Below are positions 1-64,000 of a DNA stretch of 64,000 nt, piece after piece; the first letter of the stretch is position 1, and each line of letters starts with the position of its first letter. The translations under genes and the position numbers were made by a program. The stretch comes from an uncultured Actinomycetes bacterium (GTDB lineage: Bacteria; Actinomycetota; Thermoleophilia; Solirubrobacterales; 70-9): the NCBI GenBank assembly GCA_963724745.1, contig CAVRVU010000002.1, positions 94,714 through 158,713 of the forward strand, read 5' to 3'. Under the pieces are notes generated by a model. That model was not told the origin of the DNA, made no database searches, and was given only the letters and a program-made list of their open reading frames with translations.

Positions 1-947
1 GGGTCGCCTTCGTGCCGCCGGCCCGCTTCAACTCCGGCGGCACCGCGGCGCTGATCACCGTGATCCCGACCACCTCGCCGCAGGACGAGGCGACCCAGGA
101 ACTGGTCAACCGACCTGCGACGACACCGTGCTCCCGGCCGCTGGCCGGCTCCGGCGTCAACGCCCAGGTCGGCGGCGTGACCGCCGCGCTCGAGGACCAG
201 AGCACCTACATGGCCGACCGCATGCCGCTGTTCATCGCCGGCGTCGTCGGCCTCTCGTTCCTGCTGCTCCTGGTCGCCTTCCACTCGCCGCTGATCTCGC
301 TCAAGGCAGGGGTGATGAACCTGCTCTCGGTCAGCGCCGCCTACGGCGTGATGACCCTGGTCGCGCAGGGCGGCGCGGTCGGCGAGCTGATCGGCATCGA
401 CCACGAAGTCCCGATCGCGCCCTTCATGCCGGTGATGATGTTCGCGATCCTCTTCGGGCTCTCGATGGACTACGAGGTCTTCCTGATCTCGCGGATCCGC
501 GAGGAGTACCTGAAGGACGGCGACACCCGCCGAGCGGTCGCCGACGGCCTCGCCAAGACCGCCCGGGTGATCACCGCGGCGGCGGCGATCATGGTCGTCG
601 TCTTCCTCGCCTTCGTCGCCTCGCCCGAAGTCTTCCTCAAGCTCTTCGGGATCGGGCTGGCGTCGGCGATCTTCCTCGACGCGACCGTGGTGCGGATGGT
701 CCTGGTGCCGGCGGTGATGCAGCTGCTCGGCCACCGCAACTGGTGGATCCCCGACTGGCTGGAGCGCTCCTGCCCCGCCTCGACGTCGAGCGCGAGGCGC
801 CGGTGGCGGCGACTGAGAGCGGGTCCTAGCCGGGAGGGCTTTGGCGAAACTCCGGGCCTTCGCTCTCCTGTTCCTTTTCGTTGCCAGAAGAAGAAAAGGA
901 ACAGAAATCTGGGGGGTCGGGCATTCGGCTGTTCCTTTCGGTTGTAG
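1..947 (+). CDS. MMPL-family (RND-type) membrane transporter, C-terminal part. The 5' end lies outside the window. A 1-nt indel near 765-770 is probable, in which case the true stop is at 829.
   Basis: The ORF is open to the left edge. It carries an MMPL-type TM bundle (SMDYEVFLISRIREEY, LGHRNWWIPDWLE). The family-typical tail LLPRLDVEREAP... appears only in the +1 frame (ORF 128..829). Confidence 0.8.
   Translation, partial: VAFVPPARFNSGGTAALITVIPTTSPQDEATQELVNRPATTPCSRPLAGSGVNAQVGGVTAALEDQSTYMADRMPLFIAGVVGLSFLLLLVAFHSPLISLKAGVMNLLSVSAAYGVMTLVAQGGAVGELIGIDHEVPIAPFMPVMMFAILFGLSMDYEVFLISRIREEYLKDGDTRRAVADGLAKTARVITAAAAIMVVVFLAFVASPEVFLKLFGIGLASAIFLDATVVRMVLVPAVMQLLGHRNWWIPDWLERSCPASTSSARRRWRRLRAGPSREGFGETPGLRSPVPFRCQKKKRNRNLGGRAFGCSFRL
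869..904. repeat. Hairpin CTGTTCCTTTT-N14-AAAAGGAACAG, member 1 of a GGAACAG inverted-repeat family
   Basis: Perfect 11-bp inverted repeat read directly. It lies in the convergent intergenic region between the MMPL gene and the HxlR gene. Confidence 0.7.
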
Positions 948-965
948 GGGACCAAAAAGGAACAG
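929..965. repeat. Hairpin CTGTTCCTTT-N17-AAAGGAACAG, member 2 of the family
   Basis: Perfect 10-bp inverted repeat. The loop GGTTGTAGGGGACCAA resembles the loop of the copy at 49531..49569. Confidence 0.7.
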
Positions 966-1040
966 GGAACTGTGCCGGCGGGGTTACGCCAGACCCTCCT
1001 ACTAGAAGCGCGGCCCGCGGAGGCGGGCGGCAACAGCCCG

Positions 1041-1754
1041 CTAGACGGGCTGTTGCCGGGTGGCGAGCTCGGCGGCCGGGTCCGGGTAGGCGAAGGTGCT
1101 GAGGCCGATCCAATCGGGGACGCTTCGCACCAGATGCTCGGGCCCGGTCACCCGCACCCGTTTGGAGCGCATCGCCGCGCCGAGCTCCCGGTGTCCGACC
1201 CAGACCTCGGCCAGCGCCTGCGTCTCGGCATCGACCTGGAGGTCGACCCCGAAGCCGGGGTCGGAGAAGCAGAGGTCGGCGTTGGCCTCCTCTGCAACCA
1301 GCCACCAGGCGCGCTTGCCCTCTTCGGCGTCGCGGAAGCGGAAGAAGACGACCAGTTGCTCCTGCGGCAGGCGGTCGAGACGGACGCTGCGGCGCAGGTC
1401 CCACATCAAAAGCGCCGGGTCGGCCTCCTCGGCGCTGATCTCGCGCTTCAGGTGGTCGCGGCTCCAGGTCCCAAGCAAGACGACCAGCGGCCCCAGCGCT
1501 TCGCCGGCCGGGGTGAGGCGATAGGCGTAACCGCGTTCGCCCTGCAGCGGCTCGCGGGTCAGCAGCTCGGCGCGCTCCAGCTCGCGCAGCCGTTTGCTCA
1601 GCAGCGAGGAGGACATCCGCGGCACCCCGCGCTGGATCTCGTTGAAGCGGCTGCTGCCCATCAGCAGCTCTCGCAGCACCAGCAAGGTCCAGCGCTCGGT
1701 TAGGACCTCAGCCGCCTGGGCGACCGGGCAGAACTGTCCGTAGCTGTCGGGCAT
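1041..1754 (-). CDS. HxlR-family winged-helix transcriptional regulator with a C-terminal SCP2-like extension
   Basis: N-terminus YGQFCPVAQAAEVLTERWTLLVLRELLMGSSRFNEIQRGVPRMSSSLLSKRLRELE is the HxlR signature. High GC3 in this frame. Confidence 0.85.
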   Translation of the reverse strand: MPDSYGQFCPVAQAAEVLTERWTLLVLRELLMGSSRFNEIQRGVPRMSSSLLSKRLRELERAELLTREPLQGERGYAYRLTPAGEALGPLVVLLGTWSRDHLKREISAEEADPALLMWDLRRSVRLDRLPQEQLVVFFRFRDAEEGKRAWWLVAEEANADLCFSDPGFGVDLQVDAETQALAEVWVGHRELGAAMRSKRVRVTGPEHLVRSVPDWIGLSTFAYPDPAAELATRQQPV

Positions 1755-1860
1755 CTGGCTCTACAGCGAGTCTACGCGCCCAACTGCAGATCTTGAAGTT
1801 GATAGGCGATTCGCCCGGGCGTAGAAAGGGATCGTCAACCAATTCAAAGGAGATGCAGCA

Positions 1861-2699
1861 GTGACCCCCAGCAGCGAGACCCAGAGCCCAAGCCCTGAGC
1901 TGAGACAGAAACACCGAGCGATGTGGGCATCCGGTGACTACCCGTCGATGGTCGAGACCTTCCTCCTGCCGCTCGGTCCGCGCCTGGTCGAGGCGACCGG
2001 CATCGGCCCCGGCGACCGCGTCCTCGACGTCGCCGCCGGCACCGGCAACGCGGCGATCGTCGCGGCCAAGGCCGGCGCCGAGGTCGTCGCCAGCGACCTC
2101 ACCCCCGAGCTCTTCGACGCCGGCCGCGCCCGTGCCGAGGCCGAGGGGGTCGCGCTGGAGTGGATCGAGGCCGACGCCCACGACCTCCCTTTCGAGGACG
2201 ACAGCTTCGACGTGGTCATCTCCTCGATCGGGGTGATGTTCGCGCCCTTCCACGAGAAGGCCGCAGGCGAGCTGGTCCGGGTCTGCAAGCCCGGCGGCAG
2301 GATCGGCCTGTTGAGCTGGACCCCCGAGGGGATGATCGGCGCCCTGTTCCGCGCGATGGGCCAGTTCATGCCTCCCCTCCCAAGGGCGCGCAGCCACCGC
2401 CGCTGTGGGGCGGCGAGGATCACCTCCGCGGTCTGCTCGGCGAGCGGGTCGAGCTGGAGACGGTCGAGAAAGGCGTCCTCGAGGTGAGCGCCTTCGAGCG
2501 GCCCGACGACTACGGCGAGCATTTCAAGCAGCGCTACGGTCCGACGATCGCCGCCCGCGCCAACGCCGAGAAAGAGGGCCGCGCCGAGGAGTTCGACCGG
2601 ACGCTGAGCGAGTTCTGCGCCGAGTGGAACCAGGGCAGCGATGAGCAGGCGCACTTCGGCATGGAGTATCTGCTGACGGTGGGACGCAAGCAGTCCTAA
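1861..2699 (+). pseudogene. Class I SAM-dependent methyltransferase, frameshifted as assembled (about 2371-2382)
   Basis: VLDVAAGTGNAAIVAAKAG motif I. ORF 1861.. reads to ...QFMPP, and the family sequence continues in ORF 2160..2699 (PPKGAQPPPLWGGEDHLRGLL...). The junction lies in the C-rich run cctcccctccc. SD AAGGAG sits 9 nt upstream of the GTG start. Confidence 0.8.
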
Positions 2700-2767
2700 G
2701 GACGGATGTTCGTGCCGCTGGTTCCCGGCCGCACCGATGTCCAGGCCGGGAACTAGACTCGCGCGCC

Positions 2768-4387
2768 ATGCCGACCAAGAGCCGTTTCCTCAGCCGCCGT
2801 GTACCTCTGATCGTGGCCTTCGCCGCGCTAGCCCTCGCGCTTTCCGCGACGCAGGCGCTGGCCGCCCGCTACGCCTACACGGGCAACTACGTCGACAACA
2901 CGGTCTCGGTGATCGATACGGCCACCAACCAGGTGGTCGGCAACCCGATCCCGGTGGGCGAGTCGCCGTCGACGCTGGCGGTCACCCCGAACGGCAAAAC
3001 CCTCTACGTCGGCGACGAAAGCGACGACAACCTGAGGGCCATCGATACCCAGACCAATCAGGTCATCACCACGCTCCCGCTCACCTACGAAGGGGTCGAT
3101 TACGACGCCTCGGTGATCGCGATCTCCCCTGACGGCAAGACGGCCTACGTCAGCAGCTACGACCTCGAAGGCGTCTTCGTCATCGATACCCAGACCAACC
3201 AAATCGTCGGCTCTCCGATCCCCATCGGCGGCAACACGTGGGGCGTTGCCTTCTCCCCGGACGGGAGCGCGGCCTATGTCACCAATTACGACACGGACGC
3301 GGTCGACGTCATCGACACCGCCACCAGGCAGGTCGTCGGCGCGATCCCGGCCGGCGAAGACCCGGTCAATCTCGTCTTCTCGCCCAATGGCAAAACCGCT
3401 TATGTCGTCAACGAAGGAACCAACCTGATCCCCGGAACGGTCTCGGTCATCGACACCGCGACCAGGCAGGTGGTGGGGGACCCGATCACGGTTGGCTTCG
3501 ACGCCTGGGGGATCGCCCTGACGCCCAATGGGAGCAAGCTCTACGTCAGCAACACCGACGACAGCAACGTCTCGGTTATCGACACGGTCACTCGCCAGGT
3601 GGTCGGCGCGATCCCGGTCGGCGCAGCGCCTTACGAAATGGCCATGACGCCGGATGGCAGATTCGTCTACGTCGCCAATTACGAAGGCGAAGCAGAAGGC
3701 AAAGGCGTAACCGTCATCAATACCCAGACGGGTCAGACGAGCGACGTCGACGTCACCGGCGGGCCATGGCAGATCGCGATCGCCCCCGACCAGTCGCCGG
3801 TCGCCTCCTTCACCGCCGCGGCCGCCAAGAAGAACCCTCTGCAAATCGGAGTCAGCGGCGGCGCCGCCGACTCCGACGGCACGGTCGCCAGCTTCAACTG
3901 GAGCTTCGGCGACGGAACGACCGCCCCCAACGGCGGCCCGGCCCTCGTCCACATCTACGCCAAAGCCGGCAGCTACACCGTCGGCCTGACCGCGACCGAC
4001 AACGAGGGCTGCTCGGCGAGCATGGTGTTCACCGGCCGCACGGCGCTCTGCAGCGGAGCTGCCGCCGCGGCGCAGTCGATCACCGTCAAGGCCCCGAACA
4101 ACTTCAAGTTCGGCAAGCTGATCCGGAACACCAAAAAGGGAACCGCAAAGCTGAAGGTCAAGGTCCCCTACGCCGGCAAGCTCACCCTCACCGGCAAGAA
4201 GGTGAGGAAGGTCAAGCGCAGCGCCAAGAAGGCGGGCACGGTGACCCTCAACATCCGCCCGAAGCCGAAGGCCAAGCAGACCCTGAACGCCAAGGGCAGT
4301 CTCAAGACCAAGATCAAGGTCACGTTCAAGCCGACCGGCGGCAAGGGCAAGACCAAGGGTCGGAGCCTGAAGCTGATCAAGCACTAA
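2768..4387 (+). CDS. Secreted YVTN-type beta-propeller repeat protein with a PKD domain and a Lys-rich C-terminal tail
   Basis: Signal peptide VPLIVAFAALALALSATQALA. Repeated ~40-aa units (VSVIDTATNQVVG.IPVG..P..LA.TPNGKTLYV). PKD-like FNWSFGDGTTA...YTVGLTATDNEG. Confidence 0.85.
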   Translation: MPTKSRFLSRRVPLIVAFAALALALSATQALAARYAYTGNYVDNTVSVIDTATNQVVGNPIPVGESPSTLAVTPNGKTLYVGDESDDNLRAIDTQTNQVITTLPLTYEGVDYDASVIAISPDGKTAYVSSYDLEGVFVIDTQTNQIVGSPIPIGGNTWGVAFSPDGSAAYVTNYDTDAVDVIDTATRQVVGAIPAGEDPVNLVFSPNGKTAYVVNEGTNLIPGTVSVIDTATRQVVGDPITVGFDAWGIALTPNGSKLYVSNTDDSNVSVIDTVTRQVVGAIPVGAAPYEMAMTPDGRFVYVANYEGEAEGKGVTVINTQTGQTSDVDVTGGPWQIAIAPDQSPVASFTAAAAKKNPLQIGVSGGAADSDGTVASFNWSFGDGTTAPNGGPALVHIYAKAGSYTVGLTATDNEGCSASMVFTGRTALCSGAAAAAQSITVKAPNNFKFGKLIRNTKKGTAKLKVKVPYAGKLTLTGKKVRKVKRSAKKAGTVTLNIRPKPKAKQTLNAKGSLKTKIKVTFKPTGGKGKTKGRSLKLIKH

Positions 4388-4397
4388 TCGGGATAGA

Positions 4398-4431
4398 CGA
4401 TTAATCGTTTAGACATTAAGACGATTAATCG
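4398..4431. promoter_or_regulatory. Two copies of the palindrome CGATTAATCG (24-bp spacing) in the AT-rich leader of the Fic gene. Candidate operator, with a TAAAAT -10-like box at 4434-4439.
   Basis: AGACGATTAATCG is read at 4395-4407 and 4419-4431, with a half-site CTAATCG at 4384-4390. The GTG start at 4446 lies about 7 nt after TAAAAT, so the transcript may be leaderless. Confidence 0.5.
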
Positions 4432-4445
4432 GCTAAAATGATGGG

Positions 4446-5511
4446 GTGATCTTCCAGGCTCCTGAGATCAGTAGGCCGCTTCGGGAGAAGCTCGACGCGC
4501 TCGGCGACCTGCGGAAACAACTTGGCGCTGCGGTTTCCACCCGTTCGCGGTGGATCGGCTCGCTGCGTCGTCAGGTGCGAGCTTCGTCGATCGAGGGCTC
4601 CACCTCGATCGAGGGGTTCAGCGTCTCCCCCGACGAAGCCTTGGCTCTGACCAGTGGCCGCCGGGTCCCGGATCAGGGCGACGCCGACCAGCAGGCGGTC
4701 GCTTCCTACGCGCGGGCGATGGACCACGTCGGGACGATGGCGATCGATCCTTCGTTCAGGTGGCTGGACCGCGTAATCCTCGACCTCCACTTCGAGGCCT
4801 GCTACTTCCAGCGCGACATCGACCCGGGTCTGTGGCGAACTGGGCCGATCGGCGTCACCGGGCCCGATGGATCGCTTGAGTACCTGGGCCCTGACGCCGA
4901 CCAAGTCGTTCCCTTGATGACCGAGGTCGTGGGCTGGCTAGCCGAAGATCAACCGGGGGTGGACGTGGTTGTGAAGGCGGCGATGGCACACCTGAACGTC
5001 ACCTCAGTTCATCCCTTCCGGGATGGCAATGGGCGCATCTCGCGAATCGTCCAGTCGCTGGTACTTGCCCGCGGCGGCCTCGGCTCTCCCGAGTTCTTCT
5101 CGATCGAGGAGTACCTCGGCGAGCACACCGGCGAGTACTACGCCGTGCTCCGTGAGGCACAGGGCGGCAGCTACCAGCCGGGGCGCGACGCGACCGGCTG
5201 GGTCTCCTTCTGCCTCGAGGCGCACATCGCCCAGGCCCGGCAGCGGCTGGATCAGATCGAGCAGGCAGCGGCGCGCTGGCAGCGTCTGGAAGATCTCGCT
5301 GGTCGGCGAGGCTGGCCGGACCGGATCGTGATCGCCCTCGAGCAGAGCCTGCTGGGCGGGACCGACCGCGGCAAGTACGCCGAGGAGGCCGACGTCTCCC
5401 CTGCCACCGCCAGCGCCGACTTCCGCCGCCTGCTCGACGCTGGCCTCGTCGATCAGCTCGGGCGCGCCAGAGCTTCCAGCTACACCGCCAGCGAGGCCCT
5501 GCGCTCGGCGA

Positions 5512-5540
<29 letters not shown>
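4446..5540 (+). CDS. Fic/DOC family protein (AMPylase-type)
   Basis: Fic motif [13 protein letters not shown]-terminal [10 protein letters not shown] helix typical of Fic_N. C-terminal winged-helix-like tail. Confidence 0.85.
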
Positions 5541-7765
<2,225 letters not shown>

Positions 7766-7769
<4 letters not shown>

Positions 7770-8647
7770 CGCGCCACCACCGTGAATTCAGCGGTCCGCA
7801 CGACGCCCTCGTGCTTGAACTGCAGGTAAAGGCGGTAGCGACCGGCGCTCGGGAAGGTGGCCGCGAACTCGATCTCCTCGGCTGCCACCTCGTGGCTCGC
7901 CTCGGGGTGGACGTGGAGGAAGGCGAGGTCGCCTTCGCGTAGGGCGACCAGGTGCCCCTTGGCGCCCAGGTAGGGAGCGAGGTCCTCGACCGGCTTGCCG
8001 TCCCTGCTGACGGTGAAGGAGAGCGATGCGGGCTCGCCGGCTGCAGCATCGCCTGCGTCCAGGCGGACCTCGTAGCCGGCGACCTCGTCGACCGGCCGCG
8101 GCGCCGGGAACGGCCGCGCCTCGAAGTCCCCGCCGGAGACGAACAGGTCGCTGGCCAGCGTCTGTTGCTCGCCATCGACCGAGAAGTCGGCGAAGGCTCG
8201 GTAGACGCCCGCAGCGCCGAACTCGATCGGCACGGTCCAGGTCCCGGACGCGTCCATCTCCGGATGCAGGTGGCGGAATTGGGTGCCGTCGCGGCGGACC
8301 ACGATCAGGTGCATCCGCTTCTCGTGCAGCTCGTCGAACTCGGTGACGGGCGCGCCGCCGGCGTCCTCGACCGTGAAGCGCAGCTCGCGCGCCTCTCCGC
8401 GCTGAAACTGGGTCGGGCTCAACTGCAACGTGTATCCCTCGGCGGAGATCCCGAGCCCGGCCGGCTCGTGCTCCGCGGACCCGCGCGCCGTCGCCTCCAT
8501 CGCGTGTGCGTCCATTGTCTCCTCCAATCCATCGCCCTCCGTCTTGGCCGGCTCGAAGGCCGAACCGATCGCCGCCGCCGCGGCAAAAACGACCACGAGG
8601 CCAAGGACGAAAAGAGCAAACTTTTGATACGGGCGGGGGGTATTCAT
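7766..8647 (-). CDS. Secreted or membrane-anchored protein of the copper operon (two Ig/YtkA-like halves, His/Met-rich)
   Basis: N-terminal TM FALFVLGLVVVFAAAAAIG. Internal duplication (...FRHLHPEMD... / ...FLHVHPEASHE...). ATGA overlap with the copA start indicates an operon. Confidence 0.7.
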
Positions 8648-8664
8648 ACAAGCGACGGTAGCAC

Positions 8665-8681
8665 ATACCCAGAGGGGGTAT
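8665..8681. promoter_or_regulatory. CsoR-type operator ATACCC-N5-GGGTAT in the 44-bp divergent csoR / copper-operon intergenic region
   Basis: The inverted repeat was read directly. It matches the TACCC...GGGTA style of actinobacterial CsoR boxes. It sits 11 nt upstream of the csoR ATG. Confidence 0.6.
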
Positions 8682-8691
8682 ACTTCCAGGC

Positions 8692-8988
8692 ATGAACGAT
8701 ACCCAGCAGGACCCCGGATACATCGACAGCAAAGAGAAAGTCAAGAACCGGCTGCGGCGGATCAGCGGCCAGATCGGCGGCATCGAACGGATGGTCGAGG
8801 AGGAGCGTTACTGCATCGACATCCTCACCCAGATCTCCGCCGCCCAGGCCGCGATCGACAAGGTAGCCCTCGCCCTGCTCGACGAACACACCCGCCACTG
8901 CGTCGTCGGCGCCGAGACCCCCGAGGCGCGCGAGGAGAAGACCGAGGAGATGATGGAGGCGGTCGGCCGCCTACTGAAGAGCCGCTGA
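8692..8988 (+). CDS. csoR: CsoR/RcnR-family metal-sensing transcriptional repressor
   Basis: NRLRRISGQIGGIERMVEEERYCIDILTQISAAQAAIDKVALALLDEHTRHC carries the family C-H-C ligand pattern. About 98 aa. Confidence 0.9.
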   Translation: MNDTQQDPGYIDSKEKVKNRLRRISGQIGGIERMVEEERYCIDILTQISAAQAAIDKVALALLDEHTRHCVVGAETPEAREEKTEEMMEAVGRLLKSR

Positions 8989-9160
8989 ATTGCATAATTG
9001 GGCTAATCCAGCCTCTTTTTAGCTCTTTTGTGCGATTATTAGCTCCATCAAGAGCTTCATTGACATCGATCGGACTTTCGCGGCGCAACCCCGGGAACTG
9101 GGTCCCGTCCTTGCCAGGATCGATACCGCGAAGGGTCGCCAGGGCCTCAACGAAGACCAG

Positions 9161-10093
9161 TTGCCAGAGCTCTTGGCCCAGCTGTCCGAGGACGCTCGCA
9201 TTGCTTCGATCACGGCCTCCAACGCGATCGAGGGCGTGATCGTAGAGGGCAATCGGGCCGAGCAGATAGTCGAGGGCTCGCGCCGCTTTCGCAACCGCAA
9301 CGAGCGAGAGTTCGCCGGCTACCGGGATGCCATCGGCGAGCTGATGCAGCAAGAGACCCCTGAGCACCTCGACGTGCCGTTAGTCCTGCATCTCCATCGC
9401 CTCCTCTTTGCTCACTCGGGCGGACGAGGCGGACACTTGAAGTCCGACCAGAACCTGATCGTCTCCTACGAGAGCGGCAGCCGGGAAATTGTCTTCGAGC
9501 CCACCCCTCCCGGAGAGACGGAATTTCAGCTCACGGAGCTACTGGCCCGCTACGAAGCAGCAAAACGAGACCAGATTGCCCACCCGCTGATCCTGATCGG
9601 CGCCTTCCTTGTCGACTTTCTCGCGATCCACCCGGTGGCGGATGGAAACGGCCGGCTCGCCCGATTGCTCACTACCAATGAGCTGCTCGGCCAGGGATAC
9701 CGGGTCGCGCGCTACGTCAGCGTCGAGCAGCGCATCTATCAATCGAAAAACAGCTACTACCAGGCTCTGTACGAATCTCAGCGCGGCTGGCATCAGGCAG
9801 AGCACACCATCTGGCCCTGGGTCACTTATTTCAGCGCGATCCTCCTTTCCGCCTATGAGGACTTCGAGAAACGGGTGGCGGCCGCTCGCTCGCAAACCGG
9901 CAACAAACGCGAACGCGTTCGGGAGCACATCCTCGAGCACGCTCCCGGCGAGTTCCGGCGCCGCGACATCGAGCGTGCTCTCCCAGGGATAAGCGAGGCC
10001 ACGGTGAGGCTTGTCCTCGCCGAGCTGAGGGAGGAAGGCCAGATCGAGGCCGAAGGCGCGGGCCGGGGCGCCAGATGGCGCAAGCTGTCATGA
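9161..10093 (+). CDS. Fic/DOC family protein. The N-terminal boundary is uncertain: the frame is open from 9023 and reads protein-like there.
   Basis: Fic motif HPVADGNGRLARLL. SNAIEGV N-terminal helix. C-terminal wHTH. No ATG, GTG or TTG in frame between 9023 and the TTG at 9161. Confidence 0.8.
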   Translation: MPELLAQLSEDARIASITASNAIEGVIVEGNRAEQIVEGSRRFRNRNEREFAGYRDAIGELMQQETPEHLDVPLVLHLHRLLFAHSGGRGGHLKSDQNLIVSYESGSREIVFEPTPPGETEFQLTELLARYEAAKRDQIAHPLILIGAFLVDFLAIHPVADGNGRLARLLTTNELLGQGYRVARYVSVEQRIYQSKNSYYQALYESQRGWHQAEHTIWPWVTYFSAILLSAYEDFEKRVAAARSQTGNKRERVREHILEHAPGEFRRRDIERALPGISEATVRLVLAELREEGQIEAEGAGRGARWRKLS

Positions 10094-10866
10094 GCGATAC
10101 CTCTGGCAGCCGCTTCGCCGCGGCGGCGCAGCGCTTCAACCGCAGCCCGAGCCTGGTCGAGTGGGTGCGGCGGACGCGGGAGCGCACCCTCGGCGACGAC
10201 GAGCGGATCGACCACCTCTCCACCGCCCGCGGCCGTCCCGCCGACCGCGCCGCCCGGCAGTTGGTCGCGCTGCGGGGCGCCGAGCCGGGGTTCGCCGGCG
10301 AGCTCGGCCTGACCGCGCTGCAGGCCTGGCAGCGGCTGGCCGAGTCCCAGGACCGCGGCCGCGGCAAGGTCGACGTGGCGATCCTCTTCACCGACCTGGT
10401 CGGCTTCTCCAGCTGGGCGCTGGAGGCCGGCGACCGCTCGGCGGTGCAGCTGCTGCGCGAGGTCTCAGAGGCGATCGAGCCGCCGGTGCTCGAGCGCCAG
10501 GGCGAGGTGGTGAAGCGGCTCGGCGACGGCTTGATGGCCGCCTTCTGGGACGCCCCGAGCGCGATCGAGACCGCCTTCGCCGCGAGCGAGCGGGTGGCGC
10601 CGATCGCGGTCGACGGCTACCGCCCCCAACTGCGCACCGGCATCCACCTCGGCCGCCCGCGCAAGCTCGGCGGCGACTACTTCGGCGTCGACGTCAACGT
10701 CGCCGCCCGCCTCGCCGACGCCGCCAGGCCCGGCGAGATCCTCGTCTCCGGGACGGCGCTGGACCAGCTCCCGCCCGGCGCCGCCGAGGCGAAGAAGCGC
10801 CGCTTCAGCGCCAAGGGCGCGCCGAAGGGGATGGCGGCCTACGCCGTCTCGCGGTCGATCGCGTAG
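10075..10866 (+). CDS. Class III adenylate/guanylate cyclase domain protein
   Basis: VAILFTDLVGFS...GDGLMAAFWD...RTGIHLG...GDYFGVDVNVAARLADAARPGEILVS. The alternative in-frame ATG at 10090 forms an ATGA overlap with the Fic stop (10091-10093). Confidence 0.85.
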   Translation: MAQAVMSDTSGSRFAAAAQRFNRSPSLVEWVRRTRERTLGDDERIDHLSTARGRPADRAARQLVALRGAEPGFAGELGLTALQAWQRLAESQDRGRGKVDVAILFTDLVGFSSWALEAGDRSAVQLLREVSEAIEPPVLERQGEVVKRLGDGLMAAFWDAPSAIETAFAASERVAPIAVDGYRPQLRTGIHLGRPRKLGGDYFGVDVNVAARLADAARPGEILVSGTALDQLPPGAAEAKKRRFSAKGAPKGMAAYAVSRSIA

Positions 10867-10914
10867 ACGACGACCGCGTCGCCGAGCAGCTCGGCGGCGC
10901 GCAGCAGCAACCGC

Positions 10915-11673
10915 TCAGTCTCGAGCGAGAACCTCGACGACATCGAGCACCTCCCGGTGGCTGTCGAGGATGAACTCGGCCTCCGGGCCGAAGTCGGCCT
11001 CGCCCTCGTCGTTCATCCCCCGGTAGCGGGCGGTCCGCATCCCGTGGGCGGCGGCGCCGGCGACGTCGGTGCGGCGCAGGTCGCCGACGTGGAGGGCCCT
11101 CGCCGGCTCGGCCTGCACAGAGCCCAGCGCCGCTTCGAAGATCTGCGGCGCCGGCTTGTAGTGCCCGACCTCGTCGGAGAAGGCCCAGCCTGAGAAGTAG
11201 CCGAGCAGGCCCTCGCCGTCGAGCAGCTCGCGCAGCAGCTCGCCACCGCTGAAGCCCACGTCGCAGACGATCCCGAGCCGGATCTCCCGCGCCCACAGCG
11301 CCTCCAGGCTGGGAGCGATGTCGGGCGCCAGCTCCAGCTCGACTTCCCGACCCGCCCCGAGGAACGCCTCGGCGACCATCTCCCGTGCCGCGTCCTCCAC
11401 CCCGAGCGCCCGAACCAACGACTCGGCAGCCTCGCGCGGGTGCAGATGATGGCCGGCGGCCCAGGAGCGCTCCCAGCTCAGGCCGACCTCCTCCAGGCTC
11501 GCGGTCAGGAGCTCCGCCTCGACCCGCACGTCGTGACTCTGGCAAGCGGCGGCGACCGCCCGCTCCCGCGCCTCGGTCATCGCCCCGGTCGGGACTCGGG
11601 CGATCGTGTTCCAGAAGTCGAAGGTAACGGCCTCGATCACCGGCCTGATTCTGCACCAGAGCCGGAAGCACAC
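10915..11673 (-). CDS. HAD-superfamily hydrolase
   Basis: Motif I VTFDFWNTI. Motif IV LHVGDLRRTDVAGAAAHG. The start may instead be the GTG at 11640. Confidence 0.75.
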   Translation of the reverse strand: MCFRLWCRIRPVIEAVTFDFWNTIARVPTGAMTEARERAVAAACQSHDVRVEAELLTASLEEVGLSWERSWAAGHHLHPREAAESLVRALGVEDAAREMVAEAFLGAGREVELELAPDIAPSLEALWAREIRLGIVCDVGFSGGELLRELLDGEGLLGYFSGWAFSDEVGHYKPAPQIFEAALGSVQAEPARALHVGDLRRTDVAGAAAHGMRTARYRGMNDEGEADFGPEAEFILDSHREVLDVVEVLARD

Positions 11674-11739
11674 GCTTCTCTGCGCTTAAAGAACTCAGAA
11701 GTGTTTGCTCCATAGGCGTCGTGGGGTGAGACTCGGTGG

Positions 11740-12993
11740 ATGGACAACCGGGTCGAGGTCGGCGGTTTCGCGCTTGCGGTCGGCAGTTCGGCCGGAACCC
11801 TGATCGAGCGGGGCGACGGTCCTGAGAGGATTGACGACAGCGAGCCGCTGCGAAAGGCCCTCGATGAGTCGACCCCCGGGAAAGCCGAGCCCGGCCCCGC
11901 CCTCGCGACCGAAATCGAGGAAGCCTCGGAGTCGACGGCCAAGATCGAACGGGCCGTCGCGCTCGGCAAGGGCATCGGCGAAGGCCATGCGCTGGATCCC
12001 ACCCAGCTCAGCCTCGAGGTCGGCGCCCTGCTCGACTGCCTCGAGCGACTGGACCGCAAGGGCAAACACAGGAAGTCACTGCAGATGGCGCGGGCGCTGG
12101 CGACCCTGCTGATGCTGCTGAAACGCTGGGTCGACCTGTTGAAGACGCTCCGCGGCGCCCTCCGCGCCGCCGGGCAGCTGGGCGACCAGGAGGCGATCGC
12201 CTGGGCGCGGCACGAGCTCGGCACCCTGCGCCTCGCCGCCGGCGACGTCGAGGGCGCCGACCGGGAATTACGCCAGGCGCGCGAGATTCGCGAGCAGATC
12301 GGCGACCGCCGTGGACTGGCGGCCACCGAGCGGAACATGCAGGCGCTCTGCGATCAGGTGCGCCAGATGCTGCGCAACAAGGAGCTGGTCCGTCCCCGGC
12401 ACGGGAGCGGGCAGACCGCGCCCCTGCGGCTGGCGCTGCTGGCGGCGGCGTTCCTGGCGCTGTTCGGCGGCGGGGTCGCGGCCGGGATGGCGCTGGGCGG
12501 CGAATCCGGCGGCGGGGAGAACGTCGCCGTCACGGACACCGGCAACCCCGGTGACCGGCAGCCGGGGAGAGATTCCAGCGACGACACCGATGCGACGCCG
12601 GTGACCGACGAGAACCCGGACGAGGGGCCGTTCCCCCTCGAGATCACGGTGACCGGCGAAGGCAGCGGCACCGTCGACATCGAAGGCTTCGAGTGCGGCG
12701 AGGGGACCTGCGAGGTGCCTGCCGGTAAAGCCGTGACTCTCGTCGCCGCAGCCGGCAGAGGCTCCGAATTCGGCGGCTTCTCGGGCTCCTGCACCAGCGA
12801 AGACCTCACGTGCACGCTGACGGCAGAGGCGCCGATGTCCGTCACGGCCACCTTCGACCCGTTCACGCCGCCGGTTGTCCCCCCTGCCGTGGATGCGAAA
12901 GACGGCGGAGAAACGGAGACGGGCGAAGTGCCCCTCCCCGAAGACGGAGTGACGGAAGAAACCGAAACGCCACCCGCCGAACCCAGCGAATAG
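11740..12993 (+). CDS. Single-pass membrane protein: cytoplasmic TPR-like helical domain, TM, and an extracytoplasmic Cys-containing beta domain with an acidic tail
   Basis: Helical repeats (ALRAAGQLGDQEAIAWARHELGTLRLAAGDVEGADRELRQAREIREQIGDRRGLA). TM LRLALLAAAFLALFGGGVAAGMAL. GTVDIEGFECGEGTCEVPAG...FGGFSGSCTSEDLTCTL. Confidence 0.6.
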   Translation: MDNRVEVGGFALAVGSSAGTLIERGDGPERIDDSEPLRKALDESTPGKAEPGPALATEIEEASESTAKIERAVALGKGIGEGHALDPTQLSLEVGALLDCLERLDRKGKHRKSLQMARALATLLMLLKRWVDLLKTLRGALRAAGQLGDQEAIAWARHELGTLRLAAGDVEGADRELRQAREIREQIGDRRGLAATERNMQALCDQVRQMLRNKELVRPRHGSGQTAPLRLALLAAAFLALFGGGVAAGMALGGESGGGENVAVTDTGNPGDRQPGRDSSDDTDATPVTDENPDEGPFPLEITVTGEGSGTVDIEGFECGEGTCEVPAGKAVTLVAAAGRGSEFGGFSGSCTSEDLTCTLTAEAPMSVTATFDPFTPPVVPPAVDAKDGGETETGEVPLPEDGVTEETETPPAEPSE

Positions 12994-13001
12994 GAGACCC
13001 G

Positions 13002-14363
13002 ATGACGATCGACCATGTCAGCGCCGACACCGCCCCGCTCTACCTCGAACCGACTGGCAAGAAGCACTCGCTCAAATTGCTCTGGGGAGACCGTGTCGAG
13101 GTGCTGAAAGAGACCGGGGACCGGGTCGAAGTCCGGGCGCGGGGGCGCGAAACGTTCGGCTGGGTCGACAAGGCGAGCCTCGGCGGCGAGCCCCTGCTCG
13201 AGATCTACTTCATCGACGTCGAACAGGGCGACGGGATCCTCGTCAAGACGCCGAACGGGCGCCACCTGATAGTCGACGGCGGCCAGCGCCGCGGCAGACA
13301 GGGCACCGGCAAAAACGCCGCCGACTTCGTCGACTGGAAGTTCTACAAGGACTACGCCGAGGACCGGATCGTGATCGACGCGATGGTCGCCAGCCACTGC
13401 GACTCCGACCACTACGGCGGCCTCACCGACCTGCTCGATGTCGACACCAGCAACGAGCTCGACTGCGACGAGGTCCGTGTCAAAGCCCTTTACCACGCCG
13501 GTGTCGGCTGGTGGCAGGGGGAGAAAGGGGCCACCCTCGGCCCCTACGCGACCGTCGACGGCGAGAAATTCTTCACCCAGCTCGTGGGCGACCGCGGCGA
13601 GGTCGCGGCCGCGCTCGAACCCGGGGCCGACCCGGGGCTGACCGGCGAATGGAGCGACTTCCTGCGGGCGGCCGTCGCCACCCGCTGGACCAACAACCGC
13701 CCGACCACGATCAAGCGGCTCTCGAGCGCCGACGGGTACGTGCCCGGGTTCGGGCCGGGAACCGCGGGCGAGCCGGAGATCAAAGTCCTCGCCCCGGTCC
13801 GGTTCGAGGCCGAAGGCAAGCCGGCGGTTCGCCGCTACAGCGCCGAGGACTCGAAAAACACCAACGGCAACAGCCTCCTGCTGGCGCTGCGCTTTGGCGC
13901 CTGCCGGGTCCTGCTCACCGGCGACCTCAACCGCCTCAGCCAGGAAGCCCTCCTCTCCGACTACTCCGGCCGCCGCGAGGAGTTCCTCTGCGACGTCGGC
14001 AAGGCCTGCCACCACGGTGCCCAGGACGTCTCCTTCGCCTTCCTCAAAGCGATGAGCCCGGCGGTGACGGTCTTCTCCTCCGGTGACAACGAGGGATACG
14101 ACCATCCGCGGCCGTCGATCATCGCCGCCAGCGCGATCAGCGGCTACCAGCAGATGCGGGGAGACGAACTGATCTCACCGCTGATCTTCTCGACCGAGCT
14201 CGCCCGCAGCGTCAAGATCGACCAGGTTGACGGCACCAGGCGCGTGGCCGGGCTGGTCTACGGCCTCGTCAACGTCCGCACCGATGGGCGCCGCATCCTC
14301 TGCGCAACCCGCGACGAGAAGACGCTCGGCTGGCGCATCGACGTGACCCAGTCACGCTTCTAG
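13002..14363 (+). CDS. MBL-fold metallo-hydrolase of the ComEC/Rec2 type with an N-terminal SH3-like domain
   Basis: SHCDSDHYGG (ComEC-style H-x-D-x-DH). ...LLTGDL...CHHGA...GYDHP. AGGAG SD is 5 nt upstream of the ATG at 13002, 9 nt after the upstream stop. Confidence 0.75.
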   Translation: MTIDHVSADTAPLYLEPTGKKHSLKLLWGDRVEVLKETGDRVEVRARGRETFGWVDKASLGGEPLLEIYFIDVEQGDGILVKTPNGRHLIVDGGQRRGRQGTGKNAADFVDWKFYKDYAEDRIVIDAMVASHCDSDHYGGLTDLLDVDTSNELDCDEVRVKALYHAGVGWWQGEKGATLGPYATVDGEKFFTQLVGDRGEVAAALEPGADPGLTGEWSDFLRAAVATRWTNNRPTTIKRLSSADGYVPGFGPGTAGEPEIKVLAPVRFEAEGKPAVRRYSAEDSKNTNGNSLLLALRFGACRVLLTGDLNRLSQEALLSDYSGRREEFLCDVGKACHHGAQDVSFAFLKAMSPAVTVFSSGDNEGYDHPRPSIIAASAISGYQQMRGDELISPLIFSTELARSVKIDQVDGTRRVAGLVYGLVNVRTDGRRILCATRDEKTLGWRIDVTQSRF

Positions 14364-14502
14364 GCTCGGCTGTCAGGGCAGCTCCGTCGCCGCTTGGAGC
14401 CTTTCCGCCACCAGCACGAGTCGCGAACAGGGAACCCCAAGCCCCCTTGCCACCTTGCGAGTTTCATCAGTCCCGAAAACCTCCATCGAGGGCCCAAATG
14501 CC

Positions 14503-14546
14503 GAGACCGCAGGAGACCCGGCATAAAGACGGGTTCCTGCGGTCTC
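14503..14546. terminator. Strong bidirectional hairpin between convergent genes
   Basis: GAGACCGCAGGA g ACCCG-gcataaaga-CGGGT t TCCTGCGGTCTC (12 + 5 bp stem), read directly. Confidence 0.7.
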
Positions 14547-14574
14547 GTGCAGCAGAGTTACTACTTGGCCCGAG

Positions 14575-15375
14575 TCAGCCGGTGACCCCTTTCACCACCG
14601 GGTAATAACCACTGGCGTGACCGGTGACCTTCGGGTGGTAGCTTTCGCCGACCGGGTTGGAAAGGCCGTTGATCCACTCCGTTGAGGAGCCGCCTCCGCC
14701 GTCGCACACGGCGTGACCGATAAAGGGCGGAATCACGTCGCGGAAGACGAAGTTCGCCCCCGCTCTGCCTGCCGCCGCGCTGACCACGTTCTTCAGCTGG
14801 TCGGCCGTCTGGTTCAGTCGCGTCATCTCGCTGCTGCTGAACCAGGTGAGCGCGTTGCAGTCGGTGCCGTTGAACAGGCGCGGGTAGTCGAGGACGACCA
14901 CTTTCGCGCTCGGCGCCCGCGACCTGATCGCGTTGTTGACCAGGTCGAGCCGGCCCGGCAGCGTGTTCGCGATGTAGGACTGGGCGGTGTTGATCGCCCC
15001 TTCGCAGTTCGATGCCCACGAAGGCAGCGCACATTCGGTGATCACGCTCGAGAAACCGGCGTCGTTGCCGCCGATCGTGTAGGTGACCCAGTTGGTATCC
15101 GAGGTCACACTGTTTACCTGGGTGTTGATCACGTCGCCGGTCTTCGCCCCCGAGCAGGTGGCGTTGACGAACGTCCATTCTGGATGGGCGTTGTGCAACA
15201 GGTACGGGTACGCGTAGACCGACCGTTGACAGGTCGATTCGTAGAACGTCCGCGTTCCCGTGCCCGACGAGTAGGAGTCCCCGAGCGCGACGTACTTGAC
15301 CGCCAGCGCCGGACTGGCGAACAGCAGGCAGAAAGCCAGCACGCAGAGGGCTGCTGAGATGCGCCTCCCCTTCAT
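14575..15375 (-). CDS. Secreted SGNH/GDSL hydrolase (lipase/esterase)
   Basis: Signal peptide ALCVLAFCLLFASPALA followed by YVALGDSYSSG (block I), GGND (block III) and a C-terminal ...GHA... region. Confidence 0.85.
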   Translation of the reverse strand: MKGRRISAALCVLAFCLLFASPALAVKYVALGDSYSSGTGTRTFYESTCQRSVYAYPYLLHNAHPEWTFVNATCSGAKTGDVINTQVNSVTSDTNWVTYTIGGNDAGFSSVITECALPSWASNCEGAINTAQSYIANTLPGRLDLVNNAIRSRAPSAKVVVLDYPRLFNGTDCNALTWFSSSEMTRLNQTADQLKNVVSAAAGRAGANFVFRDVIPPFIGHAVCDGGGGSSTEWINGLSNPVGESYHPKVTGHASGYYPVVKGVTG

Positions 15376-15473
15376 ATTGCTCCTCCTAAAAAATCGACCG
15401 CTCCCGCCCGCGCCCCCACGGCATGTGGTCAGTTATTTCTGATCATACTTTTTGCGATAAACCCGACCGTTTC

Positions 15474-16342
15474 TTATCGCGGCAGGCTGAAGCGGACGCT
15501 GGTCCCCCGCGCCGCCGGCGCCAGCCAGATGCGGCCGCCGTGGCGCTCGACGATCGCGCGGGAGACGGCGAGGCCGAGGCCGGCACCGTCGGAGCCGCGC
15601 GAGGCATCCGCCCCGCCGCGGAAGAAAGCGTCGAAGACGCGCCCGCGCTCCGCGGCGGGGATCCCGTCGCCGGTGTCGGCGACCTCGATCTCCACCTCTC
15701 CCCTGCCGCCCGTCGCCCGCACGGTGACGGTGCCGTCAGCGGGGGTGTGGCGGATCGCGTTGCGGATCAGGTTGAAGAGAACGCGCTGGACCTTCTCCGG
15801 GTCGGCCTTGGCCCGCAGCTCCTGCTCGCTGCGCTGGGTGCGGATCTCGACCCCCTTGGCGCCGGCCTCGGGCTGCATCGCCGCGACCGTCTCGTCGACC
15901 AGCATCCCCAGCTCGACCTGGCGGATCGACCACTCGATGTCGCCGGCCTCGATCCGCGAGAGCTCGAAGAGGTCGTCGATCAGCGTGCTCAGCGAGTTGA
16001 CGTTGACCCTCATCGTCGCCAGGTAGCGGCGCCGGGTCTCCTCGTCGACGATCTCGTCATCGACCGCCTCGACCAGCAGCCGCAGCGAGGCGAGCGGCGT
16101 GCGCAGGTCGTGGGAGACGGCGGCGATCATCTGCCGCCGGGTCGCCTCGGCCGCCTCCCGGGCGCGCTCGCGCTGGGCCAGCGAAGCGATCCGCAGGCTG
16201 ACCAGGCCGATCGCGAGGACGAGGACCGAGAAGAGCAGCGCGTCGCGGTCGGAGACGTACATCATCCGCGCGGCGAGGAAGATCGCGACGAGGACGGCGG
16301 CGAGGACCGCCACCGTCAGCATCGCCTGGCGGCGCAGCGGGG

Positions 16343-16346
<4 letters not shown>
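15474..16346 (-). CDS. Sensor histidine kinase (short N-terminal TM pair, HisKA, HATPase_c)
   Basis: H-box AAVSHDLRTPL. N-box LFNLIRNAIRHT. G-boxes DTGDGIP and GAGLGLA. ATGA overlap with the upstream response regulator. Confidence 0.85.
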
Positions 16347-17067
<721 letters not shown>

Positions 17068-17071
<4 letters not shown>

Positions 17072-18807
17072 CCGAAGGTGAAGGCGTAACCGGAGATCCT
17101 CGGAGCGAATTCCAGGCTGAGGAGGTGGTGCTGGGCGCTCGGCAGTTCGACCAGGCGATAGAGGCGCTGGCGCTCGATCGTCGCGACGCCGTCCTGGACA
17201 TCGGTCCCGGCGAAGCGCTGCGGCAGCGGCTTGCCGTCGAGCAGGACCCGCAGCGGCCGCGGCTCGCCGCCGCGCGAGCCGAGCACGAGGAACACCTTGC
17301 GGGCGCCGAAGTCGAGGTCGAGGCGGGCGCCGGCGAGCGCGGTGGCACCGTCGAACCCGATCCGCCAGCGCCCCTCGTAGGCGAGGCCGTCGGGCGGCAC
17401 TTCGGCGGCGGAGGCCTGAAAGTTCTGGGTCCCGGCCGCGATCGAGCCGTTGACGAAGCGCAGCGCCCGGCCGGCGCCGAGGTAGCTCTCCGGCGTGGTC
17501 ACCCCGGCCGAAGCGGTCTCGGCGTGTGCCTCCGCGCGCCCGGCGCCGGGCCGGTGTCCCGATTCGGCCAGCAGCTCACGGATCGCCGCCTCGGTCTCGC
17601 CGTATTCGCCCTCGCCGAAGTGGGCGTAGCGGACCCGACCCTCGGCGTCGATCAGGTACTTCGCCGGCCAGTACTGGTTCGCGTAGGCGTTCCAGGTCGC
17701 GAGGTCGTTGTCCTGGACGACGGGATATTCGATGTGGTTCTGGGCGATCGCATCGGCGACGTTGCCGGCCTCGCGCTCAAATGGGAACTCAGGGCTGTGG
17801 ACGCCGACGATCGTCAGCCCGCGGTCGCGGTATCGCCTGTCCCAGGCGGTCACCTCGGGCAGGGTGCGGATGCAGTTGATGCAGGTGTAGGTCCAGAAAT
17901 CGACCAGGACGACGCGCCCGCGCAGCCCACGCAGGGTCAGCGGCCGGTCGCCGGGCGTGTTGAACCACTGCTGGGTGCCGGTGAATTCAGGCGCCGTACC
18001 CAGCACCGGCAGCCTGGCGCCGTCCGGTTCCTCGCTCGAGGCGGCGCGGCTGCCGACGCCGCCGTGGACGGTGCGCAGTCGGGCCAGCTGATCGCGGACA
18101 TCGCCGTTCTCCTCGAGGTCCTTGGTCGGGTTGACGAGGACGGCGGGCAGGTCGCTGGCGATCGCGGTCTGGAAGCGGGTGTCGTAGTCGCCGGCCATCA
18201 GCAGGGCGACGATCACCATCACCGCGCCGGTCGCCATCTGCAACCGCCCCGCCTGCGGCGCCAGCCGGGCGATCAGCTTGCGCCCGCCGAGCAGGAGGAA
18301 GTAGAGGACGACGGCGCTGCCGGCCGTGTAGGAGAGCGCCACCGCGAGGCGGCCGGCAGTGAAGGACTGCGAGGCGGAGACGGTGATCACCCCGGCCAGG
18401 ATCGGCCCGGCGCAGGGCGCGTAAACGAAGCCGAGGCTGCCGCCGAGCAGAAGTCCGGAGCGGAACCCGTCGCCGCTGCCGGCCCGCGGCGCCGGCACCA
18501 CCCGGCTGATCCGGGCCTCGATCCGAGCGGCGACCGGCGGCATCAACAGCGAGATCCCGAAGCCGAGCAGCACCGCGATCGCCAGGTTGCGCAGCAGGTC
18601 GCCAGGCAGGCCGAGGGCGTCGATCACGTAGACGAGCGCCACCGTGGCGAAGGCGAAGGACAGCGCCAGCCCGGTGACGACGCCGAGCGGCCGCCGCCGG
18701 CCCCCGGTCACCCCGGCCGAGAGCGCCACCGGCAGCACCGGCAGGACGCAGGGGGAAAGCGCCGTCGCCGCCCCGGCCACGAACGCGAATGCCATCAGCG
18801 CGACCAC
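17068..18807 (-). CDS. dipZ: Cytochrome c biogenesis CcdA/DsbD-type membrane domain fused to a thioredoxin-like domain and a C-terminal beta domain (DipZ-like)
   Basis: LSPCVLPVLPV and YAPCAGPIL TM cysteines. Redoxin motif VLVDFWTYTCINCIRTLP. Confidence 0.75.
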
Positions 18808-18892
18808 GTCAGAGACTCTGGCAGGCGGCGCTTACGAATCCCTTACAAGCGTGAAACCCATGTCCAAAGCCGTGTGGGAACGGGGCGTCGGT

Positions 18893-21800
18893 CTAGCCGG
18901 CAGCGTGATCCGCTGCCCACACTCCGAGTGGTTCGATCTCACTCCAGCTGTAGTTGCTGTGTTCGCTGGTCCACGACCCAAGGCCAGGGGCGCAAACGAT
19001 GTCGTTGTTATGGCAGTAGGCGATGGTACGACCAGCTACCGACGAGGGGATAACGGCAGTGCCCCCGTGTCCGAACGCCATCGTGTAGATCCCGTCCGCT
19101 GAGGTCGCCGCCGATCCCCACTTGGTCACGCCGTTGTCATCACCTCGAGCCTCCGGGTCAGCCAACAGGACTACGGCCGAAACATGGGAGAGATCGGCGG
19201 AGGACATCAACTCGCTGAGAGCAAGGTGGATGGCGAGCGCCCCCTGCGAGTATCCAGCGAGAACGATCTTCTCTGAAGGGCATGCTTCGCTCTCTTGGTG
19301 GACACCCAGGGCGATGTCGAGTGCACCTTCCCAAAAGCTTTCTTCGAATTCGAGATAGGAGTTGCCGAAGATGGCTCCCCAGGGACCCGGAACCGGCAGC
19401 GCCGGATATCGCAATCCAAAGCCCCGGACGGTCGACCCCGGGCTCAGCTTTTCGAATTCTTCGCGGAAGGCAAAGAAAATGCCCGGGATACGTGATCCCA
19501 TGTTCGCGCTCTCCGTCGAGCTGTAGGTTTCGCCGACTAGCGGGGCCTCACCCGAACCTCGAACTCCTACGAACAACGCAGTCGCGCAGTCCCCGGAAGG
19601 CGATTGGGGTTGCGGGGTGACAGCGGGCATCGGCGGAGGGCTCCACCCAACCCACGGAACTACCATCGGACCATCCCCTTGGATGGGGGTTCCTTGTCCC
19701 CCTGGCGCTGGACCGGAAGGCGAACCCCAATCGACATGGGTGGCATCAACCCAGGTATTGGCAGAGACCCCTACGGTTGAGTGCAGGATCGCGCCATGGA
19801 TCGCGACATCGTTGCCATCCGCGACGTAGAGGGCGGTAGAGGCGTACTCCAAGGTCGTGCCAAGAAGGTGTGCCGATCCGCCGGACACGACGTAGATGCC
19901 GCCCCAGTCGCCGGCGAGCGGCGCGGTGGCGTTGCCGTCGCCGTTGGTGTCGCCGCCGACGGTGTCGTCGCGCCAGGAGGTGAAGGCGACCGGGCTGGCG
20001 CCGGTGCCGTTGGCCTCGAGGGTGCCCTGGACGACGACTTCGCCGCCGCAGTTGGCGAAGGCCTTGACGATCGTGCCGGCGCCGAGGGTGAGCTTGATCC
20101 CCGGCGGGATCGTCAGCGAGCCGCAGCCGCCGGAGAGCACCGGCACCAGGTTGCCCGACCAGGGCAGCGAGGAGCTGACGGCGAGGGTGTCGGCGCCGAG
20201 CCGCACCCCGTTCAGGCCGTTGGCCGAGCCCGAGTTGCCGTCGAGGGCGCCCATGTCGAGGGAGGCGTTGTAGATGCTGATCGCGTTGCCGGCGACTTTG
20301 GTGACGGTGTTGCCGGTGAGCGTCGGGATGCCGAGCGGGGAGTTGACGGCGATGCCGTCGCCCTGGGCCTTTTCGATCGTCGAGTTGGTGATCGAGGTGG
20401 TGGCCGAGCTCGCCTGCAGGGGCGAGGAGGCGTAGGCGACCTTGACGTGGTCGAGGTCGAGGGTCGGGTTGGGGTTGCCGTTGCCGGCGGGGCTGGTGTA
20501 GATGCCGCCCCAGTCGCCGGCGAGCGGCGCGGTGGCGTTGCCGTCGCCGTTGGTGTCGCCGCCGACGGTGTCGTCGCGCCAGGAGGTGAAGGCGACCGGG
20601 CTGGCGCCGGTGCCGTTGGCCTCGAGGGTGCCCTGGACGACGACTTCGCCGCCGCAGTTGGCGAAGGCCTTGACGATCGTGCCGGCGCCGAGGGTGAGCT
20701 TGATCCCCGGCGGGATCGTCAGCGAGCCGCAGCCGCCGGAGAGCACCGGCACCAGGTTGCCCGACCAGGGCAGCGAGGAGCTGACGGCGAGGGTGTCGGC
20801 GCCGAGCCGCACCCCGTTCAGGCCGTTGGCCGAGCCCGAGTTGCCGTCGAGGGCGCCCATGTCGAGGGAGGCGTTGTAGATGCTGATCGCGTTGCCGGCG
20901 ACTTTGGTGACGGTGTTGCCGGTGAGCGTCGGGATGCCGAGCGGGGAGTTGACGGCGATGCCGTCGCCCTGGGCCTTTTCGATCGTCGAGTTGGTGATCG
21001 AGGTGGTGGCCGAGCTCGCCTGCAGGGGCGAGGAGGCGTAGGCGACCTTGACGTGGTCGAGGTCGAGGGTCGGGTTGGGGTTGCCGTTGCCGGCGGGGCT
21101 GGTGTAGATGCCGCCCCAGTCGCCGGCGAGCGGCGCGGTGGCGTTGCCGTCGCCGTTGGTGTCGCCGCCGACGGTGTCGTCGCGCCAGGAGGTGAAGGCG
21201 ACCGGGCTGGCGCCGGTGCCGTTGGCCTCGAGGGTGCCCTGGACGACGACTTCGCCGCCGCAGTTGGCGAAGGCCTTGACGATCGTGCCGGCGCCGAGGG
21301 TGAGCTTGATCCCCGGCGGGATCGTCAGCGAGCCGCAGCCGCCGGAGAGCACCGGCACCAGGTTGCCCGACCAGGGCAGCGAGGAGCTGACGGCGAGGGT
21401 GTCGGCGCCGAGCCGCACCCCGTTCAGGCCGTTGGCCGAGCCCGAGTTGCCGTCGAGGGCGCCCATGTCGAGGGAGGCGTTGTAGATGCTGATCGCGTTG
21501 CCGGCGACTTTGGTGACGGTGTTGCCGGTGAGCGTCGGGATGCCGAGCGGGGAGTTGACGGCGATGCCGTCGCCCTGGGCCTTTTCGATCGTCGAGTTGG
21601 TGATCGAGGTGGTGGCCGAGCTCGCCTGCAGGGGCGAGGAGGCGTAGGCGACCTTGACGTGGTCGAGGTCGAGGGTCGGGTTGGGGTTGCCGTTGCCGGC
21701 GGGGCTGGTGTAGATGCCGCCCCAGTCGCCGGCGAGCGGCGCGGTGGCGTTGCCGTCGCCGTTGGTGTCGCCGCCGACGGTGTCGTCGCGCCAGGAGGTG

Positions 21801-24800
21801 AAGGCGACCGGGCTGGCGCCGGTGCCGTTGGCCTCGAGGGTGCCCTGGACGACGACTTCGCCGCCGCAGTTGGCGAAGGCCTTGACGATCGTGCCGGCGC
21901 CGAGGGTGAGCTTGATCCCCGGCGGGATCGTCAGCGAGCCGCAGCCGCCGGAGAGCACCGGCACCAGGTTGCCCGACCAGGGCAGCGAGGAGCTGACGGC
22001 GAGGGTGTCGGCGCCGAGCCGCACCCCGTTCAGGCCGTTGGCCGAGCCCGAGTTGCCGTCGAGGGCGCCCATGTCGAGGGAGGCGTTGTAGATGCTGATC
22101 GCGTTGCCGGCGACTTTGGTGACGGTGTTGCCGGTGAGCGTCGGGATGCCGAGCGGGGAGTTGACGGCGATGCCGTCGCCCTGGGCCTTTTCGATCGTCG
22201 AGTTGGTGATCGAGGTGGTGGCCGAGCTCGCCTGCAGGGGCGAGGAGGCGTAGGCGACCTTGACGTGGTCGAGGTCGAGGGTCGGGTTGGGGTTGCCGTT
22301 GCCGGCGGGGCTGGTGTAGATGCCGCCCCAGTCGCCGGCGAGCGGCGCGGTGGCGTTGCCGTCGCCGTTGGTGTCGCCGCCGACGGTGTCGTCGCGCCAG
22401 GAGGTGAAGGCGACCGGGCTGGCGCCGGTGCCGTTGGCCTCGAGGGTGCCCTGGACGACGACTTCGCCGCCGCAGTTGGCGAAGGCCTTGACGATCGTGC
22501 CGGCGCCGAGGGTGAGCTTGATCCCCGGCGGGATCGTCAGCGAGCCGCAGCCGCCGGAGAGCACCGGCACCAGGTTGCCCGACCAGGGCAGCGAGGAGCT
22601 GACGGCGAGGGTGTCGGCGCCGAGCCGCACCCCGTTCAGGCCGTTGGCCGAGCCCGAGTTGCCGTCGAGGGCGCCCATGTCGAGGGAGGCGTTGTAGATG
22701 CTGATCGCGTTGCCGGCGACTTTGGTGACGGTGTTGCCGGTGAGCGTCGGGATGCCGAGCGGGGAGTTGACGGCGATGCCGTCGCCCTGGGCCTTTTCGA
22801 TCGTCGAGTTGGTGATCGAGGTGGTGGCCGAGCTCGCCTGCAGGGGCGAGGAGGCGTAGGCGACCTTGACGTGGTCGAGGTCGAGGGTCGGGTTGGGGTT
22901 GCCGTTGCCGGCGGGGCTGGTGTAGATGCCGCCCCAGTCGCCGGCGAGCGGCGCGGTGGCGTTGCCGTCGCCGTTGGTGTCGCCGCCGACGGTGTCGTCG
23001 CGCCAGGAGGTGAAGGCGACCGGGCTGGCGCCGGTGCCGTTGGCCTCGAGGGTGCCCTGGACGACGACTTCGCCGCCGCAGTTGGCGAAGGCCTTGACGA
23101 TCGTGCCGGCGCCGAGGGTGAGCTTGATCCCCGGCGGGATCGTCAGCGAGCCGCAGCCGCCGGAGAGCACCGGCACCAGGTTGCCCGACCAGGGCAGCGA
23201 GGAGCTGACGGCGAGGGTGTCGGCGCCGAGCCGCACCCCGTTCAGGCCGTTGGCCGAGCCCGAGTTGCCGTCGAGGGCGCCCATGTCGAGGGAGGCGTTG
23301 TAGATGCTGATCGCGTTGCCGGCGACTTTGGTGACGGTGTTGCCGGTGAGCGTCGGGATGCCGAGCGGGGAGTTGACGGCGATGCCGTCGCCCTGGGCCT
23401 TTTCGATCGTCGAGTTGGTGATCGAGGTGGTGGCCGAGCTCGCCTGCAGGGGCGAGGAGGCGTAGGCGACCTTGACGTGGTCGAGGTCGAGGGTCGGGTT
23501 GGGGTTGCCGTTGCCGGCGGGGCTGGTGTAGATGCCGCCCCAGTCGCCGGCGAGCGGCGCGGTGGCGTTGCCGTCGCCGTTGGTGTCGCCGCCGACGGTG
23601 TCGTCGCGCCAGGAGGTGAAGGCGACCGGGCTGGCGCCGGTGCCGTTGGCCTCGAGGGTGCCCTGGACACCGATACTTCGTCCCTGCTGCAGCTTGACGA
23701 TCGCGCCGTCTTCAACTTCGAGCGTCGCCCCTTCAGCTACGAAGACATCGCACGTAACTACATAGTGCTTGGCGAATCTCGGCCCAATCTTCTGGTCCTG
23801 CGATATCTCACCGCAAAGAGAGAGCTCGGGGCTCACCGAGTCCCACGAGTAGGTAGCGCCGGCTGGATCGATATTGCCCGCAGAGTCAACCGCCTTAACG
23901 ACCAGCGCGTGCGGTCCGGGCTCCGGATCGGTGATTTCGTAGGGAGTGGGACACGAGCTCGCGGTCGCTCCATCCAAACTGCATAGGAAGGTCGCTCCCG
24001 AGTCTCCACTCGAGAACTCGAAGCTGACCGGCCCCGGGCCGATGGCTCCTTCAGGGCCATCGCCTTTCGTCGTCTGCGGCGGCGCCGTGTCGACCGTCCA
24101 GCTCGCTTGAGCCGGGCTGGCGTCGGTGTTGCCGGCGGGGTCCTTGGCCCGGACTTCGACGCTGTGAGGACCGTCGGCGAGTGGGTTGTAGGTCTTGGGG
24201 CTTGCGCATGGCTGCCAGCCGGCGGCGTCGAGGTTGCATTCGAAGCTGCCGGCCGCCTCGCTGGACGTGAAGGACAAGCCAGACTGCGGGTTGTTGGTTG
24301 GGCTCGCAGGACTGCTTCCGATCGTCGTCTGCGGCGCCGCCGTGTCGACCGTCCAGCTCGCTTGAGCCGGGCTGGCGTCGGTGTTGCCGGCGGGGTCCTT
24401 GGCCCGGACTTCGACGCTGTGAGGACCGTCGGCGAGTGGGTTGTAGGTCTTGGGGCTCGCGCATGGCTGCCAGCCGGCGGCGTCGAGGTTGCATTCGAAG
24501 CTGCCGGCCGCCTCGCTGGACGTGAAGGACAAGCCAGACTGCGGGTTGTTGGTTGGGCTCGCAGGACTGCTTCCGATCGTCGTCTGCGGCGCCGCCGTGT
24601 CGACCGTCCAGCTCGCTTGAGCCGGGGTCTGGTCTATGAGTTCGCCGGCGACCGCCCTCACCTCGAATTCATACGGGCCGTCCGCAAGCGAGCTGTACTG
24701 AGCAGGGCTGGCGCAATTGGACCAAGCGGAGCCAACAAAACTGCACTCGAAGGTGGCGCCAGGAGGGTTCGAGTGAAATGAAAAGCTGCTGTCCCTTTCC

Positions 24801-25288
24801 CTAATCGGACCCGATGATCCGCTATCGATCAGGGTGTCAGGGGGCGTCGGGGTGGGGGGAGCTGGGCTTGGTGGAGGCTGCGGCGTCGAACCGGTTGCGG
24901 GAGGGGTCGGAGGAGAGCTCGGGTTCTCCGGACTCTCGCCTTTTTCTTTCGCCTTTGCCTTCGCTCTGCCGATGCAACGCTGTTTGGCTTTTCGTTGCTT
25001 CTTACTTTTTCCAGAAAATTTCTGCTGGCATTTCTTGACCTGAGCTTTGACGCTTGAAGCCGAGGATCTAGCCGTCGGAGTCGTTGCCCCAAACGTTGCG
25101 CCGACGCCGATCACTGCGATCGCAGCAAGAACTGCACACAGCACAACGAGAGAACGCTTGGATAAATCGGTGGTCTTTCGAAATCCCCTGCCCTGAGTCA
25201 CCAGCCCAAGAACGCACAACGAGCGTCCCCTCTTTTGCCGTTCAAAGAATTTTGCAGCTGCACTCTCCGGTCCCTTGCCCTGCTTCAC
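18893..25288 (-). CDS. Giant secreted multidomain protein. Order: signal/anchor, Lys-rich segment, Pro-rich linker, 4 Cys-pair Ig-like domains, 7 right-handed beta-helix modules (202 aa each), C-terminal cutinase-type alpha/beta hydrolase.
   Basis: Single uninterrupted 2131-codon ORF. TM LVVLCAVLAAIAVIGVGA. FECNLDAAGWQPCASP domains. The module GTLEANGTGASPVAFTSWRDDTVGGDTNGDGNATAPLAGDWGGIY occurs 7 times. Cutinase nucleophile elbow GYSQGA with flanking Cys. The start codon is uncertain (GTG at 25288 or GTG near 25201). Confidence 0.85.
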   Translation of the reverse strand: MKQGKGPESAAAKFFERQKRGRSLCVLGLVTQGRGFRKTTDLSKRSLVVLCAVLAAIAVIGVGATFGATTPTARSSASSVKAQVKKCQQKFSGKSKKQRKAKQRCIGRAKAKAKEKGESPENPSSPPTPPATGSTPQPPPSPAPPTPTPPDTLIDSGSSGPIRERDSSFSFHSNPPGATFECSFVGSAWSNCASPAQYSSLADGPYEFEVRAVAGELIDQTPAQASWTVDTAAPQTTIGSSPASPTNNPQSGLSFTSSEAAGSFECNLDAAGWQPCASPKTYNPLADGPHSVEVRAKDPAGNTDASPAQASWTVDTAAPQTTIGSSPASPTNNPQSGLSFTSSEAAGSFECNLDAAGWQPCASPKTYNPLADGPHSVEVRAKDPAGNTDASPAQASWTVDTAPPQTTKGDGPEGAIGPGPVSFEFSSGDSGATFLCSLDGATASSCPTPYEITDPEPGPHALVVKAVDSAGNIDPAGATYSWDSVSPELSLCGEISQDQKIGPRFAKHYVVTCDVFVAEGATLEVEDGAIVKLQQGRSIGVQGTLEANGTGASPVAFTSWRDDTVGGDTNGDGNATAPLAGDWGGIYTSPAGNGNPNPTLDLDHVKVAYASSPLQASSATTSITNSTIEKAQGDGIAVNSPLGIPTLTGNTVTKVAGNAISIYNASLDMGALDGNSGSANGLNGVRLGADTLAVSSSLPWSGNLVPVLSGGCGSLTIPPGIKLTLGAGTIVKAFANCGGEVVVQGTLEANGTGASPVAFTSWRDDTVGGDTNGDGNATAPLAGDWGGIYTSPAGNGNPNPTLDLDHVKVAYASSPLQASSATTSITNSTIEKAQGDGIAVNSPLGIPTLTGNTVTKVAGNAISIYNASLDMGALDGNSGSANGLNGVRLGADTLAVSSSLPWSGNLVPVLSGGCGSLTIPPGIKLTLGAGTIVKAFANCGGEVVVQGTLEANGTGASPVAFTSWRDDTVGGDTNGDGNATAPLAGDWGGIYTSPAGNGNPNPTLDLDHVKVAYASSPLQASSATTSITNSTIEKAQGDGIAVNSPLGIPTLTGNTVTKVAGNAISIYNASLDMGALDGNSGSANGLNGVRLGADTLAVSSSLPWSGNLVPVLSGGCGSLTIPPGIKLTLGAGTIVKAFANCGGEVVVQGTLEANGTGASPVAFTSWRDDTVGGDTNGDGNATAPLAGDWGGIYTSPAGNGNPNPTLDLDHVKVAYASSPLQASSATTSITNSTIEKAQGDGIAVNSPLGIPTLTGNTVTKVAGNAISIYNASLDMGALDGNSGSANGLNGVRLGADTLAVSSSLPWSGNLVPVLSGGCGSLTIPPGIKLTLGAGTIVKAFANCGGEVVVQGTLEANGTGASPVAFTSWRDDTVGGDTNGDGNATAPLAGDWGGIYTSPAGNGNPNPTLDLDHVKVAYASSPLQASSATTSITNSTIEKAQGDGIAVNSPLGIPTLTGNTVTKVAGNAISIYNASLDMGALDGNSGSANGLNGVRLGADTLAVSSSLPWSGNLVPVLSGGCGSLTIPPGIKLTLGAGTIVKAFANCGGEVVVQGTLEANGTGASPVAFTSWRDDTVGGDTNGDGNATAPLAGDWGGIYTSPAGNGNPNPTLDLDHVKVAYASSPLQASSATTSITNSTIEKAQGDGIAVNSPLGIPTLTGNTVTKVAGNAISIYNASLDMGALDGNSGSANGLNGVRLGADTLAVSSSLPWSGNLVPVLSGGCGSLTIPPGIKLTLGAGTIVKAFANCGGEVVVQGTLEANGTGASPVAFTSWRDDTVGGDTNGDGNATAPLAGDWGGIYVVSGGSAHLLGTTLEYASTALYVADGNDVAIHGAILHSTVGVSANTWVDATHVDWGSPSGPAPGGQGTPIQGDGPMVVPWVGWSPPPMPAVTPQPQSPSGDCATALFVGVRGSGEAPLVGETYSSTESANMGSRIPGIFFAFREEFEKLSPGSTVRGFGLRYPALPVPGPWGAIFGNSYLEFEESFWEGALDIALGVHQESEACPSEKIVLAGYSQGALAIHLALSELMSSADLSHVSAVVLLADPEARGDDNGVTKWGSAATSADGIYTMAFGHGGTAVIPSSVAGRTIAYCHNNDIVCAPGLGSWTSEHSNYSWSEIEPLGVWAADHAAG
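19893..23666. repeat. Tandem direct repeat, 606-bp unit, about 6.2 copies, apparently identical at the nucleotide level, in frame inside the giant gene
   Basis: Identical translations recur with a 606-nt period in three different frames: the main minus-strand ORF, the plus-strand 1401-aa shadow ORF, and the 125-aa ORFs at 19896, 20502, 21108, 21714, 22320 and 22926. Sequence lines also match by eye. Confidence 0.9.
24068..24625. repeat. Tandem direct repeat, 255-bp unit (85 aa, one Ig-like domain), about 2.2 copies with one visible mismatch
   Basis: CGACCGTCCAGCTCGCTTGAGCCGG recurs at 24091, 24346 and 24601. The only mismatch seen is ggggctTgcgc versus ggggctCgcgc. Confidence 0.85.
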
Positions 25289-25468
25289 GGCGCGGAAGAC
25301 TAACGCCGAACTACGAACCTCGGCTTACTCAGTCGGAGTAATTTTCTGCTTGGCGCTGCAGCCTGTGCCGCCTCGCCCTCGATTGTTCCACGGCCAATAT
25401 CCCGCGGCGATCCCACGGGGCTCAAGCGCGAACACGCGCGCCCGCCTAAAAACAGAAAGGATGTGCGG

Positions 25469-25723
25469 ATGCCCCAACCACGCCGCGCAGGACAACGCAG
25501 AGAACCCCAGGACTTCGGCTGGGTGATCTCCTTCGGCTGCAAAACGACCGGCACCCTCCGTCGCCTCAAAGTCGACACCGACCCCTCCTCCGACACCAGC
25601 CCGATCGAGGTCCCCTGCCCCTGCGGCGAAGCCCACCGGGTAACGGTCTCCCCCTACCGTCGCCGCCGCTCCGCTGACGAGCCCTTCGACCTCGAGGTCA
25701 AGAGCCTCGACGAGCTGCGCTGA
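25469..25723 (+). CDS. Small hypothetical protein (84 aa) with a Cys/His cluster (C..x..CPCGEAH)
   Basis: AAAGGA lies 7 nt upstream of the ATG. The ORF is intact. No recognisable family. Confidence 0.4.
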   Translation: MPQPRRAGQRREPQDFGWVISFGCKTTGTLRRLKVDTDPSSDTSPIEVPCPCGEAHRVTVSPYRRRRSADEPFDLEVKSLDELR

Positions 25724-25753
25724 CTCCGACCCCGCCGGGGTCCCCTGCCCCCG

Positions 25754-25924
25754 TCAGGGCGAGAGCGGGAGATGTGGTGGGTCGATCCCGAGTAACCGCA
25801 GCAGGATCAGGGCGAAGACGACCGCCACGATCCACATGATCTTGCCGACCCAGTTGTCGAGGTCGGTCTCGACGCTCCAGGACCGATCCGAGTTCGGACC
25901 GCGATTTTGCCGCTCGATCTTCAT
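25754..25924 (-). CDS. Small membrane protein (56 aa)
   Basis: GGGGGCGGAG SD immediately upstream of the ATG. One clear TM (IMWIVAVVFALILLRLLGI). Confidence 0.45.
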   Translation of the reverse strand: MKIERQNRGPNSDRSWSVETDLDNWVGKIMWIVAVVFALILLRLLGIDPPHLPLSP

Positions 25925-26057
25925 CTCCGCCCCCTTCGGACAGCCCATCTTTTTCGCTTTCGACCCAGTTATGCCATGGGATGTCGACCTGGGCCACCCG
26001 AGGCCACCCAAGCCTGACGGAGGAGAACCGAGGCCCACCGGGGGGAGGTGGAGGTGC

Positions 26058-29000
26058 TCAGTCGAGCGAGGCGAGGATGTCCTCGAGCGAGGTGGGTGCC
26101 TCGATGCGTAGCGTCTCGAGCATCTTCCGAGCGGTGCCGATGTTGGCGAACCCGTAGAAGTTGTCGAACGACGAATAGAGCATCCCCTCGAGGTTCTCCC
26201 GGTGGTCCTGGCGCAACCCATACAGCAGGACCATCAGAGCGCGCGGCTGGATCGCCCGGGTCATCGCTCCCGGTCGCGTCAGCTCCCATTCGATTCCCGG
26301 CTGCGGCAGACGCAACGGCACCGCCACACATGGACCCTCGTGCCGGCGGATTGTGTTCAGTTTGGTCCGGTTCAGGTTCCCGCGGATGAAGACGAGAGTC
26401 AACGCGCTCCCATCCGAGGCGATTCGCGCGGCCACCATCCCTTCTGATTCCCGCTTCACCTCCGCCGCGACCTGATGGCCACTGAGCAGCTCGCTGACGG
26501 TGGCGACCAGCTCGTCGCTGCTCGCCGAGTCCATGAGATTGCGCCACGCGTCGGCGTAGAGTTGCCCCTCGGCGCTGGCGATCGACTGGTTCTCGAGATC
26601 CCCCGGAAGCTGCATGTAGCTTTCCTTCGACCGGTTTCTGATCTCTTCGTAGCGCGCCAACGCCCGCTTTCTCACCAGTTCGGGGACCTCCAGGTCCCCG
26701 CGCTTCAGAAGCTCGGCGAGATCGTCCACCCTGCTCAGGCCCTTGCGATGGATGGCGATCAGCGGCTCGCGCCCCAGGCCCTCCAGGTTCAACCGCGCGA
26801 GGTGGCCCAGCCACAGCGGGACGCCGTAGGTGCTTTCGTCGGAGAGAACCGACAAGCGCTCCCGCGCTTGCGCGTCGTACTCGAGCAGTTCGCTGGCGGC
26901 GCCGAGGACATAGCCGATGCGCTCGCCCAGCTGCTCCACGTCGGTGACCGAGAAGGGGATCGCCGGATCCGGCTCCCGCTTCTTCCGTCGCACCCTGCGC
27001 CGCGGCGTGGTGATCGAGTCGAGACGCAGTTTGATCTCGCGAAAAGGCTGCGCATTGGACCACTCGTAGGCAACGGCCGCGCGCAGGATCGCGATCGAGA
27101 AGTCCTTCACCGCGAAGTACTGCTCGTTTCCGGTTTCCTCGACCAGCTTCGTGTCGGTGATCCAGCGCTCGAAAGCCTTGGGCATCGGGGTCGGAGCGCG
27201 GTCGACGAGCTCCGGGTCCGGCTCGTAGAACCGCAGTTCGCCCTTTTCGGAGGGCAGCGCGAGCCGCCACCTTTTCGCCACCGCCCGCCTCACCCGCTGG
27301 ACCGGGTGGCCGTACATGGCCGCATAGAGCTGCACGTGCTTGATCACATGGTCCCGTATCTCGGGGTCCTGCTCGTATGGACGCCTCCACGCCAACCACT
27401 TGCTCTGCAGGGTCCTCCTCACGCTCGGGTCCTGCGCGGCGAGGTGAAGCAGGGGAAGCTCGGCAATTCCCTTGGTGCAGGCGGCAGCGACCCTCCGCAC
27501 GTGGAGCGAGCTGTCGAGCGGCAGCGCCGATCGCGCTATCGCCATTCCCAGCTTCGTCACCTGGAGCTGCTCCGGACGCTCCGGAACCTCCGCCACGACC
27601 TGGGCGTCGATCAAGCGCTCCATCACGGCTTCGCCGTCGGGAGCGGGCCGATCCGGCTCGGAAGCGGGAGCCGGCTCCATCAGCTCACGCTGCTCGAGGT
27701 CCTCGAGCAGCTCCTCCGCCTCTACCTGTCCGCCCCACGCTGCCCACAGGGTGTTGGAGATGATGCGGTCGATCTCCTTCATCAGCGCCTCTCTCGAGCG
27801 TGGGCGTGGCTCCACCGCGAGCGCCCGCAGCACCAGGCCGCAGAGGCTCTCGTGGCCGGTCTCCGGATCCGCCAGGGCCGACCACAGGGCCTCCTCAGGG
27901 ACCTCCTGCTCCACCCAGTGCCGCCAGGCCGGATCCAGTTCGGTCACCCGTGGCGCGTCCTCCGGAGACGCCAGCGACCGCGATGGGAAGCGAGGGTCGA
28001 TGACGATGTAGACGTTGCCGTGGGGCTGGCGCTTGCCGAGTCTCCCGGCGCGGCCGCCTCGGTTCTTGACCCGACCGACGGGGATCAGTTCTTCGCTTCC
28101 CCGCCAACGCTGCGTCAGGTCGACCACCACCACGTCGCTGGCCGACAGGTTCACGCCTTCGGCGAGGGTGTCGGTGCAGACCAGAACCCGCACCAGCCCG
28201 TTGTCGAACTCGTCCTCGATCCAGCGACGGAGGTGCATCTGCAGCGTGCGGGTGTGGTAGGTCACACCGCTGAGGAAGCCACGCTGGACCTCCCTGCGCC
28301 AATGGTTGTCCTCGGTCCAGAGGAACTCGTCGTAGCGCTCCCTCCTCTCCTTGTCGGAAAGATCGAGGTCGTCGGCGTAGCGTCCAATCCTCCACGGGTT
28401 GGGATTGCGCGGCAGCCGGCCCATGGGGTCCTGGAGATCGAGGCACTCCCGCAGGAGAGTGGCCACCTCCCGCGCCCGGTCGCGATCGCGCACGAAACAA
28501 AGGACCCTGCGATCGGCGACGTCGTCGCTGGCCAGCAGCTGGCAAACCTGCAGGATCGGCAACGTCAGCCGGAGGTTGGAGATCCGCTGGCGCAACGAGT
28601 CAGGCCAGCGATTGGGGAGCGGCCCGAGCGGATGAGGGGTGATGGTCTCGTCGACATGTTCCTGTTGACCTCCACTGCGCTCACCGTTCGCACCCAGGTC
28701 GCCCCCCGGCCGAGCGGCGGAGATCACCCGCGTACGACGGCTGACTCCGTCGACTACGTGGAGGCGCAGCTCGGTGGGCCGCGAGGAGACCTCGACCATG
28801 TGTTTCACGCCAAGCCAGCGTCGCGCGGTTTTGGTCGACTCCGGGGTCAGGGTCGCGGAGAGGGCGACGATCGGGATGCGCCGCGGGCGCATGCGCAGGA
28901 TCGTCAGCAGCGCCTCCAGGTTGGCCCCGCGCTGATCCTGCGCAAGGTTCTGAAACTCGTCGACGACAATCAGGCCAACCCGGTTGAGAACGTCGGTGCC

Positions 29001-30071
29001 GCTGTAGACCAGATTGGCGAGCTTCTCGTACACGCAAATCCCCACGTCGTACTCGCCGTGGGCAAGCGCCTCGTCGTACTCGCGGTCGTCCGCCGACCCC
29101 GCGACCACCCGCCAGTCGGCGTCGTCGGCGGCCGTCCATTTGAGCCAGCGCCGGTGGTTCTCACGCACCATCGTCTTGGTCGGGACGAGGATCAGGGCCC
29201 GGGACTCCTGGTGCCTGCGCCTGGCGGCGTAGACGGTGTGCGCAGCCGCGACGCGCCCCACGTGAGTCTTGCCGCAGCTCGTCGGCCCGAGCACGAGCAT
29301 CGACTCCCGCGCCTCGACGATCTTGGGTATGCGGGGAAATGCACAGGCCTGTGCCTCGGTGATGATCGGCTCGAAGTCCGAGGCGGTGGGAGTGGCGTCT
29401 TCCCGGGGATCCAGGTCCAGGGCCATCTTCAGCGGCAGCTCGTTGAGCAGCATCTGCCGAGCGTCATCGTCGGAGCCCCGCGGGCAGCGGACGCGCTCGG
29501 CCTCCAACGCGTCGAGGGCCCCGAGGATCGAGAGCGCGATCCGTCGCAGCTCCGGCACGGCGGCGGCGACGAGAGCTTTCGGCTTCCCGGTCCGCCACAT
29601 CCGGCTGGTCAGCTCCTGGATCACCGTCTTCGAGGACCGATCCAGCGCCTCGTACACCGCCGGCTGGATGTTCCCCAGGACCTCCCCGACCTCGTGAAGG
29701 TCGCTCTCCTTCGTCAGGTAGTAGCGCCAGCCCAAGACGGCATGCAGACCGTGATCCTCAGGGCGCAGGCGGTACAGGGCGTCCTCGCTGAGCGGCACGA
29801 GGATGCCCTGGATGAAATCTTCCAGCTGCCCCAGGGGATCGTCGCCGTCCTCCGAGACGACCACGCGCAGCCGTGGCACGCGGTCCAGGTCGAGCTCACC
29901 ACTCCGGAGCGCGTCGGCGAGCGCGTTGAGATCTTCGACCAGCTCCGGCCAAAGCCGCATCCACATCGTCTCCCGGACGCTTTCCTGCGCGCCCAGCTTC
30001 TTCGGCGGCACCGCCGGCGAATCCAGCGAATGCCGTCCCACCTCGGGGATAAGCGAGATCTCAGTCGTCAA
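26058..30071 (-). CDS. Large SF2 helicase, Hel308/Ski2-like core, with an unassigned ~250-aa N-terminal domain and an unassigned ~150-aa C-terminal domain
   Basis: Motif I GPTSCGKT, Ia LILVPTK, II VVDEFQ, III SAT, V VCTDTLAEGVNL, VI GGRAGRLG. The post-core region reads like WH/ratchet/HhH (QVTKLGMAIARSALP, LLHLAAQDPSV, YGVPLWLGHLARLNLEGLGREPLIAIHRKGLSRVDDLAEL). SD GAGAGGAG lies 7 nt before the TTG start. Confidence 0.85.
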   Translation of the reverse strand: MTTEISLIPEVGRHSLDSPAVPPKKLGAQESVRETMWMRLWPELVEDLNALADALRSGELDLDRVPRLRVVVSEDGDDPLGQLEDFIQGILVPLSEDALYRLRPEDHGLHAVLGWRYYLTKESDLHEVGEVLGNIQPAVYEALDRSSKTVIQELTSRMWRTGKPKALVAAAVPELRRIALSILGALDALEAERVRCPRGSDDDARQMLLNELPLKMALDLDPREDATPTASDFEPIITEAQACAFPRIPKIVEARESMLVLGPTSCGKTHVGRVAAAHTVYAARRRHQESRALILVPTKTMVRENHRRWLKWTAADDADWRVVAGSADDREYDEALAHGEYDVGICVYEKLANLVYSGTDVLNRVGLIVVDEFQNLAQDQRGANLEALLTILRMRPRRIPIVALSATLTPESTKTARRWLGVKHMVEVSSRPTELRLHVVDGVSRRTRVISAARPGGDLGANGERSGGQQEHVDETITPHPLGPLPNRWPDSLRQRISNLRLTLPILQVCQLLASDDVADRRVLCFVRDRDRAREVATLLRECLDLQDPMGRLPRNPNPWRIGRYADDLDLSDKERRERYDEFLWTEDNHWRREVQRGFLSGVTYHTRTLQMHLRRWIEDEFDNGLVRVLVCTDTLAEGVNLSASDVVVVDLTQRWRGSEELIPVGRVKNRGGRAGRLGKRQPHGNVYIVIDPRFPSRSLASPEDAPRVTELDPAWRHWVEQEVPEEALWSALADPETGHESLCGLVLRALAVEPRPRSREALMKEIDRIISNTLWAAWGGQVEAEELLEDLEQRELMEPAPASEPDRPAPDGEAVMERLIDAQVVAEVPERPEQLQVTKLGMAIARSALPLDSSLHVRRVAAACTKGIAELPLLHLAAQDPSVRRTLQSKWLAWRRPYEQDPEIRDHVIKHVQLYAAMYGHPVQRVRRAVAKRWRLALPSEKGELRFYEPDPELVDRAPTPMPKAFERWITDTKLVEETGNEQYFAVKDFSIAILRAAVAYEWSNAQPFREIKLRLDSITTPRRRVRRKKREPDPAIPFSVTDVEQLGERIGYVLGAASELLEYDAQARERLSVLSDESTYGVPLWLGHLARLNLEGLGREPLIAIHRKGLSRVDDLAELLKRGDLEVPELVRKRALARYEEIRNRSKESYMQLPGDLENQSIASAEGQLYADAWRNLMDSASSDELVATVSELLSGHQVAAEVKRESEGMVAARIASDGSALTLVFIRGNLNRTKLNTIRRHEGPCVAVPLRLPQPGIEWELTRPGAMTRAIQPRALMVLLYGLRQDHRENLEGMLYSSFDNFYGFANIGTARKMLETLRIEAPTSLEDILASLD

Positions 30072-30192
30072 CTGCCAGCTCCTCTCTAAAGAACGACAGG
30101 AGTATCGAGAGAACGGGTGGAATGGTCCACCTGAGGGCGCCTGAGGCCGGCTGAGCCGTTACCGTCTGGCTTCGTGGAAGACGGGTGATGAT

Positions 30193-30220
30193 GGAGAGCC
30201 CTGAAGAGTCAGGGCTCTCC
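30193..30220. terminator. Perfect 12-bp stem / 4-nt loop hairpin GGAGAGCCCTGA-agag-TCAGGGCTCTCC
   Basis: Read directly. It begins 9 nt after the stop of the micro-ORF. No U-tract follows, which is common in high-G+C actinobacteria. Confidence 0.55.
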
Positions 30221-30228
30221 TCAGCTGA

Positions 30229-30324
30229 CTAAAGATGCCTGGCCACCTTGCTGCTCGAGCTCCATGCTGCCTGTACTTCGTCAGCGTCAACGAGTAACGC
30301 TCCCGTGGTCTCGTCGGTCAACAT
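30229..30324 (-). CDS. Candidate micro-ORF (31 codons) MLTDETTGALLVDADEVQAAWSSSSKVARHL
   Basis: Near-consensus SD AAAGGAGG lies 6 nt upstream of the ATG, and the hairpin follows the stop. No homology evidence is possible here. Confidence 0.3.
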   Translation of the reverse strand: MLTDETTGALLVDADEVQAAWSSSSKVARHL

Positions 30325-30468
30325 CAAACGCCTCCTTTTAGGTCCGGCCGGAGTCATATAGCCGAATATCCGACAGCGCGAGCCGACCGCAGAAAAGCCG
30401 GCGTACGCGCTGCCAATAGGCATCGGGGTGCCGATACATGGCGCCTACTCCGGATAATCGACCAAGGG

Positions 30469-31368
30469 TTAGAAGCTGCCGCCAGAGGTTCTCTGGCGCC
30501 ATTTCTCGGCGATATAGGTCACGGTATGAGCTTCCTTGCCCTGGTCGCGACCGTGCCTCTGGGCCTTCCGAACATAGTTCTTAAGCTGCTCGACGTTCGA
30601 AGCCAGGACCTCGACGACCGAATCGAACTGCCCGACGGCGACCGCCGCGGTGAGGAGGTGGATGGAGCCCCTGCACTCCTTCCAACCGGCCACCTCGCGG
30701 AAGACGTCGACGAACTCCGGCTTCTTGCGGTCGCCGAGGGCCTGGATGAAGATCGTGGCCAACCGGTAATCGCGCACCAGGGTCTCGTCGACGACGAAGT
30801 CGCGGTCGACGTACATAGGCAGATCGTCGCGGAGCAAGATGGTCTCGAGGGTCCGCAGAGCCTCGGCCTTGAACAGGTCGTCGGCGTATTCGAGCACGCT
30901 GACGTTCTCGGGGGTGGTGAGCCGGACGACGACGTCATGCCACCCGAAGACGATTCCCGAACGCATCGCCACGCCCCCCAGCCGTTTGTGGAAATGGAGC
31001 CCGTAGGGGTCCGTCGGCCCGGTCAGCAACAGCACGGCCCTGCGCATCGAGATCTTCTCTTCGTGGATCCGCGCGGCGACGGTGGCGGCCAGCCAGTTGC
31101 TCTCATGACCGGTGGCCTGCGACAGCTCGCTCCGCTCCTCCCCGCTGAGGTCCAGGGCCGCGGCGACCTTGAGCAGGGTTCCGCGGCGCACCTGCGGAGG
31201 CTTGCCGCTGCGAGGCTCGATGATGCTCTGGACCCTCTGGTCGTCCAGACCCGCCTCTTTGCTTACCGAGGCCCAGTCCGATCCGTCCATCCCCCGGCTG
31301 CGGAAGCACTCGGCGAGAACATCGCCGACGTCTCGCGGGCCGACGACAGGTGGCTTGGTGGAAGTCAT
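30469..31368 (-). CDS. XRE-type HTH regulator fused to two tandem beta-alpha-beta-beta-alpha-beta (Lrp/AsnC-RAM or ACT-like) small-molecule-binding modules
   Basis: HTH: DWASVSKEAGLDDQRVQSIIEPRSGKPPQVRRGTLLKVAAALDLS. Module 1: RAVLLLTG...HDVVVRLTTPENVSVLEYADDLFKAEALRTLETILL. Module 2: LATIFIQAL...FDSVVEVLASNVEQLKNYVRKA...HTVTYIAEKW. The fold assignment is inferred from the sequence pattern. Confidence 0.6.
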   Translation of the reverse strand: MTSTKPPVVGPRDVGDVLAECFRSRGMDGSDWASVSKEAGLDDQRVQSIIEPRSGKPPQVRRGTLLKVAAALDLSGEERSELSQATGHESNWLAATVAARIHEEKISMRRAVLLLTGPTDPYGLHFHKRLGGVAMRSGIVFGWHDVVVRLTTPENVSVLEYADDLFKAEALRTLETILLRDDLPMYVDRDFVVDETLVRDYRLATIFIQALGDRKKPEFVDVFREVAGWKECRGSIHLLTAAVAVGQFDSVVEVLASNVEQLKNYVRKAQRHGRDQGKEAHTVTYIAEKWRQRTSGGSF

Positions 31369-31462
31369 TCCATTAAATGATATTTACCCCCAAAAGCAAA
31401 GAGCCGTGAGCGTACTCGCGATGATCACGCGCAACGTGCCTTCCGCAGCGGGCGACCGCGGC

Positions 31463-32680
31463 TCACCCGCCAAGGACCAGCCAGGAGTGCTTCGCCTCGT
31501 CGCCGAGCCAGATGCGATTGACGGCGCGCACGTGGAAAGCCTTGCGCCCCGGCCGCAGGCGGGCGTAGCGTTTTGGTGAGGTGCAGGGTCTCCACCTGCC
31601 GAGCTTCTGCGGCACCCGCTCGCCGCTCAGCCGGCAGACGTAGTCGACGCCCTGCGTCTTCGAGTGGAAGCGGAAGACCGCGGATCGCTTCGTCGTCCTC
31701 CGACCCACCGTGGCGGAAAGGTGCGGGCGGGCGGGCGCGACGTCCGGCGAGGCGCCGTACCACTGGGTGACGAACTGACCGTCAGCGGTGAATTTCTGCA
31801 CCCTGGCGCGGCTTTCATACGGGTACGGTTCGGCCCGGTCGGCGACGTAGACGTACCCCGCTGGATCGGTGGCAATCGAGGTCGGGGTGAGGAAGCGGCC
31901 CTGGGCGCGTCCCGGTTTGCCCCATGAGCCGAGGAGTGCACCTTCCGCGCTGAACCTCTGAACGCGGTCGTTGGGGGTGTCGACGACGTAGACCTCGCCG
32001 GCGGCGCTGGCGGCGATCCCGTAGGGATAGACGAACTGGCCGGGACCGGAGCCGTAGCCGCCCCACTTGGTGACGAAGGTGCCATCGGCCGTGAAGGCCT
32101 GGATCCGGTTGCCGTAGGTGTCGGCGACGAAGACGGAGCCGGAGGGGCTGATGTCGAGCCCCCAAATTTCTCCGAACTGCCCGTCTCCACGACCGCCCGC
32201 ACCCCATTTGGACAGCAGAGCCCCTTCGGCGGAGAAGCGCAGGATTTCGTGGGGGCCCGCGAGGTAGACGGATCCGTCGGCGCCGACGGCGAGGTCGCGG
32301 CCACCCGCCGCGCTCCACTGGCGGAGGGTCTCACCGCCGGGGCCCAACACGTAGATCGTGTCCCGCTGCCCATCGGCGACGTAGAGGTTGCCGGCGGCGT
32401 CGGTGGCGATGTCCCGCGGCTCAAACGGATTGCCAGACAGGGCGAAGCTGCCCACGTCCGCCAGCAGCTTGCCGTCGCTGGAGTACTGCTGAACCGAGCC
32501 GCTGTGCAGTGGGTCCGAGAGATACACGTGGCCGGACCCATCGGCCGCCACCGAGAGCGGAATCGGCTGGAAGCCGATCGAGGCGTGCGCCGGCCCAGCC
32601 GCGGCGCCGACGCCCACGGGGCCGGCGAGGGCGACGAAGATCGTGAGCCCGGAGATCGCGATCCGCATAGCGACTGACAT
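31463..32680 (-). CDS. Secreted NHL-repeat six-bladed beta-propeller protein with a C-terminal Cys-pair Ig-like domain
   Basis: Signal peptide IAISGLTIFVALAGPVGVGAAAGPAHA. Repeated GQF..P.GIA.D..G.VYV.D..N.RIQ.F units. C-terminal YVCRLSGE...WRPCTSP. The 812-aa ORF in the track over-extends upstream. Confidence 0.85.
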   Translation of the reverse strand: MSVAMRIAISGLTIFVALAGPVGVGAAAGPAHASIGFQPIPLSVAADGSGHVYLSDPLHSGSVQQYSSDGKLLADVGSFALSGNPFEPRDIATDAAGNLYVADGQRDTIYVLGPGGETLRQWSAAGGRDLAVGADGSVYLAGPHEILRFSAEGALLSKWGAGGRGDGQFGEIWGLDISPSGSVFVADTYGNRIQAFTADGTFVTKWGGYGSGPGQFVYPYGIAASAAGEVYVVDTPNDRVQRFSAEGALLGSWGKPGRAQGRFLTPTSIATDPAGYVYVADRAEPYPYESRARVQKFTADGQFVTQWYGASPDVAPARPHLSATVGRRTTKRSAVFRFHSKTQGVDYVCRLSGERVPQKLGRWRPCTSPKRYARLRPGRKAFHVRAVNRIWLGDEAKHSWLVLGG

Positions 32681-32764
32681 CAGGTCAGATCGTAAACGCA
32701 CGATCACACCTCGACCACCATCACCTCGTCCCCCCGAGCGCGCCACCTGTTGGAGAATCGCCCG

Positions 32765-34018
32765 ATGGCGTCCGGCCCCGAATTCGACCTCAGCGCGAAA
32801 CAGGCGCGGCGCCTCGCGATTGCCGCGCAGGGCCTGGCGCGGCCGCGGCCGAACGGGCGGGTGGACGCCAGGCACCTGCGGCGGGCAATCGACGACGTCG
32901 GTCTCCTGCAGCTCGACTCGGTCAACGTCCTCTGCCGCTCCCACTACATGCCGGTCTTCTCGCGCCTCGGTCCTTATCCGCGGGCAGCCCTGGACCGGCT
33001 GGCATGGCACGGCGACGGGGGAGGCGCGAAACCCGGGCGGGCGGGGCGCCGGGACCTGGTCGAGTACTGGGGCCACGAGGCCTCGCTGCTGCCGGTCGAG
33101 TTGCAGCCGCTGCTGCGCTGGCGGATGGCGCGGGCCGACGCGCTGGCCTGGAAAGGCGTGGCGCGGGTGGCAGCCGAGCAGCCGAAGCTGCTCGAGTTCG
33201 TCCTCGACGTGGTGCGGGAGCGCGGGCCGATCCGGGCCTCGGAGCTGGCGGCCAAGGGGCGGCGGCGGGAGCCGCGGGAGATGTGGAGCTGGAGCGAAGA
33301 GAAGACCGCGCTCGAGTACCTGTTCTTCGCCGGGCGGGTGTGCGCGGCGCGGCGGGTCAACTTCGAGCGGCTCTACGACCTGCCCGAGCGGGTCCTGCCG
33401 CAGTCGGTCCTCGAGACGCCGACGCCCACGCAGGAGGAGGCGCAGCGGCAACTGCTCCTGATCGCGGCCAGGCGGCTGGGGGCGGCGACCGAGGCCGACC
33501 TCGGCGACTACTTCCGCCTCCCCCGCGCCGAGTCGAAGGCCCGAGTCGCCGAGCTGACCGAGGACGGCGGCCTCGTGCCGGTCCGGGTCGAGGCCTGGCG
33601 ACAGCCGGCCTACCTCTCGACCGAGCGACCGGCGGGCCTGCGCCGCGCCGCGTCGGCCCGTGCCCTGCTGACCCCGTTCGATTCCCTGGTCTGGGCGCGC
33701 GAGCGGACCGAGCGCATCTTCGACTTCCGCTACCGGATCGAGATCTACGCGCCGGCGCCGAAGCGCGTCTACGGCTACTACGTCCTCCCCTTCCTCCTCG
33801 GCGACCGCCTGGTCGCCCGGGTCGACCTCAAAAGCGACCGGCAGGCGGGCGTCCTCCGCGTTCGCGGCGCCTTCGCCGAGCCGCACGCCGACCCCGCCCA
33901 CGTCGCCGCGGAGCTGGCCGCCGAACTACGGCTGCTCAGCGCCTGGCTCGAGCTCGACAGCGTCTCGGTGGCGCGCAAAGGGGACCTCGCGACGGCGCTG
34001 CGCAAGGCGCTCGCCTGA
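32765..34018 (+). CDS. YcaQ/AlkZ-like winged-helix protein (DNA interstrand-crosslink glycosylase family, DUF1006)
   Basis: LSAKQARRLAIAAQGL...VGLLQLDSVNVL.RSHYMPVFSRLG...FDFRYRIEIYAPAPKRVYGYYVLPFLLGDRLVARVDLK matches my recollection of the family. A TTG at 32750 is an alternative start. Confidence 0.75.
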   Translation: MASGPEFDLSAKQARRLAIAAQGLARPRPNGRVDARHLRRAIDDVGLLQLDSVNVLCRSHYMPVFSRLGPYPRAALDRLAWHGDGGGAKPGRAGRRDLVEYWGHEASLLPVELQPLLRWRMARADALAWKGVARVAAEQPKLLEFVLDVVRERGPIRASELAAKGRRREPREMWSWSEEKTALEYLFFAGRVCAARRVNFERLYDLPERVLPQSVLETPTPTQEEAQRQLLLIAARRLGAATEADLGDYFRLPRAESKARVAELTEDGGLVPVRVEAWRQPAYLSTERPAGLRRAASARALLTPFDSLVWARERTERIFDFRYRIEIYAPAPKRVYGYYVLPFLLGDRLVARVDLKSDRQAGVLRVRGAFAEPHADPAHVAAELAAELRLLSAWLELDSVSVARKGDLATALRKALA

Positions 34019-34078
34019 GCGGAGCGGAACTCTCGGATTATTTGCAAGCGCGGACGGGGAAAGTTAGGGTCGGCTCCC

Positions 34079-34843
34079 ATGGGAACCGACCCGGCGCTGG
34101 CGGCTTACGAGGCTTTCGCCGCCGTCTACAACGACTTCACCCACTCGAACGACTACGAGATGTGGCTCGGCCAGGCGCTGCTTCCCGAGCTTCGCAAGCA
34201 CGGTCTACGGGAAGGCGGCAGCGCCCTGGACGTTGGCTGCGGGACCGGCCGAGCATTTCAGCCGCTTCTGCAGAGGGGATGGCAGGTGCAGGGATGCGAT
34301 CTCTCGCCGGCCATGCTGGAGCTCGCCGCCCAGGAGGGAGGCGACTCGGTGCCGCTGCAGGTCGCGGACATGCGGGAGCTGCCCCGTCTAGGCGGCTTCG
34401 ACCTCGTCCTCTCGCTCAACGACTCCGTCAACTACCTGCTCGGCGACGATGACCTCGTCGTTGCGCTTGCCGGAATGAAGGCGAACCTGGCGGAGGACGG
34501 CCTCCTCCTCTTCGACGTCAATTCCAGCTCGACGTACGCGACCGGATACGCCGAAACGCGAGAGGTCGAGCACGACGGCTCGCGCTGGACCTGGACGGGC
34601 CGGGGCGAAGTCGCGCCGTCGGTCTTCGAAGCCGAGATCAGCGGCGATCGGATCGAGCCGATCAGCCATGTCGAGCGCCTCCGGCCCGAAGCGGAGGTGC
34701 TGGAGGCAATGCGAGCCGCTGGACTCCAACCGCTGGCCACCTATGGCATGAGCGAGGCCGACGGGCAGGTCGTACTGGCCACGCCGGATGAACAACGCGA
34801 TTACAAGCTCATCTTCATCGGCGCCGCCACTTCGGCCGGCTGA
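34079..34843 (+). CDS. Class I SAM-dependent methyltransferase
   Basis: ALDVGCGTGRAFQPLLQRGWQVQGCDLSPAML (motif I plus acidic loop). Confidence 0.85.
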   Translation: MGTDPALAAYEAFAAVYNDFTHSNDYEMWLGQALLPELRKHGLREGGSALDVGCGTGRAFQPLLQRGWQVQGCDLSPAMLELAAQEGGDSVPLQVADMRELPRLGGFDLVLSLNDSVNYLLGDDDLVVALAGMKANLAEDGLLLFDVNSSSTYATGYAETREVEHDGSRWTWTGRGEVAPSVFEAEISGDRIEPISHVERLRPEAEVLEAMRAAGLQPLATYGMSEADGQVVLATPDEQRDYKLIFIGAATSAG

Positions 34844-34866
34844 GCTAGGGCTAGGCTAGGCAGCAA

Positions 34867-35256
34867 GTGTCCAAGCCGACCCTCATTCGCGATCGCGCCG
34901 AGAACACCCAGGTCGTGCTCGTCGTCATCGTTCCCCTCCTCTTCGGCGCGGGCGTCGGCGTCGTCCTCGGTATCTCGGCGGGCTTCTACTGGGCCCTCAT
35001 CGCCGTCGCCACCCTCGCCGCCCTGCTGTCGGGCCTCGAGCACGGCGAGGTCCAGGAGGCCGCCGAACGCGGCGCCGTCGCCGGAGCGGCATTCGGCCTC
35101 GGCATCCTCGCCGCGCATCAGCTGGCCGGCACCGACGCCAAGGTCTCCCTCGGCAGCGTTCCGGCGTTCCTGATCGTCATCGACGCGTTCGCGGGCGCGC
35201 TGCTGGCAGCGCTGGGATGCCGGCTCGGCAGGCGCAGGAGCGCCGCCCGCGCCTGA
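34867..35256 (+). CDS. Small integral membrane protein (3-4 TM)
   Basis: Hydrophobic segments VVLVVIVPLLFGAGVGVVLGI, ALIAVATLAALLSGL and AFLIVIDAFAGALLAAL. High GC3. Confidence 0.6.
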   Translation: MSKPTLIRDRAENTQVVLVVIVPLLFGAGVGVVLGISAGFYWALIAVATLAALLSGLEHGEVQEAAERGAVAGAAFGLGILAAHQLAGTDAKVSLGSVPAFLIVIDAFAGALLAALGCRLGRRRSAARA

Positions 35257-35257
35257 C

Positions 35258-36365
35258 CTAGGCGAACTCGATGACGCTGCGGATCCCGTCCTGGGCCTCC
35301 ATCAGCTCGAAGCCGCGGTTGACCTCGTCGAGCCCGATCCGGTGGGTGACGAACGGCTCGAGGTCGATCTCCCCGGCCAGGTAGCGGTCGACGAGGGCGG
35401 GGACCTGGTCGCGGCCCTTGACGCCGCCGAAGGAGGAGCCGGCGATGCGGCGGCCGGTGATCAGCAGGCGCGGGACGACGTCGAGGGTCTCCCCCCTGCC
35501 GGCGACTCCGGCGACGGTGCAGAGCCCCCAGCCCATCCGCGCCGCCTCGACCGCCTGGCGCATCACCGCGACGTTGCCGGTCGCCTCGAAGGTGTAATCG
35601 GCGCCGAAGCCGCCGGTCATCTCGAGGATCCGCTCGACCGTCCCCTCGCCGCCCTCGAGCAGGTCAGTCGCGCCCTGGCCGCGGGCCAGCTCGAGCCGCT
35701 GCGGCGAGAGGTCGACGCAGATGATCCGCTCGGCTCCCTGCAGGCGGCAGCCGGCGACCGCGCCGAGCCCGACCATGCCGGCGCCGAAGACGGCGCAGGT
35801 GCTGCCGGGCCGCACGGCGGCGGTGTTGATCGCGGCGCCGAGCCCGGTCGAGAGCCCGCAGGCGAAGAGGCAGGCGTGCTCGAACGGGGCCTCCGGGCTC
35901 ACCTTCGCCAGCGCGATCTCCGGCATCACCGTGTACTCGGCGAAGGTCGAGCAGCCCATGAAGCTGCGGATCTCCTCCCCGTCGCGTGAGATCCGCGTCG
36001 TGCCGTCGGGCAGGTGGCCCTTGTTCTGCTCCTCGCGGATCGCCAGGCAGAGGTTGGTGCGCGGGTCGAGGCAGTGGACGCACTCGCGGCACTGGGGCGA
36101 GAAGAGGGTGACGACGTGGTCGCCCGGCGCCAGCGCGGCGACGTCCGGCGCCGACCGCCTCGACGACGCCGGCGCCCTCGTGGCCGAGCACGGTCGGCGC
36201 GTAGCCGGACGGGTCGGCGCCGGAGGCGGTGTAGAGGTCGGTGTGACAGACACCGCAGGCGTACAGGCGGACCAGCACCTCCCCGGCCCGCGGCTCGGCC
36301 AGCTCCACCTCCTGCACCGCGAGCGGCTCGCCGAACTCCTCCAGCACCGCGGCGCGCATCTTCAT
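35258..36365 (-). pseudogene. Zn-dependent alcohol dehydrogenase (class III / mycothiol-dependent formaldehyde dehydrogenase-like), frameshifted as assembled (about 36146-36153)
   Basis: N-terminal part GVCHTDLY...GHEGAGVVEAVG is in ORF 35664..36365. The continuation PDVAALAPGDHVV...CRECVHCLDPRTNLC...GAGMVGLG is in ORF 35258..36253. Confidence 0.85.
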
Positions 36366-36390
36366 CGCGCCAGGGTAACCCCTGCTCTGT

Positions 36391-38384
36391 TCAGACCTCG
36401 ACCAGCGAGCCCATGATCACCGTGCGCTCGCGCGGGCAGGGCGAAGTAGTCGGCGGCGTCGGCGGTGACGTGGGAGCGTGGCGAGGAAGAGGCGCTTGCG
36501 CCATCGCGCTCATGCCCGGAGCGTCGCCGGGGCGCAGCTCGATCGTCGAGAGGAAGTAGGAAGCCTCGTCGACCTCGAGCGGGCACTCAGCCCGGCGCCC
36601 GCGGCCTCGCGCAGCGCCGCCGGGACGTCGGGCTGCTCCAGGTAGCCGAAGCGGGCGGTGACGATGGCTGATGCCGTCGTCGCCGTAGCCGAGGTCGTCG
36701 ACCGCGAGGCGCTCGCCGGCGGCGACGCTGGGGCATCGGCAGCGTCTCGATCGAGAGGATGACGACGTGTTCGTGGAGGATCTGGTTGTGCTCGACGTTG
36801 GCGCGCATCGCCAGCGGCGTCGTCGCCTTGCTGCGGTTGAGGAAGACGGCGGTGCCCGGGGACGCGCCGCAGCGGCTGCCGGCGGCCGTGCAGCTCGTCG
36901 ACGAAGTCCGCAGGCGAGCCTTCCTGCGCGCTCGCGCCGCTCGGTCACCAGCTGCCGGCCCTGCTGCCAGGTGGTCAGCACGGTGAAGACCGCGAGGCCG
37001 ACGAGGAGCGGCAGCCAGGCGCCGTGGAGGAGCTTGGTCAGGTTCGCGGCCAGGAAGAGCAGGTCGACGGTCAGGAAGGCGCCCGCAGCCGCGATCACCA
37101 GCCAGAGCGGCTTTCTCCACTGGTGGCGGACGACGTAGAAGAACAGCAGGGTCGTGATCGTGATCGTCCCGGTCACCGCCATGCCGTAGGCGAAGGCGAG
37201 CGCGGCCGAGGTGCTGGAAGGCAAAGACCAGGGTCAGCACCGCAGCCATCAGCAGCCAGTTGATCCAGGGGACGTAGATCTGCCCGATCGACTTCGCCGA
37301 GGTGTGGACGATCCGCAGCCGCGGCAGGTAGCCGAGCTGCACCGCCTGATGGGCGACCGAGAAGGCGCCGGTGATCACGGCCTGGGAGGCGATCACCGTC
37401 GGCGACGGTCGCGAGGAAGACCATCGGCACCCGCCCCCAGTGCGGGACCAGCAGGAAGAACGGGTGCCGGTGCCGCCGCCGGGGTGGTCGAGGAGCAGCG
37501 CGCCCTGGCCCATGTAGTTGAGGATCAGTGCCGGGAAGACGAGCAGCAGCCAGGCGCGTGGTGATCGGCGCGCCGGCCGAAGTGGCCCATGTCGGCGTAG
37601 AGCGCCTCGGCGCCGGTGATCGCCAGCACGACCGCGGCGAGCGCGAAGAACGCGGTCGCCGAAGTGGCCGACGAGGAACTCGACCGCGTAGGTCGGGCGA
37701 GAGCGCCGCGAGGATCTGCGGGTGCGTCGGCGATGCCCGAGATCCCGCAGGCGGCGATGACGAGGAACCAGACGACCATCACCGGGCCGAAGAGGCGGCC
37801 GACCGCCGCCGTCCCGTAGGCGCTGCGAGGCGAAGAGGAGGACGATGATCGCCGCCGTGATCGGCACGACGAGGTCGTCCCGAGCGACGGCTGCGACCAC
37901 CTTCAGCCCTTCGACCGCCGAGAGCACCGAGATCGCCGGAGTGATCATGCTGTCGCCGAAGAAGAGCGAGGCGCCGAAGATCCCGAGCGCCGCCAGCGAC
38001 GACCTTGGTCCGCCGCGCCGCCCGCGCCGCCGCGCCGGATCAGCGTGATCAGCGCCATGATCCCGCCCTCGCCCTCGTTGTCGGCGCGCATCACCAGCAG
38101 GACGTACTTGAGCGTGACGACGATCGTCACCGCCCAGAAGATCAGCGAGATCACGCCGTAGACGCTCGCGCGCGTCTCCGCCACCGGATGCGGGATCGGT
38201 CGGGGTTGAAGACCGCCTGCACCGCGTACAGCGGGCTGGTGCCGATGTCGCCGAAGACGACGCCGAGCGCGCCCAGGGTCAGTGCCGCCTGCGCCTTGGT
38301 GCGGGTGGGCACACGCCGTCGCGGCGAGCGCCTGCTCGGCGAGGGCTCGAGGCGGGGACGCTCTTCGACAGCCGGAACGGACAC
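36391..38384 (-). pseudogene. kup: Kup/HAK/KT potassium uptake transporter, interrupted by at least a dozen frame changes
   Basis: Family segments are scattered over all three minus frames. Examples: [184 protein letters not shown]..., AFAYGMAVTGTITITT..., NRSKATTPLAMRANVEHNQILHEHVVILSIET, SHVTADAADYFALP, RERTVIMGSLVEV. Confidence 0.85.
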
Positions 38385-38463
38385 ACCGCGATCATGCGCC
38401 CGCGCCCGTCAAGGCCGCGTGAAGAGAGACCGCCGGCGCATACAGATTTCGTGAAGATCCGGC

Positions 38464-39144
38464 TCAGGCGGCGAAGCGGTAGCCGACGCCCGGGTCGGTC
38501 CGGATGAAGACGTGCTCGCCCACCGGCTCGATCTTGCGCCGCAGGTTGGCGACGTGGGCACGGAGCACCTGCAGGTCGTCTTCGTACTCCACCCCCCACA
38601 CCTCGACCAGCAGCGCGCGGTGGGTCAGCAGGCGCCCCCGGTTGCGAACGAGGACGCGGAGCAGCTCGAACTCGGTCGGCGTCAGGTGGACCTCCTCGCC
38701 CTCGCGGCGCACGCGGCGGGCGGCGAGGTCGACCTCGAGGCCGTCGACCTCGATCGCCGGCTCCTCGGCCTCCGGCCGCGCCCGTCGCAGGGCCGCTTCC
38801 AGCCGCGCCACCAGCTCTCGCGGCCCGAATGGCTTGGTCACGTAGTCGTCGGCACCGGCCGCCAGGGCCTCCACCTTCTTGTCCTCGTCGCCGATCGCCG
38901 AAAGCACGACGATCGGCATCTCGCTCCACTCACGGATCCGCCGCGTCACCTCGACGCCATCGAGGTCGGGAAGCATCAGGTCGAGGACCGCTGCCTGCGG
39001 CGGGCGCACCGCCACCAGGTCAAGTGCCTCCTCGCCGCTGCCGGCGGGAACCGCCTCGAAGCCGGCGTCGCGGAGGATCACCCGCAGCGCCCTGACGATC
39101 TGCGGCTCGTCGTCGCAGACGAGAATTCGGCGCCTCTCGTTCAT
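38464..39144 (-). CDS. OmpR-family response regulator, KdpE-like
   Basis: ILVCDDEPQIVRAL...VLDLMLPDLDG...ADDYVTKPF. wHTH LTPTEFELLRVL...DPGVGYRF. 4-nt overlap with the upstream kinase. Confidence 0.85.
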   Translation of the reverse strand: MNERRRILVCDDEPQIVRALRVILRDAGFEAVPAGSGEEALDLVAVRPPQAAVLDLMLPDLDGVEVTRRIREWSEMPIVVLSAIGDEDKKVEALAAGADDYVTKPFGPRELVARLEAALRRARPEAEEPAIEVDGLEVDLAARRVRREGEEVHLTPTEFELLRVLVRNRGRLLTHRALLVEVWGVEYEDDLQVLRAHVANLRRKIEPVGEHVFIRTDPGVGYRFAA

Positions 39145-40280
39145 CCCTCCTCCTCGAGAGGAAATGAGACGACAAAGGTGCTGCCCTGGCCGGGAACGCT
39201 CTCGACCGAGATCTCGCCGCCGTTGGCCTCGACGAAGCCCCGCGCGATCGAGAGGCCGAGGCCGGAGCCACCGCCACCATCGCGGCGGTAGAAGGGTTCG
39301 AAGATCCGCTCCCGCTCGGGCTCCGGGATTCCCGGGCCGCGATCGACGATCCGCACGACGAGGCGGCCGCCGACCTGACGAGAGCGGACCAGGACCGGCT
39401 GCCCGCCCCCATGGCGGACCGCGTTGGCGAAGAGGTTGGCGAAGGCGCGCTCGAGCTGAACCGGATCGGCGCTCAGCGCCGGGATCTCAGCATCGATCCC
39501 CAGCCTCACGGCACCGGCATCCCCGCCAAGCGACTCCCGTGCCGCCTCCAGCACCCCGGCAAGGTCGACGGGCTCCAACCGGGGCGGTGCCGAGCCAGAC
39601 TCCAGGCGCGAGACGTCGAGCAGGTTCTCGACCAGGCGCGAGAGCCGCTCCCCTTCCGCGACCACGCCCTTGCTCAGCTCGTGTCGCTCGTCCTCGGTCA
39701 GGGTCGGAGAGTCGAGCGCCGTGCCTGCGGCGATGATCGAGGTAAGCGGCGTCCGCAGATCATGCGAGACCGAGCGCAGCAGCGCCGTCTTCAGCTCGTC
39801 GCTGCGACGCAGTGCGCCCGCCTCGATCGCCTCACCCTCCATCCGGTCGCGCTCGGCCGTCAGCTGCCGCAACTGCGCCAGGACGACCTCCGCCTCCTCC
39901 CGCCGCTGCTCCGCTTCAGCAGCACGAGCCCGTGCAACCTCGGCCAACGAGCTGCTGGCCAGCGCGACGATCGCGAAGACGACAAGGGCGACCGCGTCCT
40001 TGTCCCCGGCAATCCCAAGCTCCCCGGTCGGCGGAATGTGGAACCAGTTGAAGGCGAGCGCGCTGGCGAGGGCCGAGACCAGCCCCAACCGCCATCCCCA
40101 TAGGGTCGAGATCAGGAGGACGCCGGGGATGTAGACGACCCCCAGCGACACGGCGGGAGCGACCGACTTCAACGGATAGATCAACAGAGTCGCCGCAGCC
40201 ACGACCCCCAACGTCGCCACCCACCCCCAGCCGGCAGCGGGGGTCTCGGCACCGAATCCGAACGGAAGGCGGCTGGCCAC
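39141..40280 (-). CDS. Histidine kinase resembling the C-terminal half of KdpD (DUF4118-type TM domain, HisKA, HATPase_c). It lacks the N-terminal Kdp sensor/Usp domains.
   Basis: TM block LLIYPLKSV...VVYIPGVLLISTLWGWRLGLVSALASALAFNWFHIPP. H-box SVSHDLRTPL. G-box GSGLGLSIARG. Confidence 0.75.
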   Translation of the reverse strand: MASRLPFGFGAETPAAGWGWVATLGVVAAATLLIYPLKSVAPAVSLGVVYIPGVLLISTLWGWRLGLVSALASALAFNWFHIPPTGELGIAGDKDAVALVVFAIVALASSSLAEVARARAAEAEQRREEAEVVLAQLRQLTAERDRMEGEAIEAGALRRSDELKTALLRSVSHDLRTPLTSIIAAGTALDSPTLTEDERHELSKGVVAEGERLSRLVENLLDVSRLESGSAPPRLEPVDLAGVLEAARESLGGDAGAVRLGIDAEIPALSADPVQLERAFANLFANAVRHGGGQPVLVRSRQVGGRLVVRIVDRGPGIPEPERERIFEPFYRRDGGGGSGLGLSIARGFVEANGGEISVESVPGQGSTFVVSFPLEEEG

Positions 40281-40309
40281 GGCGTCAGCGTAGTCCGCTC
40301 CGCGACTCC

Positions 40310-41308
40310 TTATCGGGCGAGGCTCCTACCGCAGTCGACGATCGTCTCCTCGACCGGGCGCGGCTCCCAGCCCAGCGCCCTCGCCTTCGCGTTGGAGAGC
40401 TCGACCCGCGAGCCGAGCTGGCCGACGACCGAGCGCGCGCCGGGGTCGAACAGCGCCATCCCCCGGACGAGGAAGTTGGGAATCGAGCGCTTCGGCACCT
40501 TCGCCGCCTCCGGCCCAAGGCGCTCGCGCAGGACCGCGGCGACGTCGGCCATCCACTGGAAGCGGGCGACCGCGAGGTAGCGCTCGCCGCCGGCCTCGGC
40601 AGCGGTCATCGCCAGGATGTGCAGATCGGCGACGTCGCGCACGTCGACGACGCTGAACCCGATCCGCGGAATCCCCGGCATGCCGTTCAGCAACCGCTCG
40701 ACAAGGGCCAGGGAGCTGGAGCTCTCGCCGCCGAGAACCGGGCCGAGGATCGCGCCGGGGTTGACCACCGCCAGCTTCTCCTCCACGCCACGCTCCCGCA
40801 CAAAGTCCCAGGCCGCCCGCTCGGCGATCGTCTTCGAACGCGCGTAAGGCGTCAGCTTGGGATAGCCGGGGTCCGTCCAATCAGCCTCGGTCAGAGGCGC
40901 CGAAGCGGACTCAACGCTTCCACGCACAGCCGCCACCGAGGAGGTGACGACGACCCGGCGGACCCCGGCGTCCAGGGCCGCCCGCAACACCCGCAGCGTT
41001 CCCTCCCGCGCCGGCACGATCAGCTCATCGGGGTCCTTAGGCTGAGCGGCCGGAAACGGCGAAGCGACATGCAGCACGTACTCGCAGCCGGCAACCGCCT
41101 CCGCCCACCCCTCATCGGAGCGCAGGTCCGCCGCCAACACCGCAAGCCGGTCGCCGGCCTCGACCTCGGACCCCACCCGCGCCCGCACCTCCTCTTCCTT
41201 GGCAAGGTCGCGCACCGTAGTCCGCACCCCATAGCCGCGACGCAGCAACTCAACCACGCACCGCCCACCAAGGAACCCCGACCCACCACTGACCAGGACC
41301 GTCTCCAT
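40310..41308 (-). CDS. NAD(P)-dependent epimerase/dehydratase-family (extended SDR, aldehyde/flavonol-reductase-like) oxidoreductase
   Basis: VLVSGGSGFLGGRCV Rossmann motif. YARSK catalytic motif. Confidence 0.8.
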   Translation of the reverse strand: METVLVSGGSGFLGGRCVVELLRRGYGVRTTVRDLAKEEEVRARVGSEVEAGDRLAVLAADLRSDEGWAEAVAGCEYVLHVASPFPAAQPKDPDELIVPAREGTLRVLRAALDAGVRRVVVTSSVAAVRGSVESASAPLTEADWTDPGYPKLTPYARSKTIAERAAWDFVRERGVEEKLAVVNPGAILGPVLGGESSSSLALVERLLNGMPGIPRIGFSVVDVRDVADLHILAMTAAEAGGERYLAVARFQWMADVAAVLRERLGPEAAKVPKRSIPNFLVRGMALFDPGARSVVGQLGSRVELSNAKARALGWEPRPVEETIVDCGRSLAR

Positions 41309-41349
41309 TGGAGACCACCGTACACCGTCACTCCTGCGCTGCAGCCGGT

Positions 41350-41742
41350 TTAAGTTGCCAGCGAAGAGGCCGCAACGACCGAGACGTCGTCGTGCGCGAT
41401 GGTCCCCTGCTTCTGCGCGCGAGCGGTGACCAGCAACGGCTTCCGGTCGGACGGAGAGACGTCGAGCACGAACTCGATCCCCAGTCGCCGCACAGCGTTG
41501 ATGATCGTGTCGATCTCAGGATTGTGCTCCCCGGACTCGAGCTTGACGATCCGCGGCTGAGACACTCCGAGCTTCCCAGCCAGCGCCCGCTGGCTCAGCT
41601 TGTGCTCTGCCCGGTACCGCAGAAGAGTCGCCGCGAACTCACGAGCCGGAGCGAGCCGCTGCCACTCTGCCTTGAAGCTGGGGTCCCTTAGCTGCTCTTC
41701 CGCAACCAGTGAGTCGAAGTTCTTCTTGCCAGTCCGCGCCAT
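41350..41742 (-). CDS. XRE-family HTH antitoxin (HigA-like)
   Basis: LLRYRAEHKLSQRALAGKLGVSQPRIVKLESGEHNPEIDTIINAVRRLG. Located directly downstream of a RelE/HigB-like ORF. Confidence 0.75.
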   Translation of the reverse strand: MARTGKKNFDSLVAEEQLRDPSFKAEWQRLAPAREFAATLLRYRAEHKLSQRALAGKLGVSQPRIVKLESGEHNPEIDTIINAVRRLGIEFVLDVSPSDRKPLLVTARAQKQGTIAHDDVSVVAASSLAT

Positions 41743-41775
41743 CGCCAGGAAATGATAATAGAAATGTTATCAATG

Positions 41776-42099
41776 TCAACGGCGAAGCTCGAAGCGCTGA
41801 GTGGCATTCGCAACCGCCCGGTCGAAGTTCTTCTTCTTGGCCGCGACGGCGAGAATGACGAACCGGTCGCCGATCCGTACATAGATCGGTCGCGCCTCGC
41901 AAGCTCCTTGCCTTGGCCGCAGCTCAAACAGATCTGCCTCGCCCTTCAGCGACTTCATATGCGGCGACGGCAGATCCGGCCCAAGATCCTTCAACTTCTG
42001 CACCACGTTGAAGACCGCCTTTCGATCCCCTCGCGACTTCACGTCCTCGATGTCAACGACGGCATCGCTGTCGAACTCGACTAGCCAGGTTCTCGCCAT
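41776..42099 (-). CDS. RelE/ParE-superfamily toxin (HigB / phage Gp49-like)
   Basis: 107 aa. ...PHMKSLKGEADLFELRPRQGACEARPIYVRIGDRFVILAV... is typical of the Gp49/HigB-like family. The order is toxin first, then antitoxin. Confidence 0.7.
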   Translation of the reverse strand: MARTWLVEFDSDAVVDIEDVKSRGDRKAVFNVVQKLKDLGPDLPSPHMKSLKGEADLFELRPRQGACEARPIYVRIGDRFVILAVAAKKKNFDRAVANATQRFELRR

Positions 42100-42320
42100 G
42101 AGAGCCGACGCTGAAGAATGTGCATTCCCCAGGCCGTCACCGGCTTCTAACTGGCTAGCTGCCGGGTTTAGTGCAGGGGTGGAGAATCAGGCGTTCATCC
42201 GAAATTGACTAGTGCCGCAGATCCAGCTCCCCGTTCAGGCGGTTGCTGCCTGACAAAAGCGGGGTCGGCCATGCCACCTCCACGGGACCCCAACCGCCCA
42301 CTGCCATCAACTTCAAGAGG

Positions 42321-42394
42321 GGTGGCTGACGGGATTCGAACCCGCGACCGCCGCGACCACAACGCGGAGCTCTACCAGCTGAGCTACAGCCACC
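42321..42394 (-). tRNA. tRNA-His (GTG)
   Basis: The reverse complement folds as G(-1) GTGGCTG TA GCTC AGCTGGTA GAGC T CCGCG TTGTGGT CGCGG CGGTC GCGGG TTCGAAT CCCGT CAGCCAC C. CCA is not encoded. Confidence 0.92.
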
Positions 42395-42461
42395 TCGCTA
42401 GACCCAATTTAGCTTGGCGGGCCGGTGGTTGGGAGCCAGGCGGGCGCCGGCGAAATGTCCG

Positions 42462-42863
42462 TCAAGCGTTCTCGGCCCCTGCTGCAGGCGCGTAACGATG
42501 GTGGATGGCCAGGGCATTGCCGTCCGGGTCGTTGAAGAAGGCCTGGTGGCAGACGCCGGAATCGAGGCTGTCCCCTTTGAACTCGACGCCGCGCGATCCC
42601 AGCTCCGCCTTGGCGGCCTCGAAGTCGTCGACGTGGAACTCGATCGGATGGTTGTTGGGGCGGAACTCGATGCCGAAGGCGTCCGACTGCATCAAGGCGA
42701 TCGTCAGGTTCCCGGTCTCGAACTCGCCCGCGGGCATGCTCCCCCAGCGCTTCGAGAACTCGAGGCCCAGCGTCTCGCCGTAGAACCTGGCGGCCCGCTC
42801 GTAATCCTGCGTCGCCACAGTGATGAAGTCGGTGCCGCTTATGACCTTGGTCTGAGTTGCCAT
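42462..42863 (-). CDS. VOC-family (glyoxalase/bleomycin-resistance/dioxygenase) protein
   Basis: 133 aa. FYGETLGLEF...IEFHVDDFEAAKAELGSRGVEF...FFNDPDGNALAIH. Confidence 0.8.
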   Translation of the reverse strand: MATQTKVISGTDFITVATQDYERAARFYGETLGLEFSKRWGSMPAGEFETGNLTIALMQSDAFGIEFRPNNHPIEFHVDDFEAAKAELGSRGVEFKGDSLDSGVCHQAFFNDPDGNALAIHHRYAPAAGAENA

Positions 42864-42938
42864 CTGGCTCCCTTCCTTGGTTTCCTTACTCGTCTCACTC
42901 GCTCCACGCTAACGGCTGAAGGAGTCGGCGGTGGACGC

Positions 42939-44327
42939 TCAGGCGCGGGAGCGGATGACTACGCGGGCGCCGTGGCGGGGGATCATCGTCACGTTGCGGT
43001 GGAGGGCTCGCTCGGGCTCGGGGTCGGCGGCTTCGAGGTCGAGGCGGCGGGCCATCGCTTCGAGGACCACGCGCTGCTCGGCCATCGCCAGCGCCGCGCC
43101 GAGGCAGCGGCGGATGCCGCCGCCGAAGGGGAGCCACTCGTAGGTCCCCGGCTTGCGGTCGAGCCAGCGCTCGGGGCGGAAGGCGAAGGGCTCCGGGTAG
43201 AGGTCCTCGCGGTGATGGAGGAGGAGGATGCTGATCAGGACCGGGGTGTCGGCCGGGACGGCGTAGTCGCCCAGCTGCCAGGGCAGCTTGACGCGACGGC
43301 CGACGATCGGCACCACGGGCCGCGAGCGCATCGTCTCGGTGATCGTCGCCTCGACCGCCTCCTCCGCCCCGTCGCCGGAGCGGACCGCCGCGACCAGGCG
43401 CGCGTGCGCATCGGGAGTGCGGACCAGGCGCTCCCAGGCCCAGGCGAGGGAGTTGGCGGTCGTCTCGTGGCCGGCCAGCACCAGGGTGATCAGCTCGTCG
43501 CGGATTTCGGCGTCGGTCAGCGGCTCGCCCTCCTCGCCGCGGGCCTGCAGCAACAGCGAGAGGATGTCGTGGCGCTCGCCCAGGTCCTCCCGCCGCCGCG
43601 TCGCGATCACCGCGTCCATGCGGCGATCGAGCAGCGCCCGCCCGAGGCGGGTGATGCCGACCGGCTCCTCGCGGCGGACGTTCATCAGCTCGGCGACCTG
43701 GGCGATCGGCTTGGTCGAGAGCCAGACCAGGCCCTTGATCGTCGAGCGCAGCCGCCCCTCGCTGCTCAGCGGCGCCGGCTGGCCGTCGATCCCGAAGATT
43801 CCGGCCATGATCACGTCGAGCGTGATCGCCTGCATGCGCGGGGCCAGCGCGAAGGGGCGGCCGACCGGCCAGCTGTCGATCTCCCGCTCGGCCGCCTCGG
43901 CGATCGCCGCCGTGTAGTGCTCGATCGCCTCGCCGTGGAACGGCGGCAGCAGCAGCTTGCGCTGGCGCATGTGGCGCTCGCCGAGCGAGGTCAGGACCGA
44001 GTCCGGCCCGACGATCGGCCGCAGCGGCGACTCGGCCGCCATCGACGGCGCCTCCTCGGGCTTCGCGGTGAAGAGCGAGCGGACGTCGTCGGGGAGGTTG
44101 GTGATCACCAGCGGCTGCGGCTCGGGCGTGCGAATGGCGAAGACGTCCCCCAGCCGCCGCCGGGCGCCGAAGACGAACTCGATCTGGCGCTGGTTGAAGC
44201 GCAGCAGCTGCGGCAGCGGCGCCAGCTGGACGAGCGGCGGCGCCGGCAGCGCGGCCGCGTCGGCCGGATCGAGGGAGCCGCCGCCGCGGGTCGCGGTCTC
44301 CTGCAGCGCGGTCTCCACGGCTGCCAC
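42939..44327 (-). CDS. Cytochrome P450
   Basis: Heme-binding loop FGGGIRRCLGAALA. I-helix LAGHETT. EXXR (ETMR). Confidence 0.9.
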   Translation of the reverse strand: MAAVETALQETATRGGGSLDPADAAALPAPPLVQLAPLPQLLRFNQRQIEFVFGARRRLGDVFAIRTPEPQPLVITNLPDDVRSLFTAKPEEAPSMAAESPLRPIVGPDSVLTSLGERHMRQRKLLLPPFHGEAIEHYTAAIAEAAEREIDSWPVGRPFALAPRMQAITLDVIMAGIFGIDGQPAPLSSEGRLRSTIKGLVWLSTKPIAQVAELMNVRREEPVGITRLGRALLDRRMDAVIATRRREDLGERHDILSLLLQARGEEGEPLTDAEIRDELITLVLAGHETTANSLAWAWERLVRTPDAHARLVAAVRSGDGAEEAVEATITETMRSRPVVPIVGRRVKLPWQLGDYAVPADTPVLISILLLHHREDLYPEPFAFRPERWLDRKPGTYEWLPFGGGIRRCLGAALAMAEQRVVLEAMARRLDLEAADPEPERALHRNVTMIPRHGARVVIRSRA

Positions 44328-44333
44328 CGGCTC

Positions 44334-45844
44334 CTAGGCGACGGCCGCTACGCCGTCGCTCTGCTCGTTCGGGGCGGCCTTGGCGGCCGGCCCGCGAGAG
44401 AAGGTGATCTCGTCGTCGATCGGGCCGTGCTTGAAGAGGCGGAGGTCGCGGGCGTAATTCTGGTGCAGGCGCCAGGGGTGGGTCTCGGCCTGCATCGGCA
44501 GCTGGTCGAGGGAGCGCAGGACATAGCCGGACTTGAGGTCGATGAAGGGTTCGCGGGCCAGGCCGGGGCCGGGATCGCGCGGCATCGCGACCTTGTAGCC
44601 GCGGGCGTCCATGTGGTTGAGCAGGCGGCACATGTACTGGGAGACGAGGTCGCACTTGAGGGTGAAGGAGGCGTTGGTGTAGCCGAGGGCGAGCGCCATG
44701 TTGGGCACCCCGCCGAACATCGCCCCCTTGTAGCCGACGAGGTTCTTGAACTCCTTGCGCTCGCCGTCGACCTTGATCTCGATCCCTCCGAGCACCAGCA
44801 AGTTGAGCCCGGTCGCGGTGATGATGATGTCGGCCTCGAGCTCGCGTCCCGAGGACAGCTTCAGCCCCTTCTCGGTGAAGGTCTCGATCGTGTCGGTGAC
44901 CACCTCGGCGCGCCCGGATCCCAGCGTCTTGAAGAGGTCGCCGCCCGGCACCAGGCAGACGCGCTCGTCCCAGGGGTCGTAGCGCGGTTCGAAGTCGCGG
45001 TCGACGTCGTAGCCCGCCGGCAGCTGGCGCTCCACCCCACGCCGGATCAGCTTCCGGGTGAAGCCCGGCGCCCGGCGCGAGAGCTGGTAGAAGGCCATCT
45101 GGGTGAGGACGTTCTTCCAGCGGGTGATCGCGTACTGGGCCTTGGCGGGCAGCACCCGACGCAGCGCCTTGGCAACCGGGTCCTGGGCGGGCAGGGTGAC
45201 CACGTACCCGGGGGAGCGCTGCAGCATCGTGATGTGCTCGGTCTCCGGCGCCATCGCCGGGATCAGCGTCACCGCGGTGGCGCCGCTGCCGATCACGACC
45301 ACGCGCTTGCCTTGGTAGTCGAGGTCCTCGGGCCAGTGCTGCGGGTGGACGATCTGCCCGCCGAAGCGCTCGCCGCCGGGGAACTCGGGCGTGTAGCCCT
45401 CGTCGTAGCGGTAGTAGCCGGTGCAGCCGTAGAAGAAGTCGCAGGTCAGCTCGACCGTCTCCCCCCGTGCTCGGCCCGCACGGTCCACAGCGCGTCCTCG
45501 CTCGACCACTCGGCGGAGACGACCTTGTGGCCGAAGCGGATCTTGTCCTCGACCCGGTACTCGCGCGCCGTCTCGCGGATGTAGTTGCGGATCTTCTCGC
45601 CGGCGGCGATCGAGTCCTGGTCGCGCCACGGCTTGAACGAGTACCCGAGCGTGTACATGTCCGAGTCCGACCGGATGCCGGGATAGCGGAAGAGGTCCCA
45701 GGTGCCGCCGATCGCCTCACGGGACTCGAGGATCGCGTACGTCTTTCCCGGGCAGTTCCGCTGCAGGTGGGCGCCGGCGCCGATGCCGGAGAGGCCGGCG
45801 CCGACGATCAGGACGTCGACATGCTCGCGGGATTGGTCTGACAT
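44334..45844 (-). pseudogene. Flavin-containing (Baeyer-Villiger type) monooxygenase, frameshifted as assembled at the C6 run 45461-45466
   Basis: N-terminal part VLIVGAGLSGIGAG...FRYPGIRSDSDMY is in ORF 45446..45844, ending ...RAEHGG. The continuation ETVELTCDFFYGCTGYY...VVVIGSGATAV is in ORF 44334..45629. Confidence 0.85.
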
Positions 45845-45859
45845 GGGGAGATCTCCTGG

Positions 45860-46654
45860 CTAACGGTTGAGGCGAGCGAGGAGATCGCTCGTCATCGGGG
45901 TTGATTTGAAGAGGCCGCGCCTGGCGCCGGCGCGCATCTGGCGGCGGATCCCCCGCTCGACCAGGCCTTTGGGGACGAAGCGGAGCGCCGCGTAGGCGCG
46001 AGCGGCGCGCCTGGTCGTCGCGAGATCGCGGGTGGGCTTGCCGTAGAGGGCGCGGACGATCGTCTCGACCGCCGCGCTCAGCGGCTCCGGCGGCACCATC
46101 CCCTCGAGGCCGATGCCGGCGCTCTGGCTGGCGTCGTGGATCGGGGTGCGGATGTAGCCGGGGTAGACGGTGGTGACTGTGATCTCGTCGCCGACCTCCG
46201 AGCGCAGTTGCTCGGAGTAGCCGACGACGCCGCGCTTGCTGGCGCCGTAGGCGGTGGCGAAGGGCACCGCGATGTGGGCGAGGCCGGAGGAGATGTTGAC
46301 GACGCGGCCGTGGGAGGTGCGCAGCGCCGGCAGCGCCGCGGCCGTCGCCCGCCAGGTGCCGAGCAGGTTGACGTCGATGACGCGGAGCGCGTCGGGGCCG
46401 GGCCGTTCGGCGGCGCTCTGCGGCAGGCCGATGCCGGCGCAGTTGACGAGCGCGTCGAGCCCGCCCCCCAGCCGCTTCACCGCGGCGGCAACGCCGGCGT
46501 CGACGGAAGACTGGTCGGTGACGTCGCAGACGACGATGTCGTCCTCGCCCTTGAGGTCGAGCCCGACGACCTCGGCGCCGCGCTCACGCAGCGCCTTGGC
46601 GGTCGCCTCGCCGATGCCGCTGGCGGCGCCGGTGATGATCACGCGCTTGCTCAC
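45860..46654 (-). CDS. Short-chain dehydrogenase/reductase (classical SDR)
   Basis: VIITGAASGIG. NISSGLAH...YGASK catalytic motif. Confidence 0.85.
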   Translation of the reverse strand: MSKRVIITGAASGIGEATAKALRERGAEVVGLDLKGEDDIVVCDVTDQSSVDAGVAAAVKRLGGGLDALVNCAGIGLPQSAAERPGPDALRVIDVNLLGTWRATAAALPALRTSHGRVVNISSGLAHIAVPFATAYGASKRGVVGYSEQLRSEVGDEITVTTVYPGYIRTPIHDASQSAGIGLEGMVPPEPLSAAVETIVRALYGKPTRDLATTRRAARAYAALRFVPKGLVERGIRRQMRAGARRGLFKSTPMTSDLLARLNR

Positions 46655-46731
46655 GGGGCGAACTGTATCAACACGGTGTCGATTGCGTCAACAACTTGTC
46701 GATTCTCTCAACGCAGTGTATCGTGAGGCGT

Positions 46732-47403
46732 ATGGCAGCCGCTCCCGAAGCCAAGCCGGCTCCCGCCGCCGCTCCCAAAGGCCGCGGCCGCCGCGCGACC
46801 CGCGCCAGCGGCGACGACCGCGAGCGGGCGATCCTGGAGACCGCCGAACGGCTGCTCGAGGACCGGCCGCTGAGCGAGATCTCCGTCGACGACCTCGCCA
46901 AGGGCGCCGGCATCTCCCGTCCCACCTTCTACTTCTACTTCCCCTCCAAGGACGCGGTGGTGCTGACGATCGTCGACCGTCTCGTCGCCGCCGCGGCCGG
47001 CAGCCGCGAAGAGGCACTCGCCACCCTGGCGCAGGGAGACCCGCGCGCCGGCCTGCGCCGGGCGCTCGAGGATCTCTACGGCGCCTTCCGCTCGCGCCGG
47101 ACGGTTGCGCTGGCGGCAGCCGAATTGCGGCCGACCAACTCCGAAGCCCGCGGTCTCTGGGGGCAGGTGATGGAGGGCTGGGTCACCGACGCCACCGCGG
47201 TGATCGAGGCCGAGCGCGCCCGCGGCGCCGCCCCTCCCGGTCAGCCGGCCCGTGACCTGGCGATCGCCCTGGTGCAGATGAACGAGCGGGTCCAGTACGC
47301 GACCTTCGCCGGCGAGTCCCCATCACTGGAGGACGAGCGGGTGCTCGATGTCCTCGTGGACATTTGGCTGCGCGCGATTTACGGCACTCCAGAGCCCGGT
47401 TAG
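46732..47403 (+). CDS. TetR/AcrR-family transcriptional regulator
   Basis: ILETAERLLEDRPLSEISVDDLAKGAGISRPTFYFYFPSKDAV. The ATG at 46732 is preferred over the upstream alternative start at 46696. Confidence 0.85.
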   Translation: MAAAPEAKPAPAAAPKGRGRRATRASGDDRERAILETAERLLEDRPLSEISVDDLAKGAGISRPTFYFYFPSKDAVVLTIVDRLVAAAAGSREEALATLAQGDPRAGLRRALEDLYGAFRSRRTVALAAAELRPTNSEARGLWGQVMEGWVTDATAVIEAERARGAAPPGQPARDLAIALVQMNERVQYATFAGESPSLEDERVLDVLVDIWLRAIYGTPEPG

Positions 47404-47548
47404 TCGCCGGTTCCCGGGGTATTTGCGGCATACAGCGCCGACCCGGATCCCAGCGGCTTTCACCGGAGGCTTCCCCCAGCAAGATCCGGTTCCCGCTGGG
47501 TTTGACGACCAACCGCCACGGCGGAGAGGCGTCCGGGCCGGTGCTTAC

Positions 47549-48517
47549 TCAATCGGGAGTCGAGCCCCCGCTGCGCAGCGCGGGGGCGATCTCCCGCCCC
47601 ATCAGCGCGACCGCGTCGAGGTCGCGGTGGAGCAGGTGCTGTCCCATGATCCGGGCGAGGCCCGCCGCCTCGAGCTCGCGCAGCTGCTCGATCGCCTCCT
47701 CGGCGGTGCCGCAGACCGTGCTCTCGCGCAGGCCGGCGATGAACGCCTCGCCGTCGTCGCTCTCGCCTTTCCACCGGGCCAGATGCGAGGCGCGGCGCAG
47801 CAGGTCGTCGCGATCGGCGCCGACCAGCCAGCCGGTCATCATCGAGAGCGGCAGGGTCGCCGGGTCGCGCCCATCCTTTTCACAGGCCTCGTCGAGGCGG
47901 CGGCGGAGGTCGGCGATCTCCTCGGCGGTCGCCATCACCGTGTTGTACTCGTCGGCCCAGCGGACCCCCAGCCGCAGGCTCCGCGGCCCGCCTTTGGCGC
48001 CGAGGATCAGCGGCAGCGGCTGCTGCACCGGCTTCGGCCGCGCGTCCAGTTCGCGCGCCGAGTAGTGCTCCCCGTCGAAGTCGAAACGGCCCTCGCCCCA
48101 GTGGCCGCGGACGATCTGCATCTGCTCTTCCAGCGCCTCCATCCGCGGCCCGATCGGCGGCAGCTCGAAGCCGTAGAGCTCGTGCTCGCGCTCCCACCAG
48201 CCGGCGCCGATCCCGACTTCCACCCGGCCACCGGAGACGTGGTCGGCGGTGACCGCCGCCTTCGCCAGCACGGCGGGGTGGCGGAAGGTCGCCGGCGAGA
48301 CCATCGTCCCCAGCCGCAGCTTCCGAGTGACGGCGCCGAGCGCGGCGATCGTCCCCCAGGCGTCGAGCGAGCCGCGCTCGCGCCTGTCGTCGACCGAGAG
48401 GTAGTGGTCGGAGCGGAACATCGTCCCAACCGCGTGCTCTTCGCAGGCGGCGGCGAGCGCCAGCCAGTCCTCCCAGGTCACGTCCTCCTGGCCCTCGACC
48501 ATCAGGCAGATCTCCAT
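47549..48517 (-). CDS. Luciferase-like monooxygenase (LLM-class, probably F420-dependent oxidoreductase)
   Basis: FRSDHYL...LGTMVSPATFRHPAVLAKAAVTADHVSGGRVEVGIGAGW. Confidence 0.8.
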   Translation of the reverse strand: MEICLMVEGQEDVTWEDWLALAAACEEHAVGTMFRSDHYLSVDDRRERGSLDAWGTIAALGAVTRKLRLGTMVSPATFRHPAVLAKAAVTADHVSGGRVEVGIGAGWWEREHELYGFELPPIGPRMEALEEQMQIVRGHWGEGRFDFDGEHYSARELDARPKPVQQPLPLILGAKGGPRSLRLGVRWADEYNTVMATAEEIADLRRRLDEACEKDGRDPATLPLSMMTGWLVGADRDDLLRRASHLARWKGESDDGEAFIAGLRESTVCGTAEEAIEQLRELEAAGLARIMGQHLLHRDLDAVALMGREIAPALRSGGSTPD

Positions 48518-48526
48518 GGCGCCTTC

Positions 48527-49244
48527 CTACCCGCCGGCGACGATTTCAGCGAACGCAGCGAAGCCCGGCGCGGTCCGCTGGGTCAGGGTCGCCTCCAGCT
48601 CACTCGCGCGCTTCGGCAAGGCGTGGGTCCCTTCCTCGCCCAGCGCCGCCACGGCCTCCGTGACCATCGTCGGTACCTCCAACCAAGCCTCGACCAGGGC
48701 GTAGTCGGCCTCGGGGTGGAAGAGAACGCCCCAGGCGTTGCCGGTGCGGAAGGCCTGGCACGGCGTCCGCTCGGAGGAGGCGAGGTGCTCGGCGCCGTCG
48801 GGCAGGTCGAAGAGGTCGCCGTGCCAGTGGAGAACCTCGACTCTGGGGAGCGAGTCCGCCGAGCAGTGGATCGGCGGGGTTGACGACGTCGACCGGAGCG
48901 AAGCCGACCTCCGGTCCGTCCCCCGCCCGCACCTCGGCCCCGAGGGCCCGTGCCAGCACCTGCGCGCCGAGGCAGATGCCGAGCACCGGCATCCCTCGCT
49001 CCACCGCCTCGGCCAGCCACTCACGCTCGGCGGTGAGCGCCGGGAAGCGCTCCACTTCGTCGACGTTCATCGGCCCGCCCATGAACACGGCGCCGGCGAC
49101 CCCGTCGTGGCCGGGTAACGGCTGGCCCGCGAGCGGTTTCACCGTCTGCACGCGTAGCGCCCCACAGGCATCGAGGATCCGGTGCGGCCCCTCCCACGGC
49201 ACGTGCTGAACCGCCAGCAGGGTCGGACGCTCGTCCAGGCTCAT
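48527..49244 (-). pseudogene. Class I glutamine amidotransferase-like protein, frameshifted as assembled at the G4 run 48845-48848
   Basis: N-terminal part ...MPVLGICLGAQVLARALGA (nucleophile elbow) is in ORF 48600..49244. The continuation RVEVLHWHGDLFDLP...VLFHPE is in ORF 48527..49024. Confidence 0.8.
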
Positions 49245-49270
49245 CGGGGCGTCAGGCTAGCCTGAGCGGG

Positions 49271-49513
49271 ATGAAGCTCGCCAAGCCACGAGCCACGGCA
49301 CTCGGGGTGGAGGCCCGCGGCGCGCTGGCGATCGGCGCCCTCGCCGTCGGCGCCGCCGCGGTCGGCGGCTTCGCGATCGGCCGGCTCAGCGTCGGCCGCC
49401 TGACGATCGGCAAGGCAACAATCGGCCGCCTCGCCGTGAAGCGACTCGAGATCGAGGAGCTGGAGATCGGCCGGTTGACGGTCCGCGAGAGCCCGGAAAA
49501 ACCCGCCCGATGA
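49271..49513 (+). CDS. Small hypothetical protein (80 aa) with reiterated (I/V)GRL motifs
   Basis: Intact ORF with high GC3. AIGRLSVGRLTIGKATIGRLAVKRLEIEELEIGRLTV. Family unknown to me. Confidence 0.45.
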   Translation: MKLAKPRATALGVEARGALAIGALAVGAAAVGGFAIGRLSVGRLTIGKATIGRLAVKRLEIEELEIGRLTVRESPEKPAR

Positions 49514-49530
49514 CAGGGCAATGCGATTCA

Positions 49531-49569
49531 CCTGTTCCTTGTGGGTCCATAGGGCCAAAAAGGAACAGG
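49531..49569. repeat. Hairpin CCTGTTCCTT-N19-AAGGAACAGG, member 3 of the GGAACAG inverted-repeat family. It overlaps the SD region of the downstream gene.
   Basis: Perfect 10-bp inverted repeat. The loop GTGGGTCCATAGGGCCAAA resembles the copy at 929..965. The ATG at 49573 follows 3 nt after the 3' arm. Confidence 0.7.
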
Positions 49570-49572
49570 ACA

Positions 49573-50551
49573 ATGGCCGTGGGGCTCGCTGGCGCGCTGA
49601 TTGCGGTTGTTCTGATCGCCTCGTCCGCCTCAGCCGTCGGGCCCTATCCCGACCTCTCCCCCTGCCTGGTCTTCCCGGACCCACCGGCGTCGCTCTCGCC
49701 CCGCGCTCCCTCGCTTCCGACCGAGGCTGCCTGGAACCAGGACATCTCCGAGGCGCCGCGGGACCCGCGCTCGAACGCCTACATCGCCTACATCAACGCC
49801 CACGGCGGCGACAGCCTGCACCCCGACTTCGGCTCGCCGCGCGCCTACGGGTTTCCCTACTCGGTGGTCGGCGCCGGACACCGGATGCTCCCGGTCCACT
49901 ACACGGCCTACGGCGACGAGAGCGACCCCGGGCCCTTCCCGATCCCGGCCGGCGCCCCGGTCGAGGGCGGCAGCAACAGCGACGGCGACCGCCACGTGCT
50001 CGTCGTCGACCGCGCCGGCTGCAGGCTCTACGAGCTCTACCGCGCCTTCTACGTCGCCAAGCCACGGCCGCACTGGAACGCCGACTCGGGCACCGCCTGG
50101 GACCTGCGCTCCGCTGCCCGCCGCCCCGAGGGCTGGACCTCCGCCGACGCCGCCGGCCTGCCGATCTTCCCCGGCCTCGTCCGCTACGACGAGGTCGCCT
50201 CCGGCCAGCTCGACCACGCGATCCGCGTCACCGTCGAGAGCACCCGCAACGCCTGGGTCCACCCCGCCTCGCACTGCGCCGGCGACAGCTCCGAGGCCGA
50301 GCGCACCGCCGATGGGCCTGCGGCTGCGCCTGAGGGCCGGCTACGGCCTCGGCGGTTTCAGCGGCGCGGCGAAGACGATCGCGACGGCGATGAAGCGCTA
50401 CGGCCTGATCGTCGCCGACAACGGCTCCAACTGGTTCTTCTCCGGGACCAGCGACCGTCGTTGGGACGACGAGAGCCTGGACCGGCTGAAGCGGATCCCC
50501 GGCAGCGCCTTCGAGGTGGTGAAAAGTCTCGCCCCCATCCGTCCATGCTGA
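49573..50551 (+). pseudogene. Secreted conserved hypothetical protein, frameshifted as assembled (about 50285-50310)
   Basis: Signal peptide AVGLAGALIAVVLIASSASA. ORF 49510.. reads to ...HPASHCAGDSS. The continuation PPMGLRLRLRAGYGL...YGLIVADNGSNWFFSG...GSAFEVV is in ORF 50312..50551. Confidence 0.7.
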
Positions 50552-50633
50552 TTTCCCTGCAATGGATCGGGTACCCGATCCATTGAGACCAGTCACGGAT
50601 CAACGAGGGAACAACTCCGAGGAGAGAGGAACG

Positions 50634-51272
50634 ATGGCCGAGACGAAAGCCAAATCGAAAAAGCGATCTACGTCGAAAGCGAAATCGACGCCCAAATCAT
50701 CGAAACCGACGTCGAAATCGTCGAAATCGAAAGCATCGAAAGCCAAACCGAAGTCGGCCAGTAAACCGAAATCGGCAAGCAGCAAAGCGCGCAGTTCGAG
50801 CAACGGCGCCACCGCCTCGAAAACGAGCAGCAAATCGAGGAAATCGCCCTCGAGCAACGGCTCTTCGAGCAAAAGCTCGAACGTCGACGCCGTCCGCAAC
50901 GCCGTTGGGGGCGTCGGCGACAAAGCCAAAAGCGCCGGTAGAAGCGTTGGCAAAGCCGCAAGCAAAGCGAAAGTCCCGCTCGTCGCCAGTGGAGCGGCCG
51001 TAGCTGGAGCCGCTGGTGGTCTCGCTCTGGCCGCCTCCAAGGGAGGCAAAAGGAACGGGCTCGGCAAGGCGATGGCGCGGAGGCCGAAGATCAAGGCACC
51101 GAAGATCAAGGTGGACTCCAAGGACGTCGCCAAGGCGGCCAAGGGGGTTGGGACCCTCAGCGCACAGGTAAGCGAGATTGCAGGCGGTCTCGAGACCGCC
51201 GCGTCGGGGAAAAACGGCAAGCACCGCTCCCCGATCGAGGTCGTTCTGCAGGGACTCACCGCGAGGCGCTGA
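50634..51272 (+). CDS. Lys/Ser-rich low-complexity protein (212 aa) with a hydrophobic Ala/Gly segment
   Basis: GAGAGAGGAACG SD region upstream of the ATG. The N-terminal half is built from reiterated TCGAAA (Ser-Lys) hexamers that use AAA Lys codons, atypical for this genome. Confidence 0.6.
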   Translation: MAETKAKSKKRSTSKAKSTPKSSKPTSKSSKSKASKAKPKSASKPKSASSKARSSSNGATASKTSSKSRKSPSSNGSSSKSSNVDAVRNAVGGVGDKAKSAGRSVGKAASKAKVPLVASGAAVAGAAGGLALAASKGGKRNGLGKAMARRPKIKAPKIKVDSKDVAKAAKGVGTLSAQVSEIAGGLETAASGKNGKHRSPIEVVLQGLTARR

Positions 51273-51342
51273 ACCGGGCAGGCCCTGAGGAGGATGGCTG
51301 CGGCCGCGCGCACGGGACGCGCGGCCGTGAACCGAAACCTCG

Positions 51343-51627
51343 CTACTCCTTCTTCTTCTCGTCTTCGTCGTCGGCGACGGCTTTCTCGTCCTCGGCGTCA
51401 GTCGGGTGGACGATCCGCTGCTTCACCGACCAGTCGACTTTGACGTCGCGATACGTGACGCCGGCCTCGGGCTCCTCAGGAATGTTCTCCCGCTCGACCT
51501 CGGCGTCGGTGTCGTGGCCGGGCTCGCCGTAGTAGGTGACCTTCCTCCTCTCCGGCACCCGCCCGAACTTGACCTCCTTCGCCTTGACGGAGGTGAACAG
51601 GTCGAGGTCGGGACGACGGCCGCTCAT
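51343..51627 (-). CDS. Acidic hypothetical protein (94 aa)
   Basis: ATGA overlap with the upstream gene. High GC3. No family recognised. Confidence 0.55.
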   Translation of the reverse strand: MSGRRPDLDLFTSVKAKEVKFGRVPERRKVTYYGEPGHDTDAEVERENIPEEPEAGVTYRDVKVDWSVKQRIVHPTDAEDEKAVADDEDEKKKE

Positions 51628-52784
51628 GCGGCCGCCGCCTTCTCGACGTCGTGGACGGTGACACGCCCTTCGGCTCCGGTGCCTTCGACATCGTCGATGT
51701 CGACGCCTTGCTCCTCGGCCCTGCGCAGCGCGGCGGCGGTGGCGTTGTGCTTCTCCGCCCGCCGCTGTCGCCGCCGCTCGCCCAGCTCCATCGCCTTGTG
51801 CGTCGCGGCCAGGCCAAGCTCTTTGGCCTCGTCCGTCGCTGCGGCGCCGATTTCTTTGGCAACCAGCTTGGCGATCTGTTTGGCGAAACCGCCTGAACCC
51901 CCTTCGCCGTTGCCGCCACCGTCGCCGCCGTTTCCACCGCCGTTGCCTCCCCCGCTGGCCAGGCTCGCCAGACCGCCGAGCGCGCCGGCTCCTTGGCCGA
52001 GACCGCCGGCGGCCTGCCCGGCGCCCTCGCCGACCTCCCCGACCGCTTTGCCAGCTCCGCCGCCAACGTCTTCGACCGCTCCCCCGGCACCTTTGCCGAC
52101 GTCTTTGACGGCGCCCTCGGCGCCCTGGCCGACGTCCTCGACCGCGCTGCCGGCGCCTTCGCCGATCTGACCAACCGCTTTGTTCGCACCCTCGCCGACT
52201 TCGCCGACCGCTTTCCCTGCGCCCTCGCCGACCGGCTCGAGCGTCTTGCCGATGCTCTTCAGCACGTCGGGGTTGCGGTCGAGGGTGGTCAGAACCCGGT
52301 CGATGATCGCGGTGACGTGGTCGAGTCGCGCCCGCAAGAGCACCTGCGCTTCCACTCCTTTGATGTCGAGCTCGACCTTGCCGAGCTCGACGTGGACACC
52401 GACGCTCAGTTTGACCAGATCGAGAACTTCCGCGTGCAGCGCGACCCGGGCCTGGAGGTCGTCAAGCTCGAAGTGGATCTCGTCCACTTTGACGACGGGG
52501 ATATCGACGACGACGTCGGGCTCGTCGGTGTCGCTGATTTCGCCCGGATCGATGACCGTGTAGTCCTCATACATCCGCTCCGGCACGGTCTTGTCGTCAC
52601 CCTGGTTGCGACTCCTGCCTTTCTGCCCGTCGCCGTCAGAGCCCTGTTTTTCCTTCTGTGGGGTCGGGCTTTTGTTGCGCCCGCTGCCCTCGGTGCTCTG
52701 CCGTACCGATTTTTTCTGTTTGCCCTGGGAGGCTTTCGATTTCGACCGGTTGCGGTCGCTTTTCCGCTTGGTCAGCTGGGCCAT
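51624..52784 (-). CDS. Repeat protein: basic N-terminus, beta-rich core, eight 11-residue G-x-G-A-x-x-A-V-x-x-V repeats, Gly-rich linker, C-terminal peripheral-subunit (E3)-binding-like domain
   Basis: GEGAGKAVGEV GEGANKAVGQI GEGAGSAVEDV GQGAEGAVKDV... The C-terminus LRRAEEQGVDIDDVEGTGAEGRVTVHDVEKAA resembles the PSBD of 2-oxoacid dehydrogenase E2. Confidence 0.65.
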   Translation of the reverse strand: MAQLTKRKSDRNRSKSKASQGKQKKSVRQSTEGSGRNKSPTPQKEKQGSDGDGQKGRSRNQGDDKTVPERMYEDYTVIDPGEISDTDEPDVVVDIPVVKVDEIHFELDDLQARVALHAEVLDLVKLSVGVHVELGKVELDIKGVEAQVLLRARLDHVTAIIDRVLTTLDRNPDVLKSIGKTLEPVGEGAGKAVGEVGEGANKAVGQIGEGAGSAVEDVGQGAEGAVKDVGKGAGGAVEDVGGGAGKAVGEVGEGAGQAAGGLGQGAGALGGLASLASGGGNGGGNGGDGGGNGEGGSGGFAKQIAKLVAKEIGAAATDEAKELGLAATHKAMELGERRRQRRAEKHNATAAALRRAEEQGVDIDDVEGTGAEGRVTVHDVEKAAAA

Positions 52785-52873
52785 CGCCCCAACACCTCTC
52801 TCCGTTGAATTTCCCTTCCCTTAGAGAAGTTTTTCCCGTTATGAGGAGGCGCAAACGGCGGCGCAGCAAGAAA

Positions 52874-53026
52874 TCAGCGATGGCGCCGGCGACCGCCGGA
52901 AACCAGGCGCCAGGCTCCCCCGACGACGTAGATGACGGCGAAGGCGATGGCCAGGCCGATCGCCCCGAGGACGAGGAGGAAGAGCATGAAGGCGAGGATC
53001 GCCAGCGGAACCAGCAGGAGTTTCAC
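52874..53026 (-). CDS. Small membrane protein (about 50 aa), first gene of the 52874-51343 operon
   Basis: High GC3. Two TM segments LLLVPLAILAFMLFLLVLGAIGLAIAFAVIYVV. The start codon is uncertain (GTG). Confidence 0.4.
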   Translation of the reverse strand: MKLLLVPLAILAFMLFLLVLGAIGLAIAFAVIYVVGGAWRLVSGGRRRHR

Positions 53027-53049
53027 GCCCACGTAGTCTTGCAACGGCG

Positions 53050-53769
53050 ATGGGTTCGACGACAGCAGTCCTCCAGGTGACGATCGCACTGCTCGGCGCC
53101 AGCGGCGGCGACCATGCCGTGACCGCGTTGAGCGGCGGCTTGGCGATGGTCGAAGCCCGCCACGAGATCGAAGCCGCCCCGGCCGGCCGGGCCCAGCCGG
53201 CGAGGAGAGTGAAGCTGCCGAGCGCCGAGGAAATCGCCGCCGACCCGACGTCGCTTCCGCCCGCCTCGGCGGGCAGCAACGGCACCCATGTCCCCCACAG
53301 CTCCTCGGGGGTCAGCCGCGCCGAGATCTTCGCCCACCGGCGAAGCGGAACCGACCCGGGCTCGACGGCAATCCTCCTCACCGGGGTCGCGCTTGCCCCA
53401 CCGCGGGCGCCGGAAGCGGTCCAGGGTGCGATCAACGCCGCCAACACGATCGTTGGACGCCCCTATGTATGGGGCGGCGGCCATGGCTCTTTCTACGACG
53501 ACTCCTACGACTGCTCCGGCGCGGTCAGCTTCGCCCTCTTCGGTGGCGGCCTGATTCCGCGGCCGCTCGCCTCCGGCGACCTGATGCGCTGGGGCGCACC
53601 CGGGCGCGGCAGGTGGATAACCGTCTACGCCAACGCCGGGCACGCCTTCGTCGAGATCGCCGGCCTGCGCTTCGACACCGTCGGCGCCGAACAAGGGACC
53701 GGCCCCCGCTGGCACCTCGCCACCGCCTCGACCGCCGGCTTCGTCGCCCGTCACCCGCCCGGTCTGTAG
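53050..53769 (+). CDS. NlpC/P60-family (C40) cell-wall peptidase
   Basis: YVWGGGHGSFYDDSYDCSGAVSFAL (catalytic Cys context) and ...GHAFVEIAG... (His). The start is uncertain. Confidence 0.75.
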   Translation: MGSTTAVLQVTIALLGASGGDHAVTALSGGLAMVEARHEIEAAPAGRAQPARRVKLPSAEEIAADPTSLPPASAGSNGTHVPHSSSGVSRAEIFAHRRSGTDPGSTAILLTGVALAPPRAPEAVQGAINAANTIVGRPYVWGGGHGSFYDDSYDCSGAVSFALFGGGLIPRPLASGDLMRWGAPGRGRWITVYANAGHAFVEIAGLRFDTVGAEQGTGPRWHLATASTAGFVARHPPGL

Positions 53770-54065
53770 CGACGGGGAAACAGAAGGGCCGGCCCCCCAG
53801 GCGAGGGCCGACCCCCTATTGGGTGGCTTGGTGGCTAGCTGCCCTTGGCGATCGAATCCAGGGGCGCCACGCGCTCGGTGTGGAGATCCATCCAATTCAC
53901 CTCCTCCCCGGCTCTGGCTATGTGAGCTAGAGACCGGGTTTTAGTGGAGCTAGTTCCACCAATAGATTGGATTCCAGCAACACGCGAAGATTTTTTACAC
54001 GATGTCTATTCAGCGGATACGATCAAGCCCTCGCCAGTAATCAGCCCCTCGATAAGGAAGAGCAA

Positions 54066-54653
54066 ATGTCGACGAAAACGCAGCGACGCAAAGCCACCGA
54101 GAACCGGATCAAAGCGATGAGTCACCCGTTGCGGGCGTCGGTCCTTCGCATCCTTGCCGATCGCACTGCGAGCCCCGCGGAAATGGCAAGGGAGCTCGAG
54201 GAGGAGCTGTCCAACGTCAGCTACCACACCAAACAGCTGGTCGAGTTCGAATGCGCCGAGCTGGTCAGCACCCGACCGGTTCGCGGAGCTCTCGAGCACT
54301 TCTACCGGGCGACCGAGCGCCACCTGATCGATGTCGAGGAGTGGGACGAGCTCGACCCGATGGTGGCCGAGAGCATCCTCTGCGAAATCATGCAAAAGAT
54401 GCTCGACGACTTCGTCGACTCCGCCCGCGCCGGGGTGATCGGGGCTGACGACAAGTTCCACCTCACCCGCACGCCGCTGGTACTGGATCAGGAGGGATTG
54501 CGGGAAGCGCTCGAGGCGCACGAACGCGCCCGGGAAGAGCTGTTGGAAATCGAGGTGCGCAGCGCCGCCCGAATGGTGAACTCGGGCGAGGAGGGCACCA
54601 ACGTCACCAGCTCTCAGGGCTGCTTCAAGATGCCGAACCCGAAGGGGCGCTAG
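54066..54653 (+). CDS. ArsR-like winged-helix transcriptional regulator with a C-terminal helical extension
   Basis: IKAMSHPLRASVLRILADRTASPAEMARELEEELSNVSYHTKQLVEFECAELV. Confidence 0.7.
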   Translation: MSTKTQRRKATENRIKAMSHPLRASVLRILADRTASPAEMARELEEELSNVSYHTKQLVEFECAELVSTRPVRGALEHFYRATERHLIDVEEWDELDPMVAESILCEIMQKMLDDFVDSARAGVIGADDKFHLTRTPLVLDQEGLREALEAHERAREELLEIEVRSAARMVNSGEEGTNVTSSQGCFKMPNPKGR

Positions 54654-54946
54654 AACCGGCGTCACTTCGCAGCAAGGGGGAACCGCATCCGGGCCTCGGT
54701 CCCCTCTCGCCTTCCTAAACGATCTTCAGCTCCGCTGCAAGGCGGGCGATGATGCGCAGGCTCGGCGCCAGGAACCCGGACCGAAGCGGCCCTTCACGTT
54801 CAAAAAATCCAATCTGTAGAGGACGTATCGTCGCCGTTGTCCAGACTGGCAAACAGCGGAATACCGAACTTAAGTCGGTTGGACGGATTGTCGATGTAAG
54901 CGGGAATCCAGAGCGTCCGCGCTCGCCACCGAACGAAAGAGACCCC

Positions 54947-55417
54947 ATGCACCACCTCACCAGTAAACGGGCGCTGGTCGCGCTCTCCAGCATCGCTGTC
55001 CTGGCCGTCGCCGCCGTCGCCTACGCCTACTTCACGAGCACCGGCTCGGGAACTGCCACCGCGAAAGTCGGCACCAGCTCAGCGATCACCCTGAAAGGAA
55101 CCGTCGCCGGCAACCTCTACCCCGGTTCCTCATCGCAGGTTTCCTTCACCGTCGACAACCCATCCAGCGGGGCGCAGCGGGTCGGGACGATCACCCTGAC
55201 CGGCATCACCGTCGACGCTGGCCACTCGACCTGCAGCGCGGTCATCACCGGCGGCAGCCCCGACTTCTCGATGCCGGCCGTCGCCGTCAACGCCACCTTC
55301 CCGTCCGGGAACGGACAGGCCGTGACGCCGAAAGGCACGCTGACGATGAACGACACCGGCGTCAACCAGAACGCCTGTCAGGGCGCCGAACTCACCCTCG
55401 CGCTCTCGAGCAACTAG
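54947..55417 (+). CDS. Secreted protein with a TasA/alternate-type signal peptide (AYAYFTSTGSG) and one beta-sandwich domain
   Basis: ALVALSSIAVLAVAAVAYAYFTSTGSGTA matches the SipW-cognate / alternate-type signal-peptide pattern. C-terminal NQNACQGAELTLALSS. Confidence 0.65.
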   Translation: MHHLTSKRALVALSSIAVLAVAAVAYAYFTSTGSGTATAKVGTSSAITLKGTVAGNLYPGSSSQVSFTVDNPSSGAQRVGTITLTGITVDAGHSTCSAVITGGSPDFSMPAVAVNATFPSGNGQAVTPKGTLTMNDTGVNQNACQGAELTLALSSN

Positions 55418-55435
55418 GCGACCAGAAGCGGCGCA

Positions 55436-56266
55436 ATGCCATGGGGTCGGCATAACGGGAGCTCCCGTGCGACCAGGGCGATCATCGCCCTGGTCGTCGC
55501 GACCGCCTGCCTCGGCAGCGTCGCCTACGCCGCTACTCGTTCCGACGTCATGCGGCTGAAGTCGGGTAAAGCCGGGTCTCCCGCCCGCAGCAAGAGCCAG
55601 GCGCCGCCGCGGCCGCGCTTCATCGAAGTGCCGCCCGCGACCGTCGTTGGCGACGGTTACCAGTTCCGCTTTCACGTCACGGCGCCGCCGACGCAGCCCG
55701 GCACCGGGCGTCCAGAGCCCAGCCACCCCGCTCCGCCTGCGACCAAGTGGCGGCGCTTCCAGTGCCGACTCGACGGAGGCGATTGGGACGGCTGTCCCTC
55801 GCCTTTCGTCCTCCCCCGGCTCAACTCGGGCGATCACGCCTTCGCCGTCCGCGCCCTCAGCCCACGGGGCCGGCCGGGTCCAGCGGCGCACTACCGATGG
55901 TCCCAGCTCGAGCCGAAGGAGCTGACGATCGAGCCGCAAGGGGGCTCGCTCGAGGAGCTGATGCCGGGCGCCCCTCCCCAGCCGCTGCCGGTCCGGATCG
56001 GCAACCCCAACCCGGTGCCGATCGAAGTCACCAGCATCAGCGTCGCCGTCGCCCCGCAGCACCCGGACTGCCCCGGCGACCCGAACTTCGCCGTCACCGC
56101 CGCGAGCCTGACGCCGGCGGCGCCGCTGACGCTCCCCCCGGGGGGAGCCGTCAGCCTGCCGAGCACGGCCGCGCCCACCGTGGCGCTGCGCGAACTGCCG
56201 ATCGACCAGAACGCTTGCCAGGGCACCAGCGTCGACCTGCTCTTCAGCGGTGAGGCCCGCGGATGA
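55436..56266 (+). CDS. Membrane-anchored or secreted protein with a Cys-pair Ig-like domain and a domain related to the upstream gene
   Basis: TM IIALVVATACLGSVAYA. FQCRLDGGDWDGCPSPFVLPRLNSGDHAFAVRA. C-terminal DQNACQGTSVDLLFSG parallels the gene at 54947. 4-nt overlap with the next gene. Confidence 0.6.
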   Translation: MPWGRHNGSSRATRAIIALVVATACLGSVAYAATRSDVMRLKSGKAGSPARSKSQAPPRPRFIEVPPATVVGDGYQFRFHVTAPPTQPGTGRPEPSHPAPPATKWRRFQCRLDGGDWDGCPSPFVLPRLNSGDHAFAVRALSPRGRPGPAAHYRWSQLEPKELTIEPQGGSLEELMPGAPPQPLPVRIGNPNPVPIEVTSISVAVAPQHPDCPGDPNFAVTAASLTPAAPLTLPPGGAVSLPSTAAPTVALRELPIDQNACQGTSVDLLFSGEARG

Positions 56267-58128
56267 AGCGCGCCCGCCTCAGCGGCGTCGCGGGTTTCGC
56301 GGTGGCCGTGGCGGCCGTCCTCCTCGTCGGCAGCGCGGTCGCCTACTTCTCTGCCAACGGCACCGGCAACGCCGCCGCCGCGGTCACGAAACTGACCGCG
56401 CCGACGATCACCGCCGCGACCCCGGCCTCGGGTGGGGCCGTCACCCTCACCTGGAGCGCAGTAACGCCCCCCGGCGAAGGCCCGGTGAGCTACTACGTCA
56501 CCCGCGACGGCGGCGAACCAGCCGGCAACTGTCCCGGCAAACCGGCACCGGGGGCCGTCACAACCTGCGTCGACGGCGCCGTTCCGATCGGCGAACACAC
56601 CTATGAATTGACCGCCGTCTGGCGCACCTGGGAAGCGACCAGCAGCGGCAAAACGGCGAAAATCACGGTCGGAACCGTCGTCGCCTTCACCGTCGCGGCC
56701 AGCGCGGCGAGCATCACCGCCGGCGGCTCGAGCAACCTGACGATTACCGCCAAGGACGAAAAAAACAACACCGTCACCACCTACACCGGCTCGCACTCGC
56801 TGATCTTCTCCGGCGCCAACGCCGCCCCCAGCGGCACCAAACCGACCGTCTCCAACAGCTCAGGGACTGCGACCAACTTCGGCACCGCGACGGCGATCAG
56901 TTTCACCACCGGCGTCGCCACCATCTCCTCGACCAAAAACGGCGTGCTCCGGCTCTACCAGTCCGGTACTGCCAGCATCGTCGCCACCGAGGGGTCGATC
57001 ACCACCCCCAGCCCCCCGACGATCACCGTCAGCGCCGCCGCCGCCTCCAAATTCGTCCTCGCGGCGGACTCGGCGACGCCGGGGGCGGGCGTCGTCGACA
57101 ACCTGACGACCACGGCCCAGGACACCTACGGCAACACCGCGACCTCATACACCGGCGTCCACAGCCTCGTCTTCTCCGGCGCCTCCGCCAGCCCCAACGG
57201 CAACACTCCGACGGTCAGCGACTCGACCGGCGCCGACGTCGCCTTCGGCGCAGCCACCGGGGTCGAATTCACCGCCGGAGTGGCCAAAGCCAGCGAAGCC
57301 GACGGCGGCGGGATGAAGCTCTACAAGAGCGGCTCGACCCCCGTCAAAGCGACCGAAGGGGCGATCACCACCCCGACGGCGGTGACCGTCACCGTGGCGG
57401 CCGCAACGGCGACCAAGCTCGTCCTCAGCTCCTCGACGCTGACGCCGGTGGCGGCGACCGGCTTCAACCTGACGACGACCGCCCAGGACACCTACGGCAA
57501 CACCGCCACCGGATACACCGGCTCGAAGAACATCACCTTCGCCGGCGCCACGGCGAGCCCCAGCGGGGCCCTGCCGACGGTGGTCAACGCCGCCGGCACC
57601 GTGGTCAACTTCGGGACGGCGACGGCGCTCACCTTCACCAACGGCGTCGCCACGCCGGCCTCCTCGAAAAACGGCTTCACCAAACTGAACAAGGTCGAGA
57701 CGGCCAACGTCACCGCCAGCGACGGCACGATCTCGACCGCGGCCGCCGTGGTGCTGACGGTCTCTGCCGGCGCCGCCAACCGCGTCGCCCTGCTCGAAGT
57801 CAAAGCCAGCGCCGGGACGATCGGCTCCCCCTGCTACTTCAGCTGCGCCATCACCTCGCTCGGCAACTCCGGAACCGTCAAAGCAAAGGCCGCGATCAGC
57901 GACAGCGTCGGCAACGTCATCTCCAACCTCGCCGCCAAAACGGTGACGATCACCGCCACCGCCGGCGGCACCGTCACCGGCTCCCCGCTGACCACCGCAG
58001 CCACCGGCCCGGCGATCTCCACCGCCGAATTCACCTACACCGCGCCCGCGACCGGCAGCTTCAGCAACCACACGATCACCGCCGCCTCGACCGGCTACAC
58101 CAGCGCCACCGCAACCGTGAGCAAATAG
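56263..58128 (+). CDS. Secreted protein with an alternate-type signal peptide (AVAYFSANGTG), an FN3-like domain and at least 4 Big/invasin-like Ig repeats
   Basis: FAVAVAAVLLVGSAVAYFSANGTGNA. Reiterated ...LTTTAQDTYGNTAT.YTG...FSGA.A.P.G..PTV... units. Confidence 0.7.
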   Translation: MKRARLSGVAGFAVAVAAVLLVGSAVAYFSANGTGNAAAAVTKLTAPTITAATPASGGAVTLTWSAVTPPGEGPVSYYVTRDGGEPAGNCPGKPAPGAVTTCVDGAVPIGEHTYELTAVWRTWEATSSGKTAKITVGTVVAFTVAASAASITAGGSSNLTITAKDEKNNTVTTYTGSHSLIFSGANAAPSGTKPTVSNSSGTATNFGTATAISFTTGVATISSTKNGVLRLYQSGTASIVATEGSITTPSPPTITVSAAAASKFVLAADSATPGAGVVDNLTTTAQDTYGNTATSYTGVHSLVFSGASASPNGNTPTVSDSTGADVAFGAATGVEFTAGVAKASEADGGGMKLYKSGSTPVKATEGAITTPTAVTVTVAAATATKLVLSSSTLTPVAATGFNLTTTAQDTYGNTATGYTGSKNITFAGATASPSGALPTVVNAAGTVVNFGTATALTFTNGVATPASSKNGFTKLNKVETANVTASDGTISTAAAVVLTVSAGAANRVALLEVKASAGTIGSPCYFSCAITSLGNSGTVKAKAAISDSVGNVISNLAAKTVTITATAGGTVTGSPLTTAATGPAISTAEFTYTAPATGSFSNHTITAASTGYTSATATVSK

Positions 58129-58165
58129 CCGGCGCAGGGTCGCGGCTGGAGATCCGAAGGACCGG

Positions 58166-58585
58166 CTAGGAGGAGCCGGAGCGCGAATGGGCGGTGAACG
58201 GCACGACCTTTCGCGTGCAGCCCGGCAGCCCCGTGGTTTCAAGGCTGACGATCTGACCCTTCACCTTGCCGGGCGCTACGAAGTCGCCTTCGAATTCGAG
58301 GCGGTTGGGAATCACCGCACCGCCAAAGTGCCCGTCTTCGTCAATCGCCAACCGAGCTTTCCGCAGCCGGACACTCTGCTTCCCGCAAACCACCTCGCGG
58401 AAGGTCACCTTGATGTTGATCACCGCCCCGCCGTCGACGCCGAAGTAGACGTAGAAGCCTTGGTTGGTCTTCCCCTTCCAGCCACCTTCGGCCGGCCCGG
58501 CTTCCGCGGCATTGGCCAGACCCCCACCGCAGAGCAACAGCAGGCAGGCCGCCAGGAGGAGCCGAGAGCTTGTGATGCGTTGCAT
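58166..58585 (-). CDS. Secreted hypothetical protein (about 139 aa)
   Basis: Signal peptide MQRITSSRLLLAACLLLLCGGGLANA from the ATG at 58585. The 156-aa ORF in the track starts further upstream. Confidence 0.6.
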   Translation of the reverse strand: MQRITSSRLLLAACLLLLCGGGLANAAEAGPAEGGWKGKTNQGFYVYFGVDGGAVINIKVTFREVVCGKQSVRLRKARLAIDEDGHFGGAVIPNRLEFEGDFVAPGKVKGQIVSLETTGLPGCTRKVVPFTAHSRSGSS

Positions 58586-58667
58586 GGCAGACAATCCTAA
58601 GTCTCTACTCCGCAAACGTGGAGAAAGAGTGAGCAAACCTCAGCCGACGTCGATCTGATCGCCGAGG

Positions 58668-58772
58668 GCCGAAAGGTGTCTAGCAGGGCGAATCTGGCCC
58701 GATAGAGCCGATCAGGTCCAAGGAGTTCGGCTGAGTTCGCTGGAGTCGGGGACCAATTTCGGGCCAAATTTT
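58668..58772. repeat. Island end-repeat, copy 1 (no tRNA fragment attached)
   Basis: AAGGTGTCTAGCAGGGCGAATCTGGCCCGATAGAGCCGATCAGGTCCAAGGAGTTCGGCTGAGTTCGCTGGAGTCGGGGACCAATTTCGGGCCAAATT aligns with copies 2 and 3 with scattered substitutions. Confidence 0.8.
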
Positions 58773-58779
58773 CCTAGCC

Positions 58780-59234
58780 ACCAGAGGATTGGGGTGGCCG
58801 CCTAACGAGCGTCGCGCATCGCCAAGATGAAGGCCCGATCGGAGGCGTCATAGCGATAGAGCAGGAGCATCCACGACCAAGGTCCGAGGACGAACGTGCT
58901 CGACGCGTCGCAGACCGTCCTGACCCCTGACGAGAAGCTGGCGGGCGAAGGCAGAAACGGGATAGGGCCTGGCCTGTACGGGACGCCGACAGCTCGACGT
59001 GCCAGCGCCACCGAACCCGTGCGAGCTCAAAACGCGGTGTGTCCGGGCGGAGTCGAGTCCTCCATCGATGGGTCGACCTCACGGGTTCGGTCCCGCAAAT
59101 CGGGATGGGTCAGAAAGGCGTCCACCAACGCCCTCGGTCCCCCGATGCAAGTCCACTCGTCGTCCCACGAGATAGCCAAGCCACGCCCGACCGTCCTTGC
59201 TGCGCCAGGGCCCTACCTTTTTATCGCCCGCCAT
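58780..59234 (-). pseudogene. Probable tyrosine-integrase remnant (N-terminal arm-type segment, then frame-broken and truncated)
   Basis: MAGDKKVGPWRSKDGRAWLGYLV resembles actinobacterial integrase N-termini (..R.KDGRW.g.v). It starts 25 nt downstream of the tRNA-Arg fragment. Only about 450 bp remain, split over several frames. Confidence 0.35.
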
Positions 59235-59258
59235 GGTGCGGACAGTAGTGCGACGTAA

Positions 59259-59300
59259 CGCCCCCGGCTGGATTCGAACCAGCGACCGTCGGATTAGAAG
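59259..59300 (-). other. tRNA-Arg(UCU) 3' fragment (anticodon loop to discriminator), att-like
   Basis: The reverse complement reads CTTCTAA TCCGA CGGTC GCTGG TTCGAAT CCAGC CGGGGGC G. No matching 5' half (GCCCCCG..., D arm) is present upstream. Confidence 0.75.
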
Positions 59301-59408
59301 TTCAGCCGGAAGGTGTCTGACGGCCCGAATCTGGCCTGATAGAGCCAATCACGTCCAAGGAGTTCGGCTGAGTTCGTTGGAGTTGGGGACCAATTTCGGG
59401 ACCAAGTT
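59301..59408. repeat. Island end-repeat, copy 2 (abuts the tRNA fragment at the anticodon loop)
   Basis: Aligns with 58668..58772 and 60829..60937. Confidence 0.8.
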
Positions 59409-59436
59409 CCATTGGCCTAGGAGCCCGATTGAGGTT

Positions 59437-60750
59437 CTATTCGAGATCAACCCGTATATCCGCCTGACCGCTCTTGGCGCGTCTTGCTTTACGCGCCCGC
59501 CAGATGGCGCCTGGGTTCAGGACTGCGGGCATTAGCAAGGCGACGTTCATCCACGCCGCCGCAACTAACGCCAACCAAATGTCTTCTAGTTCCTCAATCG
59601 AGACTAGAGCTACCAGCGATCCGGCCGCCAGATAAGCGAGCAGCGCCGACCAAATCAGTATCGCGCGCGCGCCCACTACAAGTTGAGCAGCCAGAGATCC
59701 GCGACCTGGCTGGGCCACAAGAGCAGATAGCAAACCCGGCCCCGCGAGCAACACAGTTGCTGCAGCGTCCGATGCGGATTGCATCGCTTCAAGGTGGCAA
59801 AGACCCGCCGTGAGCATCGCGGCAACCAAAGTCGCGGTCGCCAACACACCAAGCGTATAGCTCCTGTCTGGCGCTAGATCAACAGCGAGCATTACCAAGG
59901 AACGGCTGCGGACGTGCTTAGGCGAGAGTCGGACAGCAGAAGTTCTCCCAGGTCCAGCAAACCCGTCTACTTCCGGCTTCTCGGCAAGCTCCTGATCCTC
60001 ATCGTCGACAAGGAGGAGAGCCGAGGATAGGGAGGCACCATCGGGCGCGCGAACAACAAATTCCGATGACCCCGCCGAAACAGGTGAAGACATGGCAATC
60101 CACACTGACGAAGAGGTCCAACCTAAAGTCCGCGAGATCTCCGAGCTGGGCCGATGGACCCTTTTCATCGTGTCCGCGACTTCGAACGAAAGGCTTCTAT
60201 GAGACATGTCGTTCGTAGGAACCTCAACAAGCAACGGATAAGTCCATACCAGTGCCCGCGCCAACGGATCCTCATCGTCGAAGGGTGGATCCGGCAAAGC
60301 TGCAATCTCCTTTAGAAACCTTTCAGAATCCGCTGGGTCGTAGAGAGCAAGTCCGCTCACAAGAGCGACCATCTCCTCACTCAGCTTCGGAGTTGGCCGA
60401 GAGGCAAGCAGTGCCAAAGCCGCGAGTTGCATGCTCTGCGTTCGAGGCAACGTCGGTAAGCGCTTGCCAGTCTCGTCAAACACGGACAGCATCTGCGGAG
60501 ACAGATGCTTGTCTATGTCAGCGACCGGCAAATAGACATATGGCTTCTCCTGCACAAGCCCCGCGATCCTTCGTAACGAAAAATCAATCTGGGTCTTGCG
60601 GATCAATTGGGTAGCGCTCACCCAAGAAAAGTCGGCGCGCTGCGCCAAGATCCAACTAGGTCTTTCCCTCAATAGCCCAAGGAGAACTTTGGCCCCTTCT
60701 GGACCCCCAGCAGTTTCAAGCACTTGCGTTGCGTCTCTTTCGAGAGGCAC
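59437..60750 (-). CDS. Hypothetical protein (437 aa): ~300-aa soluble N-terminal region plus a C-terminal bundle of about 4 TM helices
   Basis: Intact ORF starting 37 nt downstream of tRNA fragment 2. TM segments LGVLATATLVAAMLTAGL, ATVLLAGPGLLSALVA, AILIWSALLAYLAAGSLVALV and IWLALVAAAWMNVALLMPAVL. No family recognised. Confidence 0.6.
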   Translation of the reverse strand: MPLERDATQVLETAGGPEGAKVLLGLLRERPSWILAQRADFSWVSATQLIRKTQIDFSLRRIAGLVQEKPYVYLPVADIDKHLSPQMLSVFDETGKRLPTLPRTQSMQLAALALLASRPTPKLSEEMVALVSGLALYDPADSERFLKEIAALPDPPFDDEDPLARALVWTYPLLVEVPTNDMSHRSLSFEVADTMKRVHRPSSEISRTLGWTSSSVWIAMSSPVSAGSSEFVVRAPDGASLSSALLLVDDEDQELAEKPEVDGFAGPGRTSAVRLSPKHVRSRSLVMLAVDLAPDRSYTLGVLATATLVAAMLTAGLCHLEAMQSASDAAATVLLAGPGLLSALVAQPGRGSLAAQLVVGARAILIWSALLAYLAAGSLVALVSIEELEDIWLALVAAAWMNVALLMPAVLNPGAIWRARKARRAKSGQADIRVDLE

Positions 60751-60786
60751 CCCTAGAAGCTAATCGAGTCGGATCGCGAATTTGAG

Positions 60787-60828
60787 CGCCCCTGGCAGGA
60801 TTCGAACCTGCGCGCTTCGGATTAGAAG
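60787..60828 (-). other. Second tRNA-Arg(UCU) 3' fragment with a different T arm and acceptor sequence, att-like
   Basis: The reverse complement reads CTTCTAA TCCGA AGCGC GCAGG TTCGAAT CCTGC CAGGGGC G. There is again no 5' half. Confidence 0.75.
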
Positions 60829-60937
60829 TTCAGCCGGAAGGTGTCTAGTAGGGCGAATCTGGCCTGATAGAGCCGACCAACGTCCAAGGAGTTCGGCTGA
60901 GTTCGTTCGAGTTGGGGACTAATTTCGGGACCAAGTT
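60829..60937. repeat. Island end-repeat, copy 3
   Basis: Aligns with copies 1 and 2. Identity with copy 2 continues into the anticodon-loop part of the tRNA fragment. Confidence 0.8.
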
Positions 60938-61041
60938 TTTGCTTCATCGTCAAGCCGGACAGCCAGCCACGAGAGGTAGCTACCACGCTGAGGCCCAGCA
61001 CATGCAGGGAAATGCCATCTTTGCGGGAAAGGAACTGAGCG

Positions 61042-61539
61042 ATGGAGGACATCTCCCTGCTCGCAACTGAGTCCCTCCTCTACGGCGTGTTGGCCCTACA
61101 GGCAGCGGCCCTTCTCCTCCTAATCATCCTCGTCGCTTACGTCTCCCCCCTCTCCGGCCAACTCATACGGCTGCCGGAAAACGTTCTGAAGACCCTGAAG
61201 GGCTCTCTCGACCTCGAGCCGGTCCACAGCAGGCTGGAGGAGATCGAGGTCGCATCAACTCGTGCCGCAGGCAACGTCACGAGGCTCGACGACCAGCTGA
61301 GAACCAGAGCTGACCTCGAAAACAAAGTGGGGGTACTTCAAACCCTTTTTGGGACCGTCGTGGGGCTCGCTGGAGCTGTGGGAGTGGACTGGGCCATTCA
61401 TGGAGGGTCGATACTGAGCTTGGACAGCTGGGTCCTTCGGCTCGCGATCGTCCTCGTGCCCTGCATCTTTGTTGCTGTGGTCGTGCCTCGGAAGGTCTAC
61501 AACGTGCTGTACCGGCGCGACGGAGGCCAGGCAATCTAG
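61042..61539 (+). CDS. Hypothetical membrane protein (165 aa): N-terminal TM, coiled-coil, C-terminal TM pair
   Basis: LLYGVLALQAAALLLLIILVAYV. TVVGLAGAVGVDWAI. LRLAIVLVPCIFVAVVV. Confidence 0.5.
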   Translation: MEDISLLATESLLYGVLALQAAALLLLIILVAYVSPLSGQLIRLPENVLKTLKGSLDLEPVHSRLEEIEVASTRAAGNVTRLDDQLRTRADLENKVGVLQTLFGTVVGLAGAVGVDWAIHGGSILSLDSWVLRLAIVLVPCIFVAVVVPRKVYNVLYRRDGGQAI

Positions 61540-61601
61540 CCTGGCTCGGGACCAAGTTCTAGGCGGGATCCGTTGGAAGGATCGCCTGGTTCTCGCTTCG
61601 A

Positions 61602-62942
61602 TTATGAGGACGAGGAGCGAACGGCGTCAATGAACTTGAGTAGCACGGACAGGTTCTCATCGCTTAGCTTCGTGTCGTCGCCCTTGTGATCTTCGCCAGG
61701 GTCGCCGACGAACATGCGCTCGATGAACTCCTTGCGAACCGTGTTCCTCTCCCCTTCGGGCAGTGGCTCGGAGAACGGCTTGAAAGCAACCATCTGCATA
61801 TAGAGGCGACGGGCGCGTTGCTCGCGGCGGCGATGTTGGCCGGATTGCTCCGCCGCGTAACCGGCGATGCCGAGCAGGAGCGTGACTGCCGTGATTTTGG
61901 CGACGATCAGCGAGGCGCTGCCGTTTCCTGCTCCCAGAAGGGCGAGGGCTACGGCTAGGATGGCCACAACGGCAGCGGCGGTGCCCATTCTGATCGCGTT
62001 GCGCCGCCACTGGTCGGCTTCTTCCTTCTGTTCCCCGGCCTCCGTTTTGAAAGCGCCAGCAGTGGTTGACGTGGCGGCGGTGTCAACCATGTCAATGGCT
62101 TCCTGTTTCTTCTCAGAGAGGAAGTCCATGACCTCTTTGCTCTTGTGTTCGAGGTTGGCGACCGCCGTGTCCGCTTCGGTTTTGGCTTCGCTCTGAGCGT
62201 CGGCACCTGAGGTTTTTAATCCCTCTATGGCCTCCTCGGCTTTGGTGGCCAATCCCTGTTTGATCTCATCGAACTGCGTGTTGCGGGTGTCCTGCTCCGA
62301 TTTGAACTGCGTTTCGAAGCTGTCAATGGACTGCTGGACACGGGCGCGCTCGGCCTCGGCCTCGGTCCTCAACGTGTCGAGCTGGCCTTCCAGCTCTTTG
62401 ACCCGCTCCTCGGCAGTCGCCTTCATCGAGTCCGAGGTTTGAGCCGCTTGCTCCTGCAGCTGGTTCAACTGCCCTTGCAGGTTGCTGGCCTGCTGTTGGA
62501 GCTGGCGAGTCTTCTCGCTTGATGCTTCGCCAAGCTGGGCGGCTGCTTTTCTAGCGTCAGTTTTCGCCCAAACCCCAATGGCAGGTGCCATCCGTAGCGA
62601 CCGATTGAGCAGCGCTTCAACGCCGGACTGAATCGTCGGCAACTGTTCGAAGTCGGTGTTTTCCTTGAATGGCGTCAGGGCCGAGCTGATCTGCTGAACC
62701 GCGTCGTTCAGCTCGTTCAACATTTGTGGCGTGAGCAAGGCCGTATCGGCGCTGGCCAGTAAAGCGCCGACGAACTCAAGGGCGGGTTCAAGACGGGGAA
62801 GCGCGGCTTGTGGATCGTGCTCGCGCGCCGCCTCCAGCAGCTCGGCAGGGAGATCCGCGACCTGCTGCCTCAACTGCTTCAAGTTCTCCTGAACCGGATG
62901 CTCGCTGAAAGCGATGCTGTATTGCGACTGCGCCTTGGCCAT
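61602..62942 (-). CDS. Hypothetical protein (446 aa): helical N-domain, long Gln/Glu-rich coiled-coil, two TM helices, ~90-aa C-terminal cytoplasmic domain
   Basis: Intact ORF. TRQLQQQASNLQGQLNQLQEQAAQ...ELEGQLDTLRTEAEAERARVQQ. TM segments AAAVVAILAVALALLGA and IVAKITAVTLLLGIAGYA. Confidence 0.6.
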   Translation of the reverse strand: MAKAQSQYSIAFSEHPVQENLKQLRQQVADLPAELLEAAREHDPQAALPRLEPALEFVGALLASADTALLTPQMLNELNDAVQQISSALTPFKENTDFEQLPTIQSGVEALLNRSLRMAPAIGVWAKTDARKAAAQLGEASSEKTRQLQQQASNLQGQLNQLQEQAAQTSDSMKATAEERVKELEGQLDTLRTEAEAERARVQQSIDSFETQFKSEQDTRNTQFDEIKQGLATKAEEAIEGLKTSGADAQSEAKTEADTAVANLEHKSKEVMDFLSEKKQEAIDMVDTAATSTTAGAFKTEAGEQKEEADQWRRNAIRMGTAAAVVAILAVALALLGAGNGSASLIVAKITAVTLLLGIAGYAAEQSGQHRRREQRARRLYMQMVAFKPFSEPLPEGERNTVRKEFIERMFVGDPGEDHKGDDTKLSDENLSVLLKFIDAVRSSSS

Positions 62943-62953
62943 GTGAACGGAGG

Positions 62954-63187
62954 CTACGACTCGTCGTCTTCGACCATGCGGGTGGCCACTTTAGTCCCGG
63001 GCTTCGCGTAGCCAACCACCACGGCTGCATAGTTGAAGCCGTCCCCGCTGGGCGCATGACTGAACGCGACGGATGGTGGGCCGTCCGAAGACCAGTGTGC
63101 GACAGCCTCCCCTAGCTTCAAGGTGAACTCCTCCAGGTCGTCGCTCTGGACGACGTTGACGCCCATCTGCACCTCGCGCAAATCCAT
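62954..63187 (-). CDS. Small hypothetical protein (77 aa)
   Basis: ORF from the ATG at 63187. Its stop lies 11 nt before the downstream start at 62942. The track ORF extends to 63334 but overlaps the upstream gene. Confidence 0.45.
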   Translation of the reverse strand: MDLREVQMGVNVVQSDDLEEFTLKLGEAVAHWSSDGPPSVAFSHAPSGDGFNYAAVVVGYAKPGTKVATRMVEDDES

Positions 63188-63224
63188 CACCCCAGAGTAC
63201 GAGCGGTGGCAGACAGACGCCTTC

Positions 63225-63957
63225 TCATGCACCAGGGGGAGTCGGTGGCTTCTGGGAATTCGGGGGCGGTTGAAGATTGAAGGACTCGACATGCCGAGCC
63301 GGGCGATTCGTTGCCTCAACCCACTCCGGGTCAACGGAAAAAAGGTCAGGCGAAGCCATCTGCGTTGGCGGCTTCGTCTGGGCCTTCAGTTCCTCGATCC
63401 GCGCCTTGATCTGATCGAGGTCGTATGCAATGGGAATCTGCTGGGCCAGCGGACCTGATTTTCCCTCCCAGCGACGATTGCCACCGCCGGTAAATGCCAC
63501 AGGGCGGACCGGCCCGTCTATTGGGTCAATCAGGTGAGCTAGCTGGCCGACCCGTGCATTCACTTTCAGTGGGACCCCATCTGGCTCCACGACAACCGGC
63601 TCCTCCAAAGGAACCTCGATTCGACAGGCGAGCAGAATCGACCCGCCGCCGGGAGCTTCGTTCCCCGTATCGACCAAGAACTCCCCAGCCAACATGCTGA
63701 ACGACGACGTTCCTACCGCCGGTGTTGGTCACCATCACGTAGAGGTGGAGGTCGTCGAATTTCGGCGGGGAATCGTTCGTCGAGAAGTAGCGCCAGCCGT
63801 GGTCAACTTCGATGCGGATTCGTCGCGCCAGCACCTCGCGGCGGATGGCGATCGCAGTACCGCTCGACCCCACCAGGGCCGCGTAATAGGTCAGCGCGTC
63901 AGGCATAGGCCGCCAAGCTCCATTAGCACGTCTATGGCCCCCCTTTCTCCTCGGCAT
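63225..63957 (-). pseudogene. Hypothetical protein (about 230-245 aa), frameshifted as assembled at the C4 run 63683-63686. First gene of the 63957-61602 operon.
   Basis: ORF 63526..63957 reads to ...NVVVQHVGW. The text continues (E)FLVDTGNEAPGGGSILLACRIEV... in ORF 63225..63695. The ATG at 63906 is an alternative start. Confidence 0.5.
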
Positions 63958-64000
63958 TTGCCACCGCGACCATCGACACGTCCAGTGCTGCAGCGATGCC

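Follow-up and report, generated by a model that had tools for sequence, protein, structure and literature searches.

How does a single bacterial gene come to contain almost four kilobases of coding repeats without one substitution between copies, and what would such an array serve? The question is raised by a 2131-codon ORF in the window, the whole 64,000-nt stretch of actinobacterial DNA analyzed here (Table 1). With a probability of roughly 0.7, we read it as a genuine 606-bp coding array, recently amplified or kept uniform, in a soil actinobacterial gene for a surface protein made of a stalk and its cargo and resembling the Periscope Proteins.

In the assembled sequence, the 606-bp unit occurs head-to-tail 6.23 times over 3,777 bp (window 19892-23668). 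Compared base by base, w[i] equals w[i+606] at each of the 3,171 positions from 19892 to 23062; with no mismatch and no indel, the 95% upper bound on adjacent-copy divergence is ~0.1%. An earlier sequence-only reading had described an exact repeat with diverging edges at 19893-23666. The exactness stands, identity indeed ends abruptly on either side, and the location is right, with each end one or two bases short. The identity of the translations in three frames, also pointed out there, holds as a trivial consequence of nucleotide identity. At 3 x 202 nt, the unit spans 202 codons, and across the whole array the ORF (18893-25288, minus strand) stays open. The seven modules counted earlier agree with the seven TSWRDD motifs, which belong to six complete modules and the 47-aa start of a seventh running into the C-cap; the copy number is 6.23 and not 7. 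A repeat search gives six 100% copies and places the N-cap in a seventh register position, at 61%. The plus-strand ORF 19781-23986 (1401 aa) was set aside as a by-product of high GC content and the repeat.

The TTG listed in Table 1 is probably the start codon, giving a 2108-aa protein. The segment SLVVLCAVLAAIAVIGVGATFGA would be a signal peptide or else anchor the N-terminus in the membrane, and this one hydrophobic segment suggests surface anchoring; neither a sortase motif (LPXTG) nor a known wall-binding domain was identified in the window protein. The Ig-like domains have a recurring motif, F.C..D...W..C.SP...DG.H...V.A.D.AGN. The order of domains proposed from the sequence is recovered by Pfam (Big_13 4e-13, Beta_helix 1.3e-22, Cutinase 1.7e-17), with NosD also matched. 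In the AlphaFold model (pLDDT 80), regular short strands run through the module and the caps. From the Pfam matches and this short-strand pattern, the modules are predicted to fold as a beta-helix. In fold searches, only the cutinase domain gives significant matches, and none is significant for a beta-helix. Thus, of the two assignments made earlier, that of the cutinase is supported by Pfam and Foldseek and that of the beta-helix by Pfam and not by the fold search.

Table 1. Features of the stalk-and-cargo gene in window coordinates (aa, residues of the listed ORF; L001-L003 and P0001 are homologs described in the text)
Feature	Position	Strand	Basis or remark
ORF, 2131 codons, listed with GTG start; encodes the complete protein from anchor through stalk to cutinase	18893..25288	-	stop codon 18893-18895; GC3 0.86 in frame
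TTG, residue 24 of listed ORF, likelier start	25217..25219	-	preceded by AAGAGGGGA, Shine-Dalgarno-like
Hydrophobic segment SLVVLCAVLAAIAVIGVGATFGA, aa 46-68	25085..25153	-	conserved in L003 and P0001
Lys-rich segment with two conserved Cys (KKCQQKFSGKSKKQRKAKQRC...), aa 81-117	24938..25048	-	motif common to L003 and P0001
Pro-rich linker, aa 118-150	24839..24937	-	
Four Ig-like domains, ~85 aa each, Big_13 / Y_Y_Y-like, aa 151-490	23819..24838	-	Pfam Big_13 4e-13
Second tandem repeat, 255 bp x 2.13, duplicates one Ig-like domain	24083..24626	.	one mismatch (24203 vs 24458)
Predicted beta-helix N-cap, LCGEISQDQK...QQGRSIG, outside repeat, aa 491-540	23669..23818	-	conserved in L003, L001, L002, and P0001
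Array, 6.23 nucleotide-identical 606-bp units, aa 541-1799	19892..23668	-	repeat comparison; Pfam Beta_helix, 6 stretches
202-aa module: 47-aa A segment (QGTLEANGTGASPVAFTSWRDDTVGGDTNGDGNATAPLAGDWGGIY) and 155-aa B segment	within 19892..23668	-	
A' segment, 141-bp partial seventh unit, begins C-cap; mosaic breakpoint	19892..20032	-	sequence comparison
Predicted beta-helix C-cap, ends in DWGSPSGPAPGG...PWVGW, aa 1800-1882	19643..19891	-	invariant alignment columns in homologs
Pro-rich linker SPPPMPAVTPQPQSPSGD, aa 1883-1900	19589..19642	-	model pLDDT <50
Predicted cutinase/CE5-type alpha/beta hydrolase domain, aa 1901-2131	18896..19588	-	Pfam PF01083 1.7e-17
Predicted nucleophile Ser in GYSQGA	19238-19255	-	invariant in homolog alignment
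Asp in NNDIVC, bracketed by two Cys	18992-19009	-	invariant in homolog alignment
His in SEHSNY	18950-18967	-	judged by eye

The C-terminal domain matches PF01083 with 64.3 bits (curated cut-off 25.9; E 1.7e-17). In an alignment with 13 homologs, Ser, Asp, and four Cys are invariant. The sequence matches in the PDB are 4psc and 2czq, and the alignment places Ser and Asp correctly. With the C-terminal domain of the AlphaFold model, Foldseek finds PDB entries of cutinases and CE5 esterases, namely 2axe, 2czq, and 7cc4 (TM 0.72-0.79 on the target, E 3e-8 to 1e-5). The domain is thus predicted, from sequence and model, to be of cutinase/CE5 type with an intact Ser-Asp-His triad and the two cutinase disulfides. 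In Fusarium cutinase, the Asp lies within a Cys-x3-Asp-x2-Cys disulfide loop, and the same spacing is present in the window domain. Its best viral matches are Lysin B proteins.

An exhaustive HMMER search gives 7,488 relatives of the window protein at E<=1e-3, of which 1,298 reach E<=1e-30. The same cap and cutinase occur in at least 49 of the best 150, so that the architecture, first taken to be unusual, is widespread in a family of thousands. Among these 150 best representatives (each from a separate 50%-identity cluster), adjacent modules are at least 95% identical in 41, most of them 100%, with periods mostly of 177-289 aa and copy numbers of 2.3-7.3; module counts range from 1 to 7 without a peak at 6. 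Three further contigs, each from its own ENA assembly, have nucleotide-perfect arrays: 711 bp x 6.14 (L005), 606 bp x 5.3 (L006), and 783 bp x 4.2 (L007). Perfect arrays therefore recur across a large uncharacterized protein family. Relatives with diverged modules also exist (P0001; L001 and L002, 63-91% nt). L001 and L002 each have seven TSWRDD motifs 202 aa apart, the same count as in the window, and their modules resemble those of their own protein more than those of the other. The nearest relatives are MAGs of Solirubrobacterales. The collections searched yielded none at strain level; over the whole protein the nearest reach 70-71% aa identity, and within the module 87-89% nt. The closest full-length relatives are L003, with 1.23 modules, and P0001, with 5.2 diverged modules. 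In L003, A and A' (139 bp) are 100% identical. In its basic form, a family member consists of N-cap, (A-B), A', and C-cap, with A (47 aa, ~140 bp) recurring at the start of the C-cap.

The window gene is mosaic. Identity to L003 is 59-94% between anchor and modules but drops to 39-55% in the C-cap and cutinase, where P0001 is closer at 74-80%. The closest relative switches at the A' segment, so that A' is also a junction for the exchange of the C-cap and cargo. Homologous stalks end in a cutinase, RHS, or an unassigned C-terminus. RHS/DUF6531 cargo is found on the same stalk in L001, P0002, and P0021, and in L001 and L002 the DWGSPSGPAPGG...PWVGW motif likewise precedes the RHS cargo. A separate contig (L012) has a degenerate, orphan cutinase fragment. 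In the window protein, the cutinase cargo matched no toxin family, and neither HINT nor another releasing peptidase was seen. Directly downstream of the gene comes no immunity-like gene but a DsbD_TM/AhpC-TSA/Thioredoxin_10 fusion, with a response regulator next. The window gene is 3.5 kb away from a GDSL lipase gene.

The array could have been created by assembly or polishing, the true gene having fewer, more, or slightly different modules, with the number of passes guessed and the copies homogenized. Short reads cannot resolve perfect identity over 3.8 kb, and the locus is hard to assemble, since short-read contigs of a relative (L009 and L010 vs. L003) break exactly inside A and A'. Further, the other perfect arrays examined all come from one "contig_N"-named ENA assembly series, in which a pipeline bias could be shared. 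On the other hand, the 3,777 bp are free of indels and leave the ORF intact. One base still differs between the copies of the adjacent 255-bp repeat, so that neighboring copies were not blurred there by the assembly, and a like pattern with varied unit lengths is seen in the 41 family representatives. In addition, the unit-to-unit junction occurs in independent short-read metagenomes as a closed cycle above flank depth. Soil metagenome X45 has a contig of 605 nt that matches the window unit at 99.5% identity and joins the end of the unit to its start (depth 4.1); both gene flanks are missing from this assembly, and 20 kb of neighboring single-copy DNA average ~0.5 assembled depth. For the L003-type unit, a closed cycle of 636 nt (606+30) is present in runs X25-X27 and a near-cycle of 634 nt in run X28, with unit depths of 4.5-15.3 vs. 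2.4-5.2 for the flanks. Both the crude ratio in X45, which suggests roughly 4-8 copies and is compatible with six, and the L003-type ratio of ~1.3x to 4x, which differs between metagenomes and constitutes weak data, come from low depths, with Logan contig depths being flat means and the conserved module maybe shared by strains or genes. Since a closed unit cycle is present above flank depth in independent soil metagenomes, the array is biological and no artifact of one assembly, and the count of six is the assembled value. We consider an assembly or polishing artifact quite unlikely; the evidence argues against a wholly artifactual array but allows an error of one or two units.

In a genuine, recently amplified array, the A/A' direct repeats, and later whole 606-bp units, would be substrates for unequal homologous recombination or replication slippage. 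A' could recombine with the A segment of any unit, and whole modules would be gained or lost in frame. Arrays here and in relatives always have N + ~0.2 copies, as would follow from recombination between A and A', which moves whole units. The sequence-only reading had proposed recent expansion, conversion, or slippage in a length-variable surface protein, and this fits the recurring perfect arrays and the closed-cycle metagenome contigs. Each module would form several rungs of a right-handed beta-helix and module number would, therefore, set the length of a rigid rod (an estimated ~3-4 nm per module, ~20 nm for six). Rod and Ig-like domains together may hold the C-terminal cutinase-type esterase off the N-terminally anchored cell surface. 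The function would then be Periscope-like, with the reach shifting by gain or loss of highly identical repeats and an enzyme at the distal end.

The same recombination mechanism is invoked if the array is old and held identical by continuous gene conversion under selection, with copy number fixed at about six; one genome cannot separate such concerted evolution from recent amplification. It would account for the seven TSWRDD motifs with 202-aa spacing in L001 and L002 as in the window, for modules more alike within than between proteins, and for the complete identity of A and A' even in the 1.23-copy L003. However, the module counts of 1 to 7 among representatives show no peak at 6, and the closest full-length relatives have 1.23 (L003) and 5.2 diverged (P0001) modules. 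Zero differences in 3.2 kb would also need very frequent conversion, and such machinery would alter copy number, which makes a fixed array rather improbable. It is very unlikely that each module binds substrate or is catalytic, within a freely secreted enzyme that degrades plant polymers, and that the modules were amplified for avidity to an insoluble substrate: the Pfam Beta_helix and NosD superfamily is rich in polysaccharide lyases and hydrolases (pectate-lyase/NosD-like), the cargo is of cutinase/acetyl-xylan-esterase type, and a GDSL lipase gene is 3.5 kb off, but RHS toxins on the same modules in relatives better fit a presentation stalk, no lyase or hydrolase catalytic motif was identified in the modules, their best-conserved part is a loop-rich DTNGDG segment and not a groove, and the N-terminal portion, with its hydrophobic, Lys-rich, and Ig-like regions, looks like that of a surface protein.

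Beyond the Periscope-like reading of this one gene, a widespread, as yet undescribed actinobacterial "adjustable-reach" display system can be imagined, with a ~140-bp built-in recombination site for both stalk length and cargo and a length-tuned, contact-range cutinase. As a whole, we regard it as unlikely. If true, stalk length would ratchet in whole 202-aa steps, and cap and cargo would swap between esterases and RHS toxins. The cutinase would be a contact-range weapon or tool, its stalk length tuned to target distance. It could, like Lysin B, be an esterase that acts on neighboring mycolate-containing actinobacteria at their envelopes; fungal or plant polyester surfaces would be other targets.

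To our knowledge, nearly all descriptions of surface proteins that vary in length through identical repeats concern pathogens with long-read sequences. The same genetic behavior would now be found in abundant, barely studied soil Actinomycetota. Short-read assemblies break, and may also collapse, such stalk genes; soil MAG catalogs would therefore systematically under-report how long these genes are and even that they exist as single genes. A cutinase-type cargo on a rigid stalk may interest the fields of polyester or cutin degradation and of enzyme display.

Compared with Fusarium cutinase, the CE5 acetyl-xylan esterases, M. tuberculosis Rv3802c, and mycobacteriophage Lysin B, the window domain shares the GYSQGA nucleophile elbow of cutinase/CE5 enzymes at only 17-24% sequence identity. 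Known cutinases and CE5 enzymes are secreted proteins of ~200 aa, or have short extra domains; we know of none at the end of a 1,900-aa stalk.

Periscope Proteins have been defined with examples like SasG/Aap, Rib, Sgo_0707 SHIRT, CdrA, and ShdA (Whelan et al. 2021, PMC8201768; reviewed in PMC9704523). The window protein, with its predicted surface location, would likewise be a single-chain surface protein. Its 202-aa unit (100% identity, 6.23 copies) falls within the repeats of >50 aa and very high DNA identity that characterize the class, the repeats are predicted to form a rod projecting a functional end domain, and intragenic recombination is the proposed cause. Repeat numbers differ widely within the family (1.23, 5.2, and 6.2 modules in distant homologs), whereas the Periscope definition centers on variation between close strains and here variation is known among distant homologs only. 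The topology is reversed (N-terminal anchor, C-terminal functional domain) and without LPXTG. The unit would be a 202-aa block of continuous beta-helix instead of an independently folding domain of 50-165 aa, the cargo an esterase (an RHS toxin in relatives) and not an adhesin, and the host is an uncultured-type soil actinobacterium. The class already includes Big_13 domains, the beta-helical PATR repeat, and some enzymes with variable repeats (PMC8201768, PMC9704523); new here would be the 202-aa beta-helix stalk unit, the reversed topology, and an enzyme or toxin cargo in place of an adhesin.

Stalked polymorphic toxins (RHS/WapA-type and filamentous-hemagglutinin CdiA-type) have an N-terminal trafficking part, a central filament, and a variable C-terminal domain (Zhang et al. 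2012, PMC3482391). The family of the window protein shares this tripartite layout, with a conserved N-terminal part and stalk and differing C-termini among relatives. Relatives with the same stalk and cap carry DUF6531 and RHS, and the mosaic breakpoint of the window gene lies just before the C-cap and cargo. A toxin C-terminus with an adjacent downstream immunity gene is absent from the window locus. Cutinase has 0 occurrences in PMC3482391. In contrast to these toxins, the window cargo is a predicted cutinase-fold hydrolase, and its stalk is built of 202-aa putative beta-helix modules, not of FHA or RHS repeats.

The 606-bp repeat is real and exact. Compared base by base with itself at a lag of 606, the window matches without a break from 19892 to 23062, and a repeat search returns six copies at 100%, with 61% at the seventh register position. 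Because periods above 500 are beyond Tandem Repeats Finder, it reports just an 18-bp sub-period. The sequence-only reading had placed the array correctly to within 2 bases; the lack of any visible substitution, which it had also noted, extends to substitutions and indels over all 3,777 bp, and the module edges that it saw diverge do so immediately, identity being lost at once on both flanks. Its seven modules are six complete, identical 202-aa modules followed by only the 47-aa start of a seventh (A′). The copy-to-copy identity that it described in three frames is true, but trivially so since the copies are nucleotide-identical. The unit is exactly 202 codons, and the host ORF, on the minus strand, has a GC3 of 0.86 in its frame; the plus-strand ORF over the array is a by-product.

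Features of the locus and of homologous loci (window positions unless marked aa or L; aa, residues of the host protein; L, contigs from other genomes or assemblies)
Feature	Position	Length	Remarks
Host ORF	18893-25288	2131 codons	minus strand
606-bp array	19892-23668	3,777 bp	6.23 copies; 0 substitutions, 0 indels
Plus-strand ORF	19781-23986
Hydrophobic segment	aa 46-68
Lys-rich segment	aa 81-117		two Cys
Pro-rich linker	aa 118-150
Four Ig-like domains	aa 151-490	~85 aa each	Pfam Big_13, 4e-13
255-bp tandem repeat	24083-24626	2.13 copies	in frame; duplicates one Ig-like domain; one mismatch, 24203 vs. 24458
N-cap		50 aa
Six identical modules		202 aa each	Pfam Beta_helix, 1.3e-22, with six stretches; NosD
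A′, start of seventh module	19892-20032	47 aa
C-cap		83 aa	C-terminal end DWGSPSGPAPGG...PWVGW
Pro-rich linker, C-cap to cutinase		18 aa
Cutinase domain		231 aa	PF01083, 1.7e-17
Genes just downstream	14575-15375 and 16343-18807		DsbD_TM + AhpC/TSA + Thioredoxin_10 fusion, response regulator, further on GDSL lipase
tRNA-His	42319-42393		ARAGORN and Rfam
tRNA-Ala(cgc) call	45985-46079	95 nt	ARAGORN; inside ORF 45860-46654
L004 homologue	L004 10001-11857		ORF of 465 aa
L005 homologue	L005 1-12411		711 bp, 6.14 copies
L007 homologue	L007 1-2721		783 bp, 4.2 copies
L012 cutinase remnant	L012 6029-6639		79% nt identical to window 18893-19495

Each module consists of a 47-aa segment A and a 155-aa segment B, and a second A (A′) opens the C-cap. 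The true start probably lies downstream of the listed GTG; the TTG at 25219, preceded by a Shine-Dalgarno-like AAGAGGGGA, would be a likelier start. The Ig-like portion of the stalk is also variable in number, with six such domains in L003, a Solirubrobacterales MAG, versus four in the window. Matches to Pfam RecJ_OB and PE-PPE and to NCBIfam PxpA, OmpL47, and Ca_tandemer were rejected as weak, most of them lying under curated cut-offs and some owing part of their score to addition over the six identical copies. At aa 589–675, RecJ_OB (1.1e-7) and PxpA (6e-13; cut-off of 392, far from reached) arise solely from the summing of weak per-copy scores across the six identical modules. Such summed scores call for caution in the automated annotation of perfect-repeat proteins.

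The array is very probably biological rather than an assembly artefact, although the count may be off by a unit or two; the evidence is indirect. The ORF is uninterrupted over the 3.8 kb of array. The consensus is unblurred at the neighboring 255-bp repeat, since a single-base difference between its copies survives. Finally, contigs spanning the junction between units occur in soil metagenomes. In an unrelated 2024 run (X45, Logan contigs), a contig of 605 nt that matches the unit at 99.5% identity wraps from the unit end to the unit start, and the head-to-tail junction therefore exists in nature. That contig has a depth of 4.1, and neither gene flank is assembled. In X45, 20 kb of neighboring single-copy DNA of the window is represented only by scattered contigs (96%–99% identical) at a mean assembled depth of ∼0.5, or a genome coverage of at most about 0.9× with unassembled singletons allowed for. 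By this crude estimate, the unit is ∼4–8 times as abundant as single-copy DNA, in agreement with six copies. The L003-type unit forms a 636-nt contig (606 + k−1, i.e., 606 + 30, a closed cycle) in three further soil runs (X25–X27) and a 634-nt near-cycle in a fourth (X28), with depths of 4.5–15.3 versus 2.4–5.2 for flanking or genomic contigs. The regions compared with these runs were window 18000–20640 and 23050–25400 and L003 10000–13700. The ratio of cycle to flank depth varies by sample from ∼1.3× to 4×, a hint that populations differ in copy number. In L003, the 1.23 copies were initially suspected to be a collapsed array; a true single module is plausible, since the MEGAHIT k141 contig runs through the 139-bp repeat and k = 141 can just resolve it.

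The architecture, which the sequence-only reading had taken to be unusual, is in fact common, since relatives across a large family have it. An exhaustive HMMER search whose query comprised the last module, the caps, and the cutinase gives 7,488 proteins at E ≤ 1e-3 (1,298 at E ≤ 1e-30), and at least 49 of the 150 best relatives have the cap motif and, after it, one homologous cutinase tail. The closest protein (P0001, 1933 aa, 70% identity) shares the Lys-rich/Cys motif, the number of Ig-like domains (four), and the cutinase, and its 5.2 modules are diverged. Among species-representative genomes, the closest loci are in Solirubrobacterales MAGs (L003, L004) and Actinomycetota MAGs (L001, L002). 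The L001 and L002 proteins (∼3,350 aa) have Ig-like domains, six 202-aa modules that have diverged, one further partial module, and the same cap, here followed by DUF6531 and RHS repeats. Cargo of the RHS type is found also in P0002 (DUF6531) and P0021 (DUF6531 and RHS). The stalk is thus a chassis common to different C-terminal cargoes. In L004, the module is 88% identical to that of the window at the nucleotide level; its ORF starts inside a module and ends in a different, Cys-rich domain without a Pfam match, and this homologue may be truncated or frame-shifted.

Other searches were less productive. With the cutinase domain alone, only fragments at most 83% identical were retrieved, and an exact 33-nt pattern was found only in L003's own population and in distant matches. 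An exact-match look-up of the big protein and of the proteins of two neighboring genes found no record, a related-locus search of JGI metagenomes found no relative, and outside the gene the window shows no synteny with L003 or P0001.

Near-perfect arrays recur within the family. Adjacent modules are at least 95% identical in 41 of 150 representatives (one per 50%-identity cluster) and 100% identical in most of these, with periods mostly of 177–289 aa and 2.3 to 7.3 copies, nearly always N + 0.2–0.4. At the DNA level, the arrays of three representatives are nucleotide-perfect except at the edges (L005, 711 bp; L006, 606 bp in 5.3 copies; L007, 783 bp). These three contigs, from ENA assemblies, have Flye-style names, which would fit with long reads being needed to reveal such arrays. 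Members with diverged modules exist too. In L001 and L002, modules are 63%–91% identical at the nucleotide level and closer to others of their own protein than to those of the other protein, the mark left by local duplication or conversion that has happened repeatedly. A preferred length of seven motifs, considered for the window, L001, L002, P0002, and P0012, was rejected: the HMM count gave 1–7 modules with no peak. The L005 homologue is flanked by an IS3-type transposase (HTH_Tnp_1 + rve) on one side and by Tn7-like genes (tniQ, tniB, Mu-type transposase, resolvase) on the other, with an adjoining TIR_2 gene; because of these surroundings, some family members at least occupy mobile or variable regions. 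The L007 homologue adjoins SIR2_2 and SMC_N/AAA_15/AAA_23 genes, in what looks like a defence-island type of neighborhood.

Segment A (QGTL...TSWRDD..GGDTNGDG...GDWGGI), with 94% of its residues identical to those of L003, is conserved more strongly than any other part of the protein. In L003, A and A′ are 100% identical over 139 bp, and the JGI assembly of that population breaks exactly inside them (L009, L010). We infer that amplification proceeds via these direct repeats. Two repeats of ∼140 bp placed 606 bp apart would be a substrate for unequal crossing-over or slippage, and the products would be N.23-copy arrays, the form present in the window and across the family. After two units, the 606-bp homology would ease further change. 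With 0 differences at 3,171 positions, divergence between copies is bounded at ∼0.1%; as the unit differs by 11%–13% from its nearest relatives, the amplification or last homogenisation is much younger than the split from them. A recent burst and continuous conversion are both compatible with the data from one genome.

The same segment looks like a junction for the exchange of cap and cargo. Between the anchor and the end of the module, the nearest relative of the window protein is L003 (59%–94% aa identity). For the C-cap and cutinase, the nearest are P0001 and P0007 (73%–80%, versus 39%–55% for L003), and it is because the switch of nearest relative falls at A′ that this role for A is suggested. 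The orphan, frame-shifted cutinase remnant in L012 has no stalk upstream and could represent either the decayed end of a gene or a cargo cassette that was displaced.

The cutinase with GYSQGA proposed from the sequence is a solid assignment. The domain matches the Trichoderma reesei cutinase and the Cryptococcus cutinase-like enzyme in the PDB by sequence, and family membership holds on both model score and catalytic residues. The AlphaFold model from an alignment of 13 homologues has a mean pLDDT of 80.3 (only 43.7 from the single sequence). Foldseek matches are CE5 acetyl-xylan esterases, cutinases, and Rv3802c (E of 3e-8 to 1e-5, TM at most 0.79 on the target), and the top viral match is mycobacteriophage Lysin B. 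All 13 sequences share the Ser of GYSQGA, the Asp of NNDIVC, and four Cys. The proposed β-helix is a weaker assignment, to which the Pfam Beta_helix match and the regular short strands in the confident part of the model point; two fold searches with the alignment-based model gave no confirmation of it, because the cutinase domain dominated both match lists.

The N terminus presumably anchors or retains the protein at the cell surface, and the Ig-like domains and β-helix modules would form a rigid stalk. At ∼4.8 Å per rung and 6–7 rungs per module, a module would measure ∼3–4 nm and the array ∼20 nm, and the working distance of the esterase from the cell would depend on module number. Cutin or suberin, acetylated xylan, and the envelope esters of a neighbor are candidate substrates, all compatible with the fold. 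The surroundings are those of an ordinary chromosome, with a DsbD-thioredoxin fusion, a response regulator, a GDSL lipase, a DEAD-box helicase-like protein, and a P450 and other oxidoreductases. As a handler of disulphides, the DsbD-type protein could matter for a secreted protein in which many Cys pairs are conserved. The cutinase gene is not followed by an immunity-like gene, and Rfam and tRNA scans gave nothing related to the locus. Elsewhere in the window, the tRNA-His is backed by two methods; the tRNA-Ala(cgc) call, without an Rfam match, is probably a false positive since it lies inside an ORF.

The phenomenon is already known in kind; the family, the stalk module, and the N + 0.2 recombination geometry seem not to have been described in the literature searched. 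Stalked polymorphic toxins (PMC3482391) have the same tripartite logic, with a shared stalk and different cargoes, but the window gene has neither a toxin domain nor an immunity gene, and the label suits the modular logic of the family, not the window gene. Periscope Proteins are single-chain surface proteins in which long, highly identical tandem repeats form rods, and their repeat number changes through intragenic recombination (PMC8201768, PMC9704523). The window gene has such repeats, and surface attachment and a rod shape are plausible for its product. It differs in its reversed topology, in its β-helix block unit, in its cargo (an enzyme here, a toxin in relatives), and in its host, a soil actinobacterium. 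With these differences, the Periscope Protein class is the closest concept.

Follow-up and report, generated by a model that had tools for sequence, protein, structure and literature searches.

The helicase described here can be compared with three kinds of described systems. Hel308/Hjm of archaea and metazoans (PDB 2P6R, 2VA8, 2ZJ2), a Ski2-like DNA helicase, is a conserved repair enzyme; it has been reported to be absent from bacteria (PMC12278908). HamB, the sensor helicase of the anti-phage Hachiman system (PDB 8VX9/8VXA), is Ski2-like and has a helical bundle added at its N-terminus as well as a C-terminal domain; its post-core part contains a degenerate WH and a CAH with an OB-like barrel (PMC12278908). 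The third kind comprises the modular NTP-dependent conflict systems in which effectors or EAD adaptors, EAD1 among them, can be swapped (Kaur, Burroughs, Iyer, Aravind 2020; PMC7159879). Defence genes are also abundant in the cargo of Tn7 elements (PMC8649781). The window, which is the whole 64,000-nucleotide stretch of DNA analyzed here, encodes a helicase that shares features with all three kinds. The sequence comparisons make it fairly probable that the region is a cassette mosaic and that its helicase belongs to a family of defence sensors, so far undescribed, with Hel308 and HamB as relatives. The family was found neither in the literature examined nor in PADLOC 2023.

Composition and flanks of the region

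The original prediction, made from the DNA letters alone, had taken the block 26058–31368 for a single module of visibly lower G+C content, composed of a regulator, a micro-ORF and a helicase. Neither part of this view was borne out. The region is a mosaic (Table 1), and the lower G+C content is marginal: the GC content is 0.663 in the block and averages 0.680 over the window (sd 0.022, equal-sized windows), 14% of equal-sized windows do not exceed the value of the block, the left flank has 0.678, and the GC3 of the helicase and 299-aa genes (0.86–0.87) is genome-typical. The predicted gap of reduced G+C content between these two genes is real, being 397 bp long with a GC content of 0.594. The flanking genes are unrelated, as had been stated, and encode an NHL beta-propeller protein and a 2131-aa beta-helix/Big_13/cutinase protein. 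No defence genes are present among the immediate neighbours of the helicase in the window, and no integrase, att-like repeats or transposase were found flanking the cassette there. A gene for an AlkZ-like DNA glycosylase lies 2.7 kb from the helicase.

Table 1. Features of the region, with window coordinates
Feature	Coordinates	Strand	Remarks
86-aa convergent gene	25463..25723	+	Backbone flank; right edge of variable slot
56-aa single-pass membrane protein gene	25754..25924	-	Directly downstream of helicase; conserved
Helicase gene, 1337 aa, TTG start	26058..30071	-	Hel308-architecture SF2 helicase, extra N- and C-terminal domains
C-terminal region, about aa 1143–1337	26061..26645	-	Helical hairpin, then alpha/beta domain
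Post-core WH-ratchet-HhH module, about aa 706–1142	26646..27956	-	Hhalign family profile
RecA1 and RecA2 motor core, aa 239–700	27972..29357	-	Full motif set
N-terminal domain, aa 1–235	29367..30071	-	Family-specific; AF2 model
Putative promoter	30101..30129	-	-35 TGGACC 30124–30129, 17-nt spacer, -10 GATACT 30101–30106
Three tandem 10-bp direct repeats	30128..30155	-	CTCAGCCGGC CTCAGGCGCC CTCAGGTG; operator-like; overlap -35 hexamer
Hairpin	30193..30220	-	12-bp stem, 4-nt loop, no U-tract; fold z = -4.0
Micro-ORF, 31 aa	30229..30324	-	Kinase-gene relic; left junction of cassette
299-aa protein gene	30469..31368	-	Backbone neighbour, outside helicase cassette

The helicase and its domains

The helicase ORF had been predicted to be a gene with a Shine–Dalgarno sequence (SD) of its own. 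This is supported by an AGGAG-type SD, a GC3 of 0.86, full-length homologues and an invariant Met1. Eight full-length homologues with 38–70% identity are conserved from end to end. The SF2 motifs Q, I, Ia, II, III, IV, V and VI are all present in the two RecA-like domains. Every motif quoted in the original prediction was found (GPTSCGKT at aa 262–269, DEFQ at 371–374, SAT at 405–407, VCTDTLAEGVNL at 631–642 and GGRAGR at 672–677), and the key residues are invariant in the eight homologues. Judged by its motifs, the protein is an SF2 helicase of the Ski2/Hel308 type and is catalytically intact. Pfam matches (DEAD, E 6e-22; Helicase_C, E 2e-8; ResIII) are confined to aa 239–679. The PDB profile matches are the cores of ASCC3, Hel308, Brr2, Mtr4, PolQ and HamB, and the Foldseek matches of the model are Hel308 and HamB, with E values of about 1e-17 to 1e-15.

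The reading of the post-core part as a Hel308-like WH-ratchet-HhH module was upheld by Hhalign. A family profile of 29 sequences matched P0014, a Hel308-like protein with PF21280 and PF14520, with a probability of 82.8% (E 9.4e-6, 309 columns), whereas the HelY-type, shuffled and reversed controls all remained below 0.5%. With a profile of the five clade sequences only, the post-core match was not significant. The AF2 models were built on 5–6 sequences and are poor for aa 691–1066. In these models aa 1–40 are of low confidence, aa 41–235 are all-alpha, and the C-terminal alpha/beta domain at about aa 1170–1330 is confident (pLDDT 70–92). The original prediction could name no motif in either terminal region, and the N-terminal part of about 235 aa and the C-terminal part of about 200 aa indeed received no assignment by Pfam, NCBIfam, PADLOC, PDB or Foldseek. 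The best Foldseek match of the C-terminal domain, Cap4, is not significant (E 0.22). This domain has no conserved D...(D/E)xK motif and no significant match to a nuclease fold; the sole invariant polar residues in the C-terminal region are H1199 and E1208.

The protein shares RecA1, RecA2, WH, ratchet and HhH domains with Hel308, which gives its best Foldseek and PDB-profile matches. Unlike Hel308, it is roughly twice as long, with an additional alpha-helical N-terminal and an additional alpha/beta C-terminal domain, and it belongs to a bacterial family that is rare and mobile and has effector fusions among its relatives. Assignment as a Hel308 orthologue was rejected, as NCBIfam NF040935 and related equivalogs score 100–110 bits against cut-offs of 887–1216 and match the core only. 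Lhr and ligase-associated DEXH helicases were likewise rejected (TIGR04121, 57 bits against 850; PRK13767, 23 against 849), and the helicase loci examined show no ligase or repair synteny.

Like HamB, the protein has a Ski2-like motor and an extra domain at the C-terminus, and its additional N-terminal domain is all-alpha, as is the HamA-binding helical bundle of HamB; the coupling of a sensor helicase to a separate effector may be a further likeness. HamB models are the top PADLOC matches (E 4e-26, motor-core stretches only), and the Foldseek alignment with 8VXA covers 771 columns (E 2e-15) at an rmsd of 23.5. In contrast to HamB, the post-core part is a recognizable WH-ratchet-HhH module, and the effector position in its relatives is N-terminal and in cis. 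As the original prediction had noted, no HamA/DUF1837 partner is evident: neighbours in the window and in the related loci examined gave no match. Hachiman (HamAB) would require an adjacent HamA gene (DUF1837, a PD-(D/E)xK nuclease) or a fused equivalent, and the C-terminal domain, with no conserved nuclease motif and no significant fold match, gives no sign of the latter.

Distribution of the helicase family

The helicase family is very rare, patchy and horizontally moving. Only 8–9 close homologues were found in 5.8 billion clusters, and 62 clusters (representatives) make up the whole family in a set of 1.84 billion proteins. Of two scans over 185,579 species genomes, one gave 0 matches and the other 6; each of the six lies in a different gene context. 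The members occur mainly in Actinomycetota, with no conserved synteny around them in the loci examined, and were found as Tn7-like cargo, in islands of defence genes and in variable islands of small size. At one locus (L009) the helicase gene adjoins tnsABC-tniQ-type core genes and lies among unrelated genes; judged by these neighbours, it looks like cargo of a Tn7-like element. At another (L002) the neighbours are HKD+Snf2/DrmD-like, type IIG REase/MTase-like and mad8-like genes and a transposase, and an AbiEii gene is located near the homologue at L019.

Distant members carry additional domains at the N-terminus, with Pfam matches above the cut-offs to SIR2_2 in four, to EAD1 in two and to Metallophos in one. 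These fused relatives match the window helicase from about aa 235–254 to about aa 1090–1296 (E 1e-62 to 1e-75). BLASTP alignments start at aa 234–254 of the window helicase for the fused relatives and at aa 87 for the unfused P0093. The fused proteins thus keep the core, post-core and C-terminal region, and the N-terminal domain is replaced. The N-terminal position is a slot that is filled in relatives by SIR2, a metallophosphoesterase (Metallophos) or EAD1, an adaptor that recruits effectors. A constant NTPase core with a variable N-terminal slot is also found in the conflict systems (PMC7159879) and in defence proteins with a fused SIR2, such as ThsA, DSR and Avs5. The constant core is here a Hel308-type SF2 helicase rather than a STAND, MoxR or GTPase protein, and the window member differs from those systems in having no recognizable effector or EAD. 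None was recognized in its clade either. The effector-fused relatives share only 27–28% identity with the window helicase and fall into other subclades, and what holds for them may therefore not apply to the window clade. The family shows the general marks of defence systems, being patchy, island-like, mobile and associated with defence genes or effector domains.

The putative promoter region and the 56-aa protein gene

The triple repeat upstream of the helicase gene (consensus CTCRGGCGNN) is unique in the window, with none expected by chance. It also occurs upstream of helicase homologues with 38–70% amino acid identity (L001, L005, L002/L003 and L008) and nowhere else in the 19 loci compared. 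The promoter is putative and was assigned from conservation: its hexamers and their spacing are common to the window, L001 and L005, and the spacer sequence varies. A simple consensus promoter scan did not call it because it scores 8/12. The conserved repeats and promoter at 30101–30155 had been missed in the original prediction. The hairpin reported near the micro-ORF is real; a comparable hairpin of 9–10 bp is located at the same place in L005, and a weaker one in L001. The window hairpin probably insulates the helicase promoter against upstream transcription. The triple repeat, which overlaps the -35 hexamer, probably serves a transcription factor as a binding site and moves along with the gene; the helicase itself may bind to it.

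The 56-aa protein, whose gene had also escaped notice, has a transmembrane segment at aa 29–47 (Kyte-Doolittle 2.74). Its family comprises only six clusters in 5.8 billion proteins. Homologues of 55–59 aa are encoded directly after both 70%-identity helicases (L001, L005); in the closest clade the gene travels together with the helicase. L066 keeps the regulator and the 56-aa gene and lacks the helicase. The functional link of the 56-aa gene to the helicase is therefore uncertain.

The 299-aa protein and the replaced kinase gene

The 299-aa protein is annotated in the public record as 273 aa from Met27. It had been predicted to join an XRE-type HTH to two RAM-like modules. Its 31 homologues include Pfam matches to HTH_26 (8), HTH_31 (7), HTH_3 (5), AsnC_trans_reg (RAM; 6) and GYD (4), but the window protein itself has no Pfam match. 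Its PDB profile matches are weak (HTH protein, E 0.11; AsnC-type, E 0.41). By its family, the protein is probably an XRE-type HTH and RAM/GYD-like regulator. The expected co-occurrence with the helicase was not observed: none of the other helicase homologues has the 299-aa protein beside it (9 kb upstream of the L001 homologue included), and its own homologues are paired with a Ser/Thr kinase in close relatives or lie among housekeeping genes, without the helicase. It is not the partner of the helicase, which has its own promoter and operator-like repeats.

Two relatives clarify the organization of the region. In L011 and L067 the regulator is 79–81% identical to that of the window, and a kinase of about 757–760 aa and a small gene lie where the window has the helicase and the 56-aa gene. 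The region of the 86-aa gene, whose product has no Pfam match, shows 88% DNA identity to L011 (11485–11749) and 81% to L067 (15–256). The alignment of the window to L011/L067 covers the SD and start codon of the kinase gene and ends after about position 30310. This includes the SD of the micro-ORF (AGGAGG, 30331–30336) and its first codons (TTG ACC GAC, 30313–30321). The peptide of the micro-ORF has no conserved counterpart upstream of other helicases; the GC3 of the micro-ORF is low (about 0.68, hand count), and the annotation of the source assembly has no gene there. The micro-ORF was not confirmed as a gene; by these alignments, it is what a displaced Ser/Thr kinase gene left behind, its ribosome-binding site and first codons. 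L001 and L005 share with the window only the promoter, the helicase and the small gene, and one relative that is syntenic in other respects lacks the helicase. The travelling unit, as delimited by these comparisons, consists of the hairpin, the three 10-bp repeats, the promoter, the helicase and the 56-aa membrane protein gene. By the same comparisons, the backbone carried the 299-aa regulator followed by the Ser/Thr kinase gene, and the mobile unit replaced the kinase gene at a rearrangement-prone spot, sparing its ribosome-binding site and first codons.

Alternative explanations

A single regulated defence module in which the regulator, the micro-ORF with its hairpin and the helicase co-evolve is very unlikely. 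The three elements are adjacent on the same strand, XRE-HTH and RAM-like signatures occur in the regulator family, and L066, which keeps the regulator beside the 56-aa gene, leaves room for a looser association in this lineage. As far as can be judged from the loci compared, the distribution largely refutes such a module, with the regulator missing beside every other helicase homologue and its homologues found with a kinase or among housekeeping genes. The micro-ORF is a kinase-gene stub, the helicase has its own conserved promoter and repeats, and the regulator gene has a conserved, structured 3′ region of its own.

The helicase could instead be a non-immune housekeeping enzyme of DNA repair or replication restart, a bacterial analogue of Hel308 or Lhr whose terminal domains tune substrate choice. 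The Hel308-like post-core part, the Hel308 and ligase-associated DEXH helicases as best NCBIfam matches, the native-like codon composition, the glycosylase gene nearby and the lack of a recognized effector in the window clade all agree with this. It is an unlikely explanation, however, for a family that is extremely rare and patchy, has no conserved synteny, scores about 10-fold under the equivalog cut-offs, is missing from the same locus in close relatives and has relatives fused to SIR2, EAD1 or Metallophos or located in Tn7-like cargo or defence islands. The mobility of the gene, its presence or absence between relatives, the homologues in a Tn7-like element and near a transposase, and the iteron-like direct repeats upstream would also suit a helicase that maintains a mobile element through replication, transfer or recombination and takes no part in host defence. 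We regard this as quite unlikely: in the window and at most loci the helicase has no integrase, relaxase, replication initiator or terminal repeats next to it, the L009 homologue has the appearance of cargo, and fusions with SIR2 and EAD1 characterize conflict systems rather than replication helicases (PMC7159879).

Proposed function

The suggestion of an undescribed defence system is credible at the level of the family, given its rarity, patchy presence or absence, occurrence in Tn7-like cargo and effector-fused relatives. Since the family is rare and horizontally moving and its relatives carry classic immune effector domains, the helicase is a credible anti-phage candidate. In the proposed mechanism, it would be an ATP-driven, probably 3′-to-5′, DNA-translocating sensor that works in the manner of Hel308 and HamB against phages or mobile elements. 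It would load on exposed single-stranded ends or forks of invader or damaged DNA, and its motor activity would switch an effector on. In the fused relatives this effector would be the N-terminal enzyme, for example SIR2 depleting NAD+. In the window clade the candidates are the terminal domains of the helicase, acting on DNA, or the 56-aa membrane protein. Tentatively, the family may represent an undescribed anti-phage system built on a bacterial helicase of Hel308 architecture, consisting of the helicase alone or of the helicase together with the very small membrane protein. Ends or forks of invader DNA would be sensed by the constant part, the helicase with its C-terminal domain. The response would come from the exchangeable N-terminal slot, with the new helical domain of the window clade perhaps signalling to the 56-aa protein, and the three 10-bp repeats would serve as a portable, possibly autoregulatory operator.

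Gene content and composition of the locus

The window has a G+C content of 68% and contains many shadow ORFs, among which the 1337-aa ORF is regarded as the real frame because of its GC3 of 0.86. The helicase encoded by this ORF is separated from the 299-aa ORF of a probable regulator by a gap of 397 bp with a GC content of 0.594. The locus is flanked by genes encoding a 401-aa NHL beta-propeller protein, an AlkZ-like glycosylase, an 86-aa convergent ORF and a 2131-aa beta-helix/Big_13/cutinase protein.

Positions of the genes and sequence elements of the helicase locus in the window
Feature	Position	Strand	Remarks
Helicase gene, 1337 aa, TTG start	26058-30071	minus	preceded by GAGAGGAG
Probable regulator ORF, 299 aa	30469-31368	minus	273 aa from Met27 in the public record
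Micro-ORF, 31 aa	30229-30324	minus	behind AAAGGAGG, in the gap between helicase and regulator
Hairpin, 12-bp stem	30193-30220		in the 397-bp gap
56-aa protein gene	25754-25924		one strong TM segment

The reduced G+C content that had been ascribed to the block of regulator, micro-ORF and helicase turned out to be marginal: the block has 0.663, and the mean of the window is 0.680. The standard deviation among windows of equal size is 0.022, and 14% of them are as low as the block or lower. The left flank has a G+C content of 0.678, and the GC3 of the helicase and regulator genes is typical of the genome. A clearly lower G+C content of 0.56-0.64 is found at 58000-64000. The larger ORFs of this part of the window have no Pfam match except one weak match to an Apolipoprotein-like coiled coil, and a short HicB-like fragment is located at 58887-58949. 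This part could be a separate acquired island.

The 2131-aa protein (18893-25288, minus strand) is of the secreted type and carries Beta_helix, Big_13 and a C-terminal cutinase domain. Its gene contains internal tandem repeats of ~606 bp, which show up between 20274 and 23465 as identical shadow ORFs at intervals of 606 bp. A 255-bp repeat present in 2.2 copies is located at 24067-24626, within the span of the same gene.

Domain organization of the helicase

All SF2 motifs quoted in the original prediction are present, and the catalytic residues are invariant in eight full-length homologues. The only Pfam matches of the protein are DEAD, Helicase_C and ResIII, all inside aa 239-679. The best NCBIfam matches are Hel308 models, scoring at about one tenth of their cut-offs, and the best PADLOC matches are HamB models, which cover the motor core only. 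A sequence profile search of the PDB and a Foldseek search with an AlphaFold model of aa 1-720 returned the same set of proteins, Hel308/Hjm, ASCC3, Brr2, Mtr4, Pol theta and HamB, in both cases matched in the core only.

The region following the core had been read as the WH-ratchet-HhH module of Hel308. The structure models were built from 5-6 sequences, and the AF2 pLDDT is below 50 across aa 691-1066. The region was also compared by hhalign with P0014, a Hel308-like protein carrying PF21280 and PF14520. A profile of five sequences of the close clade gave no significant match (probability 0.7%). The profile of 29 sequences of the wider family aligned over 309 columns with a probability of 82.8% and an E-value of 9.4e-6, pairing the WH-ratchet-HhH part of P0014 with residues ~706-1142 of the helicase. 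Controls with HelY-type proteins and with shuffled or reversed targets all remained below 0.5%. The WH-ratchet-HhH reading is supported because the wider-family profile aligns to P0014 while the controls are negative. Judged from its sequence, the helicase is an intact motor of Hel308 architecture with two extra domains.

These two terminal regions had been described as lacking any nameable motif, and indeed no model in Pfam (2025), NCBIfam (2026) or PADLOC (2023) covers them. In the AF2 model, residues 41-235 of the N-terminal domain are all-alpha, and residues 1-40 are modelled at low confidence. The C-terminal region of about 200 aa is modelled with a pLDDT of 70-92 as a helical hairpin followed by an alpha/beta domain. 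This alpha/beta domain has no significant Foldseek neighbour (best PDB match Cap4, E 0.22), no match in a viral structure library and no conserved nuclease-type motif. Its assignment as a fused HamA or Cap4-like nuclease was rejected as unsupported, since the Cap4/MspJI matches are insignificant (E 0.2-0.5) and a conserved catalytic motif is missing.

The regulator and the micro-ORF

The regulator family comprises 43 homologues, one of them annotated as Solirubrobacteraceae bacterium. Among 31 members, matches to XRE-type HTH models (5-8/31), AsnC_trans_reg (6/31) and GYD (4/31) were obtained, in agreement with the earlier description of an XRE/RAM-like regulator. When all helicase loci were searched by tblastn with the 299-aa protein, only the window's own copy was hit. 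Co-occurrence of regulator and helicase was rejected, as the regulator is located beside none of the other helicase homologues. It is absent from the related locus L001, in which the helicase is 70% identical to that of the window and 9 kb of upstream sequence is present.

The homologues of the regulator either have housekeeping genes as neighbours (prfA-prmC-Sua5-glyA; serA-ilvC) or precede a Ser/Thr kinase gene. In the loci of the two closest relatives, L011:7653-10902 and L067:384-3702, the regulator and kinase genes are directly adjacent. In both, the regulator gene is followed by the gene of a kinase of about 757-760 aa and then by a small gene, which suggests that the regulator-kinase pair is the ancestral arrangement. 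The DNA of the window can be aligned with these loci beyond the regulator stop codon, through the AGGAGG and the start (TTG ACC GA...) of the kinase gene; the alignment ends at about 30310. Since it spans the SD sequence and start of the kinase gene and then stops, the micro-ORF is what is left of the initiation region after displacement of the kinase gene. Such a stub accounts for the strong SD sequence, the low GC3 and the non-conservation of the micro-ORF. The assignment of the micro-ORF as a leader peptide was rejected: the peptide is not conserved, it belongs to no Rfam family, and the kinase-gene stub explains the ORF. Caution is called for in such cases, since a large enzyme next to a regulator and a 'leader peptide' can be an accident of cassette replacement and no module.

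The helicase cassette and its upstream repeats

The window has three things in common with L001 and L005: a stretch of about 85-160 bp ahead of the helicase start codon, the helicase gene itself and a small gene downstream of it. The small gene, overlooked in the original prediction, encodes the 56-aa protein and directly follows both helicases with 70% identity (L001 and L005). With only 6 clusters in 5.8 billion proteins, the 56-aa protein is as rare as the helicase clade. In the related locus L066:4903-6084, a regulator gene with 83% identity is followed directly by the 56-aa gene, and neither helicase nor kinase is present. Within a single lineage, the presence of the helicase is thus polymorphic.

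Three tandem 10-bp repeats of the form CTC(A/G)GGCGNN are located upstream of the helicase gene. The third repeat overlaps a putative -35 element, TGGACC, which is followed by a non-conserved spacer of 17 nt and GATACT. The promoter is putative and was deduced from conservation alone; a scan of the region for consensus promoters and terminators gave no match. The triple repeat is unique within the window, and zero occurrences are expected by chance. Across 19 loci it is found, always on the strand of the gene, upstream of helicases that are only 38-70% identical (L001, L005, L002/L003 and L008) and nowhere else, and no conserved regulator gene adjoins it. A metagenome scan for the pattern gave 46 matches, none of them encoding the helicase and all of them unrelated 10-mer minisatellites. 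The metagenome contigs L022-L065, many of them from samples Ga0115008 and Ga0209092, carry such GC-rich 10-mer minisatellites, for example (GATCTCGGGC)n, unrelated to the helicase. The spacer between the helicase stop codon and the 56-aa gene (25940-26057) contains GTCAGGCTTG GGTGGCCTCG GGTGGCCCAGG, which loosely resemble the upstream CTCRGG repeats. These elements could be a second regulatory site or a promoter of the small gene.

On the basis of this conservation, the helicase gene belongs to a small cassette that also comprises a conserved promoter region of its own and the gene for a tiny, predicted membrane protein. No direct or inverted terminal repeats were found around the cassette. 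For the comparison of the flanks, ORF-level BLASTP was used in place of an initial all-against-all tblastx, which was swamped by high-GC noise. Other genes of the window (ADH, AlkZ-like, 86-aa ORF) lie nearby in L011 and L067 in shuffled order. The genes around the block at 31463-36365 (ADH, AlkZ-like glycosylase, NHL protein, 86-aa ORF) show 81-92% DNA identity in these two loci, and their order and orientation differ from those in the window. Gene order and orientation mark the neighbourhood of the block as a rearrangement hot spot.

The wider helicase family

For a search of 1.84 billion representatives, a family profile was used that covers aa 691-1337, the post-core and C-terminal part. 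It recovered 62 proteins at E <= 1e-3, 44 of them at E <= 1e-10; most of the 62 are about 1250-1420 aa long and are matched at the equivalent position. This indicates a sequence family that is coherent but very rare. The close-clade profile found no member in 185,579 species-representative genomes. The wide alignment of 29 sequences was too divergent for patterns, and an alignment of a distant subgroup found six genomes: Streptomyces coacervatus, Arthrobacter, Mycolicibacterium, Nocardia niwae, Cellulomonas chitinilytica and an Acidobacteriaceae MAG. The context differs in each of them, the gene being a small insert surrounded by metabolic genes; in one case it lies beside an AbiEii gene. In S. 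coacervatus and N. niwae (L014:14167-15249 and L018:13996-15327), the helicase gene is followed by a translationally coupled gene whose products, of 360 and 443 aa, are homologous (E 8e-25) and have no Pfam or PADLOC match; it may be a partner confined to this subgroup. For the family as a whole, a conserved partner of 360-530 aa encoded downstream was rejected, as it is common to these two loci only; the other downstream proteins of this size are unrelated and likewise lack Pfam and PADLOC matches.

Further relatives were found in other surroundings. The family member in L002 adjoins genes for an HKD+Snf2/DrmD-like helicase, a type IIG REase/MTase-like protein, a mad8-like ATPase and a DDE transposase. 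A relative with 26% identity (L009:1370-15463, JGI contig Ga0498924_0000061) is located inside a Tn7-like element with tnsA-like, tniB and tniQ genes, flanked by a divergent NYN-domain gene, an XRE HTH gene and an unannotated 478-aa gene. Defence systems are abundant in Tn7 cargo (PMC8649781).

Several family members carry N-terminal fusions, all above the Pfam cut-offs: SIR2_2 (four proteins), EAD1 (two) and a calcineurin-like phosphoesterase (one). The fused relatives are only 27-28% identical to the window helicase and align with it from aa about 235-254 to about 1090-1296 (E 1e-62 to 1e-75). The fusion domains thus stand in place of, or ahead of, precisely its N-terminal domain; in a member without fusion the alignment begins at aa 87. 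Among immune effectors, SIR2 is a common one and acts by depleting NAD+. EAD1 is an effector-recruiting adaptor of NTP-dependent conflict systems (PMC7159879). The distribution and the domain swapping of the family are typical of immune genes. Three helicases of about 1030 aa with an N-terminal caspase (Peptidase_C14) domain, P0011-P0013, were rejected as family members, as they have only the core and the WH region in common and are not recovered by the C-terminal profile. They seem to represent a separate lineage of helicase-effector fusions.

Proposed role of the helicase cassette

We regard the locus, with reasonable though limited confidence, as an accessory, horizontally acquired and probably defensive helicase cassette inserted in an unrelated backbone. 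That the protein is a housekeeping repair helicase is unlikely in view of its rarity, the lack of synteny, the presence/absence polymorphism and the N-terminal fusions. A role in the maintenance of a mobile element is slightly less likely again: the helicase gene apparently occupies a cargo position in the Tn7-like element, and it is accompanied by no integrase, replication initiator or terminal repeats. The original prediction joined regulator, micro-ORF and helicase into one module; its helicase part stands, but the module as such is the least probable of these explanations, given the distribution, the kinase stub and the separate, putative promoter of the helicase.

HamB is a Ski2-like sensor with an extra N-terminal helical bundle, to which its nuclease partner is bound until DNA damage is sensed and the nuclease is set free (PMC12278908). 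By analogy, the window helicase may work like Hel308 or HamB, yet it would be a member of neither: it falls below the Hel308 equivalog cut-offs, and its similarity to HamB is confined to the core, with no HamA present. The mechanism proposed from this analogy is that the helicase would load on ssDNA ends or forks and translocate 3'-to-5', coupling this event to an effector. In the relatives the effector would be the N-terminal fusion or would be recruited through EAD1. For the clade of the window, the terminal domains of the helicase themselves or the 56-aa membrane protein are candidate effectors, and our confidence in any particular one is much lower than in the defensive cassette itself. 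The protein is filed here as a probable helicase-sensor immune protein with swappable effectors.

No prior description of the family was found in the literature, and the full five-domain Hel308 architecture has been reported to be absent from bacteria (Tuck et al., PMC12278908). If confirmed, the present assignment would mean that bacteria do possess this architecture, and a Hel308-type branch would join the helicase-sensor immune systems Hachiman, Druantia and DISARM. The conserved 10-bp triple repeat offers a ready handle on the regulation of such cassettes after horizontal transfer. The family would also provide a natural series of one sensor core combined with varied effectors (SIR2, phosphoesterase, EAD1 adaptor or none), useful for learning how helicase motion is coupled to effector activation.

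Follow-up and report, generated by a model that had tools for sequence, protein, structure and literature searches.

The window analysed here is the whole 64,000-nt stretch of DNA from an uncultured Actinomycetes bacterium. Its right end contains the following features, in which the assignments to attachment-site parts are those of the interpretation developed below:

58157-58667, minus strand: distal end of the island, with a lipoprotein-like ORF at 58166-58585 (signal peptide and Cys); these ~510 bp are missing from the syntenic locus L008
58668-58772, minus strand: repeat copy A, read from sequence alignment as an attP P arm without tRNA piece
58773-59258, minus strand: decayed toxin-antitoxin cassette, with a ParE-like C-terminus at 58805-58894 and an ORF start at 59234 (tblastx/tblastn)
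59259-59300, minus strand: tRNA-Arg(UCU) 3' part B, from anticodon loop to discriminator, read as a displaced attB half
59301-59409, minus strand: repeat copy B, read as a P arm, including a 4-nt TGAA linker to the core (repeat proper 59305-59409)
59410-60786, minus strand: integrase-less unit U437, with a single ORF at 59437-60750 of 437 aa (ORF call, L082 match)
60787-60828, minus strand: tRNA-Arg(UCU) 3' part C, a variant
60829-60939, minus strand: repeat copy C, read as the P arm of the rightmost element (repeat proper 60833-60939)
60940-64000, minus strand: youngest element, cargo and backbone end, continuing past the window (ORFs, L053 match, GC 0.61)
61042-61539, plus strand: ORF, membrane protein
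61602-62942, minus strand: ORF, coiled-coil membrane protein
62954-63187, minus strand: ORF
63225-63695, minus strand: ORF
from 63932: XRE-type HTH gene, continuing past the window end

The ~105-nt repeat is present in three copies, all on the minus strand. Its invariant 23-mer gives three matches in the window, versus none expected by chance, and no match outside copies A, B, and C. Copy B carries the motif TTGGTCCC at 59386-59393 and 59398-59405, together with two GAACTC motifs at 59360-59375. The corresponding sites of copy C lie at 60915-60922 (TTAGTCCC) and 60927-60934, with GAACTC twice at 60889-60904. In copy A, the site at 58749-58756 is intact and the other one is degenerate, and GAACTC is again found twice (58723-58738). 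Copies B and C are each followed by a 42-nt piece that runs, in this order, through the anticodon loop (CTTCTAA), stem, variable loop, T arm, acceptor strand, and discriminator of a tRNA-Arg(UCU), and ORFs start 24 and 36 nt past the two pieces. The first-pass annotation of this DNA had described this arrangement, i.e., three repeats on one strand, two tRNA-Arg(UCU) 3' parts with different T arms, gene starts shortly after them, a third repeat without tRNA piece, and no intact tRNA. Alignment confirmed each of these elements, and neither ARAGORN nor Rfam found an intact tRNA-Arg within the window.

Piece B is identical (43/43 positions, anticodon loop through discriminator) to the intact tRNA-Arg(UCU) of the related loci L053 and L082. 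In piece C, 6 of the 42 positions depart from the canonical 3' part (86.7% identity over 45 nt), including an acceptor G-to-A change and a compensatory change of the T stem from GCTGG/CCAGC to GCAGG/CCTGC, yet the adjoining 1.5 kb are only 2.8% different from L082. Junction C is not a bin artefact, because the Logan contig L001, a 5.4-kb independent assembly that ends inside piece B and adds 660 nt rightward, is 100% identical to the window over 59272-64000. The tRNA-like pieces of the window are att scars and not pseudogenes of a second tRNA.

The left edge of the island had been placed at 58668. The synteny with L008 (78% over 2.5 kb) moves it to about 58157, since it picks up again at window position 58156. 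The segment 58157-58667 has a GC content of 0.63, versus 0.68-0.69 in the chromosome, its lipoprotein-like ORF has no Pfam match, and the chromosomal side of the segment bears no att scar. Since no tRNA piece accompanies copy A and the end of the oldest unit is without scar, the left end requires a deletion that was not observed. The GC content of the island as a whole is 0.57-0.63, and everything rightward of ~58157 is horizontally acquired.

The unit between copies A and B is a toxin-antitoxin cassette in decay. The segment 58805-58894 codes for the C-terminal 31 residues of a ParE-like toxin, with 74% identity to an intact 97-aa gene that lies immediately upstream of the repeat in other arrays. 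It matches the ParE-like genes of L019, L030, L020, L051, and others, and one member of this group has a ParE_toxin Pfam match. The ORF after piece B had been taken for an integrase N-terminus, but it is interrupted by stop codons and tblastn revealed no similarity to the integrases of the repeat family. Judging from the ParE-like 3' end, this ORF is a degraded ParE-type toxin cassette.

U437 is flanked by piece C on one side and by repeat B and piece B on the other. Its only product, a 437-aa protein with C-terminal membrane segments, has no family match in Pfam, and tblastn detected no int or xis similarity in the unit. Thus, U437 is an att-flanked segment without recombinase or transfer genes, the defining feature of a CIME. 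The window segment 60829-59260, comprising piece C, the body of the unit, repeat B, and piece B, is 97.2% identical to positions 2044-3613 of L082, where the block immediately follows an intact tRNA-Arg, next to which the expected hydrolase gene is found. The homology begins at the anticodon loop and ends exactly at the att cores. L082 represents the state preceding the insertion of the rightmost element. A comparison with relatives had been suggested as a way to define the attachment site, and L082, without the rightmost insertion, indeed sets the break at the anticodon loop. U437 is also the only part of 58000-64000 that is covered in four other soil metagenomes. Remoter homologues of the 437-aa protein (L083 and L084) are found in unrelated contexts without repeats and were uninformative on the unit.

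At the right end, L001 shows that the XRE-type HTH gene is followed by a 95-aa gene. Positions 63960-64000 and the extension provided by L001 (to ~64659) share 88% identity over 700 bp with the 95-aa and XRE module of L053, and the int gene of this complete element lies 3.5 kb past the module common to both. No tyrosine integrase was detected by Pfam or tblastn in 58000-64000 and the 660-nt extension. A scan of one metagenome for a further rightward extension yielded a 72%-identical relative without tRNA end as its sole match, and no run of a sequencing-run index contained more than 23% of the words of the window right end. The intact tRNA-Arg and the integrase of the present genome are predicted to lie farther right, from the synteny and the backbone match with L053. 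The earlier proposal that the youngest element and the intact tRNA lie to the right thus remains a prediction for this genome, supported comparatively by L053, by L082, and by the 29 loci described next.

Related loci were gathered by exact match to the 23-mer, as 8-kb pieces, and their genes were called with our own GC3-based heuristic. A clustering of longest ORFs was dropped because shadow ORFs and ORFs reading through the repeat dominate this GC-rich DNA. The repeat was found 150 times in 77 stretches from ~60 species of Solirubrobacterales, always in a single orientation and never inverted, and up to four units fit within 8 kb. A tRNA 3' part follows ~130 of the ~139 complete copies. These parts are mainly of the Met (85) and Arg (36) types, with a few of Thr or of a fourth class (L002, L044, L054, and L068) for which ARAGORN and Rfam returned no target. 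The cognate intact tRNA is located upstream on the same strand in 29 of the 29 related loci where it is visible, and likewise in L078, L079, L080, and L082. For 75 of 85 copies, including all three of the window, the closest relative is found in a different genome. In complete chromosomes the 23-mer occurs at 1-2 loci each, linked to a tRNA, and thus the genome-wide scatter that had been named as the refuting outcome was not seen.

Some of these loci contain complete elements, which are organized as tRNA, two TTGGTCCC motifs, int (PF00589), xis (HTH_17, TIGR01764), cargo, repeat, and tRNA fragment. L053 (7.4 kb, Arg), L078 (10.8 kb, Met), and L011 all show this layout, and L079, L080, and L081 have the same element start. 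The integrases of the Arg and Met types are 85% identical, and the elements have a small replication/relaxase module (Replic_Relax, TrwC). A pair of TTGGTCCC motifs is located in the repeat ~85-105 nt before the anticodon loop (124 profile-matched copies have such a pair), and a second pair is located ~60-80 nt past the tRNA end in L053, L011, L078, L079, L080, and L081. Such an arrangement, in which repeated arm-type sites flank the core and differ from the core sites, is the architecture of a lambda-type attP. Because the complete elements carry the pairs both in the repeat and beside int, the repeat can be assigned to the P arm of a lambda-like attP. From their position and repetition, TTGGTCCC would be a putative arm-type site of Int, and the GAACTC-N4-GAACTC pair a putative site of the excisionase (Xis).

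Taken together, the 29 loci, the complete elements, and L082 support the view of the first-pass annotation that the tRNA pieces are scars of successive integrations at tRNA-Arg(UCU). Very likely, an accretion island has formed at this tRNA gene in a member of Solirubrobacterales, its distal part extending from ~58157 past position 64000, with the 105-bp repeat as the attP arm.

In the mechanism that we propose, each unit would once have been a circle consisting of an attachment site, i.e., the 105-bp arm and the tRNA 3' part, and the unit body. A lambda-type tyrosine integrase would exchange strands within the 7-nt anticodon loop, so that the tRNA part of the incoming unit completes the gene and the resident 3' part is displaced downstream, behind the 105-bp arm. 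Repeated rounds would stack the units, the youngest adjoining the tRNA. The P arm would contribute two TTGGTCCC arm-type sites ~100 bp from the core, and in integrase-bearing elements a P' arm would contribute two more across the core, at ~100 bp from it and just before int. From the tRNA side, the stack of the window would be composed of the far end of an integrase-type element, U437, the decayed ParE toxin-antitoxin unit, and the remnant with the lipoprotein gene. Units without P' arm may travel as wagons behind an integrase-bearing element (cis-mobilization), their own arm and tRNA piece acting as an alternative attR, and may be left in place when the integrase-bearing element excises alone. 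Which target is used (Arg, Met, or Thr) would depend mainly on the tRNA part in attP.

Among 100 complete units, the body has a median length of 1.47 kb and mostly contains 1-2 genes, many of them toxin-antitoxin pairs. No remnants of int, xis, or Replic_Relax were found by tblastn (E < 0.1 for int and xis) in the units of the window and in ~100 integrase-less units. The small units look cis-mobilizable and not decayed, because most of them never show integrase remnants. The term degraded elements, used in the first-pass annotation, is probably a misnomer for units that were never more than integrase-less cassettes; the ParE unit and copy A are visibly degraded. Whether these units move by cis-mobilization with an integrase-bearing element is, from the sequences compared here, a question on which we would put even chances.

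A different explanation is that all units were once complete and integrase-bearing, the small ones being immobile deletion remnants and the repeat being conserved only through recency. In favour of this explanation, L011 is an element in decay, with a truncated Replic_Relax gene and a gene-free stretch, the ParE unit and copy A have deteriorated, the outermost repeat copies, adjoining the chromosome, match the repeat profile with lower scores, and nearly all integrase-less units are devoid of a P' arm. However, gradual loss should leave partial genes, and not one of the ~100 integrase-less units retains a trace of int or xis at E < 0.1. Moreover, the unit next to the tRNA, expected to be the youngest, has no integrase in 28 of 29 loci; U437 recurs at 97% identity between att cores in another array and alone in four other metagenomes; and the arm hardly varies in its first 62 nt over ~60 species and between the Arg and Met types. 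Pure decay is, thus, an unlikely account of the small units.

It could also be argued that the locus works like an integron, in which single cassettes are excised and inserted by an integrase supplied in trans and the tRNA gene acts like attI. The size, gene number, and toxin-antitoxin-rich cargo of the units resemble chromosomal integron arrays, integrase-less units lie directly at the tRNA, and the same soils are very rich in members of the integrase family (3623 matches at E <= 1e-30). Nevertheless, the P' arm-site pair, present in all complete elements, is found in only ~3 of ~100 integrase-less units, and a lambda-type intasome would miss one arm in the rest. The genes are found in both orientations (133 vs 107), the site shows no attC-like conserved hairpin, and the family integrase reaches 65.7 bits against the integron integrase model TIGR02249, far under its cutoff of 265. 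Delivery by an integrase-bearing element that later departs would give the same pattern, and we regard an integron-like platform as improbable, more so than pure decay.

The repeat and its tRNA piece might instead form a functional RNA gene, such as a split or chimeric tRNA or a regulatory RNA, as a strongly conserved non-coding segment (conservation reaches at least 90% in nearly all columns of the first ~62 nt, with no codon periodicity) is joined to a foldable tRNA 3' half. This is very improbable: there was no Rfam match at E <= 1, and RNAalifold on 98 distinct copies gave, for both strands, no consensus structure exceeding that of shuffled controls (-2.1 vs -1.4 +/- 1.4 and -10.2 vs -6.6 +/- 3.5). 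There is no matching 5' half, the pieces decay freely, and a short motif recurs across the core in complete elements, as expected of protein-binding arm sites. A dispersed tRNA-derived repeat of the SINE or MITE type, which a tRNA-related piece fused to a conserved non-coding repeat in many copies within one lineage might evoke, is hardly credible when the 23-mer occupies just 1-2 loci per complete chromosome, every copy is co-oriented downstream of its cognate tRNA and carries the 3' part of that tRNA, inverted or scattered copies were not found, and the rest of the window is free of the repeat.

Extending the accretion reading to the whole lineage, we tentatively suggest, as a possibility that is itself rather doubtful, a tRNA-anchored cassette system of Solirubrobacterales functionally parallel to integrons. 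Hundreds of 1-2-gene cassettes, each reduced to the 105-bp arm, which would bind integrase and excisionase, and a tRNA half, would be actively shuffled among genomes by one abundant family of lambda-type integrases and might be retargeted among tRNA-Arg, tRNA-Met, and tRNA-Thr by swapping the tRNA half of attP. In an abundant uncultured soil order, one element family seems to exist mainly as integrase-less cassettes. Provided that these are mobile, they would offer a second route, besides integrons, to ordered arrays of toxin-antitoxin, restriction-modification, and surface-protein genes, and the target of the compact integrase might be reprogrammable via the attP core.

The general principle of tRNA island integration and the concept of cis-mobilizable units have been described (PMC4383910; PMC3146451). 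As in Islander-type tRNA islands of the anticodon-loop 'A' sublocation, an intact tDNA and a displaced co-oriented 3' fragment are found at the island ends, the element restores the gene, the crossover lies in the anticodon loop, integrase and excisionase genes lie beside the tRNA, and, as in those with a lambda-type attP, repeated arm-type sites are located ~100 bp either side of the core. Unlike those islands, the units are far below the Islander 2-kb floor and mostly without integrase, and a single arm sequence is used with at least three tRNA targets. Such pipelines reject these units because they are small and mostly integrase-less, i.e., the length and integrase filters of island finders discard very small tRNA-anchored cassettes by design; arrays of at least three were found in 4 of 3919 islands in the Islander survey (PMC4383910). 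The tandem ssrA islands of Dehalococcoides also comprise many islands downstream of one small-RNA gene, each ending in a direct repeat of the gene 3' end with a conserved motif, and several of them, without integration module, have been proposed to be cis-mobilizable (PMC3146451). They are large and involve a serine recombinase, a 20-bp repeat with a 15-bp motif, a T-loop crossover, and rdhA cargo, whereas a tyrosine recombinase, a 105-bp arm, an anticodon-loop crossover, and ~1.5-kb units are found here.

Chromosomal integrons share with this system the arrays of 1-2-gene cassettes, a conserved recombination site, the richness in toxin-antitoxin genes, and assembly by a tyrosine recombinase. 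They differ in that here there is no IntI-type integrase and no folded attC, genes are found on both strands, a tRNA half is duplicated on insertion, and the integrase is borne by an element and not fixed beside the array. CIMEs and the accretion-mobilization of ICESt1 and ICESt3 in Streptococcus thermophilus, where mobilization has reportedly been shown experimentally, likewise involve att-flanked segments without recombination genes, in tandem with an integrase-bearing element and proposed to be co-mobile; their target is the 3' end of a protein gene and one or two CIMEs are involved, as against a tRNA and long arrays in the present case. The pSAM2-like elements of actinomycetes have a tyrosine integrase and Xis beside a tRNA gene and an identity block from the anticodon loop to its 3' end. 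They resemble the complete elements in their actinobacterial host, in the integrase and Xis on the tRNA side, and in a small replication/relaxase module (Replic_Relax, TrwC), and they differ in that here no FtsK/Tra-type translocase was seen (L053 and L078), the elements measure 4-11 kb, and integrase-less satellites are dominant. Accretion islands at tRNA genes were thus already known, and what is added here is one 105-bp end shared by many tiny integrase-less cassettes across an order.

The right end of the window carries three minus-strand copies of a repeat of about 105 nt, two of which are joined by a 4-nt TGAA linker (in the tRNA sense) to 42-nt 3' parts of a tRNA-Arg(UCU) gene:

58668-58772, minus strand: repeat copy A, about 105 nt
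59259-59300: piece B, tRNA-Arg(UCU) 3' part, 42 nt
59305-59409, minus strand: repeat copy B, about 105 nt
60787-60828: piece C, tRNA-Arg(UCU) 3' part, 42 nt
60833-60939, minus strand: repeat copy C, about 105 nt

The copies share 86-87% pairwise identity, and an invariant 23-mer, GAACTCAGCCGAACTCCTTGGAC, matches the window three times against zero matches expected by chance. Both pieces comprise the anticodon loop (CTTCTAA), the 3' anticodon stem, the variable loop, the T arm, the 3' acceptor strand and the discriminator. Relatives carry intact tRNA-Arg(UCU) genes with a 3' part identical to piece B. In piece C, 6 of the 42 positions deviate from the canonical sequence; the changes include a compensatory T-stem pair and an acceptor substitution that would mispair with GCCCCCG, and none of the 16 intact tRNA-Arg genes compared carries this variant. 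The first-pass annotation had noted that copy A has no tRNA piece and that the intact tRNA is not in the window, and both observations hold; neither ARAGORN nor Rfam gives a tRNA-Arg in the window. Elsewhere in the window, a tRNA-His (42319-42393) is confirmed by Rfam, while a 95-nt 'tRNA-Ala(cgc)' called by ARAGORN at 45985-46079 is probably a false positive, because it has no support from the Rfam tRNA model and resembles GC-rich coding DNA. Window positions 59272-64000 also occur at 100% identity in an independent Logan contig (L001), which ends inside piece B; thus, the junctions are not a binning artefact.

The earlier interpretation of this region as a tRNA-Arg accretion island stands, with three corrections. 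Firstly, the ORF after piece B, which had been read as an integrase N-terminus, is a ParE remnant: it contains stop codons, shows no similarity to any integrase of the family and terminates with the 31 C-terminal residues of a ParE-like toxin; in other arrays, intact homologues of this toxin lie immediately upstream of the repeat. Secondly, the left edge moves from 58668 to about 58157, since synteny with the related locus L008 resumes at window position 58156, and the island therefore also takes in a lipoprotein ORF (58166-58585). Thirdly, the units, first described as degraded integrative elements, are better called cassettes. On the chromosomal side lies a secreted protein gene of 621 aa (56263-58128), with three tandem domain repeats of 366 nt each and a product without any Pfam match. 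It is conserved next to the tRNA-Arg island in L008 and L011 too, and in L008 it directly follows the last tRNA piece.

The GC content of the island is 0.57-0.63, compared with 0.68-0.69 for the chromosome. Each of the repeats A, B and C is closer to a copy in another genome than to the other window copies, and over all arrays the nearest relative lies in another genome for 75 of 85 copies, so the units were acquired separately and are not in-place duplicates.

An exact match to the 23-mer is present in 75 stretches, which represent roughly 60 Solirubrobacterales species and come almost entirely from soil metagenome-assembled genomes. A profile search of these stretches, the related locus L077 and the window gave 150 copies of the repeat, in a single orientation throughout; 8 kb contains at most four of them, and they are spaced 1.38 kb apart at the median. 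The first ~62 nt are near-invariant and codon periodicity is absent; no conserved fold was detected on either strand (98 distinct copies versus column shuffles), nor any Rfam match to the repeat. A tRNA 3' part, from the anticodon loop on, follows about 130 of about 139 complete copies, belonging to tRNA-Met(CAU) (85 copies), tRNA-Arg(UCU) (36), tRNA-Thr(CGU) (few) or a fourth class. This last class (loci L002, L044, L054 and L068, and decayed in L036) diverges directly after the 23-mer and ends with a T arm CGGGG/CCCCG plus GTAGCGGTA. In all 29 loci whose fetched piece includes the cognate intact tRNA, this gene is situated upstream at a distance of 0.65-7.5 kb, on the same strand, and each complete chromosome has no more than one or two loci with the 23-mer. 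Thus, a dispersed SINE/MITE-like repeat, the alternative raised in the first-pass annotation, is excluded. Of the 16 loci with an intact tRNA-Arg, almost all have an identical 3' half, while the 5' halves belong to two D-loop classes; homogenisation of the gene across species by element-borne 3' halves would produce this pattern. At L068 5116-5233, an Rfam match to the ALIL pseudoknot, the IS3-family frameshift signal (52 bits, gathering score 50), points to an insertion sequence close to the array.

Complete elements reveal what the repeat belongs to. From the tRNA side, the 7.4-kb element of locus L053 comprises tRNA-Arg, a 60-nt spacer, TTGGTCCCCAATTGGTCCC, a 386-aa tyrosine integrase (PF00589), an excisionase (HTH_17, TIGR01764), a Replic_Relax protein, an RHH protein, a 95-aa protein, an XRE regulator and cargo; at the far end lie a 105-nt repeat starting with TTGGTCCCGAAATTGGTCCCC and the displaced tRNA-Arg part. 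L078 has the same layout at tRNA-Met (10.8 kb), its integrase being 85% identical to the Arg-type enzyme, L011 is a decaying copy of 4.2 kb, and L079, L080 and L081 show a matching tRNA/arm/integrase start plus a TrwC relaxase. In complete elements, an 8-nt motif, TTGGTCCC, occurs in two copies about 100 bp either side of the core, which is the architecture of a lambda-type attP with putative arm sites; the 105-nt repeat is its P arm. The pair GAACTC-N4-GAACTC is present in the repeat and absent from the other arm, making it a candidate excisionase site. The integrase family is abundant in soil data, with 3623 matches at E <= 1e-30, the best 120 clusters all being at least 80% identical. L023 has a 411-aa integrase (1594-2990, oriented) with 44% identity to the family; it faces a tRNA-Met piece with no 105-nt repeat in front, so a second attP architecture uses this core as well.

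Over 700 bp, the final 41 nt of the window together with the 660-nt extension from L001 match the 95-aa and XRE backbone module of L053 at 88% identity, so the rightmost unit is an integrase-type element. By synteny, its xis, int, P' arm and tRNA-Arg are predicted to sit about 4 kb or more past the end of the extension (~64660). The neighbouring unit, which holds a single 437-aa ORF, recurs at another locus, L082, in the order alpha/beta-hydrolase gene, intact tRNA-Arg(UCU), then directly the 437-aa gene, repeat and tRNA piece. L082 2044-3613 and window 60829-59260 share 97.2% identity, and the homology begins exactly at the anticodon loop and stops at the end of the downstream piece, the flanks being unrelated. 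The two loci give a direct before/after comparison. In four other soil metagenomes, this unit (~59260-60829) is the only part of 58000-64000 covered at >=93% identity. Piece C differs from L082 2044-2086 at 6 of 42 positions, while the neighbouring 1.5 kb differs by only 2.8%. Past the tRNA piece of the unit, L082 (3553-6793) carries a different integrative element of the same array, with a large serine recombinase and a 500-aa Replic_Relax gene.

For unit statistics, 100 complete units were delimited. Their bodies have a median of 1.47 kb, 62 of them hold one or two genes, and genes lie in both orientations. The 240 unit proteins form 144 clusters; recurrent cargo comprises RHH/ParE, HicAB, HEPN/nucleotidyltransferase and DUF2442-type pairs, besides a SET-domain protein, large surface proteins and a methyltransferase. 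The tRNA-proximal unit lacks an integrase in 28 of 29 loci, and wherever its position is known, an integrase-bearing unit adjoins the tRNA. The reading that we prefer, inferred for these small units, is cis-mobilization: an integrase-bearing element would take any downstream arm plus fragment as attR, carrying the units in between and delivering them to a new tRNA gene, from which it would later depart alone. On this reading, the units would be coupled to such an element in the window and uncoupled from it in L082. No integrase or excisionase remnants were detected at E < 0.1 in the integrase-less units among the 100, and only about three of the 100 have a P' arm. Pure decay and independent, integron-like insertion of the units are less probable readings. 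A few integrase-less Met-type units (L059 598, L066 5867 and L070 6306, oriented), a HicAB cassette being an example, keep a P'-like TTGGTCCC pair after the tRNA piece and could be independently excisable.

In the Met array of L003 (7120-7320, oriented), a tRNA-Met piece runs straight into a partial repeat, behind which comes a tRNA-Arg piece; this hybrid junction suggests cross-talk of Arg-type and Met-type elements. In L025 (2589-4690, oriented), a cassette HEPN gene is interrupted by two adjacent tyrosine-recombinase genes, which belong to an unrelated mobile element inserted within the array.

Among known systems, an integron was rejected, since the present integrase is far below the IntI threshold, the repeat is without an attC-like fold and the unit genes are in mixed orientation. 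That an element restores the tRNA and a displaced fragment marks its far end is an established principle (PMC4383910), and the tandem islands at ssrA of Dehalococcoides, which depend on a serine recombinase, include some without an integration module that are putatively cis-mobilizable (PMC3146451). Island finders reject candidates below 2 kb or without an integrase, and of the 3919 islands reported, only 4 were arrays of three or more (PMC4383910). We found no literature on such arrays in Solirubrobacterales. The window island as such is a known kind of feature; the family as a whole forms a new variety of it, in which a single conserved arm serves several tRNA targets and most units are tiny and lack an integrase.
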